A stretch of 64,000 nucleotides of DNA from the NCBI GenBank assembly GCA_016748015.1, contig JAAOMT010000236.1, forward strand, positions 1 to 64,000. The letters are read 5' to 3'. The notes beneath the pieces are model-generated. The model was not told the origin of the DNA. It worked only from the letters and a program-made list of their open reading frames with translations, and did not search any database. Origin of the DNA: Geosiphon pyriformis uo1 (lineage: Eukaryota > Fungi > Glomeromycota). Within the stretch, counting starts at the first letter, position 1. Every line of letters begins with the position of its first letter. The position numbers and the translations under genes are program-made. Below are positions 1 to 64,000 of the stretch, one piece after another.

Positions 1-10
1 TTTTTTGTTT

Positions 11-57
<47 letters not shown>

Positions 58-102
58 GTGAGATTGTTTCTAAATTATAAGGGAATAACTAGTAAAATTA
101 AA

Positions 103-1313
103 TTAAGTGTTCAGGTTGGAAGGTTGTTCAATGACAACTATTGGTTCTAAGTTTTGGAGAATATCTTTGGGATTGACTAAAGAGGAATGTGTACTAATTT
201 GTGGAATTAATGGTTCAGGATTGTTTCTGGAATGATAGTGTTTTAAATGATCTCCATGTGCAACTTTTGCTAAAATTTTGTCATCAAGTCTTAGCTTGTA
301 TGATCCATTGCCTAGGACTTCATAGATAAAGAATGGTCCATCCCATTTATTTTCAAATTTTCCACTTCATTGTTTTTCAGCTTTAGTTTTGTGTAAAAGA
401 ACTTTGTTTCCAATTTTAAATTCATTGGTGACTGGAGGCAATTTGTCATCATGCCGTTCTTTTTGTCGAGCTTGGGAGTGTTCAATATGGGTGGCTGCTA
501 TTCGTCATTTTCCTTTCAATGTGTTAAGCAGAGTGTAGGCTCTTCGCTGAAGCATTTCTTGGAAATTGTTTTCATTGATTGGTTGTGCTGGGTATGTTTC
601 CACTGTGAAACTAATTGGTAATATTACTGTCCTTCCATAAGTTAAATCAAATGGTGTGTGTTTTGTGGTATCTTGTTTTAGTGTTCTGTATGCTAGCAAC
701 ACTGATGGAATAAAGATATCTTACTTTTGCTCAAAATTGGTTGAGACTTTGGCTAATGACTTACACAATGTTTTGTTAAAACGTTCCACAAGTCTGTTTG
801 TTTGTGGATGGTAGGACAAAGACAGAGGTCTTTTGACATTGAATTATTCACAATATAACAGTTTTCTTGAGTGGTAATAGATAATGGTCCGACTAAATCG
901 ATACCAACTCAGTCAAAGGGTTGTCCAACTTTGATTGGATTTAATGGTTCAGTAGGACGTGTTTCTTCTCTTCTTTGACAACTATCACAAAATTTGACAT
1001 ATTTGTGAATGTCTTTTTTTATTTGAGGCCAAAAGTAGTATTTTAGCATTCTTTGGGTGGTGCTATCTTTTCCGAAGTGTGCTGATGAAGGATCTGAGTG
1101 CATGCTGTATAATATGGTCTCTTTTTCCTGTTTTTGTATTAATCTGAGTGGTTTGTTTGGGTTTTTGAAATTTCGATGATAAATAATGTTGTTGTGTAAA
1201 AAATATTGTTTGGCTTGTTGTTGTAGTCAATGTTTTTCATCTGGAGACCAATCTGTTGGGATTGTTAATGGTTCCAAATATTGTTTGAGATTGTTGTAGT
1301 TTTCCGAATTCAT
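103..1313 (-). pseudogene. Integrase ORF of element A (own ATG at 1313), internally deleted
   Basis: MNSENYNNLKQYL start, H2C2 zinc finger (H..SSAH...CDSCQR), GIDLVGP, YHPQTNxLVERFN, GPF module, ends LEPIVVIEQPSNLNT*; the segment carrying the second catalytic Asp is missing near 850. Confidence 0.88.
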
Positions 1314-3203
1314 TGTTTGTTGGCTCTTTCAGTTGGTTAAGTTGAGTGTTGGTTTTTGTGTTTTCTAATCTTGTTTCATTCTGAAAAGACAGTCAATATT
1401 GGTGTGAAGTTTTCCTGGTTTGTGATGTACTATGTATCAATAGTTTGTTAGAAATCCTGTCCATCAGGTTTGTTTTGCATTCAGCTGAGTATATTTGTTC
1501 TGAAGCTATTTGAGTTCAATATTATCAGTGATAATATCGAATTCTTTAGGCCTGAGATAAAAGTTGAAGTGGTGTAAGGCCCAAATTACAGCTGCTGTTT
1601 CTAGTTCTGTGACAGGGTAGTTTTTTTCAACTGGTTTTAATGTTTTGCTAGCATAAGCAATTACTCACTCATTTCCGTTGTCATCTAGTTATAATAAGAT
1701 GGCATCAAAGGCAGTATACGAAGCATCTGTAGCTAGTCGAAATCGGTTGCTGAAATCCAGGTAGGTGAGGATTGGAGCTGTTGTCAGTTTTTTCTTAAGA
1801 ATTTCAAAAGCTTTTTGGTGTTCAGTAGTCCATTTGTATTCAACGTTTTTGGTGGTGAGCTGGTTGAGAGGTTTTGCAATTTTCGAGAATCCTTTGATAA
1901 ACTTCCAATAGTAGGATGCTAATCCTATGAATTCTTTTAGTTCTGTAGTGTTTCGAGGAGTTTTGAAGTTTTTGACAATGCTGATTTTTTCAGGATCTGG
2001 TTTGATTCCATCTTTACTAACAATATGCCCAAGGAAGGCCAAGCTTGTTTTTCCAAAGTAGCATTTTTCGATGTTGAGTTTTTGTTCTGCTTTTCATAAT
2101 TGTTAAAAAACTTCTCACAGGTGTTTTAAGTGTAATTTGAACGATGGAAAATAAACATCAGTATCGTCAAGATAAACGACTACTGACTTCCAAAGAAGTC
2201 TTTGGTACACAACATCCATTAATTTCTGAAATGTTGCTAGTGCATTGCATAATCTGAAAGACATTACATTAAACTTGTAATTTCCATCTTGGGTGGTGAA
2301 TGCTGTTTTGGGACAATCTTTGGGATCCATAGTAACTTGCCAGTAACCGCTTTTTAAATCTAGTGTTGAGAAGTATTTGGATTTTCCAAGGGCATCTAAC
2401 ATGTCATCAATCTGGGGAAGGGGGTAGGCATCTCCAATTGTAACACTGTTGAGTTGTCAATAATCAACACAAAATCAGATCTTTTCATTTTTCTTTTTAA
2501 CTAGAACTACAGGTGAAGTCCAAGGACTTATGGAGGGTTGGATGAGCTTGTTGTTAAGCATTTGTTGTATTTCTTCTCGGATGAATTGGTGGCTTTCTGA
2601 AGCAACTCGATATGCTTGTTGTCTTCTTGGTTTAGCATTTTCTGTATAAATTTAGTGTTGGACTAAATTAGTTCTTCCTAAGTTATTGTTTTCAGCAAAA
2701 ATATTGGCAAATTCTGCAATTAGCTCTTTGAGCTGGTTCTGTTGTTGTGGTTCAAGTTGTCCCATGTTGATTCAAGATAATTTTTCTATGACAACATAGT
2801 AGTTCTCAGTGCTAAAATTTGGGTTGATTTTTGGTAATGAATGTTCAATGATTTCTGAGAAATTGGGGACTGTCTGGGGTAGTTCTTGTTGAAAAATGTT
2901 ACTGTGAATAACTCTAATTTCTAAGTTATTTAATAAAATTATGAGGTAATTATTGGGGTTGTAAAAAGTAACTTGGACTTTCTTTGTTCCTTCTGGAATA
3001 TAAATGTTTGGGATTGAAATATTATGTTCCAAGCAGACTTGTTTATTGGACTCAAAAATTTGTTGTGTGGTTGTCAGCTTTGGGCAGGTGTAGATTTCTG
3101 GATGTTCTCCAAAGAGTGAGATGGTAATTGGTTGTAGAAGTCTGAGAATCTGGTGGGATTCGTTTTGTGTGTTAAGAGCTATATTAACTGGAACTGTGAA
3201 TCA

Positions 3204-3620
3204 TCCAGTTAAACCAAAACCTTGGGTTTCTCTATCATTTTTTCCTAATTGTTCTCTTTGATTGACTAGTTGCAAACTCGAAATGTTGATTAAAGGTAGG
3301 TAAATAGCTTGGGCAATTTTTTCAGCATGTTCAATCTTGAATGGTTTGTCAGTTTTGTTTTGAAGCATCACTGTAATGTCTCCAGTATATTCAGCATCGA
3401 TTATTTCTCCTCTGACATTGATTCCTTTGCTTGCCAAAGAGGACTGGGGAGTGATTTGAACCATTGCTCCTGGCAGGATTTCAAGTGCAATTTTGAGGTT
3501 GATTTTTGTGAGAGATTTGGGTTTGAGAACAAGAATATCTTTATCTGGATATCTTAGGTCATATTCAGCATCAATTTCGTGTGCTTTTTTGGGTTTTATT
3601 CCTTGTCCATTGTTGTTGAA
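3204..3620 (-). pseudogene. dut: dUTPase domain of A
   Basis: All five trimeric dUTPase motifs recognisable despite G to A decay: DAEYDL, PQSSL, GEIIDAEYTG, KIAQAI, RETQGFGLTG. Confidence 0.93.
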
Positions 3621-3749
3621 GTATTTAAGTTGTAAGGCAGGCTGATTTTTGATAAGGTAGATGGGTGTTGTTTCAATTTCTTCTGTTGCTTCAGGTTCTC
3701 CAAATTCAATTTCGTTCTCATCATTTTTGCTGGGCAAGGGGATACTAAA

Positions 3750-4370
3750 AGCATAGCATTCAGAACACCACTGTTCATCACAAGGCATAATGCATTCTTC
3801 ACATAGCCTAATGTTTATTTGCTCTAATTATTGAATTTGAGCTTCTTGGGTTGGGTAAGTGTAACTTGCAATTTGGTAGTAGACTTCTACTTTGTCTTCA
3901 TAATCAAATCCAGCTAATTCCATAGTGTATTCAATGTATTCTGCTTCCTTCATTTGACGAACATCTTCTTTGGTAGCTCTATTAATTAATGCCATTGCTA
4001 GGTCAAAAATCATCTTGGCATCATGGGGGTAGTGATAAAGTTTGTTGAAAGCACTATTGTATGCTGCATTAAAGGGTGTTCTTCTTTTTACTTTTTCTGA
4101 AATTGATAAAGCATATTGGCAGGTCTGATCACAGACTCCTCTTTTTATGGCTACATCAATCCAATTGCATTCTTCCAGTAGCATATCTCTACAAGTTAAA
4201 CAAGGGATGTTGTCCCATTTTCTGCTTCTTTTTATTAGATGGCCCCATTATTTTCTGTGGCAAGCCTTGCAGTAATAACAAGTATGATTTTCATATTCTT
4301 CTTCAGGTGAAATGCAGACTCCCATTGACAATAGTTTCTTGTGGCAGTCCTTATATTTAAGGAGAATATA
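3750..4370 (-). other. Cys-rich (multi-CxxC) domain between PR and dUTPase in A
   Basis: YCKAC..KWDNIPCLTC..GVCDQTCQY..YPHD..LCEECIMPCDEQWCSEC; homologous blocks in B-G. Confidence 0.8.
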
Positions 4371-7003
4371 GGGGTGTTGTTTCCTTGGTTTGGGTTTTGA
4401 GTAAAGAATATTCCATTCAGAGGTTTTGGGTTCAGAGTATGAGGTAAAATGTTCTTGTTCTGTTTCATCGGCCCAGTTGGACATTGATCAAAGAGCCATG
4501 AATGTTTCAATGAGAGGTTTTTCCTCTTCCAGTTCGAATTCAAAAGCTGGGGCTTTTTCAGAGCATTTGTTGAATGTACTACAAGTGGCAGATACTTAGG
4601 CATGTTGTCCTTGGTAGGAGATTGTTAACTCTTGTGTTTCCCAATTCAGATTAGCATTGGCTTTTTGAAGCCAATTATTTCTGATGAGAGTTTGGTACTG
4701 GGGTGTGTCTATTACAAGAACTTTGACTAGAATGGTGATTCCATCAAAAGTGAACGGAAAATTGTCAATTTCTCCTACTGGGGTTTTTTTTATGCCATCA
4801 GCAGTGACGATTACTGTTTGAGCTGGTCGGTCGACATTTCTCTTCAACTGTTGCATTAACTGGTAAGTGATAATGCTTCTGGTGGATTCACTGTTTAGGA
4901 TCAAGCGAATTGTTTTTCCTTCAACTTCTGCTTCAGTGTACATAGCCGTGATTGCTTTTTGTTTATTGGCAGCTGTATTGCTAAGCAGAAATGGTAACTC
5001 ATTTGCTTCAAACTCAAAAGGGAATATATCTGAAAGGTTAGTGTTTTCAGCAATTCTGGCTGGTGGGATTGTGGTGAGAGTATAGGAAGAGTTTTGTTGT
5101 TGTGCTGCAGCTCTACCTTCTGAGGATGCAGTATGGTGAAAATTCTGTTCTTCTGGTATTGTTAAATAACTGGATTGAGTGTGGTAGTGGTTGGGTCTTG
5201 GTTGAATGGAATTTCAGGAAACCAATTGGTTGTTCAAACTGATTCTATTGTTGTTTACTTGGTATCGGTTTTGTGGTGTGAATTGATTTTGTGTAATCAG
5301 TCTTCGAGCAGGTACTTGATAATGTTGTGTGGGTGGTTGTTGGTATTGCTGTTGAATTGGCTGTGGGGTGGGCTGATAATAGTTATTTTGGTATTGGGAT
5401 TTTGGTGGATAGTAAGCTGGTGGTGGTGGTTGATAATAAGATTGCTGTGGTGGCGGGTAACATTGATTACTCCTATTTTGTTGGCCTCATTGTAGCTTTC
5501 TGCAATCTTTTTTCCAGTGGCCAGAGATTCCACAGTAATGGCAATTCTGAGGCTAGTTATTGGAAAGTGATGCAAAGTTATTTTTATTTCATCTTTGGGG
5601 TGGTTGATATCTTTGGGGTTGCTGTTGTTGATTGGTGAAATAGTTTTCAACCTTCTTTGTGAGTTGGTCAATTTTTTCTTCAGCTGCTGAGCTGGTTTTT
5701 CCAATTGCCAAATTTACAAGTTTTGTGTAATTGGCCTCCTCCATGGCCATTTCATATCTTTTCGCATGCTGTATGGCAGAGTTTAAATCTTCTGGTGCAT
5801 GTGGGTGAACCTTTTTAATTAGTTTATCTTTTAGACCAGTGATAAATTGATCCAAAATTTGAGCATCAGAATAATAATTGTTTGTTTCAAGTTGGCAAAT
5901 TTGTCTGAGAAGTTTGTTGAATTTCCCAATATAAGTCATAACAGATTCAGAGGGTTCTTGTTTGATATTTTGAAAACAATTGCAAAGAGTAATGGAGGTA
6001 TTATTGTCGGTGAACTGTTCAAGGAAGGCTGCTTTGAAAGCGTTCCAATCATTGAATGGGGTGGCCAAGTTTTCAAACTATTCTCCTGCTGTTTCTTTGA
6101 GAAAGTAGAGAATTGTTCTTAACATTCTGGCAGCATTCCATCCATTTGCATCTCTAGCTTTAGTAACTTGGTCAAGCCATTCTTGGAGACTGGTCTCAAT
6201 GTTTTCTCCATTAAATTCAGAAATTTTTGCAATATATGTTGTTATTTTGTCTTCTTTGTTTTCACTGTCTATTAATTCTTCTTCAGATATTTCAGGTTTG
6301 TTTTCTTCATTTGCTGCTGTCTCAGAGTGTTCACTTTGATTTTCAGCTAGAAAGTCAAGGAGATTGGAACTAGTTTGAAGGGATTCTTGTTGTCTGATGG
6401 GACTTCTAAGTAATGTAAAATCTTCTGGTCTTGCAAATCGATTCAAGGGTGAATTAGGCGTTTGTGCTTGTGCAAGTGAAGCTGAAAAAAGTGTGATAGT
6501 AAGTGGAAGTTTTGAACTGGTTCCTTGTTCAGGTGTTTGTAAATGTTTGGCAGTTGTTTTTGGTAGTGTTAGAGTATTTGGGGTGGTATTTGAGTATTGC
6601 TTCAATTTGTTTTTGCCTTTGTTGCTTGTTTCTGTTTCCAATTTAAAATCAATAGAGTATTAAAACTGCACTGGATATGTTTCTTTACAGTATTTGATAA
6701 TGTTAAAATTAAGTTCGTAAAAGTAAGTGGCAAGTGTTTCACTGTTAAGGTTTTCAGTTTCCAACTGTGAATAGTGTGCTAAATTGTTGTAAAGGTTGCT
6801 TCTAACTTCTGAAATATTGTAATTTCCAAAAAGATAATTGTTGATGCGGTTTTCAATGTATTGATATACTGATTTCTTGACAACTTCAATTCCGTCTGGA
6901 ATGTTGAATCTTTGCTTGCAGTGGATGTAAATTGATTGGTAATACTCTAGAGTTGTTGTGTCTGGTGTGGTCACCACTTTGAATTTTGTTGTTGCTGTGT
7001 TAT

Positions 7004-7021
7004 TTCCATGGGAGAACACCA
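7004..7021 (-). promoter_or_regulatory. Primer-binding site of A (TGGTGTTCTCCC...)
   Basis: TGG 2 nt after the LTR end TAACA; G has TGGTGCTCTCTC; cognate tRNA not determined. Confidence 0.8.
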
Positions 7022-7023
7022 AA

Positions 7024-8002
7024 TGTTACCAGAGGTTTTTGGTCTCTTTTCTTGAATGTTGTTGATGCCTGTTTGCTGTGAATTCACGTTTTCTGGATGT
7101 GGTTGAACCTCTAGTACTGAATTTATCTTCAAATTATCTCCTATAATTTGAACTGCTGGACTTATAAGTGGAATGGCCAATTCTGTGCCAGTTACTTTGT
7201 ATAGTTATGTTGTAGTAAATGTCAACTTTTTCCCAGGAATTGCTTGTCTGGAAGCTCATTAAATGTGTAGTTACTTTGCTGTGAAAGTCAACTCTTCTAC
7301 AGGAATTTCATCTGTAGACTACCTTAATGATTATAATAAGAAAATAAAAAGAAAATAAAAGAAATATAAAAGAAATAGAATTCTGTCAAGGGAAACGTTT
7401 TTGATCCAGATCTGGAGTTACTAACAGTTTATTGAAATTGGTAGCTAATCAATTTCAGAACGTTAGTTGGATTTTGAGGATTTTTCAAGTGCAATAATTA
7501 AAGAATTTGGTTTTTCGAATTTGTTTGATATTTATTTTTCTTTTGTGTATGTAGGAATGATTCTAAGTGATAAATCTAAAGTAAGATACATTTTCTCAAA
7601 GAGAGAAGCTCTTCTTTTATACAACTTGTTGTAACACTATTCTATGAACTTGAACTTTGCTCTTTTCTACAATTTTGTTGAACTAAAGATACATTTTAGT
7701 GAACTACAAGTTATTTCTGCGAACTATTAGATATTTTGGTGAACTATCAATTATTTCGGCAAATTTTTTCAAATTTTGGTGAACTTTTTGAATGTTACAT
7801 AGTTCGGAGTATTACATAATTGATCATCACAATTAGGTTACATTTGTGTTATGTACAAATTGGATTATTAATTAAATAATAATTTTGGATATTTTGCTAA
7901 TATACTAAGTGATAATTTGAAACAATAATATATGTTAATTAATGATAGGAATTATAAAGATAATTTCATGCTAAATAATATCTCTAATTTCATCTGATAA
8001 CA
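7024..8002 (-). repeat. 5' LTR of A (family 1, 979 bp)
   Basis: Inverted termini TGTTATCAG...CTGGTAACA, TATAAAAG near 7615, AATAAA near 7430, 20-bp U3 repeats 7680-7790; homologous to 10904-, 53661-, 55104- and 63401-. Confidence 0.93.
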
Positions 8003-8049
8003 ATGCCCCTAATGTTACAAATAGCAATTTTTCAAATAAAATCATTCAT
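8003..8049 (-). pseudogene. Start of LINE ORF2 (APE endonuclease motif I), cut by A
   Basis: ATG overlaps the ORF1 stop (ATGA) and reads MNDFI*KIAICNIRG, matching the IxxxNxRG start of APE domains. Confidence 0.7.
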
Positions 8050-9767
8050 TGGAATGGAGGTTGTGGAAGCATACTACCAGCCAAAACCAAACCATTAAAA
8101 TAAGCAGACAAACTCAGCACCAAAGCAGCAAGGCCTTCCAACATATTTTCTAACTTGGCAACATAGAGAGACACAAATGAGTCTCTTACTGAAGCAGTAG
8201 CAGTCCTATCACTAGTGGTCTCACTCAAACCCATTCCCATCACTATATCTTTCCCTTGATTCTGCGATGGGAAAGTCACTGGCAACTGACATCCAGGGCT
8301 AGACTGGAGAACTGCCAGCACAAGTGAATCCAACCTCTTAGCCAACTCATTAATTTGTCTCACAAGGCTGATGAGACTGCTTTCAATATTTGTCAAATAC
8401 ATATCCAAATTCTTCGCAACAGAAGGAAGAGGTTTTCTAACTTTGTCAGAACCGAGAAGTGAACCAGCACTATGAGGATTGTGTACAGAAGAAACACCAA
8501 CTACTGACATCCAAGTCTTACCACTGAAGACCAATGGATGAGAAATGGGCATGGATTTCTTTGCATAGATAGTCACCAATTTGACCTGATCCTGACCAAA
8601 AAGAGGAGTCTTTCTGCCCTTCAGAGTTGAACCAACCTTAACCAAAACACAATTGAGAGATATATGACCAGGAATCCTGCAGACCGAGCACAGCACCAAA
8701 GAGAGGTGAGACCAACAGAGACCAATTTTTTTTATAACTGGGATTGCAGCCATTGCATTAACTAGATCAGATTCAGACCCAAAGCAAACAGTGGCACAGT
8801 GGGCACGAGTGTAGCTTACAGGATTATGATCAATAATACATGTTTTTCCACCAACTGAACCAACGAAATCCCAAAGATCATGAGCATTAGTTCCCACAGA
8901 AAGAGTATAGAGCAGCACCTTAAATTCATCCCTGAAATTCTATGTCTGTTTGTCAACATCAGCCCTGGTCATACATACTGCATCCTTTCCAATGAAGATA
9001 GACCATTTGGATGCCAAAAGATCAGCCTGATTTTGATCTTCCAATTCAATAATTGCTTTTTGCCACAGACCCACCAGCTGTATCTTGATTGACTTAATCA
9101 ATCCAAACTCGGAAATGGCAGCACGCACAGCCTCCATAGAAGTTCTCATAGAAATTTTTTTTATCACAATTGTCCGATTTGTATGATTGTTGTTTGGGTG
9201 CTTTAGATCGGTGTTTATTACAATATTACGATCATTTGCCAATTTCTCAGCAGTCATCATTGCTTTTTCTGAAGTGAAAGTAGCCCATATAATTTCACCA
9301 AATTTTGAGGAGGTGGAGGCCCCCCCAAAACCATTCACACCAGAAAATAATTTTCTGACAAAACTTAATTTCTCTTGAGAAGACTTCTCAGTGATGACCA
9401 CAAAATCAATATTTAAAGCAAAGGACTTGCGAACAGACACTTAAATGGATAGTTTGATATGAAGAGGGGGCAGGAGAAGGAAGGAATCATTCAAAACATC
9501 ATTACCTGCATTGACAGTATTATAATCAATCACATCCAGTGGCTTTTTCAATACTTTTTTGGTCTTTATATGCAAACTTTTTGGTGTTTGATCAGGATCT
9601 CCTTCTGTAAAAGTACCACTCTCACCATAGTCAACACTAGTTTTTTCAATCAAGCACTTTTTTTCAATGTCAATACTCTCTTCCAATACATCTCCCTTCC
9701 TTTTCTTCCTCGATACAACAGCTTTAAAACCACCATTAGAACCAGTACTTTTAAGAGTCTTCTTTAT
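8046..9767 (-). pseudogene. LINE ORF1 (RRM-like region plus CCHC zinc knuckle, C-terminal coiled coil)
   Basis: ORFs 9441-9686, 8940-9440 and 8046-8918 share one frame; CSVCRIPGHISLNC; probable start ATA (decayed ATG) KKTLKS at 9767. Confidence 0.75.
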
Positions 9768-10903
9768 AACAGCAATAACAGGGCCAACAATAGTCTCGTA
9801 ATTGAAAAATGATTTTGATTTATCATATTGAATGGTAAAAAACTTCTTTTAAAAAAACTTTTGACTTTTTATTGGGAATTTTGAATGAAGGAGAAAAAGA
9901 AGTTGTTTTACTATAGACAAGTTCAAATGGTGTTGCTTGTATAATATTTTGCTTCATTGTCTGATAAGCAAATAATATTGATAATATAAATAAGTCCCAT
10001 TTATTCTGGTTTTTTTGGCTAATTTTGGCTATTGCTTTACACAATATTTTGTTGAATTTTTTAAATAAGCCATTGGTTTATGGATAATATAATAAAAATA
10101 ATGGTCTTTTGATTCCAAATCTTTGACTTAATTCTGTAAATAGTCTGTTTACAAAGTGGGGTTTTTTAATTTGATGATAATTTTTTTAGACATTTATGTC
10201 AACAAATTAAATCTTGGTGTATGAATTTGGTAATAGATTCTGCATTTGCTCTTTGAATTGTTTTAGTTTCTGGGTATTTTGTAAAATAGTTTATGACTAC
10301 TGCTATATAATGATTGTTTTTACTGATTATTATTAATAGTCTAACTAAGTTAATTCTAATTCAATCAAATAGTTGTTCTATTTTAATTGGTCTTAATGAT
10401 TTATTGAATTTTGTTCTTTTTTTTTTCTAATAAACATAACAATTTTAAACATATTAGATAATATTTGAATATATTCATAGCCAATAATATTTTTTTTTGG
10501 TTCTTTCTATAGTTGTTTCTTTATAAAAATGTTCTACTGTTGAATCTGTATGCATATTAAACAATATTGTTTCTTTTTTTGTTCTATAATTACTTTAAGT
10601 GATTGATTTAGATCTTTTCTGTTTTTTCGATATAATATATCTTAATAAATAATAAAATATTTTGATTGTTGTTTTATGTGGTTTTGTTTTTTTTGAGATA
10701 ATTTTTTATTAAATTGTTGAGTATTGATATAATATTAGAGTTGTTAATATTTTTGTGTATTTATTTTTTGTTATATTTTTGGGTTTGAAATATTTTTAGA
10801 TTTGTTTTATTTGCAATAAACCATCAGTATTTTCATTTTTTTTTCCTTTTTATAATATACAATATAATTAAATAGTAATAGTTTTATTTTTCATTTTACA
10901 TGA

Positions 10904-11873
10904 TATTACTGGAGGTTTTTGGTCTCTTTTCTTGAATGTTATTAATGCTTATTGGTTGTGAATTTACGTTTTCTGGAAGTAGTTGGATCTCTGATAACTG
11001 AATTTATCTTTAAATTATCTTTTATAATTTAAACTGCTGGGCTTATAAGTAGAATAGTCAATTTCGTGCCAGTTACTTTGTGTAGTTACATTGTAGTAAA
11101 CATCAACTTTTTTCCAGAAATTGTTTGTCTAGAAGCTCACTAAAATATGTAGTTACTTTGCTGTAAAAGTCAACTTTTTTACAGGAATTTTGTCTGTAAA
11201 CTATTTTAATAATTATAATAAGAAAAGTAAAAAAAAAAAAAACAAAATGTAAAAGAAATAGAATTTTGTCAAGAAAAACGTTTTCTNNNNNNNNNNNNNN
11301 NNNNNNNNNNNNNNNNNNNNNNNNNNNNNNNNNNNNNNNNNNNNNNNNNNNNNNNNNNNNNNNNNNNNNNNNNNNNNNNNNNNNNNNNNNNNNNNNNNNN
11401 NNNNNNNNNNNNNNNNNNNNNNNNNNNNNNNNNNNNNNNNNNNNNNNNNNNNNNNNNNNNNNNNNNNNNNNNNNNNNNNNNNNNNNNNNNNNNNNNNNNN
11501 NNNNNNNNNNNNNNNNNNNNNNNNNNNNNNNNNNNNNNNNNNNNNNNNNNNNNNNNNNNNNNNNNNNNNNNNNNNNNNNNNNNNNNNNNNNNNNNNNNNN
11601 NNNNNNNNNNNNNNNNNNNNNNNNNNNNNNNNNNNNNNNNNNNNNNNNNNNNNNNNNNNNNNNNNNNNNNNNNNNNNNNNNNNNNNNNNNNNNNNNNNNN
11701 NNNNNNNNNNNNNNNNNNNNNNNNNNNNNNNNNNNNNNNNNNNNNNNNNNNNNNNNNNNNNNNNNNNNNNNNNNNNNNNNNNNNNNNNNNNNNNNNNNNN
11801 NNNNNNNNNNNNNNNNNNNNNNNNNNNNNNNNNNNNNNNNNNNNNNNNNNNNNNNNNNNNNNNNNNNNNNNNN
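10904..11873 (-). repeat. Family-1 LTR, probably solo, in the RNase H of B; runs into an N gap
   Basis: 10904-11286 matches 7024 onward; B RNase H resumes after the gap; gap length is about the missing LTR length. Confidence 0.75.
11287..11873. other. Assembly gap (other gaps at 13285-13444, 18708-19092, 20126-20145)
   Basis: N runs. Confidence 0.99.
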
Positions 11874-14800
11874 ATTAGTGTACACATTAAATTTTTGACT
11901 TAAATATGCTTTTCATTTTATGACAGCCTAATAGATAGCTAAGTGTTTTAATGCTAGAGTTTTATAGTTTTTCTCAGCTGGACTCAAACTTTGGCTTACA
12001 TATGCCATTGGATGTTCTTGTCTATTTGATTTTTTTTAAAAACAGTATGGTTCCTAATACTTAACCAAATACATTAATAGTAATGATAAATGGTTTGTTA
12101 TGATCTGAATAAATCAGTATTAAAGCTTAAATAAGCTTTCTTCTTAATATATCAAAAGCTTTTTGTTGGGTTTTAATCTATTTATATTTAATATTTTTAA
12201 TTTAGAACTAGTAAAGTGGTTAAACCAGTTTGAAGTTTTGGATAAAATGGTAATAATATTCAACAAATCCCAAGAATGCTTTTAGTTTGTTAAGTTTGTT
12301 GGTACTAGAAAGTTTTTAATTATTTCAATTTTGTCTGGGTTTGTTTTGATGCCATTTTTGCTTATAACATATTCCAAAAACTTGAGTTTAGTTTTTCTAA
12401 AGAAGCATTTAATTATATTCAATTTTAATTTAGCTTTTTTTAATCTTTTAAATATTTGTTAAAGATGATAAAAATGATTATTAAATGTTTCTGAGAACAC
12501 ATTAATGTTATTTAAGTAGACTATTATTAACTTCCATAGTAATCTAGTTAAACAATTTTTATAAGTTATTGGAAAGTGGCTGGAGTATTAATTAAGCCAA
12601 AAAACATAATATTAAATTCGAAATTTTTTTTTTTGGTGGTAAATGTGGTTTTTTGTTAGCTAGATTCATAACTACTTGCCAATATTTACTGTCCAAGTCT
12701 AATATGGAGAACTATTTTTTTCTTCCAAAAGCATCAAATAATTTTTGTATTTATGGAGTTGGATAGTTGTTTCTATAAATAATACTATTGAGTTTTTTGT
12801 AGTCTATATAAAAGTGGATCTTTCTATTTTTTTTCTGAATAAGTATTACTGGTAATAATCATAAGCTTATTGATGATTAAATTAATCTATTGTTCAACAT
12901 TCTGTTAATTTTTTATTGGATAATTTTATGGTTAGTAAATAGTATTTTATATGTTTTTTGTTTAATTGGTATTGTATTTCTAGTTTTGATTTAATACTGA
13001 ATAATGTCTGTTTTGTTAAAAATTATTTTTGCTGATAAAAATGTTAGTAAAATTGTTAAGTAACATCTTGAACTATATACATTGAAATAGGTTTAAATTT
13101 TCTAAGTTCATTTGCTCTAATTGTTCTGGTTGTAGCAAATAATATTTTTTTCATTTATATATTGCTTGTAATATAATATTCACATATTTGTATAATTATA
13201 AGAAATCTGAAATAATGATAGATACTTGATTCTCAACTTTAGTGCTTAAGTGTACAATAATAATTCCACTTGGTATTTTTATAANNNNNNNNNNNNNNNN
13301 NNNNNNNNNNNNNNNNNNNNNNNNNNNNNNNNNNNNNNNNNNNNNNNNNNNNNNNNNNNNNNNNNNNNNNNNNNNNNNNNNNNNNNNNNNNNNNNNNNNN
13401 NNNNNNNNNNNNNNNNNNNNNNNNNNNNNNNNNNNNNNNNNNNNAATTATGTATCTTTTTTCTGAATTATTTTGTAGCATTACAATAATATTTTCTATAT
13501 ATTCTGTATCAATTATATTTCCTTTAATATTAATTCTTTTTTTTGCTTAACTAGATCTAAAGACTAGTTAGACTATTGTTGTTGTTAGAATTTTCAGTGC
13601 TAGTTTCAGATCTATACTGGTACACAAATAAAGTTCCAATCAAATAACAGTTTTTTCTGAATATTTAAGATCAAACTCTGTATTGGTATTATGTATACAT
13701 TTTAATATAATACTTTTATTATTGTTACTAAACTATTTGAGTTTCTGTTCTTTTGAAAGATCTGAAAGCATGACATATTGTTCAAAGTTTTTATTGGAAA
13801 TTAAATTATTGTTATTGTTATTGCCATTTTAAATAAAGTTAAAACTATTGTTGTTATTATTATCAAAGTCTAGATTACAATTAAATTTTGATTTTAATTC
13901 TGCTGTACACTTACTAATTGGTTTTTTTTTCTTTGAAAATTAAATAGATTATATAAGGTAATGAATTGTAAATAAGATTACAATTGTTACAATATTTGAA
14001 GTTACTAAGAATTAAGCAATATTTGTACAGTCTTATATTTAATTGTTCTAGTTTTTGCTTTTGCTTTTTCTTAGTCAGTATTAGGTTTTGGTAGTGCTTA
14101 TGTAATTGTTTATAATATTATTAAAAACATTAAAAATTAAGACAAATTTGGGTTCTAAAAAAATTAATGAGTTATTTTTAATTTTCAGTATTTCTTTAAA
14201 TAAAGTATTTTTAACTTTTACACTTGCCATTTTCCAGATTTTGTGTTTGTTGTATGAACAGCTTCTTAAATATATAAGTGTTTATTTTCAGACAACATTA
14301 ATTAAAGTCTCTTTTTATATCCAATTATTGATTAAAATTATATATTAGCATGTTTTGTCATATGTTCTTCCTTATCCAGAAATATTATTCCACATTTTTT
14401 TATTGAAAAAAGTTGTTTCACATATAAAACAAGACTTATTGTCTTATTTTACTTGTTATTTGGGTTATCTAAAGTATTTAAAAATACATAGGTGACAATA
14501 ATATTTGGTTGCTATTGACTATTCTTTGTTATTATTATAATATACATCTATTATTAACAATTTTTTGCCACAATCAATGTATATTAGTTTGGATTAATAA
14601 TAATTTGGTTGTTTTAGTAGTGTAATGACATACAAAGTATATATTATAATAGTGGCTTGAAATTGTTTCTCTTCTCTTTTTTTCTCTTTTTTTTTTTCAG
14701 GTCAAGATTAGTAGTAATTTGTTGTAATATTCTTTGGCTCATAAAACTTAATAAGCTTTTCAGATAGATTTTTTTTCTTCTTTCTTAAATTTTATCAATA

Positions 14801-17510
14801 AATACATAATAGTTGGTTTAAAATGGCCACAAGAAGCTAATATTCAAGTTTGCTGACTATTTTAACTAAGCTATAGCTCTTGAATAGTCTAGTTAAGTAC
14901 AATATTGATCTTAAATAGCCAGTCATTACCAATTAGTGCTTAGTACTATATAACTTCTATAACAAAAATCTTAATAGACATGACAATACTGTTGATTAAA
15001 AAAAAAGTTGTCAATTTCACCAATTGGAGTCTTTGTTGCTTTATCAGTAGTAATAATTCTAGCACTGACAGCTTAATTAACTTGACAACCTAATTGGTTC
15101 ATAAGTTGTTATGTAATAATACTGCTTACTGAACTATTATTAAAGATTAATTTGATAGAATAGCCATCAACTTTGGCATCAGTATATATGGCAGTAATTG
15201 GTTTGGCATTAAGAATAACTCTACTAAACAGAGTTATTATAGCTGATTTTTCTAAATTAAAAGGAAAGATGGCTGTAAATAATTTGTTTTTTGTAATGAC
15301 TGCTAATAAAATGTTGTTCGTAAGTATTATTGGGTTGGTTTTTAAGTGGTTGGGTAAAGTGTTTTTTGTTACAACCAGAAGGCTTAAATAGTTTTGAGAA
15401 TTCAGATTTTGAATATACCCACTTTCCGAATTCTTAAGATGTGATTCTAATAATTGGTTTAATAAACTGAAAATTGGTTGATACATAACCATCATCAATC
15501 TCCAATTTTGTTGAGTGTAAATAATTCTTAGTCTTAGGTTTTTGGTTGGCATTATAATTTGGAGTGGTGCTAAAATTTGTTAAAGTTAATAAATTATTTG
15601 TGGCTATAGAACTTAATAAATTACCAGTATTAGAGTTTGATAGATTGGAAGTAAGTATATTAGTTGTTGTGTTATTAATATGTAAGGTAATAGATATTGT
15701 CTTGATTAATAATGTATTGGCATAGTTTAGGGTTTGAAATCTGTAATCAGAGTTTTGATATTGATTTTCTAATTATTGTTTATTTTTTTTTAAGCAACAA
15801 TCTGCTTTTAATTGGCTTTGTTTATTACAGTAGTAGCAATTATGTGTTTTTTGTTATCATAGTTAATTTGATAATAATAATAGACATGACTGTTATTGGA
15901 AGCAATTAGAATTTTTTTAATTCTTATAATATTGTAGAGATTGATAAATTGCCTAATTGTTAATTAAATATTTTTTTAACTTTTGATTGATCAAATTACT
16001 AAATTGTTTCAATTTAGTATCCAATTCAGATGATCTGTTTATTACTAGATTTACAGCTTAAGGATAATTGGTTTTAAGTTCAATCAATTCAAAATCTTTG
16101 GCATAAGTGACTGTGTTTTAGATAATATTAGACTATATTGGATGTATTTGTTACAAAAGCTACTGTATAATTCATAAATAAATTAATTCAAAATTTGTGG
16201 TACTGTAAAGTATTCAGTTTCAATTGCATAAATCTGGTGCAAATTTTGATGAAAATATTTTAAATATATAGTAACTGTTTCTGTGTCTCTTTGTTTAATT
16301 GTAATAAAACTAGTTAACAAATAGTTAATACTATTATTATTACTAAAATATTGTAGAAATGTGGTTTTAAACATGTTAAAGATTTGTGGCTTGTTAATAA
16401 GATTCTGATATCATAATTTGGTAATATTTTATAAAAAATAGAGAATGACTTAAAGGACTTTAGTATTGTCCCAATTATTAAAAGTAATTGCTTTGGCTAT
16501 GTTGTTAAGTCATGCTTAAGCATTGTCTTTTTTACTGGTGAATTTTTTAAGTTTGAAAATAAATACAAATATCATTGGTAGAAGGTGTTGTTATTGTTGT
16601 TATGATTGTTGTAGAGTGGCAATTGGTGTAATTAGTAGTTGATTGATCGAATTTATCAAAAGTAAATTTTGTGAGATAATAAGAGCTGGGTTTAAATTGT
16701 TTAAGTTTTGCTGAGTTAGAACAATTGGAATTTGAACTTTCAGATTATTGGAGATTAGATTTTGACTATTATTTCTCTGATTACTGTGTTTTTTTTCTGA
16801 TTTAATATCTTTTTATTGACTAGTAAATTCGAAATTTGTTTAAAATGACAAAGATTAAAATTTTAATAGTGTTGTTGATTGCAATTTAAATCTTTTAAAG
16901 AAATCACTATAGATTTCTAATAACTTGGTTTTTTTTTGCTAATTTTAGAACAGTATTTTAAGTAATAATGTTTTTGATATTACTGTAATATGGGTCTTGA
17001 TAATATGTAGATAATACTTCTTAATATATAATAATATGACAGGTAAATAAGTAAAATTATTTTTGGTTTTTTCTATATAAGCAGTTGTATTTTTTTGGTG
17101 TTTCTGTTGGTGTTTGTAATTTTTTTTTGTTGTCTGTAAAGATAATAGAAAATTTCTGTCAGATGTGATTCTTAATTTTTCTGTTGATTTCTGTAATTAG
17201 TGGAGTAAACAAATAATTTTATAAAAGTGTGGTGTTTTGAAGTAATTTATTATAGAATTTATTAAAGGCTGCTTCTAGATTTTCTTGGTCTTTTAAGTAG
17301 AATTTAATCTTTTTGTTAATGTAGAAATTGAAAGCTAATTCTGCTGGCCAATGGCTACTTGTTAATTTAAGGTAAGTTTGATAGTATTAGAATAAAGCTT
17401 TAGCAAATTTCAAGTGGTTTGTTCCTATTTTTTTTGATTCTGCCATTGTTCCAGATAATTGTTGTTGGTGCTAGTTTTCTGCTGAATTATATTTCACAAG
17501 AAGCACCAAA

Positions 17511-18433
17511 TATTATAGATAATTATTTGGGGTGTTGGAACAAATAACAAACTTATAACTTGATACTTAATAGTTGTGAATATTAATATTTTTTAAAGGT
17601 TTTGGTTAAGTCTTTTGTATAATAAACAGAGATTTAATTAATGTTTTATACCTTTTTGGAAGCTATATTCTGTGAATTTTTTTCTTTAACATAATAGCCA
17701 GTTTATTTTGACAGTTGTGTTTTTTTGGTAAGTTATCCTTAAATTTCTACTCTTATTTTTGGGTTTTTTACTAAGCTATTCTTAATATCAAATACTCATC
17801 ACTTAATCTTTTTAATCAATTAATAAACAATAAAAAAATAAAACAAACAAAAATAAAATAAAAATAAAAGAAAATAAGAAAAAAAAATAAAAAATTAGTA
17901 TCTTATCAATAGTAATAATCAAGAACTATTGGTTTAGTATGGTTGGGTATTAGATACTATTAATATAAAGTGTTGATAAAATAGAATTGATTAATATTCT
18001 TAATTAAATAATGATAATATGGATTTAAATATTAAGTAGATATTTTATTAATATTAATATAATTCTATTTTAAGTTATAGAAAACTATTTTTTAAAAAAA
18101 AGATATTGAAGATTTAAAATTTTGTCTTTTTTTTTGTTTTTAATACTCTTACTATATATACATAATTTTTGTTATATAAGATTACATATTTTTTAAGCAG
18201 TATGTTTTAATTTTTTTGATAGTGTGTATATTGCTGAACAATATGCTATGATTTTCTAATAATGTGCTTATTGCTAAGCAATATGCTATAATTTACTAAC
18301 AATATACATATTGCTAAGCAATATGTTATAATTTTCTAACATTGTGCTTACTTATTAAGTACTATTCTCCTATTGGTCTATTATTTTATCTGTTTTTTTA
18401 CTTTTTTTCTTATACTCTTTTCTATAAGTAACA
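17511..18433 (-). repeat. 5' LTR of B
   Basis: Starts TGTTACTTATAG, ends TATAATA (decayed TGTAACA) next to the PBS; U5 similar to D/F LTRs, distinct U3. Confidence 0.82.
18181..18350. repeat. 40-bp tandem repeat (about 4 copies) in U3 of LTR B
   Basis: Unit approx. AATGTGCTTATTGCTAAGCAATATGCTATAATTTTCTAAC with inverted core TATTGCT-A-AGCAATA. Confidence 0.85.
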
Positions 18434-20145
18434 ATAGCTGTTTTACTAAGATGTGTACTTCTACTTATTGAACAAACCAAACAAAACTAATTAGTATAAG
18501 TTCAAGAATATTCTAATTATAATTAATGTAAAATAGTATTTTTAAATAAAAAAACTTTACAAATATTTCGAAATACTTGCTTGGCTTGGTTTCATTCAAG
18601 TAAACTTATTGTACTAGTAGTAAAACATCTATTTAAACTTTATATATAAGAAGCAATTTGTACATATAGAAAAGTTGAAATATAAAATTTTCAATAAAAA
18701 TTTATATNNNNNNNNNNNNNNNNNNNNNNNNNNNNNNNNNNNNNNNNNNNNNNNNNNNNNNNNNNNNNNNNNNNNNNNNNNNNNNNNNNNNNNNNNNNNN
18801 NNNNNNNNNNNNNNNNNNNNNNNNNNNNNNNNNNNNNNNNNNNNNNNNNNNNNNNNNNNNNNNNNNNNNNNNNNNNNNNNNNNNNNNNNNNNNNNNNNNN
18901 NNNNNNNNNNNNNNNNNNNNNNNNNNNNNNNNNNNNNNNNNNNNNNNNNNNNNNNNNNNNNNNNNNNNNNNNNNNNNNNNNNNNNNNNNNNNNNNNNNNN
19001 NNNNNNNNNNNNNNNNNNNNNNNNNNNNNNNNNNNNNNNNNNNNNNNNNNNNNNNNNNNNNNNNNNNNNNNNNNNNNNNNNNNNNNNNNNNNATAGTAGA
19101 AGAAGAATAGAATAATCTGTCTAATAAAACTATTTTTAACTGTATTATTAATATGCGAAATCGAATTCAAGATTGTATTAGTGTAAAAGAAAGACATAGT
19201 AAATATTAATTTTTTGTATATATATTCTTTATTTATATATCTATTTAATATTAAAATTTAAACAGAAATTATTATGTATAAAAAAAATAAAAATAAAAAA
19301 ATACTTTGCTATTACTTTTTGGGAGAACTGTATATAGATTGCAATATCTTAAAAGCTCTTTAATTATATAATAAATTATTAATAGTTATTTATATATTTT
19401 TTCTCTATTAATAAATTTTATACTTTAATTAACAATAATTATTATTTCGTATTTTTGCATAATTTATTAATTATCATATTTATAACTTTTTTATTGAGAA
19501 TAAAATCTATTTTCAATTTTGTTCTTGGTTTAAGTTTTTTTAGTTTATTAAATAAAGATTTTATATTATAACAATTACTGTTAAAGATTTAAAAATAATT
19601 TTAATTTAATCAAAAAATTAACCAAATAACATTATATAAAAAATTTCTTTTCAATTGAGTTTTTTTTAAAAAACATCACAAAACTTGATATATTTTGTTA
19701 ATATTATTTAGTATTAATCAGCCAATATTTTTGGAGTTTGAGTTTTTTAAAAATTTATTTATTAAGTATGGATGTATATTATTTTTTACAAATTTATAAT
19801 TTTTTGGAAACACTTTTAAAAATTAAATAAAGTTTGATTTTTTTACAAATATTTCTTTCTGAATACAATTTAATAAATATTGTTTTTTTAAAAATTATAA
19901 ATACATAATAGTCTAAGTTATTAATAATTAATTAATTTTTTTCATAGTTATATCGTTAATTTTAAGATTGTATTGATATTTTAGTAATTGATTTTTTTTC
20001 AACATTAAAATTTATAATCAAATTTATTGAAATAAAGTATTTAATAAGTTAATTATTTGTTTTCAAATCTTGTTTTGTATAAAGTTATAATTCTGAATTT
20101 AAACAACCAATATGACAATTTTTGANNNNNNNNNNNNNNNNNNNN

Positions 20146-20871
20146 GTTACAATAATCAGTTTTACCTCCTGTCACAAAATAATTCTCGTCTACTAATTTT
20201 CTTTGTTGCTCTGCTAATTTCGTATTTTGTTGTAATAATTTCTCTCCAACTTAGCCTTAACTAGATGATGTTCTTTGTACTTTTTTAGTAAATCTTTCAC
20301 TTCTTCCTTGCGAGCATTATACTGTAAGCCGTTCCGAAAATGTTGGCACTTGTCACATAAATCCGTTCTTGGAATCATGATTTGAATATAAGGCGTTAAT
20401 TGGTGTCATAACTTGCGAAACGCATCATATTTTAACAATTTCAATGTGCTATCGTATTCAAGACCTGCAATAAAATCCCGATAAACTGATTTGTAACTCA
20501 TTTCAGCTGGCAAAAGTGTAAGCGATTGAGTAATTCAATTGACATTTCTATCAGGACTTGGTAGTCTATGAATTTCAGCATAGTTTTCGAGAAAATTCTT
20601 CACGGAGATAGCAACGGTTATATCAACGGTTATTTTGGTTTTCCATCGCGGCACTCGTTTGATATTACCATGAACACGCGGTATTATACCATTCGTTGCT
20701 AGATGATTTCTGACGTTTTCCAAATGAGTGCGGTCAATTCCTAACATATTGAGATACGCTTTCTGGCAGAGAGGCGTATTGCGATTTCAATAATAAAAAG
20801 TTCTCTTATTAATACGCGTTTTCTTTTAAGACGTCGACTGGCAGTTATTTCTCCACCATTCATTGCTTTCT
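20146..20871 (-). pseudogene. Fragment of a DNA-transposon transposase, Sola-like
   Basis: LCQKAYLNMLGI..RVHGN..FLENYAEIHRLPSP..LLPA..FRKL*HQLTPYIQIMIPRTDLCDKCQ resembles the N-terminal half of Sola-type transposases; no TIR seen; family call from motif memory only. Confidence 0.55.
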
Positions 20872-21086
20872 GCATAGTTTTGCTCTGCCGTACTGAGACT
20901 TCTACTGGCATAAGCAATTACACATTCTCTTCTATTATCATTTTTTTGTGACAGAATGGCTCCAAGTCCAGTTCCAGAGGCATCTGTGGCCAAAATGAAT
21001 TTCTTATTGAAATTCAGATAGATTATTATTGGTAATTTAATGAGGTTTTGTTTAAGGTACTCAAAAGCTTTTTGTTGTGCTTTAGT

Positions 21087-21854
21087 CTATTTAAATTTCA
21101 CATTTTTGGATAGTAGGTAATTAAGAGGTTTGGCAATGTTTGAAAAGTTTTCTACAAAGCAGCAGTAGTAAGATGCGAGTTCTAAAAAGCTTCTAACTTC
21201 TGAAATGTTTCGAGATACTGGAAAATTTTTCACTTTGTCTATTTTTGATAGATCTGGTTTTATTCCATCTTTTCTAACTACATATTCTAAAAATGCTAGC
21301 TCATTTTTCCCAAAGAAACATTTTTCTAGATTTAGTTTAAGTCCAGTGTGTCTCAATCTCTCAAAAACTTGTTGCAAATATTGGAGATGATCCGTGAATT
21401 TTGACAAGAAAACATTTGTATCATCCAAGTAGACAACAATGGATTGCCACAGGATTCTGAAGTAAATTATGTCTATTAGTTTTTGGAATGTTGCAGGAGC
21501 GTTTGTCAATTCAAATGGCATTACATTAAACTCATAATTGCTATTTTGTGTTGTGAATGCTGTTTTATGTCTGTTCTTTGGGTCTATTTCCACTTGCCAG
21601 TACCCACTGGTCAAGTCAAGTATAGAAAACCATTTTGCTTTTCCAAAAATGTCAAAGATTTTGTCAATTAACAGTATTGAGTATAAGTCTTTGGTTGTTT
21701 TGCTGTTTAATTTGTGATAGTCAATGCAAAATCTAATTTTTCTGTTCTTTTTTCTTACTAAAACAACTGGTAAGAACCATAGGCTCATTAATGGTTGGAT
21801 TATTCCTTTTTCCAACATGCTTTGGACTTCTTCTCTGATAAAATTATGCTTCAT
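21087..21854 (-). pseudogene. pol: Reverse transcriptase of C
   Basis: RFCIDY, LDLTSGYWQ, KTAF, VMPFELTNAPATFQ, YLDDT. Confidence 0.95.
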
Positions 21855-24800
21855 TGGTAGAACATAGTAAGTGCATTGTTTTTCAGGTCTGGCATCTCCA
21901 GTAGGGATTTGGTGTTAAACCAAGTTGGTTCTTCCAAATTTACCATTTTGTGAAAATATATCAAAGTATTTTAAAATTAATGCTTTTAATTGTCACTGTT
22001 GGTCAGGATCCATTGTTCCAATGTTTAATTTGGCCAATTCTTCTGGCATAAATTGATAGCATTCCAATGGTTGCTACCAATTTATTGAAGTAAATTCACA
22101 ATAGAAAGCGATTTCTGGGAAATTTAGAATTTTTTGTGGTGTTGACACGTTTTCTAGCTCCATTCCAAGGTATCCAATAATGGTATCTTCCAGAATGTAG
22201 ACGGGTTCTTCTGTGGTGTTTGCAATAGGAATTTTTATCCATTAAGCTTTATCAGCTGGAATAAAAAGATTAATAAGTCCTATGAGAAACTGTTGGCAAG
22301 TTTTTGGGTAGGGCTCAAATATTAGGTCTTTTTCTTTAATTGTTCTTTTTATTTTTATTTCTGATTTTCCATATGATAAGAGCATGATAGACCACTCAGT
22401 TTTAATTACCTTGCCTTTTTCCTCTATTATTTCAGTGAAATTTGCTTCAATTTTTTTTTTTGTCGATTCAAAATCAAAAGTTCCTCTTATTGTTTGTAAC
22501 AATTCCTCATGATTTTCCACTGACACAAATTTCCCAATTTTTACCAATGATAGAAAAATTGCTTGTGCAATTTTTTCCTTAGATTCAATAGTATAAGGCT
22601 TTTCTAAATTGTTCTGTAGCAAAACCATCAAATTTCTAGTGTATTTGGAGTCAATTACTCTTCCTTAAACACTTATTCTTTTTTTCGCGAGGCTTGATTA
22701 CGATGCTATTTGAATTATTATTCCTAGTGGAATTTCAACTACTATTTTCAGGTTGATTTTGGTGATGCTTCTGAATGGTAATGTTATGAATTTGTCTTCC
22801 AAATAATGTAGATCGAATCCAGTATTAGTTGGATGGGCTCTTTCAGATATTATTTTTAAGTGCCCATTGTCAAAGTATTGAATGTCAATCACCTGTTCTA
22901 AGTCAGTATAGGCTACAAATTTTTCTGACTCAGGACCATCAGGTGAGTCTTGTTGATTTATTGATTGATTTTGAGACTGCTGATTCTCAATTTCCATTTT
23001 TTTTTCTAAGTTCCTTTCGTCTTGACACTCTTCACAGCACTGATTTTGGCACAGGATAAGACAGTTTTCACAGAGGTAAGTGTTGATTTGGGTAAGGTAT
23101 TGTTTTTGCTTTTGTTGAGTGGGGCATAGTTGTTGGTAATAGTTCTGAAATTTGTCCACTGGATTAAACATGTTGTAGCTGGTGACTTTGTCAGCTACTT
23201 CAGCTGACTCTTTCTAATGTCGTATTTCTTTGGTGGTTTCTTCTCTTACTTTGGTCTGTGTGGTGTTATACAACTCATCCTCATTGTGTGGGTAGTACTG
23301 TAGTCTTTTTAACACTCTGTTGAATGCTGCTTCAAATGGCGTTCCTTCTCTTACCCAGTTATAGATGAGGATTGTGTATTGGCAAGTTGTGTCACATGTT
23401 TTTTCTCTGTCTAGTATGTTGTTTCAGTCACACTCTCTTAGTAATAGTTTTTCACAAGTGAAGCATGGTTCCTCATCTCATTTTCTGTGTCTTTCTGGAT
23501 AATCATATTTTTCTTTGTTACAATGGTTACAATAGTAGTGGGTGGAATTTCTTGGGTCTTTATCTAGTGTACTGCATGTCATTATAGACAAGAGTTTTTT
23601 CTTGCAAACTGAGCATTCTAGCTTTGGTCTGCATCGCTAGTGGTTTCTTTGTAGACTTACCTGGTTCTATTCAGATCTTTCTTTGCTGGTCCATATTGGT
23701 ATGGCTGGTAGTCCTGTTCTTTGGTTATCAGTCCAAAAGAGTTGATAGGTTTTAATGACTGGTAGTATTGGATTTTCCTTAAATTCAAAAATAAGTCTTT
23801 GGTTGGTGCTGGGTTTTTGGAAGTGGCTACAGGTGGCTGGAATTCTGACCTGGTGGCCATTATAATTGATCAGAAGCTCTTGGGTGATCTAGTCTAAGAT
23901 GGCATTGGCTTTTGTTAACCAGTCATTTCCTACTAACACTTGATATTGTGTAGTGTCTATTACTAATACTTTTGTAGATATTACTATGCCATTAATTTTA
24001 AAAGGAAATGAGTTGATTTTGCTATAAGGCAGCTTTGTACTTCCATCGGCTGTTATAATTTGGAACGTTGCAGTACGATCAACTTTGAAACCCAGTTGGT
24101 TTACTAGTTAAAGCATTATGATGCTTCCAGTGGATCCATTATCTAAGATAAGTTTGATTGGAGTATTGTTTACAGTGGCTTCCATATACATAGCAGTGAT
24201 TGGGCATTTTTTGTCCAATGCTGTTCCACTGAACATAGCCTCGTTTTCCTCTAATTCAAAAAGAAAAATAGCTGCAAGGCTGCTATCTTCAGTAGCAACT
24301 GCTGGTAGTATTGTTTGGCTCAATTTGTTGGAGGAATTTTTGGTTCTGTTTATGTTTCTACCATCATTGTTTCTGATGATCAGATTTTCTAGTATATTAA
24401 GGTAAGTTTGTTGATAATTTTGGTAGTTTGGATTGGTTTGCTAACTGGTTCCAGCACAGTTTGGATTTCTTTGGACCAACGCATTCTGGTTCCATATAGA
24501 CTGATTTCAGGGCTTGGAACACCAATTCGGATTGGTTATCATGAACTGTTGCTGGTAAGTTCCTTGATTTTAATACATAGTGGAATATTGGCATGGTATT
24601 GGCATGTACTGGTTTCTGGGCATTTGGGGTGGCACGTAATAATTATTTTTGCATGCTTCTTATATCATTCACATTCAATATTGACTAATCAAATGTCCTA
24701 TGCATTTGCAAAAATGGCAGGCACGTATTTCTGTTCTGAATTCTTGGCATGACGAGCAATTATTTCGACTGTTGCTGACTTCCTGGCTGCATTTTTGGGG

Positions 24801-26392
24801 TGGTTGGTATGTATTTTTTCTTGGATCTAGGATAAAGTAACTTTCTATTTTCTTAGAAAGTTTTTTCTTTAATTGTGTTACTCTTTTTTCTAATGTTTCT
24901 GTCTTATTTTTTTTTATTACCATGTTAATCATTTGACTATGGTTAGCTTTTTTTTCAGCCAATTCAAGGGCTCTGATGAGTGTAATGGCTTCTGGTAAAG
25001 AATTAGGGTGGGCAGGACATACTCTTTCTAAAATGCTGCTTTTTAATTCTCTAATAAACTGATTTAAAACCTGAGGATCAGTGTAGTATCCTTGTTCAAT
25101 TACTTTAATCTGATGGCAAATTTGATTAAATCGAGCAAGATATTGGGTGACAGTTTCACTGGTACCTTGCTTGATAGTATTGAATTTGTTCTGTAGTTAG
25201 ATTACAGCATTTGAGTTGCTAAAATACTCCAGGAGTGCATTTTTAAATTCGGCAAAGCTCATGGGTTTTGTTTTCAGACTTTGATACCACGAGTCGACTG
25301 TGCCTTTTAGAAAGAAAAGTAATGTTTGAATTGCTCTTTGGTTGTTCCAGTTATTTGCCTGGATGGCTTTTTGCATTTCTCTGAGCCACGTGTACACGTC
25401 CGTTTCTTCTTCTTCTTCTGAGAAATCTGTTAGTCTTGCAATGTATGATGTGGCCATTTTGTCACTGTTTTCTACTAGTGGGCTTATTGGTCTAAGAAAA
25501 GGTGAGATGATATTTCCTTGAGCATTCCTAAAGATGGCTTCTCTTATATCCAATTCTTCCTTTTGATCACAAGTTTCTTCTGAACTGGCTGCTTGTTCCA
25601 GTAACCAGTCTTGTGATTGTTTTTTTGCTGGTCTCTTTTTCGGATTCCGATTCAGACTTCTCTTCATGGTTTTCAAACTCCATTCCAAATTTTGGCTGAA
25701 AAAGAGGGTTTTGGAATAGCGATGAATATCCTCCTGTAATTGGTATGTCTCTCTAATTATATTGTTTAATTTTACCAGTATAACTAGGAGTTTTTAGCGT
25801 TTGTGGAGTTGATATTGATAATGATGCAGCTCCTAATGGAATCTGTATCTTATTTTCTGGTGAAAAATAGTATAATTTATTTTCTGGTAAATAAATACAT
25901 TGTTTTTTATTGATTAAGTAACAGTTTTCTTTGGTGTTTGAGCAGATGTTCCTAGTTTTTGCTGGTTACTTTCCTGATTAGTTTCTAAATTTTCTTTGGT
26001 TTTGTTGGCATGTTCTCTAGTGTTTTTTGTGAATATTAAAAAATTTTTGTTGGTGTATTGCTCAATTTCTCGATAGATTTTAACAATAGTTGTGGCTATT
26101 ACTGCTACTTTTTTTGTAGTATATTGTGATAATTCTCTATACAATCCAAGTTTTGTGTCATGTGGTTCTTCTTTCTTTCCTATATGATAATTTATTCTGG
26201 CATTGATATAATAAGTAAGGGCAGATTTTGCTGGACAACACCCTTCTGGTAATCCAAGATTACTTTGATTTTGTGTGTAAATAGCATGACAGAATTCAAG
26301 AACAGTAAGGTTAAGGGTTTTTGTCACCACTTTTGTCTCTTCTTTTTTAGCAATGAATTATTGCTAATTATTATTTCCTTTTTGATTTTCTT

Positions 26393-26410
26393 TCTTTGTA
26401 GGGTTTACCA
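26393..26410 (-). promoter_or_regulatory. Primer-binding site of C (TGGTAAACCCTAC)
   Basis: TGG 2 nt after the LTR end CCATAACA; differs from the family 1/2 PBS. Confidence 0.75.
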
Positions 26411-26412
26411 AA

Positions 26413-27262
26413 TGTTATGGAATAGTTTTCTTGGTATATTTAATTGCCAATATCCCATTTTAATTACAATCAGTCTCTTGTGAGTTCTTTAATTCTATTT
26501 GTGTAATAATGTTACTGTTATACTGAAGGCTTTCTCTTTAATATCACAATATAAGTTATTTCTCAATTCCTGATTGTTGTGTGTGTTTATGTACTCCTTT
26601 TCAGAGGCTGAACTAAAATCTACCCACTGTTTGGGGTCTTCTCTGAGACTATTCTTGCAATTGCCTGATGTGTTTCTCTAATCTAGAAACATAGAATGTT
26701 AATGGCCTTTGGTGCTTTTTCTAATTCTTACAATAAAGCTTTTATCAATTAGTAACAATGTGAATAATCTTGATCAGAGATTATTCTTCCAAGAAATTTA
26801 GCTGATGAATGATAGTTTCATTTAATAAATAATACAAGTAAGTTTTTTACTACTTTGGGGTTGTGATAATTCAGTTTTAAATATTCTTTTTCATTTCTTT
26901 TTGATTTAAAGGTACAATTTTAAAGTGGAGTTTGTTAGATAAATTGGATCTATTGCTTGATAAGTTATGATTTTTATTACTTGATTGACTTTTCTCAATA
27001 TTAAAGCTACTGTATATATACATGTTTGTAGTTCTACAAGAAAACACATTGTAATACTTTCTTTTTGATATTTCAACCTGGTGTTTGCTGCTATCATCAG
27101 TTGGTGTTGGCTGCTATTGTGAACTGGTGCTTGCTATTATCGTAAGATGGTGTTTATTACTATGTTAATTATTATCTTTCTAAGATTATTATTGTGCTAT
27201 ATTATGATTAAATAGTTTATATTATTTTTATAATTTTTTTGCTAAATTATTAAACCATAACA
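26413..27262 (-). repeat. 5' LTR of C (850 bp)
   Basis: Perfect 8-bp inverted termini TGTTATGG...CCATAACA; TATATATA near 27015; 23-bp x4 U3 repeat 27078-27169. Confidence 0.88.
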
Positions 27263-27775
27263 CCATATCCATTGTTTTGTTGAGTAAAATTTCTGGTTGA
27301 TCTTAAAATGCTGTATGTATTTGGTATATAGCTCAAGCTTGTGTAGATTAGTTGTTTTTTCTCACAAAATGTTTTAGTTGTTGTAGTATTGTTGTGTCAA
27401 ATAACTGCTTTGTTTTATCCATATATAAGTTCTGAATATTCACGTGTTGTCCCAAATAAAAATAACAATAGTTTCTTGGAAATTGTTGTATCCACCAATT
27501 CCAAGTTTCTTTAGTCAACTCTTGGTATATTGACTCTTTTGTCAATTTTTTTATTGCCAATTTTATTTTTGCAATGATTTTGTCAATGGTATTTTCTGGT
27601 TTCTTCTGTTTTCTGTGTTGTAATGTCTTTCTAGTATCTTGATATTGAATGATTTGTTGATTGATTGTAATTTTTATTTCTTGGTGTTGGATCAATTGAA
27701 AGAATTGTTGTGCTAGTGAGTGAATGTTGTCTGTAATTTCCATTTTTCTAATATTTCCTATCACGTCTACTATGT
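27263..27775 (-). pseudogene. ORF3 of D (unknown protein after integrase), cut by C
   Basis: 138-codon open stretch 27348-27764, alignable with F 47890-48550 and E 53380-53660. Confidence 0.7.
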
Positions 27776-27797
27776 CTTTATATATTCTTTTAATGAA

Positions 27798-29179
27798 TCA
27801 ATTTAACATGTTGTTGTTAATAATAATGATTGGTTCCAGATTTTGTGGAATCTTATCTGGTTGGACTAGTATTCTCTGTACTTCTAATTGTGAAATATTA
27901 CTGGTGGATGGTGGTGTAGTGTTGTGGTATGGTTTTAGTCAATTTCCATGTGCTGCTTTGGTTAAGATTTTGTTGTTCAGTCTTAATTTGTAAGCTCTAT
28001 TTCCTAGAATTTCTTCTATGTGAAATGGTCTATCCTATTTGGGGTCGAATTTCCACTCCATTGTTTTTTTGCTTTGGTACAATATAAGAGTACTTTGTCT
28101 TCAATCTTGAATTCAACTGGTTTGTCTGGTAGTTGACTATCATGTCTTTCTATCTGTTTTTCTTGTGACTTTTGAATATTATCAGCTGCTCTTCTTCGTT
28201 TGTTTTCCAATGTTTCCATTAAGTCATATGTTTTTCTCAATAATGTTTCTTAAAAATTCTTTTCTGTTATTGGTTCAGCTGGATATGTATTAATTTCTCT
28301 CTTTACTGGTAATGTTGCTGTTCTCCCATACACTAATTCAAATAGTGTTGCTTGTGTAGTATCTTGTTTTATTGTCTGATAAGCAAATAGTACTGATGAT
28401 ATAAACAAATCCCATTCATCTTGGTTTCCTTAGCTGATCTTAGCAATTGCTTTACACAATGTTTTGTTAAATCTTTCAACTAGACTGTTTGTTTGTGGAT
28501 GGTAAGGTGATAATAGTGGTCTCTTAATTCCAAATCTTTGGCTCAATTCTGCCAATGTTCTATTTACAAAATGAGTTCCTTGGTTTGATAATAGTTCTTT
28601 TGAACATTTATGTCAACAAATCAAATCTTGATAAATGAATTCGGCAATGGATTCTGCATCCACTTTTTGAATTGCTTTTGCTTTTGGCCATTTAGTGAGA
28701 TAATCCATGGCTACTGCAATATATCTGTTTCCTCTGCTGGTAATTGTTAATGGTCTGACTAAGTCAATTCCAATGCGATCAAATGGTTGTCTCACTTTGA
28801 TTGGTCTTAACAGTTCACTTGGTCTTGTTCCTCCTCTTCTTTGACAAGCATCACAATTTTGAACATATTGAATGATGTCTGAATACATTGATGGCCAATA
28901 GTATCTTTTTCTGGTTCTTTCTATGGTTGCTTCTTTGTGAAAATGTCCTGCTGTTTGATTTGAGTGCATGTTGTATAAAATTGTCTCTTTTTCTGGCTCT
29001 GTAACTACTCTGATTAGTTGATCTAGATCTTTTTTATTCTTTCGATAAAGTATATTTTGGTAAGTAATAAAGTATTTTGATTGTTGTTTGATACTATTGC
29101 ATTCCAATTGAGATAATTTCTCCTTGAACTATTGAGTATCTATATAATGTTTGAGTTGTTGATATTTTTGTATGTTTAT
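27798..29179 (-). pseudogene. Integrase ORF of D
   Basis: H..TAGH..CDACQR, GIDLV, DYLTKWP, SNQGTHF, YHPQTNSLVERFN; start ATA (decayed ATG) 61 nt after the RNase H stop. Confidence 0.9.
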
Positions 29180-29240
29180 CTTTTGTTATATTTTTGTTGG
29201 GTTTGGTTTGGTTTTGTTATATTTTTGGATTGAAATGTTC

Positions 29241-30500
29241 TTAGATTTGTCTCATTTATGACAAACCGTCAGCATTTCTGTTGTCTTTTTTTTTTCTATA
29301 GTATATAATATAAGTATATAGTGAGAGTGCCATTTTCCATCTTGATTGTCTGTCATCTCCAAATTCTTGTTTTTGGAGTGATGTCAATCCCTTGTGATCT
29401 GTATACACCTCAAATTTCTGGCTCAAGTATTTTTTCCATTTCATGACTGCCCAATAAATTGCTAAATGTTTTAATTCTGGTGTTCTATAATTTTTTTCAG
29501 CTGGTGTTAACCCTTGACTGGCATATGCAACTGAATGTTCTCTTTCATCTGATCCTCTCTGAGATAGTATTGCTCCCAATGCTTGACCTGATGCATCAGT
29601 AGTAATGATAAATAGTTTGCTGTGATCTGGATAGATCAATACTGGAGCTTGGATGAGCTTTCTTCTTAAAATGTCAAAAGCTTCTTGCTGGGTTTCAGTC
29701 CATTCATATTTTACATTCTTGGTTTGAAGATGATTGAGTGGTTGAGCTATTTTAGAAAAATCTTTGATGAAACGACAATAATAGCTTGTGAATTCCAAGA
29801 ATGATTTTAGTTTCATCACATTGGTGGGTACTGGAAAGTTCTTTACTATTTCTATCTTTTCTGGATCTGTTTTTATGCTGTCTTTGCTGACTATATGTCC
29901 CAAGAATTTCAATTCTGTTTTTCCGAAAAAGCATTTTGTGGTATTTAACTTTAGTCCTGCTTGCTGGAGTCTTTCAAATACTTGTTGTAGATGATGGAAA
30001 TAATCATCAAACGTTCTTGAAAATACATTGGTGTTGTCTAAGTATACGACTACTGATTTCCACAATAAGCTGATGTAAACAATTTTTATAAGCCATTAAA
30101 AGGTGGCTGGGATGTTGGTTAAGCCAAATGGCATCATTTCAAATTTAAAATTCCCTTTTTTTGTTATAAAAGCTGTTTTTTCTTTGTTCGCTGGATCTAT
30201 GGCTACTTGTCAGTAACCACTGTCTAGATCCAGTATTGAGAACTATTTGTTTCCACTAAAAGCATCGAATAACTCTTGAATTAGCCCATTGTCAAGCATT
30301 TAATTGATTTCTTGACAGATAATCTTATGGGCTGGTGGTACTCTGTATGCTCTTTGTTAAATTGGCATTGCATCTCCAGTCTTGATTTGGTGTTGGATGA
30401 TGTCAGTGTGGCCAAATTCATTTTTGCTGGCAAACATGTTGTTAAAATTGCTAAGCAACATCTTGAGCTGCATACGTTGAAGTGGGTCTAAGTTTCCCAT
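29241..30500 (-). pseudogene. pol: RT-RNase H of D
   Basis: LDLDSGY, YLDNT, TTDASG, AYAS..AEKNY, YTDHK, NADGLS; stop after MRQI. Confidence 0.93.
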
Positions 30501-30939
30501 GTTCATTTGTTCCAATTGTTCTGGTTAGAGCAAATAACATTTATTTCGTCTGTATATGGTTTGTGAAGTATTGTCAACATATTTGCACAGCTGTGGAAAG
30601 TTTGGTACACTGTTTGGTGGCTGGTCTTTTATTTCTGTGGTCAAATATCTGATAGTGGTTCCTTCTGGTATCTCTACAACATTTCCTGTATTGTTGTAAA
30701 TGGGAATTTTAATCTGATTATGGTTTTTGGCTGGTATGTGGAGATTAATGAGTCCAATCTCTTTTGATTCACAAAGGCTTGCTTTTGCTTCAAAAATCTG
30801 TGCTTGATTTTTTACCTTCCTTTCTATCGCTATCATGTATTAGTCATATGGTGGAATAGAAATTGCTTGACCAATTGAGATAAATTCTTCTTGGCCAATA
30901 GTTTTTTCTTCTATCATATTAACCAGTATATCTATTCTA

Positions 30940-31340
30940 CCTGTGGATCTAAATCTCTGGATTCCTCTTGCTGTTATTCCTAATTCCTCTTTATTTCTTA
31001 CTGACACTAACTGAGCTATCTTAACCAAAGGTAAGAATATTGCCTGTGTTATTTTTTTGTTTGGCTCTATAATATAGGCCTTTTCTAAGTCATTTTGTAG
31101 CATTGCCATAATATTTTCCACATATCCAGCATTAATTATTCCTCCTCTGATATTTATCACTTTTTTCACTAAACTACTCCTAAATGCTAGTTGAACCATG
31201 GTTGTTGCTAGAATTTCCAGTGCTATTTTGAGATCAATGCAGGTGCACAAATGTGGTTCCAATTTTATGGCATTTTTTCTTAGATACCTCAGATCAAATC
31301 TAGCATCAGTATCATGTGCACATTCTGGCATAATACCTTC
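30940..31340 (-). pseudogene. dut: dUTPase domain of D
   Basis: DARFDL, RSSL, GGIINAGY, KITQAI, RGIQRFRSTG. Confidence 0.9.
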
Positions 31341-34300
31341 ATCATTGTCACTGTATCATTTCAACTCTTGTTCTTTTGAGAGATCTGGTAAGGCAATATA
31401 TTGTTCATAATTGGAATTAGAGTCTAAATCTGAGTTAATTTTGTTGCCATATTGAACTGAACTGGAACCATTGTTGTTGTCATTATTGGAGTTTGAATTA
31501 GGATTGAAAATTGATTTCAATTCTGATGTGCAGTTGCTGATTGGTTTGTTTTCTTCTAGAATCGTGTAGATTATGCATAGTGGTGGATTGTAAATAAGAT
31601 CACACTCATTACAATACTGGAAGTCACATGGAATCAAACAGTAGTTACATAGTCAAGTGTTTAGCTGTGCTAAATACTCTTCCTGTTTTTCTCTTGTGGG
31701 TACCAGATTTTGGTAATGCTCGTAAAAGTTTTCTGGATTGGTTTCAATGTTGAGGAAAGCATCTGAGTTGGGGATCAGAATGATGTCAACCTGTTTAGGC
31801 AGGTTGTTTTTAATTTCCAAGATTTTGCTGGACATGGCTCTTTCTACTTTGGCATTAGCCATTCACCAGATTTTGTCTTTGTTGTGTGGATAACTTTCTA
31901 AGCGAAAGATCACTCAGTGCCAGACGGCTGTTATTGGCATGTTACGACTTACCCAATCGCTGATGAGGATCGTGTATTGGCATGAAGTGTCACACATTCC
32001 TCCCCAATTAGGAATGTCATTCCACATTTCTTCATCGAGTAACTGTTTGCCACAAGTGAAACATGGTTTGTTGTCCCACTTGCTTTGTTATTTTGGATGG
32101 CCATAGTATTCTCTATCACATGGCTTGCAATAATAGTGGGTTTTCGTCCAGTAGTCTTCATCAAGTGCGATCCATGCTCCCATGGAAGAGAGTTTCTTCT
32201 TATAGTTCTGACATTTTAAGGGGATGTAAGGTGGCTTTTTCACTGGCTCACGTGAGTATTTTCTTTTCCAATCACTGGTTATTTTCTTGGTGACTTTGTC
32301 AGTTTCTTTAGGTAAGTCTTCTTCTTTTCCTTTTTCTTTTTCTTCTCAGCTTGTTGGTGTTGATTTGTTTTTGTCATCATTGTTCTAGGCATCGATGATG
32401 GTCTCCCAGGTATGTTCTTCTGTTTTTTTTCTTTTTCTCTTTACATTGTTCTTTTTTTTCCAGTCTAGAATTGGCAATAGCTTGTTGTGCTCGATGTCAG
32501 CCCATGATACTTGGTATGTCTCCCAAGTAGGCTTTAGTTTTTCCTCCTCAAAATTGATAAGCGGTGCTAATGACATGACGTTGTTAGGTTTGAAATGGTC
32601 ACATGTTGCCGGTATTTACATGTGTTGGCCATTTTGGCTGAGTTGAAGTTTCTGAGTAGTCCAATCTAATATTGCATTGGTTTTAGATAACCAGTCATTG
32701 CTCACTAATGCCTAATATTGTATTGCTTCTATTACCAAAACTTTGATGAGAATGATAATACCATTGACTTCAAATGGAAAGTTGTCAATCTCACCAATAG
32801 GAGTTTTGGTGGCTCCATTGGCTGTTATAATTCTTGTACTGGCAGCTCAATCAACTCGATGACCTAATTAATCTATGAGCTGCCCTGTAATGATACTGCT
32901 TGCTGAACTACTGTCGAGGATTAGTTTAATGGGGTGACCATCAACTTTCGCATCAGTATACATGACTGTAATAGGCTTCTCTTCCAATACAGCTTCACTA
33001 AATAATGGTGTGGCTGAGGGTTTCTCGAATTCAAAAGGAAAGATGGCATTCAAAGCTTCATTTTCAGTGATCATTGCTGGAAGAATATTGGTGAGTGTTG
33101 TTTGCTGATTGGATTCTGGTTTGTTGGAGATGGTGTTTTCTGGGGTGACCAGAAGACTTAAATAGTTCTGAGAATTCGGGTTTTGGGTGGAACTGGTACC
33201 TGAATTCCGAGAGCATGATCCAGCTGGTTGATGAGAAGAGTTGGAGATCAGTTGGTAAACAATCATCGCTGATCTCTAGTTTTGAGTGATTCTAGGTCTT
33301 GGGTTTCCTGATGTCATAGTAGCTGAGTTTTGGGGTGGTGTTTGAATTTGTTGGGGTTGATAGATCACTTAAGACAGTGGCTAATAGATTATTTGTGGCT
33401 GCGGTGAATAAATTGTTGGATTTTGATAAACTGGATGTTGATATACTGGTGGTTAATAGATTGATTGCTGTGTTATTGGTAGGTAAGTAGTTTGATATTG
33501 TGCTGAGTTTGATTGATGATTCGGAGTTGAAAAACCGGTAATTGGGGTTTTGATATTAATTTCCTGATTGTTGGTTATTTAAATATTGGCAGCAGTCGAT
33601 TTGGATATGTCTTTGTTTACCACAATAGTGGCAGATACACGTTTCCTGTTACCACTGTTGATTGGTCAATAAAGATAGACATGGTTGATTTTGGGCACAA
33701 TTAGAGTTTTCTTAATTATTGCATTGTTGTGGAGACTAATAAATGACGTAATTGTCAGTTAAGTATCCTTCCAATTTCTTATTAATTGATTCACTGAACT
33801 TCTCTAATTTGGAATCTAATTCAGATGATCCGTTTATCACTAAATTAACAGCTTGGGTGTGGTTGGCCTCTGACTTAGCAGATTCAAAATCTCTGGCACA
33901 TGTAACTGCGTCTTGAAGTGTACCTGAATGTAACAGACATACATGTTGCAAGATGCTACTGTGCAGACCACAGATAAACTGGTTGAGAATCTGTAGTGCT
34001 GTAAAATAGTTGGTGTTAATTGCTTGAATTTGGCACAGATTTCAATAGAAGCATTTCAGGTAAGTGGTGACTGCTTCAGTTTCTTCTTGTTTCATGGTGG
34101 TGAACATATTGACTAAGCAATTGATGCTGTTATTGTTGCTGAAGTATTTTAGGAATTCCACTTTAAAGGCATTGAAATCTTGTAGTTTATTATTCAAGCT
34201 CTGATATCATGAATTGGTAGTATCCTTGAAAAAGTAGAGAATGGCTTGTATTGCTCAGGCATCATTCCATCTGTTGGCTGCAATGGCCTTTTCTACATCA

Positions 34301-35401
34301 TTTAACCATACTTAAGCATCATCTTCTTCGCCAGTAAAGTTGTCAAGTTTTGCGATTGGTGCATAGGCCATTGGATCTAAGTTGGGTTATTGTGATGGCT
34401 GTTGAAGCAGTGGTTGTTGAAGTAGTAGTTAAAGTGGCTGCTGTATGGGTTTGGCTATTGGATTAATTGGTGATTGATTAATGACAATTATCAGAGGTAA
34501 GTTTTGCTGATTAATTAATTTGGGGTTTGGATTGTTTTGTCTTTGATGATTCGGAGTTTCGATTTCCAAATTTTCTAGATTTAGATTTTGCTGAGTTTGA
34601 AGATTTGGGGTTTCAACTTCTGGGTTTTCAGTGATTGGGTTCTGGTAAGTAAATTTTTGTTCCTCAGATTCTTCTTCTTTCTCTTTTTCTGATTCCGTCA
34701 CTTCCCACAGATCAGAAATTCTGAAATCTGGTGACAGTGGTGGTGATCAGAGGCCTGATAGAATTAGTGATTGCAAGTTAAATCCTTCAAAGTATTTGCT
34801 GTATGGTTCTAGTAAGTCTGTTTTTCTTTGTTTACTTTGAAATAGAAATCTTTCAAATGTTGATGTCACGTTTGATGTGAATGTGCCTGTAAATGTAATA
34901 TTAATGGTACTTCCAGGTGTATAGTAGTATGATGGATTAGTTGGAAATTCAACTCTTGTTTTCTTCCAAGTGGGTGGTTGTATCCTTTTAGGTGTTACTG
35001 CTGGTATTTGTAGTTTTCTTTTGCCTTTATTAGCATATGTAATTGGATATCTTTGCTGTGTGTGATGCTCAATTCTTTGTTGATATCAGTAATAATGGAG
35101 GCAAAATTGTGATTTGTTGGCAGGTTGGTATTTTGAATTAATTCACTGTAAAAGGCTGCTCTTGCCAATTCAGTATTTACTGATGTTTCCAACAGATAGG
35201 CAATTTTTTCGTTGACATAGAAGTTGAAGGCTGATTCGGCAGATATATGATTGTGGTTTAATCCCAAGTGTTGACAATAGTGTTGAAATAAAGATTTTGC
35301 AAATTCTAGATGGTTTGCTCCTATGTTTTCTGATTCTGCCACTTTTAGATTTGTGTTGGTGCTGGTTTTCTGTAGAATTATACTTCACAGAGAGCACTAA
35401 A

Positions 35402-36264
35402 TGTTACAAATAATTATTTGGGATCTCAAGTCAAATAACAAACCTGTAACTTGGTGCTCAAAAGCTACTCATGTTGTTAATAATAGTTTTAAGTAGTTGG
35501 TATCTGAAGGTTTTTCCAAATGAGTCTTTTGTATAATAGACAGAGATTTTTTGTTAATAGTATTCGCAGTTTTTTTGTAAGTTGTTTCCCAATTTCTTTC
35601 TTAGCTTGATGGCTGGATTTATTTTGGCAGTCATGTCCTTCTGGTAAGTTATCCGATAATATATATAATCTTACCCTTATTTCTGGGTTTTTTACCAGAC
35701 TATTGTGACATCAATAACTCAGTGCTTTTAATCTTCAATAAATTAGTATACAATAACAAAATCAAAGAAGAAAATAAAAAAAATAAAGAAATGTAAAAAA
35801 TTAAGCCAAGGCAAATTGCAAATTAGTATCCTGTTAATAGCCGTGATCAATAGTTATTGTTCCAGTGTAGTTAAGTATCAATTACTATCAACATGAAGAG
35901 TTGATAGTGGAAATGGGTTTGAGATAATAAATAGTTATTTATTGTGGCTTAAAAAGTTGTTTAGATCAAATCTAAATTGAGAGGTCTGTATTTTCAGCTT
36001 CTAATACTACTGCTATATATACATAATTGAGATTTTTCAATTTCTCAATTCTTCACAACAGGAGTCCTGGAATTTCTGAAATCCTGCGATTCCTTTGAGA
36101 AGAATCCTGGAATTCTGCAATTTTGCAATTTCTTGTGTAAGAATCCTGTAATTCTTAGAATTTTGCAATTCCTGAAAGAAATCCTGGAATTCCACATTTA
36201 CTATGTCTACTTCTGATTGGCTAATAATTATGCTAATATATTTTCTATATTTCTATGAATAATA
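35402..36264 (-). repeat. 5' LTR of D (family 2)
   Basis: TATTATTCATAG (decayed TGTTACTC)...TGTAACA; AGCCAATCAG, 8-9 bp AATTCC(T)GG/AATTCTGC-type repeats, TATATATAG. Confidence 0.9.
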
Positions 36265-39200
36265 CTGGTTATTTTATAGTATTACAGATTTTAAATTAAT
36301 TTATTTATGAATTAAGTAGCAGTTTGTTACAATAAGTACATTCAATACACCCAAATATTCTCTAAAATATAGTTACATATGTCTGAGATTTTGAATTGGT
36401 CAAACTTAAAGCCAATTACATTCAAGCCATAAATTTAATAATAAACAAATCATCTGAATTAGATTCTAAGCTGAAACAATTCAGTAACTTTATTAATCAG
36501 AAATTTGAAAAATACTTAGTTAAAAATCAAGCAATTTATTAGTCTTCTTAATATTATGACAATTCAGGAAACTCCAATCACTTCTAAAATTCATCATATC
36601 TATTATTGTTATTATTAAATTAACTGTAACAACAAAAAATACATAATTGTTATTATTGTAATAAACAAAGCTATTTAAAAGCAGATTGTCACTTCAAATT
36701 TAATAACCAATAATTAGAAAATCAATATTAAAACTCTGATTGCAAGTTTAAAACCCAGAATTATATCAACAATTTATTATTGGAATTATATTTATATTAA
36801 TTATATTACTCCCAAATAATACAACAATTTATATATATACTTCCAGTTTATCAAATTTCAGTACTGATAATCTATTAATCATAATCATAAGTAATATATT
36901 AATCTCAATCAATTTAAATACTGCCACAAAACTTAGCTTAAATAACAACTGAAAATCAAAAACTGAAAATTATATACACATAACAAAACTAAAAATTAGC
37001 AATGATTATGCACCAACCAATTTCTAGTTTCATAAATTAAGCATTAAAATTATGTTTAAAAAATTTAGGAAGTAAGTACATCTAAAACTCGAATTCCCAA
37101 AACTATTTAAATCTCTTAGTTATCCCAAAAAACACTCAATTTAACAAATCAGAACAGCTAAAACAACCATTTTTCAATAATATTCTACTAACAATAGTTA
37201 TTGAAAACAAGTTACTTGCAGCTATCTTTTTTTTTAAATTAGAAAAATACTTAATAATATCTTTTTTTAGTAGAACTATTCTTAATACTAAACTGATTAC
37301 TGCTATATATATGAATACTAAAGTTAATAACCAATTTATCAAGCTAATTCTTGATAGTAAATCAATAAACAGTATTTTTACACAACAACTTATAGACCAA
37401 TTAGGTTGCTGAGTTGATCAAACTGCCAGTGCTAAAATCATTACAGCTAATAGAATAACAAAAACTTTTATTGATAAAATTGATGACTTTTTATTTAAAG
37501 TCAAAGATATCATTGTATTAATCAAAGTTTTAGTCATGAAAATCACACAATATCAAGCTTTTATTGGTAATAACTGGCTGTTCAAGACTAATACAATACT
37601 TAACTGAACTACACAAAAGCTACAGCTTAGTCAAAATAGTTAGCATACTTAAATACTAGTTATCTGTGGTCATTTCAAAACAACCCAATTACAGCCATTG
37701 ATTGAATTTAAGAAAGAAATAAACAAATTATTTGAAAAGTCTGTTAAGTTTCATGGGCCAAAAAAGAGCACAATAAACTGTCACCAATACTCTTTTGGAA
37801 CAACAAAAGAAAAAAAAGAAAAAAGAAGAAAAAAAACTCTCAAAACACTACTATTACTAAAAAAACAGCCCAACAGTTGGTATGTACTTTACTCATCAAA
37901 ACAAAAGAAAAAACCATCTTATATTTATCTTAGATATATTGATTATAAAAAAAACTTTTTTTCATGTAAGCTTAAATTTTACCAAAAGAAAACTACTAAA
38001 CACATATTTACTATTATTATAAACTATATTACAGAAAATCTTTTGGGTATTCAAAATGACAAGGAAAGTAGGACAACAAATTATGTTTTACTTGTGAAAA
38101 AACATTATTTAACAAAAAAATATGGAATAATATTTCTAATTAAGAAGAAATGTACAATACTTTGTATCAATATACAATTTCCATAAATAATAAATAAGCT
38201 AAAAAATGTCTTTTAATGCTATATAGAACTAAGTACTCTTGTATTTGGATTGTTATTCACATAACAAAAACAAAATCTAGAAAATAACAAATACCAAAGT
38301 CAAAGATATTTTATTTAATAAAATATTGATAATTAAAAACAATCTACCAGAATCTATTAATACTATTCTTATTCTGAACTCAGACATTTTTTTTAACATT
38401 CTAAGTAATCCAGAACAATTTTACAAACATTACCAAGATCTAACACCTATTCAAAATAAGCAAAAGCAGTATTTAGAACAATTAAATACTAGACTTTGTA
38501 AATATTGTCTAATTTTTAGTTGACTTTAAATATTGTAATAATTGTAATTTTATTTACAATTCACTTTTATACATGATTTATTTAATTTTTAAAGAAGAAA
38601 AACCAATTAACAAGTGTGTTTTAGAATCAAAATTAAAATTTAATTATAATTTAGTCTTTAACAATAATAATAATAACAATTTTAATATTATTTATTATAA
38701 TAATGACAACAATAATAATTTAAACTTTGACAAAAATCTCAAACAATATATTGTGCTTTCAAGAACAGAAATTCAAATGGTTCAGTAATAATAATAAGAA
38801 TATTATGCCAAAATGTGCACATAATACTAATATAGAATTTAATTTTAGATATTTAAAAAAAACTGTTATCTGATTGGAATTTTATTTGTACACTAGTATA
38901 GATCTAAAAATAGCACTGAAAATTTTAATAGCAACAATAATCCAATTAATTTTTAGATCTAGTTTAGTAAAAAAAGAAATTAATATTAGAAAAAAATAAT
39001 TGATGTAAGATATATAAAAAATATTATTACGATGCTACAAAATAACTTGGAAAAAAGATATATTATTAAACCAAATAAAAAAATAGCACAGGCAATATTT
39101 TTGTTTTTGGTTAAAATAGTTCAATTAGTATTAGTAAAAATGAGAAAAGAATTAGGAATTATGGCAAAAGAGAAATAAATGAATTTGAATAAACAAGTAA

Positions 39201-39425
39201 AATAGAGATATTAATTAATATAGTTGAAGAAAAAACAATTGATAAAGAAAAAATTATTTTTATCAATTAATCTATTTCAATTCTATTATATGATCAGTAT
39301 ATATTAACTATAGAAAAAAAAATAAAAAATTAATCCCAAACTTTTAAAGCAAAACCAAACATTTATGAATTAAGATAAATTGACATTATTAATCTCTATA
39401 TACTAGCCAAAAACCACAAACACAT

Positions 39426-40284
39426 TGTTACTTATAGAATATAGAAAAAATATTAGTATATAAAATAGCCAATCAGAAATAAATGTAGTAAATATGGAAT
39501 TCTAAGATTCTTTCTAGAAAAATTGCAGGATTCTAAAAATTTCAAGATTCTTATATGAGAAATTGCAGAATTCCAGAATTCCAGGATTCTTCTTAAAAAA
39601 ATTACAGAATTCCAGAAATTTCAGGGTTCCTGATGAGAAAAATTGAAAAATTAAGGAATCTCAATTATGTATATATAGCAGTAGTGATAGAAGTAAAAAA
39701 AAAAACAGACCTTTTAGTTTAGATTTGATTTAAGCAACCTTTCTATTTATAAATATCAATAAATAATTATTCACTATCTTAATCTATTTTCCACTGTTAA
39801 CACTTCATGTTGATAGTAACTGATACTTAATTATACTAGAACAATAGCTCTTGATTATAGCTATTGATAGGATATTAACATTTATTGTCTTGGCTTATTT
39901 CTTTATTTTTTTCTATTTTCTTCTGTTATTTCTTTGTGTTTTACTAATTAATTAAAGATTAAAAAGCACTGAGTTATAGACATCATAGGGACTGATAAAA
40001 AACCCATAAAACAAAAATAGAACACTTATAATTGAGGATAGCTTACCAGAAAGATTACCAGCCATCACATTAAAAAAAAAATTCGATAGAATTGCAATTC
40101 CAGAAGACTACTAACACAACAATTGAATCTTTGTTCATTATACAAAGAACTTAACCAAAACTTTCAGACAATCAAAACCTTCAGATACAAACAATCTTTA
40201 GATATTATTAACATTAACAAGTAAATTAGCACCAAGTTATGAGTTTGTTATTTGATTTGAGATCCCAAATAATTATTTGTAACA
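39426..40284 (+). repeat. 5' LTR of F
   Basis: TGTTAC...TGTAACA; direct repeat of 48565-49407. Confidence 0.93.
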
Positions 40285-40348
40285 TTTAGTGCTTTCTGTA
40301 AAGTATAATCTAACAGAAAACAAGCACTAACAACAACCATACAAAACA

Positions 40349-43300
40349 GTAACAGAATCAGAAAAAACAGAGACAAACCATTTGGGATTTGCAAAATTTT
40401 TATTCCAGCACTACAAAAGTTATTTGGAATTAACAAATAATAATTGGCCAGCAGAATCAGCTTTCAATTGCTATATTAACAAAAAGATTGTATATTACTT
40501 AGGAGGACAAAAAGATTCAGAATCTGCCTTCAACAATTTCTTTAGTGAACTACTTTAAAACACCACATTACCACAGAACTATTTATTTGCATCAATAATT
40601 ACAAAAATAAACAGAAAAATTGAAAAATACATTAAACAAAAATTTCTCATCACTTTTGCAGACAAAAAAAAAAAGATTACAAATACTAGTAAAAATCCCA
40701 AAACAAATACAACTACCTATTTGGAAAAAACAAAAAGTTGATTCTCCAGTGAATTCATCATATCACTACACATCTGGAAGCATTATCAATATAACATTAA
40801 CAGGCATGTCCACAATAAATACAACAATATTATTAAATAAAATTCTATTCTAAAGTAAACAAAAGAAAGCCAAGTTATTGGGAACATATGACAATTACTT
40901 TGAAGGATTCAAATCACAATCTCTAACACCATCAGAAATTTGATTATCATTTAAACAGCCAGATTTTGGAGCTGTTAGTCCATAAGAGATAACCAATTTT
41001 GAAAAAAAGAAAGACAGCAATCAAGAAATAAATAGTCAAAATCTGATCCCAGAAAATCTGGAAATTCAAATTCCAATCATCCCAACTCAGCAAAATTAGA
41101 ATAATCCAAACACTGCTCCTATTGTTCCCCAAAACTTACCTCCAATAATCCTGATTAATTCACCTTCAGTCCCACCAATTATCAAACAGCAATAACAACT
41201 ACTACCACCTTAGCAACAATTACAACAGCCATTTTAACAACCATAACAACTGCAACAACTGCCACTTGTAGCTTTAATAACATATGTTCCAATTGCGAAA
41301 ATCAAAAAATTTACTGGTGAAGAAGATGACACCCAAGTATGACTCAATGATGTGAAAAAAGCCATCACAGCCAACAGATGGAATGATGACAGAATCTTTT
41401 AAGCAATTCCCTATTTTCTTTAAGATACTGCTAATTCATGGTATCAAAGTTTAGCTGCCAAACCACAAAATTTTCAAGAATTTAAATTGGAATTTGTGAG
41501 ATATTTCAGTAACAATAATAGTATTAACTGACTGGCAAATACCTTTACTACCATCAAACAAGGAGAAACTGAAGCAGTTACTACTTAATTAGGATGCTTC
41601 TATAGAAATTTACACCAAATACAAGTGATTGATGTGAATTATTTTACAGCACTACAGATCTTGAATCAATTTATCTGTGAACTATACAGTAGCATTCTCC
41701 AATACATATGTTCATTATATCCATCTGACTTTCAAGCTACCATCACTCATGTCAGAGACTTTAAATTAGCCAAACTCAAAACCAATCATGCTTAAGCTAT
41801 CAATCTAGTAATGAATAAATTATCTGAATTAAATTTGAAATTAAAACAATTCAGTAATTTTATTAATCAAAAATTAGAGAAATACTTAGCTAACAATCAG
41901 GCAATTTATTAATCTCCACAATACCACAATAATCAAAGAAACATGAATTGTTTCCAATCTTAGCCATATTTATTACTATTGACCAATTAGCAATGGCAGC
42001 AGAAGACACATGTTTGCCACTATTGTAGTAAACAAGAACATTTGAAAATCAACTGCAGATTAAGGATAGATAACTAACAATTGGGAAATCAATATCAAAA
42101 TCCCGATTGCCAGTTTCAAACTCCAAATTATCAATCAAACCCAGAACCATATCAACCAAATTATCTACTCATGACATAGCAGCCAATCTATCAACCACCA
42201 ATTTATTAGCTTCCAGCATCTGTAGTTTATCAACTGCAGTCTTAATCTATCTATTAGCCACAGCTTTAAGTAATCTATTAGCCCCAACTAATTCAAATAC
42301 TGCCACCAAATTCAGCTCAAATAACATCAAAAAATTTCAGATCAAAAATCACTCAAAACTAGAGATCAGTAATGATTGTCTACTAACCAATTCCTAGTTC
42401 CACAACCCAATAATCAGGATCTTGCCAGTAGAATTTAAGAACTGAATATATTCAAAATCTGAATTCCCAGCACTACTTAAGTCTTCTGGTTATCCCAAAA
42501 GACACCTCATCCAACAATTAGGAACTCAACCAGAAACAGCCACTTAATAGCAATATCTCATTAACAACCAGTACCAAAGACAAATTATTTGCATCTATAT
42601 TCTCTTTTAAACTTAAAGAAACTACTCTAGTCTCATTATTCAGTGAAGCTATACTTAACACCAAACTTATTACTACAATGTACACTAATGTCAAAATTAA
42701 TGACTATCTTATCAAACTAATCTTAGATAGTGAATCAGCTGGCAGTATTATAATATGACAACTTATGAACCAATTAGGTCACCAAGTTGATCATGTGGCC
42801 AGTACCAGAATTATTACAGCTGATGGAGTGATCAAAACTCCCATTGACAAAATTGATAACTTACCTATTGAAGTCAATGATATTATTATACCAATCAAAG
42901 TTTTGATAATAAAAGCCACACAATATCAGACTCTTGTTGGTAATAACTGGCTATTCAAGACCAATGTTATACTTGATTAAACCACATAGAAGCTCCAGCT
43001 CAGTCAAAATAAGCAACACATTTGAACATTAGCCATGTATAGACATTTCAGAACTCCTTCAAAGAAAAAACAACTATTGATCAAGCTAAAAGAAAAAAAA
43101 CCTTATCTGGGAAGCCTATTAAGTTTTGTGGACCAATAATGAGCACAATAAATTACAGTTTATACTTTTATGAGATGACAAAGAAAAAAAAAGCAAAAAG
43201 AAGAACTTATCTAGAATAATAATCAAAAATTGTGAACTGACAACAATCAAAATAAACTGATACCAAGTTAGAAATGGGAAAAAACCAAGAAAGAGAAAGG

Positions 43301-46300
43301 AAAAAAAAAGAGCTATTATCAGCAACCATTACAAATTATACTCCATATACTTATACTCTACTACAACTGTCTAACTATTGCCAACTAAAACTGATGTGCA
43401 TTGATTGTGACAAGAAATTGTTATTAATGGGCGCATGTTGTGGCAATGATAAAGAATACCCAACAGCAACAAAATTCTATTGTTACTCATGTATTCTTAA
43501 ACAATTTAGATGACCAAAAAGACAAAAAAAATGGGACAACAAATTATGCTTGGCTTGCAAAAAAACTCTTTTAATGAAGAAATGTAGAATAACATTCCTA
43601 GAAAAGGAGAAACATGTAACAAATTGTGTTAATACACAATTTTAATCAACGACTGAGTACACAAAATAACACCAATAGAAGCAGTCTGAAGAAGAACAGT
43701 AAAACATTTGGATAGATGTTCTCATAATAATAACAAAATATGGCACATGGCACTTGCTAAAATCAAAAGAGCATTACCAAAAAAAATAAGAGTGATTAAA
43801 AATAACTCACTAAAACTCATAGAATTCGATTGAGATCCAAATTCAGATATTGTACTAGACTTTATGGACCCAGAACAATTTCATGAACACTACCAAGAGT
43901 TAGCACTCACAAGAGAAAAGCAAAAACAATGCTTGAAAGAAATAAACACTCAACTATGTGACCATTATTTGATTTTATGTAACTTCTAATATTGTAATGA
44001 GTGTGACCTTATCTACAATTTACTATCATGCATAATCTACACAATTCCAAAAGAAAAAAAACCAATCAGCAGCTGTGTATTGGAATCAAAAGCACTGTTC
44101 AATCTCAATTTAAACTCTGATAATAATAATGACAAAAATAACAGTTCTAGCTCCATTTAAAATGACAATAAAAATAACAATAATTCAAGGAACAGAAATT
44201 TAAATGGTTCAGCAATAATAATAAAAGTATTATGTTAGAATGTACATATGATACCAATACAGAGTTTGATCTAAGATATCTCAGAAAAAATGCCATCAAA
44301 TTGGAACCACATTCACGCATCTGTATTGATCTCAAAATAGCACTGGAAATCCCAACAACAACAATAGTTCAATTAGCATCTAAGAATAGTTTAGCAAAAA
44401 AGAGAATCAACATCAGAGAAGAAATAATTGATGCAGAATATGTGGAAAATATCATTGTAATGTTACAAAATAACTCAAAAAAGGCCTACATAGTAGAGCT
44501 AAACAAAAAGATAACACAGACAATATTCTTGCCTCTGGTTAAAATAACTCAATTAGCATTAGTAAGAAACAGAGAAAAATTAGGGATTATAGCTAGAGAG
44601 ATACAGAGAATCAGATTCATGAGTAGAATAAATGTACCAATTAATATGGCAGAAGAAAAAGTTATTGATAAGAGAGAAATTATCTTCAACCATCAATCAA
44701 TTTTTATTCTATTATATAACCAGTACATATTAGTCATAGAAAGGGGAATAAAAAATCAAGCTCAGATTTTTAAAGCAAAAAACTACTATGTGTAAACCAG
44801 GAAAGATTGGACTTACTAATTTTTACATATCAGCCAAAAGTCTGAAACATATTAAAATTTCTATTTACAACACAACAAAAGATGTTCTTGAAATATTAAA
44901 AGAAATTACCATCAGATATTTAAGCACTAAAGTTAAAAAACAATCACCAAACCCCATTTCAAACTTTCTACAACTGTGTAGATATATGAATATTACATTA
45001 CAAACAATATATAAATGAGAAAAATATTATCTGCTTTAATTAGAACAATTGAAACAAATAAACTTGGGAAATCTAAATCCACTACAATATATATAACTTA
45101 AAATGTTACTTAACAATTTCAATAACATTTTTGCCAGTAAAAACGAATTTGACAGAACCAACATAATCCAGCATCAGATAAAAACTGAAGATGCGATGCC
45201 AATCAAACAGAGAGCATACAGAATACCATTAACAAGCCATGAAATCATCAAACAAGAGATTAATCAAATATTAGACAATGTGTTAATTCAACTATCAATG
45301 AGTTCATGGTTATTACCAGTGGTACTAATCCATAAAAAAAATGGGAAAATATGCTTTTGTGTGAACTACTGAAAACTTAATGAAGTAACCAAAAGAGATA
45401 GTTACTCAACTCTAAAAATCTAAGAACTGTTTGATGCTTTTGGAGAAAAGAATTAGTTCTCAACTTTAGACTTAGACAGTGGTTACTGACAAGTAGTTAT
45501 GAAACCAGAAGACAAGAAGAAAATGGCTTTTACAACTTTAGAAAAAAATTTTGAATTTGAAGTTATGTCATTTGGCTTGATGAATACTTCTGTCATATTT
45601 CAACAACTTATGAAAATTGTCTATACTAGACTGCTATGGAAATCAGTAGTCATATATCTGAAAAACACTAATGTGTTTTTCAAAACATTTGATGATCATT
45701 TGCACTATCCAATAAGTATTTGAAAGACTAAAAAAAGCTGGATTAAAATTGAATGCAATCAAGTGTTTTTTTGAGAAAACTGAACTCAAGTTTTTGGAAC
45801 ATATTATAAGCAAAGATGAAATCAAAACAGATCCAGACAAAATTAAGATAGTTAAAAATTTTTTAATACTCACCAATTTGACTGAATTACAAGCATTCTT
45901 GGAATTTGCAAGATATTACTGCCACTTCATTAAAGACTTCTTCAAACTGGTTTAGCCATTATATCAGCTTTAAACAAAGAACACCAAATACAAATAAATG
46001 AAAACTCAGCAAAAAGCTTTTAACACATTAAGAAAAAAGCTTATTTAAGCTTCAGTACTAATCTATTTAGATTATAGTAGGCTATTCATAATTACAACTG
46101 ATGTATCAGGTTAAATATTAAGAGCAATACTATTTCAGAAAAAACTGGATAGAAGAGAACACCTAGTAATATATGTTAGTTACAGCTTAAGTCCAGCTGA
46201 AAAAAACTATAGAACACCAGCATTGGAATACTTAGCAATTTATTGGACAGTTATAAAATAAAAAGAATACTTGAGCCAAAAGTTTGATGTGTATATTGAT

Positions 46301-46456
46301 TATAAAGAACTGACTTTAATCCAAAAACAAGAATTTAAAGATGATCATCATGTTTAATAGAAAATAGAACTTTCACTATTTAATTATACAGTACATTACA
46401 AAAAAGGAAAAAAAAATGGAAATGCAGATGGCTTGTTACAAATAAAACAAATCTAA
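40349..46456 (+). pseudogene. gag-pol: gag-pol polyprotein of F (N-domain to RNase H)
   Basis: CHYCSKQEHLKINC, ILDSESAGS, Cys-rich 43390-44010, dUTPase from 44232, RT 45103-45955, ends KQI*. Confidence 0.88.
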
Positions 46457-46486
46457 GAATATTTCTACTCAAAAATATAACAAAAA

Positions 46487-47867
46487 ATGAATATACAAAA
46501 ATATCAACAACTTCAACACTATATTAATATCCAGCAGTTCAAGAAGAAATTATCTCCAAAAGAACAAAGCCATATTAAACAACAATCTAAATATTTCATT
46601 ACTCACCAAGAGATATTTTATTGGAAAAACAGAAAGAATTCAGACCAACCAACTAGAGTAATTACAAAACCAAAGAAAGAAACAATATTGTTCAACATGC
46701 ATTCAGATTTAACAGCAGGACATTTTCATAAAGAAGTAATCATAAAAAAAACCAGAAAAAAATACTATTGGCCATTAATATATCTAAACATTATCTAATA
46801 TGTTCAAAATTGTGATGCTTGTAAGAAAAAAGAAAGAACAAAACCCAGCAAACCATTAAGACCAATTAAAATAAAACAACTATTTAACCATATTAGAATT
46901 AACTTAGTCAAACCATTAACAATAACTAACAAAAAAAATAGATATATCACAGTAGCCATGGATTATTTTACTAAGTGGCCAAAAGCAAAAGCCATTCAAA
47001 GAGCAGATGCAGAATTCATTGTTGAATTCATTCATCAAGATTTAATTTGTTAACATGAATGTCCAAAAGAACTACTATCAGATCAAGGAACTCACTTCAT
47101 AAACAAAACACTAGCAGAACTAAGTCAAAGATTTGGAATTAAAAGACCATTATCATTACTATATCATTTACAAACAAATGAGTTAGTTGAAAGATTTAAC
47201 AGAACATTGTGTAAAGCAATTGCCAAAATCAGCCAAGAAAACCAGAATAAATAAAATTTGTTTATATCATCAGTATTATTTGTTTATTGGACAATAAAAC
47301 AAGACACTATATAAGCAACACTATTTAAATTAGTATATAATAGAACAGCAACATTACTAATTGAGATAAAAATCAACACATATCCAACAGAACCAATAAC
47401 TGAAGACAATTTTCAGGAAATGTTGCTAAGAAGAACATATAACTTATGGAAACTCTAGAAAACAAATGACAAAGAGCAGCTGATAACATTTAAAAGTCAC
47501 AAGAAAAACAAAAAAAAAACATGATAACCAATTATCAGATAAACCAGTTGAATTCAAGATTGAAAACAAAGTACTTTTATATCATACCAAAGCAGAAAAA
47601 CAATAGAATAGAAAATTTGACCCCAAATAGAACAGATTATTTCACATAGAAAAAATTCTAGAAAATGAAACTTATAAATTAAGATTAAACAATAAAATTT
47701 TAACCAAAGCAGCACATGGTAATTGACTGAAATTATATCACCATATAGTATCATCACTCACCAATAATATTTCACAATTAAGAGTACAGAGAATACTAGT
47801 CCAATCCAATAAAATTCTATAAGATCTAGAACCAATTATTATTATCAACACCAACATATCAAATTGA
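46487..47867 (+). pseudogene. Integrase ORF of F (intact ATG)
   Basis: MNIQKYQQLQHYI.., H2C2, DYFTKWP, SDQGTHF, VERFN, ends LEPIIIINTNISN*. Confidence 0.9.
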
Positions 47868-47889
47868 ACAACTAAAAGAATATAAAGAC

Positions 47890-48550
47890 ATGATAGATGT
47901 GACAAAAACAACAAAAAAAAATGGAAATACCAAACTATATTTACACTTTAACTTAATAATTCTTTCAACTAATACAACAATAAAAGATGAAAATTATAAT
48001 TAATCAACAAATTATCAGATACAAAAACACCAAAAAAGAACCACAAGATAAAATACGGGAGAAAAACAGAAAATACTATTAACAAAATAATTACAATGGT
48101 AAAATTGGTAATAAAAACACAACCAAAAGTTATCCAATATCAAGAGTTGATGATAGAAACATAGAATTGGTAAACACAACAATTTTCAAGAAACTTTTGC
48201 TATTTCTATTTGGGACAATATCTGAATATTCAAAACTTATATATGGACAAGACAAAGCAATTATTCAATCCAGGAATATTACAACAACTTGAAAAATTTG
48301 TGGGAAAAAACAATTTAATTACATAAGCATGAGTCATCTATTGATTACAAATCGAATTTCAAGACCAACCAGAAATCTTACTCAATTCAACAATGGATTC
48401 TATTACTGTTAACCAAATGAAAAAAATAACCAATGCCCAATTTGAAAAATTACAGAACAAGATAACACAAGTAATTCTCGAAAAAGAAGTTCAAGAAATA
48501 CTTAAAGATAAAGCATTAGAGTTAAAAAATATTGACAGAGCTCAATATTA
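47890..48550 (+). pseudogene. ORF3 of F, ending at the PPT
   Basis: MEIPNYI..FFQLIQ..KIIINQQII..NFCYFYLGQYLNIQNLYMDKTKQLF..; homologous to D ORF3. Confidence 0.7.
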
Positions 48551-48564
48551 AAAAAAGAAAATAA

Positions 48565-49407
48565 TATTACTCATAAAATATAAGAAGAATATTAATATAT
48601 AAAATAGCCAATCAGAGATAAATATAGTAAATATAGAATTTTAAAATTTCTCTCAGAAAAATTGCAGGATTCCAAAAATTTCAAGATTCTCATATAAGAA
48701 ATTGCAAAATTGCAGAATTTTTCTCAAAGAAATTGCAAAATTCCAGAAATTTCAGAATTCCTGGTAAGAAAAATTGAGGAATTAAAAAATCTCAATTATG
48801 TATATATAGCAGTAGTAGTAAAAAAAAGAACAGATCTCTCAATTTAGATTTAATTTAAGCAATCTCTTATATCACAAATATCAATAAATAATTCACTTTC
48901 TCAAATTCATTCTCTATTATCAATGCTTTATGTTGATAGTAATCAATACTTAACACATTGGAACAATAGCTCTTAATTATGGCTATTGATAAAATACTAA
49001 CTTGCAAATTGCCTTGGCTTATTTTCTTTATCATTTTCTTTATTTTTTTTATTTCTTTTTGTTTTATTAATTAATTAATGATTAAAAAATGCTGAATTAT
49101 AAACGTTATAGGGACTGGTAAAAGACCCATAAAACAAGGGTAGAACACTCATAATTGAGGATAGCTTACCAGAAGAATTACTGGCCACCATACTGAAAAA
49201 AAAATTTGATAGAATTGCAATTCTAAGAAACTACTGACACAACAATTGAATCTCTGTTCATTATACAAAAAACTCAACCAAAACCTTCAGACAACCAAAA
49301 CTTTCAGATACAAACAATTTTTAGATATTACTAATGTCAACAAGCAAATTAGCACTAAGTTATAAGTTTGTTATTTGATTTGAGACCCTAAATAATTATC
49401 TGTAACA
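48565..49407 (+). repeat. 3' LTR of F
   Basis: TATTAC (decayed TGTTAC)...TGTAACA followed by the TSD. Confidence 0.93.
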
Positions 49408-51595
49408 ACATCAAAATTTCAATATACAACACAACCAGAAACTTTATAGAAATATCAAGTAAAACTACTATCAAATACTTAAGTACTGAAGTTGAAAACC
49501 AATTACCAATCATTATTTCAAATTTTTTACAACTGTATAGATATGTGGATATTATATTACAAACTATATATAAACAAGAAAAATATTATTTCTTATAATC
49601 AGAACAATTAAAACAAATAAACTTGAGAAATTAAAACCTATTTTAATATATGCAACTTAAGATACTACTCAACAATTTCATTAATATCTTTGCCAATAAA
49701 AACAAATTTGGTAGAACTGATATTATACAACACCAGATTAAAATAAAAATGATATGTTAATTAAACAAAAAGCATACAAAGTACTATTTGCTAATCATAA
49801 GATTATTCAACAAGAAATTAATTAAATGTTGAACAATAAGTTAATTCAACTATTAATGAGTTTATGGTTATTATCAGTAATATTTGTTCAGAAGAAGAAT
49901 AAAAAAATCTGCTTTTGTATAAATTATAAAAAACTTAACAGTATTATTTATAGAGACAGCTATTTAATTCCATAGATTCAAAAACTATTTGACATTTTTG
50001 GAGGAAAAAAATAGTTTTCAACATTGGACTTAAATAGTAGTTACTAACAGATAGTCATTAATTCAGCTGATAAAAAAAAGACAGCATTTACTATCAAAGA
50101 AAAAATTTTGAATTTAGTATTATTTTATTTGGCTTAATTAATATTCTAACTATTTTTCAACATCTCATGAAAATTGTTTATACAGAATTACTATGAAAAT
50201 TAGTAATAGTTTATTTTGATAACATTAATATATTTTCAAAAACATTTAATGATTATCTTTATTATTTTTAATAAGTGTTTAAAAGATTAAAACAAGTAGA
50301 GCTAAAGTTAAATGCTATTAAGTATTTCTTTAGAAAAACTAAACTCAAGTTATTGGAACATATTGTGAGCAAAAACAGCATAAAAACAAATTCAAACAAG
50401 ATTAAAATAGACAAAAACTTCTTAATACTAATAAATTTAATAAAATTAAAAGCATTTTTAGAATTTACTAGATACTATTATCACTTTATCTAAAATTTCT
50501 TCAAACTGGCTCAACTATTCTACTAGTTTCAAGCAAAAAACATTAAATATAAATAGACTAAAAACCAACAAAAACTTTTCAATATTTTAAAAAAAAAGCT
50601 TGTTTAAGTCTCAGTATTAATCTATTCAGATTATAACAAGTCATTTATCATTATTACTAATATATCTAATTAAGTATTAAGAGCTATATTATTACGAAAA
50701 AAAACAAATAGATAAGAACATCTAATAAAATATGTCAGCCAAAGTTTGAGTTCAGCCAAAAAAAACTATAGAACTTCAAAATTAAAATACTTAGCTATTT
50801 ATTAGACTGTTGTCAAATAAAAAAAATACTTAAACTAAAAGTTTGATATATATATAGATTACAAAAAATTAACATTAATCCAAAAGCAAAAATTTGGAGA
50901 TAATTACTATGTAAAATAAAAAATAAAACTATTATTATTTAATTATATTGTATATTATAAAAAATAAAAAAAAATACTAATACTAATAGTTTGTTATGAA
51001 TAAGACAAATCTAAACATTTTAATCCAAAAATATAACAAAAAATAAATATACAAAAATATTAACAACTCCAACACTATATTAATACTTAACAGTTTAAGA
51101 AAAAATTATCTCATAAAAAACAAAACAACATAAAACAACAATCAAAACATTTTATTATTTACTAAAATATACTATATTAAAAAAACAAAAAATATTTAAA
51201 CGAGTCACTTAAAGTAATTACAGAATCAGAAAAAGAAACAATACTGTTTAACATACACTCAGATTTAGTAGCAAACTATTTTTATAAAAAAACAACCATA
51301 GAAAAAACCAGAAAAAAATATTACTGGCCATTTATGTATTCAAAAATTATCTAATATATTTAAAATTGTGATGCTTATCAAAAAAAAGAGAAACAAGATC
51401 CAATAAACTGTTAAGACCAATTAAAATAAGACAACTATTTGATTAAATTAGAATTAACTTAGTGAAACCATTAACTATAATTAGTAACAACAATTAATAC
51501 ATAGTAATAATCATGAATTATTTCACAAAATAGCCAGAAACAAAAGCAATTCAAAAAGCAAATACAGAATTTATAGCTGAATTCATTTACCAAAA

Positions 51596-52533
51596 TATTA
51601 CTCATAGAATATAAAAATTAAATATTAGTATATAAGCCAATCAGAATAGATATAGTAAAAGTGGAATTTCAGGATTTTTTTCAGAAGAATTGCAGAATTC
51701 CAGAATTATAAAATTCTCATATAAGGAATTACAAGATTTTTGGAATTCTAAGATTTCTAGCTAAAGAATTGAGAAATTCAAAAATCTTATACAATAAAAT
51801 TTATGTATATATAGCAGTAGTATTAGAAGCTAAAAAAGAAGTCAATTAAACTCCCAGAATTAATTAGACTTTCAGAGTTAATTAGACTCACAAGTTATAA
51901 TTATTAAATACTTCTTTTTTCAAAAATAGTTATTATCAACCAAAATAGAATTTTATCAATAAAATATCTCTTCAATTTTTTAAATTCATATTATTATCTA
52001 CTACTTAATCTGCTAGCACAATAGCTCTTGATCATGGTTATTGACAGGACACTTATTTCTTATTTTATTTTTTTTATTTTTTTATTTTTTTTATTTTTTT
52101 TTATTTTCTTTTGTTGTTCACTAAATTAATTAAAAAAATTAAACACTAAGTTATTAACATTAAGGATAGTCTGATAAAAGATCCAGAAATAAGAGTATAA
52201 AATTTATAAATTAATAAATAGCTTACCAGAAGGACATGACTGCCAGAATAAACCAGTCATCACACTAAAGAAAAAAATTTGACAGAATAACTATTCTGGA
52301 AGGCTATGAACACTAAAACATACCAACTCAAAGGTTGGAAAAGAAAATTAAAAACATCACACCAAGATATTAACATTGAATTTCTGTCTATTATACAAAG
52401 AACTTAATCAAAACTTTCAAATTATAAAAACCTTCAAATACAAAATCTTTAAAAACAACATTATTATATTAATTAAACACCAAAGTTACAGATTTGTTAT
52501 TTGTTTCTAAATCCCAAATAATTACTTGTAATA
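51596..52533 (+). repeat. Solo LTR (family-2 variant) in the integrase of E, 5-bp TSD CAAAA
   Basis: TATTACTC...TGTAATA; CAAAA at 51591-51595 and 52534-52538; host FIYQxLIC frame rejoins. Confidence 0.9.
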
Positions 52534-53660
52534 CAAAATTTGATTTGTTGATATAGATATCCAAAAAAATTGTTATCAAACCAGAAAATCCACTTTATGA
52601 ACAAAATATTAACAAAATTAAGCCAAAAATTTGGAATTAAAAGACTATTATTATTATCATATTATGTATAAACCAATAATTTAGTCAAAAAATTTAACAG
52701 AATATTGTGCAAAATAATAACCAAGATTAACCAAAAACATCAAGACAAATAAGATTTATTTATACTACCAGTATTATTTGCTTATTGGACAATAAAGCAA
52801 AATACTACACAAACAATATTATTTGAACTAGTCTATATTAAAACAGCAATATTATAGTTAAAATATATATTAATATATATCTAACAAAACCAATAACAGA
52901 AGCTAACTTTTAAAAAACATTGCTAAAAAAAACATATAACTTAATAGAAACTTTAAAAAACAAAAGACAAAAAACAGTTAATAACATATATAAATTACAA
53001 ACAAAACAAAAAAAATAACATGATAACCAATTATCAGATAAACTAGTCAAATTTAAGATTGGGAACAAAGTACTTTTATATTGTATCAAAGTGAAAAAAC
53101 AATAGAATAAAAAATTTGATTTCAAATAGAACAGACTATTTTATATTTAAAAAATTCTAGGAAATAGAGCTTATAAATTAAGATAAACAACAAAATTTTA
53201 ACTAAAGTAACACATAAAAATTAACTAAAATTATAATACAATATAATATTATTATTTACCAATAATATTCCACAATTGGAAATACAATAAATACTAATTC
53301 AACCAGATGAGATTCCACAAAATCTAAAACCAGTTATAATTATTGATACAAACATGTCAAATTGATCTACAAAAACAGTATATAAAAAATTAATATATAC
53401 AATAAAAGCAAGTAGAAAAATGAAAATTACTGACAATATTTTCTCATTTGTACAACAATTATTACAACTTATTTAACATCAAAAATCAAGTCTAGAAATC
53501 ATTATTAACAAACAAGCAATCTAAAATAAAAACAAAAGAATAAATCAAAAATCTCAAAGAAAAAAACAATATTCCAGATATTATATTTCTGGAAATCCAG
53601 TAAACAAAATAATAGAAAAAGTGGAAAAGACTCTAAAAACTTCAAGAATAGTGATATCAG

Positions 53661-54631
53661 TATTACTAGTAGAATTTTAGCTATTAATTAGCATGAAATT
53701 ACCTTCATAATTCCTATTATATATTAGCATATATTATTATCATTTCGATTATTACTTATTACTTAATCAAATTATCAAATATTATTACTCAATTAATAAC
53801 CCAATTTGTACCATAAAAATTAAAATAATCAAATTACACAATACTCTGAACCATTTAATATAGTTAAAATTCGCCGAAATTGATAAAAATTCGCCGAAAT
53901 AATCAATAGTTTGTAGAAATAACTTGTAGTTCACCAAAATATATCTTTAGTTTGCCAAAATTAAAGCAAAGAAAAAAGTGCAAGTTCAAAGACTAATACT
54001 ACAACAAGTTGTATAAAAAAAGAGCTTTTCTCTTCAAGAAAATGTATTTTCTTATATCATAGTATAGTATTTTACTTTAGATATCTTAATTATAACAAAT
54101 CATCTTTTACAAAAATCAAATAAAAATTAAAATATTCCAAAACCAAATCCTTAAATTATTACACTTAAAATTCTCTTAGCACAATTAACGTTTTGAAATT
54201 GATTAACTACCAATTTCAATAAACTGTTAGTAACTTTAGGTCTGAATAGAAAATATTTCTCTTGATAAAATCTTATTTTTTTTACATTTCTTTTATTTTT
54301 TCTTTCTTTTCTTACTATAATCATTAAAGTAGTCTGCAGACAAAATTTCTGTAGAAAAGTTAACTTTCACAGCAAAAGTAACTACATATTTTTAGTAAAC
54401 TTTTAGATAAGCAATTTTTAAGAAGGAGTTGACATTTATTACAACATAACTACACAAAAAAACTGGCATAGAATTGGTCATTTTACTTATAAGTTCAGCA
54501 GTTCAAATTATAGAAGATAATTTGTAAATAAATTCAGTTATTGGAGGTTCAACTGCTTCCAAAAAACATAAAATTAGCAACAGACAAACATTAACAACAT
54601 TCAAAAAAAAGACCAAAAATCTCTGGTAACA
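53661..54631 (+). repeat. 5' LTR of G
   Basis: TATTACTAG...CTGGTAACA; direct repeat of 63401-64000. Confidence 0.93.
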
Positions 54632-55103
54632 TTTGGTGCTCTCTCACAGAAATAACATAGCAACAGCAAATTTAAAGTGGTGACCACACCAAACACAATA
54701 ACTCTAAAATATTATCAATCAATTTACATTTACTGCAAGCAAAGATTCAACATCTAAGACGGAATTGAAATTTTTAAGAAATCACTATACCAATATATTA
54801 AAAACTGCATCAACAATTATCTTTTTGGAAACTACAATATTTCAAAAGTCAGAAACAACTTTTACAATATTTTATTGTACTATTTACTATTGGGAACTAA
54901 AGATCATAACAGTGAAACACTTGTTACCTACTTTCAAGAATTTAACTTTAACATTATCCAGTACTGTAAAAAAAAGTATCTAGTACAATCCAAATACTTT
55001 TTTGACTTTGAATCAGAAACAGAGACAAGCAACAAAGGCAAAAAAAATTGAAACAACACTCAAAAACTGTTCCAAACACTCCAAAAATACCAAAAACAAC
55101 TGC

Positions 55104-56075
55104 TGTTACCAGAGGTTTTTGGTCTTTTTTCTTGAATGCTATTAATGTTAATTTGCTGTAAATTTACATTTTCAAAAAGTAGTTGAACCTTCAGTAACTG
55201 AATTTATCTTCAAATTATCTCCTATAATTTGAACTATTGGGCTTATAAGTGGAATGGCCAATTTCTTGCCAGTTACTTTATGTAGTTTTATTGTAGTAAA
55301 CGTCAACTCTTTCCTAGGAATTGCTCATCTGGAAGCTCACTAAAAATGTGTAGTTACTTTGCTGTGAAAGTCAACTTTTCTACAGGAATCTTGTCTGTAG
55401 GCTACCTTAATAATTATAATAAGAAAAGAAAGAAAAATAAAAAAAATATAAAAGAAATAGAATTTTATCAAGAAAAACGTTTTTCTATCCAGGCCTGGAG
55501 TCACTAACAGTTTATTGAAATTGGTAGCTAATCAATTTCAAAACGTTAGTTGTGTTGAGGGAATTTCAAGTGTGATAATTTAAGAATTTGGTTTTTCGAA
55601 TATTTAATTTTTATTTGAATGTGTAAAAGTGATTTGTTTCAATTAAGATCTCTAAAGTAGAATGCTATAGTAAGATACTATAAGAAGATACATTTTCTTG
55701 AAGAGAGAAGCTCTTCTTTTATATAACTTGTTGTGGTACTAGTTTTTGAACTTGCACTTTTCTCTTTGCTACAATTTGGGTGAACTTAAGATATATTTCA
55801 GCAAATTTACAAGTTATTTCACTGAACTATTGATTATTTCGGCAAATTTTCATTAATTTCGGCGAATTTTGACTATGTTAAATGGTTCAGGGTATTGTGT
55901 AATTTGATTATCTTAATTTCTAGAGTACAAATCGGATTATTGATTAAGTAATGATATTTGATAATTTGGTTAAATAATAAGTGATAATCGAATTAATAAT
56001 AATGTATGCTAATTAATAATAGGAATTATAAGGGTAATTTCATGCTAGTTAATGACTAAAATTCTACTGGTAATA
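55104..56075 (-). repeat. Family-1 solo LTR, antisense inside G, 4-bp TSD CTGC
   Basis: TGTTACCAG...CTGGTAATA on the plus strand; CTGC at 55100-55103 and 56076-56079; the empty site ACAACTGCCAAA is seen in A. Confidence 0.93.
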
Positions 56076-59000
56076 CTGCCAAATACTTGCAAACACCTGA
56101 ACAAGGAACCAGCATTAAATTATCACTTTTTATTATACCATTTCCAATTTCACTTGCTCAACTATAAACACCAAGTTTACCACTTATCTGTTTCTTCAGA
56201 CCAGAAGATTTTCAGTCACCTAAAAGTCTTACTCAACAGCAAAAACCAATATCAACCAGCACTAATATTATTAATTATTTACAAGAAAATAAAAGTAATC
56301 ATTCAAAAAACTTAGAAAGTAAAGAAACTAAATTAGAACAAGTAAACTACAGAAAATGAAAAAAAATGACAACTGTTTATATTGCAAAAATTCCAAAATT
56401 TACTGGTGAAAATAATGATACCAGTTTTCAAAAATGGCTTGACAAAGTCCAGAAAGCAGAAGATGCAAATAAATAAAATACAGCAAAAATGTTCAAAGCA
56501 ATTTCATACTTTCTTCAAAAAATTATAGGAGAATAGTTTGAAAACTTAGAAGAACCATTTGGAAACTGGCAAGCATTCAAAAATGCTTTCTTACAACAAT
56601 TCACTAACAACAACACTTTTATCACTCTCCAAAATCACTTTTACAATATCAAACAAGAAACATCTAAAACTGTTATAACCTATCTTGGAAGATTTAATAA
56701 TCTTTTTAAACAAATTTGACTATTTGAAATCAATTAATACTATTTCAATGCCCAGATTTTGGATCAGTTTATAGCAGAATTAAAAGACAAATTGATCAAA
56801 AAAGTTTGCTCACCTGCTCTAGAAGACTTAGCAATAGTTATTAGATATGCAAAAAACTATAAAATGGCAATAGAAGAAGCAAATCATATCAAACTTGTAA
56901 ATCTTGCTATTAAAGAAACCAGCTCAGCAGCTGAAGAAAAAATTGATCAGCTTACAAAAAAGGTTGAAAACTATCAACAACAGCAATAACAAACACAAAA
57001 ATATTAACCACCACAACAACAAAACCAAACCAACTACCCATTATTATTAAACAATTAAAACCAAAGTTGTCATTATTGTGGAATTCTAAGACATTGGAAA
57101 CAAGACTGCAAAAAACTACAAAAAAACCAACAAAACAGGAATAATTAATGTTACTTTTCAACATAGCAATTTCATTATCAGTCTTTACTATCAGTCTACT
57201 ATTTTTCAAGACCCCAACAACAAAACAGTTACTATCAACCTTCTTCCCACCAACAATATTAATAACCTTCACCAATTCAACAGTATCAACAGCCACTTAT
57301 ACAACAATATTAAGTACCTGTTCAAAAATTGATTTAACAAAACCAATTCACACCCCAAAATTAATTCCATAATAATAATAACAGAATCAACTCAAACAAC
57401 TAGTTGGTTTCTCGAAATTCTGGTCAGTAAAGACCCAATTATTACCACACTCAATCCAGTTATCTTACAATACCAAAAGAATCAGATTTTTAACAAACTG
57501 CACTTTCTAAAGATAAAGTTGCAGCACCAAAATTAAACCTTTCCAACAATACTATTCTATTAGTCCAAATTGTTCAAAATACCAACCTTTCAGATATATT
57601 TCTATTTGAATTTGAAGCCAATGAATCACCATTCTTGCTTAGCAATGCAGCTGTTAATGAGCAAAAAACAATCACTGCTATATATACTAAAGCTAAAGTG
57701 AAAGGAAAACAAATCTGCTTAATTCTAGACAATAGATTAGCTAAAAGTATTATTATTACCTACCAACTAATGCAACAACTCAACCAAAATATTGACAGAC
57801 CAGTCCAAACAGTAATTATTATAGCTGATAGTATGAAGAAAACTTCAGTAGAAGAAATTGATAACTTTCTTTTCACAGTTAATAAAATTACCATTTCAGT
57901 CAAAGTTTTAGTCATAAATGTACCTTAATACCAAGCTTTTGTTGGAAATGATTGGTTTCTTAAGACCAATGCAAATTTAGATTGGGAAATCCAGGAATTG
58001 AAGATTTCGTATTAAGAACAATATACCAAAGTACCTACCACCTGTAGTACTTTTAATAAAAAATATGAAAAAGCCTTAGTATTCGAATTTGAAGAAGAGA
58101 AAGAACTACCAATCACTAAAACCTTTATGGCTCTTGGATTAACATCCAATTGGGCTGAGAAACAGAACAAGAACTCTTTGAGGAAACCAGAAAATAGAAT
58201 ATAGTTAGATATTTTACATTAGAACCATAGAAACAACCATCTTATATCCTACTTAAATGCAAAGATTGCAGCAAGAAACTTTTATCAATGGGAGCATGTA
58301 TCTCCTCAGAAGAAAAATATGAAGCTTGTACCTATTACTACTGTAAAGCATGCCATAAAAAATGATTTGGATATTCCAAACAAAATAGAAAATAGGACAA
58401 CACTTCTTGTCTTACATACAAAAATATGTTATCAGAAGAATACAACTGAATTGATGTTGCAATAAAAAGAGAAGTATGTAATCAAACCTGTCAATATGCT
58501 CTATTAATCTCAGAAAAAGTGAGAAGAAAAATACTTTTTGATACAACATACAACAGTGTTTTTAACAAACTCTACCATTATCCTTATAATGCTGAAATGA
58601 TCTTTGATTTAGCAATGGCTTTAATCAATAAAGCCACACAAAAAGATGTTTGCCAAATAAAAGAAGCTAAGTATATTAAATACACAATATAATTACCTAA
58701 ATTTAACTATAAAGATAAAGTAAAAACATATCACCAGATTACAAGTCATACTTATCTAACCCAAAAAGCTCAAATTCAATGATTGAAGCAAATAAATATT
58801 CAATTGTATGAAGAATACATCATGCTTTGTAATGACAAATAGTGTTCAGAATGCTATGCTCTTAGCATCTCTTTACTTAACAAAAATGACTAGGAGAAAA
58901 TTGAGTTTAAAGAATCTAGGCTAGTAGAAAAAATTACAATAACTCCAATTTATCTTACTAAAAATTAGTCTGTTATACAACTTAAATACTTTGACAACAA

Positions 59001-61186
59001 TGGACAAAGAATAAAACCAAAAAAAGCCCACGATATAGATGTTGAATATGATCTACAATATTCAGGAAAAGATATTTTGGTCCTCTAACCAAAATCCTTA
59101 ACCAAAATCAACTTCAAAATTGCTCTTAAAATACCATCAGAAACAATAGTACAAATTGCTTCTCAATCATCATTGGCAAGCAAAAAAATCAATATTAGAG
59201 AAGGAGTTATAGATGCAGAATATACTGAAGATATTACCATCATGTTACAGAATAAAACAGACAAACCATTTAGGATTGAACATGCAGAAAAGATTGCCCA
59301 AACAATTTATCTATTCTTAATCAACATTTTGGGTTTATAATTAGTTAACAATAGAGAATTATTATTTTACTTTTTAGAAAACATCACGAAATTTACACTT
59401 GCTCAAAACTCACTACTACTCAACAAATCTTTGAATTCAATAAACAAATCTGTTTAAAACATAAAATCTCAATCTTAAATGTTTATATTCCCAAAGAAAT
59501 GAAGAAATTTTGAGTTATATTCTACAATCCCAACAATTACTTTATTGTCTTATTAAATAAATTAAAAATTAGAATCATATATAGCAACATCTTTCAAGAT
59601 GAAAACTCTTAAACTGTCTCTAATTTCATTGAAATTGTAAGACATATCTTACTTTTCAATCCAAATATTATCTCTACTATTAAAAGCTACTATCTTTTGG
59701 AAGAAAAACTTTCTCGAATCAACATGAGTCTTTTAGAACTCCAACAACAAAGACAACTGAAACAGCTAATAGTTTAATTTGCAGATATATTTACAAAAGA
59801 CAACAATAACTTAAAAAAACTGATATTGTCTAACATCAAATTCACACAAGAAATGCTCTACCAAAATGACAACAAGCTTATTAAGTACCACTTGTCAGCC
59901 ACCAATTCATCAGAGAAAAGGTCCAAAGAATGTTTAATAACAGATTGATTCAACCATCAAAAAGTCCATAGGTTTCACCAGTAGTTTTGGTTAAAAAAAA
60001 ATAGAAAAATCAGATTTTGTGTTGACTATTACCAATTAAACAGTGTAACAATTAAAGATGCCTACTCCTTTCCAAGAATTGATAACATGCTAAATGCTCT
60101 AAGAAAAGCCAAGTTCTTTTCAACTTTAGACTTAAAAAATGAATACTAGCAAATCGAAATAGACTCAAAAGATTGACCCAAAACAGCATTTTATCATCCA
60201 AAAAAAAAACTATAAGTTCAATGTTATGTTTTTTGAACTCTGCAATGCACCAGCAACATTCTAGCAATTCATAAATGTTGTTTACTAAGGACTTTTATGG
60301 CAATTAATAGTTGTTTATCTGGATGACACTAATGTGTACTTACCAAGCTTTGAAGCTCATTTTATTTACCTGTAAAAAGTTTTTCAATGATTATAGAAAG
60401 CAAGATTAAAATTAAACATTGAGAAATATCACTTTGGAAAAACAAGTTTAATTTTTTTTAAACACATAGTTAACAAAAATGGAGTCAAACCAAATTGTAG
60501 AACAATTAGTGCTGTCAAAAACTTTCAAACTTCCAAAAATACTACAGAGTTACAAAAATTTGTGAAATTAGTCTTATATTATCGAAAATTCATAAAAAAA
60601 TTCTCAGAAATTGCCAAACTCCTTAGTTATTTTATCAACAAAAACATGTCATATTAATAAACTAAAAAACAGCAGAAAGCCTTTGAAACTCTCAAAACAA
60701 AATTAACAACAGCCCCAGTTTTTGTTTATTCAAACTTCAACAAATAGTTTCAACTAGCCATTAATGCTTCACACACAGCATTTGGTGCTATTTTATTACA
60801 ATTAGATGAAAATAGCCAGAAACAAGTTATTGTTTATGTTAGTAAAACACTCAAACCAACAGAATTCAAGTATGGCTCAACTGAATTAGAAGCTGCTGCA
60901 GTCATTTGGGTTTTTAAACACTTTCAACAATACTTGAAAAATAGAAAAAAATTTAATATTATAACTGACAATATTGGTCTCAAATGGCTCAATAAAAAAA
61001 AAACTGAACAAAGTGCCAAACAGTTTCAATAGAATAACTTCCTAGCAGACTACAAATATATTGTACACCACAAACCAAGAAAACTATACACTAATGTTAA
61101 CAATCTTTCAAGAATGAAACAAGATTAACACTAACAGCAATCTTACCACAACTTATCAACTTATCAACAATAATAACCAAACAACA

Positions 61187-62570
61187 ATAGATCTCAGAAA
61201 TTACAACAACATTAAAAACTATTTGGAGACTTTTACCATGTCAGAAAATTGGTTTTCAAGTGAAAAAAACCGATTACAACATTAATCAAAACAATATTTT
61301 ATACACCACAACAAAATCTATTATAAAAATTGCAGAAATTCAAACCAATCACTCAGATTAGTACAGGAAAATGAAAAAGAAACAATCCTATACAACATGT
61401 ACACTCATCCATTATCAGCACACTTGGGAGAGATGAAACAATTCAAAGAACTTTTAAACATTATTTTTAACTCTACATGTAAAAAGACATTTGACAATAT
61501 ATAAAATCTTGTAATAATTGTTAAAAAAGAGAAGGAACTTGCTCCACAGAACCTTTAAATTCAATCAAAGTTGGACAACCTTTTAACAGAGTTGGAATTA
61601 ATTTAGTCAGACTATTATCTATTACAACCCAAGGAAATCATTATATTGCAGTTGTAGTAGATTATTTTACCAAATAGTCTGAAGCTAAAGTTATCTAAAG
61701 AACAGATGCAAAATCAGTAGCAAATTTTGTTTATAAAGACATTATTTGTAGACATGGATGCCTAATTGAACTTTTATTTGATCAAGGAACCCATTTTATA
61801 AACAACTTAATATAAAAAATTTGTGAATAATTCAATGTCAAAAGACTTTTATTATCACTTTATTATCCCTAAACAAATAGACTTTAGAATGTTTCAACAA
61901 AATATTATATGAATCTTTAGCCAAAGTCTCAACAGATTTTGAACAGAAATGGAATATTTTTATTCTATCAGTGTTATTAACATACAGAAAACTAAAACAA
62001 GATACTATAAAACACATATCATTTGATCTTACTTATGAAAGAACAGCAAGATTACCAATTAATTTCACAGTGAAAACATATTCAGTACAACCAATCAATG
62101 AAGAAAACTTCTAAGAAACACTCCAAAAAAGAGTCTACACTCTTTTTAATATACTGGAAGGAAAAAAACAAATAGCAGCCACTTATATTGAACACTTTCA
62201 AGCTCAACAAAAAGAAAGGCATGACAATAAACTGTTACCAGTTGTCAACGAATTTAAAGTTGGAAATAAAATTTTTTTACACAGAACTAAGGCTAAAAAA
62301 CAATAAAGTGAAAAATTTAAACATAAATAGGATAGACCATTTTATATCTACTAAATTTTAGGCAATAGATCATATAAGTTAAGACTTAATAACAAAGTAC
62401 TAGCAAAAGTTGCATATGGAGATTGATTAAAACATTATCATTTCAGAAACAATTCTAAACTTTTAATTTCACAAATTGGTACATATTTCCTTTTAATTAA
62501 TCCTAAAAATATTCTCTGAAATTTAGAACCAATAGTTATAATAAAACAACAACTAAACTTGAATACTTAA
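61187..62570 (+). pseudogene. Integrase ORF of G
   Basis: ATA (decayed ATG) DLRNYNNIKNYL, H2C2, GINLV, DQGTHF, ends LEPIVIIKQQLNLNT*. Confidence 0.88.
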
Positions 62571-62713
62571 TTTAACATTTTTATAATAATCTCTTTAAAA
62601 TACACAAAAATAATAAATAATTACAAGAAACATTCAAACCCAAAAACAAATAAAAACCCCATATTCAAAAAATAATTTTTTTTTATTCTTTTTATTAATT
62701 AGTCACTTTTATC

Positions 62714-63389
62714 ATGATTATTCTCTGAAATATCCAACAAATATTTCAAAAATTAATATTAGCTTTAAAAACACTTCCTGATTTATTCATAATAATTAAT
62801 AGAAATCAAATTAATTACACTTAAAAAAAAACCACAACACCAGTAATAAATAATTTTCAAAATTATTATCCTTATAGAAAAAAAACAAGAGGTTACTCTG
62901 GAAATCAATTACCAGAACTTTTGAAACAAGCACTAAAAGAAAACTTTTTATTTGCTCCTATTGACATTTTACCAAATACCACAATCCAACAAAAACTTCT
63001 ATTATTTTTAATGAACAAAACAATGAACATACTCTTATTTATAGATATTTTCATATTAAAAAAACACTCTATGAATAAAAACTAGAACTTGAAGCAACCA
63101 ACATTACTCCTGAAGCTATACAAAAACAAATTCACAATAAATTCAAAACAGCAGCTGGACCAGCAAACATTTGCTACAAACTTAGAGCAGCATTTAGACT
63201 CTATGATTTATTCAATACTTGTGAAAATGTCTTACAAAATCTAATACTTTACCCAATAAAGATTCAATACATTGGAAAGCTCACAGAACTAATATTTCAA
63301 CAATTTTCAGGCCAAATCACTTCAATTATCTTGGATTACTATTTTGACATTACAAATAGTGCTTGAACTTTGATAAAGTTCAGTCTTGA
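62714..63389 (+). pseudogene. ORF3 of G (unknown)
   Basis: MIIL*NIQQIFQKLILALKTLPDLFIIINRNQINY..; coding-like up to the PPT; weak similarity to the D/F ORF3 N-terminus. Confidence 0.5.
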
Positions 63390-63397
63390 GGAGGAGA
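63388..63397 (+). promoter_or_regulatory. Polypurine tract of G
   Basis: GAGGAGGAGA 3 nt upstream of the 3' LTR. Confidence 0.85.
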
Positions 63398-63400
63398 TTA

Positions 63401-64000
63401 TGTTACCAGTAGAATTTTAGCTATTAATTAGCATAAAATTACCCTCATAATTCCTATTATTAATTAGCATATATTATTATTATTTCGATTATTACTTATT
63501 ATTTAATCAAATTATCAAATATTATTATTTAATTAATAACCCGATTTGTATTATAAAAATTAAGATAATCAAATTACACAATATCCTGAACCATTTAATA
63601 TAGTTAAAATTCGTCGAAATTGATGAAAATTCGCCAAAATAATCAATAGTTTGTAGAAATAACTTGTAGTTTACCAAAATATATTTTTAGTTTGCCAAAA
63701 TTAAAGCAAAGAAAAAAGTGCAAGTTCAAAGACTAGTATTACAACAAGTTGTATAAAAAAAAAGCTTTTCTCTTCAAGAAAATATATCTTCTTATATCAT
63801 AGCATAGTATTTTACTTTAGATATCTTAATTATAACAAATCATCTTTTATACATTCAAATAAAAATTAAATATTCAAAAACCAAATTCTTAAATTATTAC
63901 ACTTGAAATTCTCTCAACACAACTAACGTTTTGAAATTGATTAGCTACCAATTTCAATAAAATGTTAGTAACTCCAGGTCTGGATAGAAAACGTTTCTCT
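63401..64000 (+). repeat. 3' LTR of G (partial)
   Basis: Begins TGTTACCAGTAG and matches 53661 onward. Confidence 0.95.

Follow-up and report, generated by a model that had tools for sequence, protein, structure and literature searches.

A Ty3/Gypsy element of Geosiphon pyriformis with integrase in a separate reading frame

Textbook accounts of LTR retrotransposons and retroviruses have integrase entering the particle within Pol. A 64,000-nucleotide stretch of the Geosiphon pyriformis genome (contig JAAOMT010000236.1; hereafter the window) holds an element in which integrase occupies a reading frame of its own, which raises the question of what this element is and how its integrase would have been made. 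Positions 39426-49407 (element F) are a whole but dead Ty3/Gypsy LTR retrotransposon of near 10 kb. Its main oddity is the layout, Gag-protease-dUTPase-RT-RNase H, stop, integrase, stop, ORF3, and not its dUTPase or an envelope.

Organization and decay of element F

The first-pass annotation had proposed a module order running from LTR to LTR, and in F the LTRs, Pfam domains, stops and ATGs were all located in that order (Table 1). Pfam was run on frames of F read through stops as X and matched Retrotrans_gag, aspartic protease, dUTPase, RT_RNaseH, Integrase_H2C2 and rve; RVT_1 had no Pfam match in F, and RT was recognized by tblastn to other copies together with the RT matches of copy C. The order protease, RT, RNase H, integrase is that of Ty3/Gypsy, as are the TG...CA ends (TGTTAC...GTAACA) and the 4-bp target duplication, and the RT groups with Gypsy RTs, the references being Pfam-labelled metagenome loci. 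The usual plan with integrase inside the Pol polyprotein is absent.

The completeness claimed for F holds for its layout but not for its coding state: the 841 aligned codons of RT, RH and IN contain 21 stops, the frame shifts several times, the likely start codon reads GTA, the RT catalytic motif has decayed to YLKN, and the polypurine tract, clear in copy H, is eroded. The two LTRs are 82.7% identical over 863 nt, with 116 transitions and 14 transversions across 838 columns, and stop codons amount to 1-4% in the window copies, through C-to-T and G-to-A changes. The primer-binding site (PBS) of copy C differs from that of A, B, E, F and H. A scan for PBS-like motifs gave one match among 20 loci, to the 3' end of a phage tRNA-Thr, a match that does not identify the fungal primer.

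F lies among further relatives, one of which, D/G, it interrupts inside the second beta-rich region; the copy letters are our own and may differ from the A-G of the first-pass annotation. Comparison of their LTRs bore out the three LTR families proposed there; copies of one family are not independent samples. Within the window, ORF3 is missing from copies A and C, and integrase from C. LTR sequence has been reported as 41.2% of the Geosiphon genome (PMC11952901).

Table 1. Coordinates of element F, its parts and its relatives in the window
Feature	Position	Strand	Remark
Left target-site duplication	39422..39425	+	ACAT; right copy 49408-49411
5' LTR	39426..40284	+	859 nt
Primer-binding site	40285..40302	+	decayed; position and first bases common to A, B, E, F, H
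AUG-poor stretch	40285..41272	+	PBS to capsid start
Likely near-cognate start codon	40349..40351	+	GTA in F
ORF1	40349..46456	+	Gag-Pol without integrase; broken in F
N-domain	40352..40740	+	homologous in three lineages, 21-56% identity
Gag capsid	41280..41880	+	Pfam Retrotrans_gag
CCHC zinc knuckle	42015..42056	+	spacing intact in F; zf-CCHC match in copy A
Aspartic protease	42660..43010	+	Pfam, below curated cut-off
Cys-rich insert	43331..44090	+	frameshifted in F; several CxxC pairs flanking predicted helical bundle
dUTPase	44223..44630	+	Pfam
Second beta-rich region	44643..44943	+	
Reverse transcriptase	45100..46010	+	tblastn to other copies; frameshifted, catalytic motif decayed
RNase H	46010..46456	+	Pfam RT_RNaseH; ends in conserved stop 46454-46456
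Spacer	46457..46486	+	A-rich, 30 nt, ORF1 stop to integrase ATG
Integrase ORF	46487..47867	+	ATG at 46487, stop 47865-47867; broken in F; H2C2, core, GPY/F-like tail, no chromodomain
ORF3	47890..48551	+	about 220 aa, predicted helical; stop 48549-48551
Polypurine tract	48550..48564	+	eroded to A-run; by position and comparison with copy H
3' LTR	48565..49407	+	843 nt
Copy A	148-8007	-	
Copy B	9877-18400	-	
Copy C	20874-27262	-	
Copy E	27261-36275	-	
Element D/G	36249-39425 + 49408-53660	+	interrupted by F
Copy H	53663-64000	+	

The junction between RNase H and integrase

A stop lies five codons past the RNase H end motif in all six window copies with the junction. As a control, 0 of 434 internal columns carry stops in at least five of six copies; decay alone brings Trp and Gln columns to stops in up to 4/6. 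Integrase begins 28-61 nt after the stop, with ATG as its first codon in two copies and ATA in four, and in two different frames: it is in frame with RNase H in A, F and the metagenome locus L004, and +1 in B, E, G and H. In F and L004 the spacer holds one more in-frame stop. Further downstream, the integrase stop is present in 5/5 copies, after a C-terminus common to loci L001 and L004. The three cistrons noted earlier are real, ORF1, integrase and ORF3 being separate with conserved stops between them.

The RNase H stop was found in all four related metagenome loci. In L004 the frame stays open from protease up to the RNase H stop, which a 30-nt spacer follows; the spacer of L007 measures 4 nt; in L001, two short ORFs and integrase are chained by overlapping stops and starts, and in L042 another ORF and about 800 nt separate RNase H from integrase. 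A likeness of this L042 ORF to the Cys-rich insert was rejected, since 51 of 282 shuffles scored equally high. Of 49 cluster members examined among related database proteins, 38 extend as far as the motif, and all 38 end 0-13 residues past it, many with C-termini identical on different contigs; P0382 and P0405 are open from protease through RNase H and then stop.

In FastTree and fast SH-aLRT trees, with Pfam-labelled metagenome Gypsy loci as references, the split-integrase proteins formed one RT clade (FastTree 1.0 and 0.96, SH-aLRT 90 and 75, the lower SH-aLRT value being that after outgroups were added). The clade holds 23 of 24 RNase-H-ending proteins and 0 of 32 fused-pol elements. No Chromo match was found in the integrase tail of F, L001 or L004; 4 of 12 fused control loci had one, all outside the clade. 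The distinct old clade of the first-pass annotation is upheld in that its RT is well separated and lies outside chromodomain-bearing elements, but not in its defining modules: judged from the sequences compared, what the whole clade has in common is the split integrase, and the Cys-rich insert and ORF3 are narrower. Of 14 Gypsy-like loci in a viral-contig scan (L101-L114; L115-L169 left out), none had the clade's junction. A crude rule flagged 13 more metagenome loci as 'split', apparently through decay. A literature search, with supplements, Repbase, GyDB and REXdb outside its scope, found no Gypsy element with a separate DDE integrase; in the related papers checked, 'separate ORF' denotes other things.

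F resembles the non-chromodomain branch of Ty3/Gypsy (Metaviridae) in its TG...CA LTRs, putative PBS and polypurine tract, 4-5 bp duplication, PR-RT-RH-IN order, CCHC Gag and integrase with H2C2 and GPY/F-like parts. It differs in the separate integrase ORF, in Gag and Pol sharing a frame (about 1,885 codons for ORF1 of copy A), in its likely non-AUG start and in an extra ORF3 without a membrane segment. The dUTPase, previously counted as distinguishing, is not so: placement between protease and RT is described for dUTPase(-like) domains of Postia PosPlaTy3-5, Phanerochaete elements, Tuber Tmt1 and planarian Burro (PMC2864245, PMC6431247) and for rotifer Juno, Vesta and TelKA, which also have an ORF3 downstream of pol (PMC5408684). 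The Postia elements are described as carrying a chromodomain, and the parts of these accounts consulted mention no separate integrase, Cys-rich insert or such ORF3 in the fungal and planarian elements (PMC2864245, PMC6431247). In the rotifer elements, pol includes integrase and the ORF3s are described as env-like, GDSL or DEDDy (PMC5408684); F-lineage ORF3 matched none of these protein types.

ORF1 start, accessory modules and ORF3

The likely start codon of ORF1 is GTG in A, H, C and E, ATG in B and GTA in F, and the GTG context is kept across all three lineages. The stretch from the PBS to the capsid start of F (988 nt) has 2 ATG; downstream of it the density is 19.7 per kb. Met accounts for 1 of 858 N-region codons versus 80 of 4498 downstream (P 2e-5), and out-of-frame ATGs in the N-region number 10 where 23 were expected from codon shuffling (P 0.002). 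In lineage C the effect is weak (8 ATG in 956 nt; P 0.18 by shuffling), and composition accounts for part of it, because the low-complexity linker after CCHC is also AUG-poor (5.2 per kb in A and 3.4 in F). The GTG start and AUG-poor first kilobase suggest leaky scanning that would yield two Gag forms.

The N-domain, Cys-rich insert, dUTPase and second beta-rich region were homologous across three protein lineages, in agreement with the earlier view that the families share accessory modules. The accessory proteins of F have their matches in Geosiphon pyriformis (Glomeromycota). Across 55 Geosiphon copies, the most frequent state of each column gives all five dUTPase motifs, and P0405, an intact clade member, also has this domain. 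All 79 search hits of the Cys-rich insert came from Geosiphon, and ORF3 is nearly as confined. In the Geosiphon annotation we observed 88 ORF3 and 79 Cys-rich matches, many as orphan 'hypothetical proteins'. No known fold was assigned to the N-domain, Cys-rich insert or ORF3. The second beta-rich region, which by eye suggested a second dUTPase, gave a profile-profile probability of 0.65%, HMM scores no better than those of shuffles and no PDB dUTPase match; the model of the Cys-dUTPase-beta segment was poor (mean pLDDT 42) and unusable in that region.

ORF3, whose ATG lies 22 nt past the integrase stop in F, has no transmembrane segment, the peak 19-residue hydropathy being 0.27-1.29 in 5/5 proteins (two intact), and no env family was found in it by Pfam. 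Lacking a membrane segment, it is probably not an envelope, and the description of F as retrovirus-like is not supported on this point. Sequence searches of Pfam and PDB gave ORF3 no credible match, and its structure model was poor (mean pLDDT 54). Fold searches with the ORF3 and Cys-dUTPase-beta models found nothing beyond matches to common helical folds (best Z 6.4 and 5.0), and these poor models had no match in BFVD at E 0.001, a result uninformative on novelty. A role for ORF3 as a required reinitiation factor was ruled out: L001 has a split integrase without ORF3, which is thus not needed for the split.

Expression of a free-standing integrase

F is a dead, three-frame Ty3/Gypsy element of Geosiphon type, and its layout, conserved stops and clade are shown by the sequences. 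Its active ancestors, we infer, probably produced integrase and ORF3 through termination-reinitiation on one RNA (probability roughly 0.55). A minority of scanning ribosomes would start at the weak GTG and produce a long Gag-Pol with the N-domain, and most would start at the first AUG, at the capsid, and produce a short form. Some of the ribosomes that terminate after RNase H would restart at the integrase AUG and, with no gag-pol frameshift in the element, this would keep the amount of integrase lower than that of Gag and RT. Free integrase would require its own way into the particle, by RNA or Gag binding; dUTPase would restrict uracil in cDNA, and ORF3 is probably a soluble accessory protein.

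The integrase start 28-61 nt after the stop fits termination-reinitiation, for which LINE-1 (63-nt spacer), SART1, fungal victoriviruses and hypoviruses are cited as precedents (PMC5972666). These, including the hypovirus CHV1, share a long ORF, a stop, a short spacer or overlap and a second ORF, an analogy of working only: they are not LTR elements, which another account contrasts with them as frameshift users (PMC5902531). The F leader recalls the leaky scanning of RTBV and badnaviruses, described for RTBV from AUU across 900 AUG-free nt (PMC5902531). In those viruses the ORFs scanned through are separate genes; in F the weak codon would lengthen Gag within its own frame, and the leader is not fully depleted of AUG. 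Against reinitiation stand the length of ORF1, about 1,900 codons, given that reinitiation after a long ORF is described as normally inefficient (PMC5902531), and the want of any stop/start overlap in the window copies, all of which are heavily mutated.

The same three genes might instead have been expressed with integrase and ORF3 translated from subgenomic RNAs that are spliced or start internally, as env-type ORF3s and foamy-virus Pol are; we regard this as less likely. Window spacers do not overlap the stop, the copy H spacer contains CTAACAG, which resembles a branch point with its AG, AG dinucleotides occur in L004 at the stop and beyond it, and the 800 nt and ORF ahead of integrase in L042 would suit it, but the B, F and G spacers share no conserved YAG, spacers are purine/A-rich rather than pyrimidine-rich, and the 4 nt of L007 and the stop-start chain of L001 speak against it. 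G-to-A decay could have erased acceptors, and LTR-element ORF3s are described as typically arising from spliced messages (PMC5408684). Fusion of RNase H to integrase by stop-codon readthrough or frameshifting, recoding being the usual device of LTR elements, is improbable: the in-frame integrase of A, F and L004 would permit it, but the +1 frame of the other copies, the second in-frame stops of F and L004, a Met retained by integrase at a fixed position and the whole ORFs that intervene in L001 and L042 all speak against it. That the stops are mere decay of an ordinary gag-pol element, making the architecture an artefact, is scarcely credible. Copies do contain 1-4% stop codons, one Trp column has stops in 4/6, and the 13 flagged metagenome loci looked split in this way, yet uninterrupted relatives (L004, P0382 and P0405) stop at the same place and refute it, and the split maps to a single clade.

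Termination-reinitiation remains our preferred reading. On a more tentative and broader proposal, the clade could be a so far unnamed lineage of Metaviridae at genus level, with arbuscular mycorrhizal fungi as its centre, that dropped frameshifting and came to express its genome in the manner of a polycistronic virus: GUG leaky scanning would yield two Gag forms and termination-reinitiation a free integrase and a third protein, the first such plan among LTR elements. A widespread clade with a free-standing integrase requires another translation route and another packaging route. Split-pol elements would account for many of the orphan 'hypothetical proteins' of Geosiphon, and pipelines that annotate on the assumption of a fused pol will misclassify them.

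Element F and the LTR families

Decayed LTR elements, nested in one another, make up the window, whose sequence is AT-rich and poor in CpG. Element F, whose LTRs are 82.7% alike, interrupts element D/G. The first-pass annotation had read a Gypsy domain order at this locus, which Pfam and tblastn searches bore out for capsid, protease, dUTPase, reverse transcriptase (RT), RNase H, and integrase, in that order. Named RT relatives are those of Dentiscutata and Racocetra (~50% identity). F is a dead element: of 841 aligned codons 21 are stops, the frame is shifted in places, and the RT motif is degraded.

The three LTR families proposed earlier were confirmed by LTR comparison: F-type (65–83% identity among five), A/H-type (73–93% among four), and C-type. 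The C-type LTR matches neither of the others and was recognized because four ORF3-family database proteins continue into sequence matching it and because a different PBS-like site follows its end. The F LTR pair differs by 116 transitions versus 14 transversions, mostly off CpG. The repeats appear to have been subject to a strong C-to-T process, either RIP-like or deamination-driven. Transitions make up ~85–90% of the differences between LTR copies (39426–40284 vs 48565–49407; 53663–54631 vs 55104–56078) and lie mostly at CpA/CpT, not CpG.

Another repeat, at 8046–9830 (−), contains two long ORFs of 297 and 166 aa that match parts of several Geosiphon proteins, have no Pfam match, and presumably resemble ORF1 of a non-LTR element. 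A coding-like segment at 20146–20870 (−), higher in CpG and unrelated to the Gypsy elements, cuts copy C within RNase H; it has a CxxC and by eye resembles a DNA-transposon protein.

Features located in the window (target duplications read by eye; assembly gaps are N runs totaling 1152 bases)
Feature	Position	Target duplication
Element F (+)	39426–49407	4 bp
C-type LTR	about 26412–27262	
Solo/partial LTR inserted in copy G	51596–52533	5 bp
Solo/partial LTR inserted in copy H, inverted	55104–56080	4 bp
Solo/partial LTR inserted in another copy	10903–11286	
Assembly gap	11287–11873	
Assembly gap	13285–13444	
Assembly gap	18708–19092	
Assembly gap	20126–20145	

A separate integrase ORF in one RT clade

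All six junction-bearing copies have a stop five codons past the RNase H end motif, and the integrase starts 28–61 nt beyond it, with ATG as first codon in A and F and ATA in B, E, G, and H. A crude rule applied to 80 metagenome loci called 34 fused and 15 split; it found no integrase in 12 and no motif in 19. Accepted as split were L001 and L004 from the 15, together with L007 and L042 from the 12, whose integrase starts were read. The other 13 rule-called split loci have stops at unshared positions, and fellow family members read through. L004 is open from protease through RNase H, followed by a stop and a 423-aa integrase starting 30 nt on. Termination after the motif was also seen in database proteins: within 20 residues in 22 of 24 motif-bearing RT matches (search with a length filter) and within 13 residues in 38 of 38 motif-bearing cluster members (49 examined, no length filter).

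In an RT FastTree tree, from which 7 of 207 rows were removed for low coverage, a single clade (support 1.0) holds the window copies, the four accepted loci, and 23 of 24 RNase-H-ending proteins. None of 32 fused elements falls inside it, some of these labels having been assigned by eye where the motif pattern failed; those of the 13 rejected loci placed in this tree lie outside, as does a single RNase-H-ending protein, P0047. SH-aLRT support on chosen subsets was 90 (71 rows) and, with more outgroups, 75 (77 rows; FastTree 0.96). No chromodomain was found in the clade, and its sister group comprises non-chromodomain elements.

Several relatives have features of their own. In L001 (868–1399), two short ORFs of 83 and 85 aa, neither with a Pfam match, lie between RNase H and integrase, chained via a 32-nt spacer and two stop–start overlaps, and L042 (2004–2904) has an acidic Cys-containing ORF of ~230 codons between RNase H and the integrase start at the contig end. 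The Gag N-terminal region of L004 (1–2919) is very long, with repeated Cys motifs and Pro-rich repeats, and its gag and pol lie in different frames.

The first cistron and ORF3

In copies A and C, a single frame spans the N-domain, capsid, CCHC, protease, Cys-rich insert, dUTPase, beta-rich region, RT, and RNase H (~1,885 codons in A), and no gag–pol frameshift is present in this cistron. Homology of the four accessory regions extends to all three lineages. The five dUTPase motifs are the commonest column states in an alignment of 55 copies; the domain matches solved dUTPases and is common to the intact clade member P0405. All 79 long matches to the Cys-rich region of copy E are hypothetical proteins of Geosiphon pyriformis (Glomeromycota), and neither this insert nor the beta-rich region had a match in loci L001–L080 or 49 cluster members. 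The available text of PMC2864245, PMC5408684, and PMC6431247 already describes a dUTPase between protease and RT; the present layout was not found in that of the fungal LTR survey PMC3248453 or of PMC2774666. Papers on AM-fungal transposable elements, in the portions available, handle Gypsy at superfamily level (PMC11952901; 10.1101/2021.03.30.436303).

The N-domain head has GTG after AAA in A, H, C, and E, ATG in B, and GTA in F; an ancestral GTG with G-to-A decay would explain the start codons of all six copies. From PBS to capsid start, ATG occurs twice in A (784 nt), E (1030 nt), and F (988 nt), once in B (931 nt), and eight times in C (956 nt); downstream of the capsid start its density is 12–23 per kb. 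In-frame Met amounts to 1/858 versus 80/4498 downstream, and 10 out-of-frame ATGs were observed in the leader versus 23 expected. The capsid opens with Met in 11 of 12 database proteins having that motif. As counter-evidence, AUG depletion is weak in C, and AUG is likewise scarce in the linker after CCHC in two of four copies. The likely reading is leaky scanning to yield two predicted Gag-Pol forms: the weak GTG start would give the long one and the capsid AUG the short one.

The integrase stop is present in five of five copies, at a C-terminus that L001 and L004 also have, and in F ORF3 starts 22 nt after it. An ORF3 profile matched 88 of 1.84 billion representatives; for ORF3 of copy E, 88 of 88 matches are Geosiphon pyriformis hypothetical proteins. 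Ten distant ORF3 matches were looked up, comprising eight Geosiphon proteins and two metagenome proteins (P0352 and P0359). Through the latter two, the family connects to the diverged copy H ORF3 (E = 7e-10 and 3e-11), which the F-type profile missed, and this link places ORF3 in all three LTR families, in family C by database proteins only. Both metagenome proteins share with copy H ORF3 a C-terminal peptide encoded by the PPT–LTR junction. Copy H ORF3 crosses the polypurine tract and continues into the 3' LTR at 63340–63426, a run-on also suggested by the C-termini of the two proteins. L001 is without ORF3. Gypsy elements bearing env are named errantiviruses; env was ruled out for ORF3, which showed no membrane segment and no match in sequence-family and fold searches.

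Expression of the separate integrase

Termination–reinitiation, together with the rest of the model, is the best fit (probability about 0.55), because the spacers are short, A-rich, and variable, the integrase Met is fixed, and L001 has stop–start overlaps; such overlap is not the rule in the window lineage. Ribosomes would terminate at the upstream stop and reinitiate at the integrase Met, translation steps that we infer. The main rival, in which integrase would come from a subgenomic RNA, is a possible but doubtful reading; foamy-virus Pol is its comparison case. Recoding to make integrase fits badly and is improbable: the integrase is in frame with RNase H in two of six copies and +1 in four. 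Mutational decay as the origin of the split is another bad fit and hardly credible. Among 434 internal control columns covered in all six copies, none had stops in five or six and three had stops in four.

Precedents for reinitiation and leaky scanning appear in the available text of PMC5972666 and PMC5902531. No Gypsy element with a separate DDE integrase was found in the main-text passages available from open-access papers. The observed layout is real; by domain order and RT, F belongs to Ty3/Gypsy, and its expression plan departs from the usual one.
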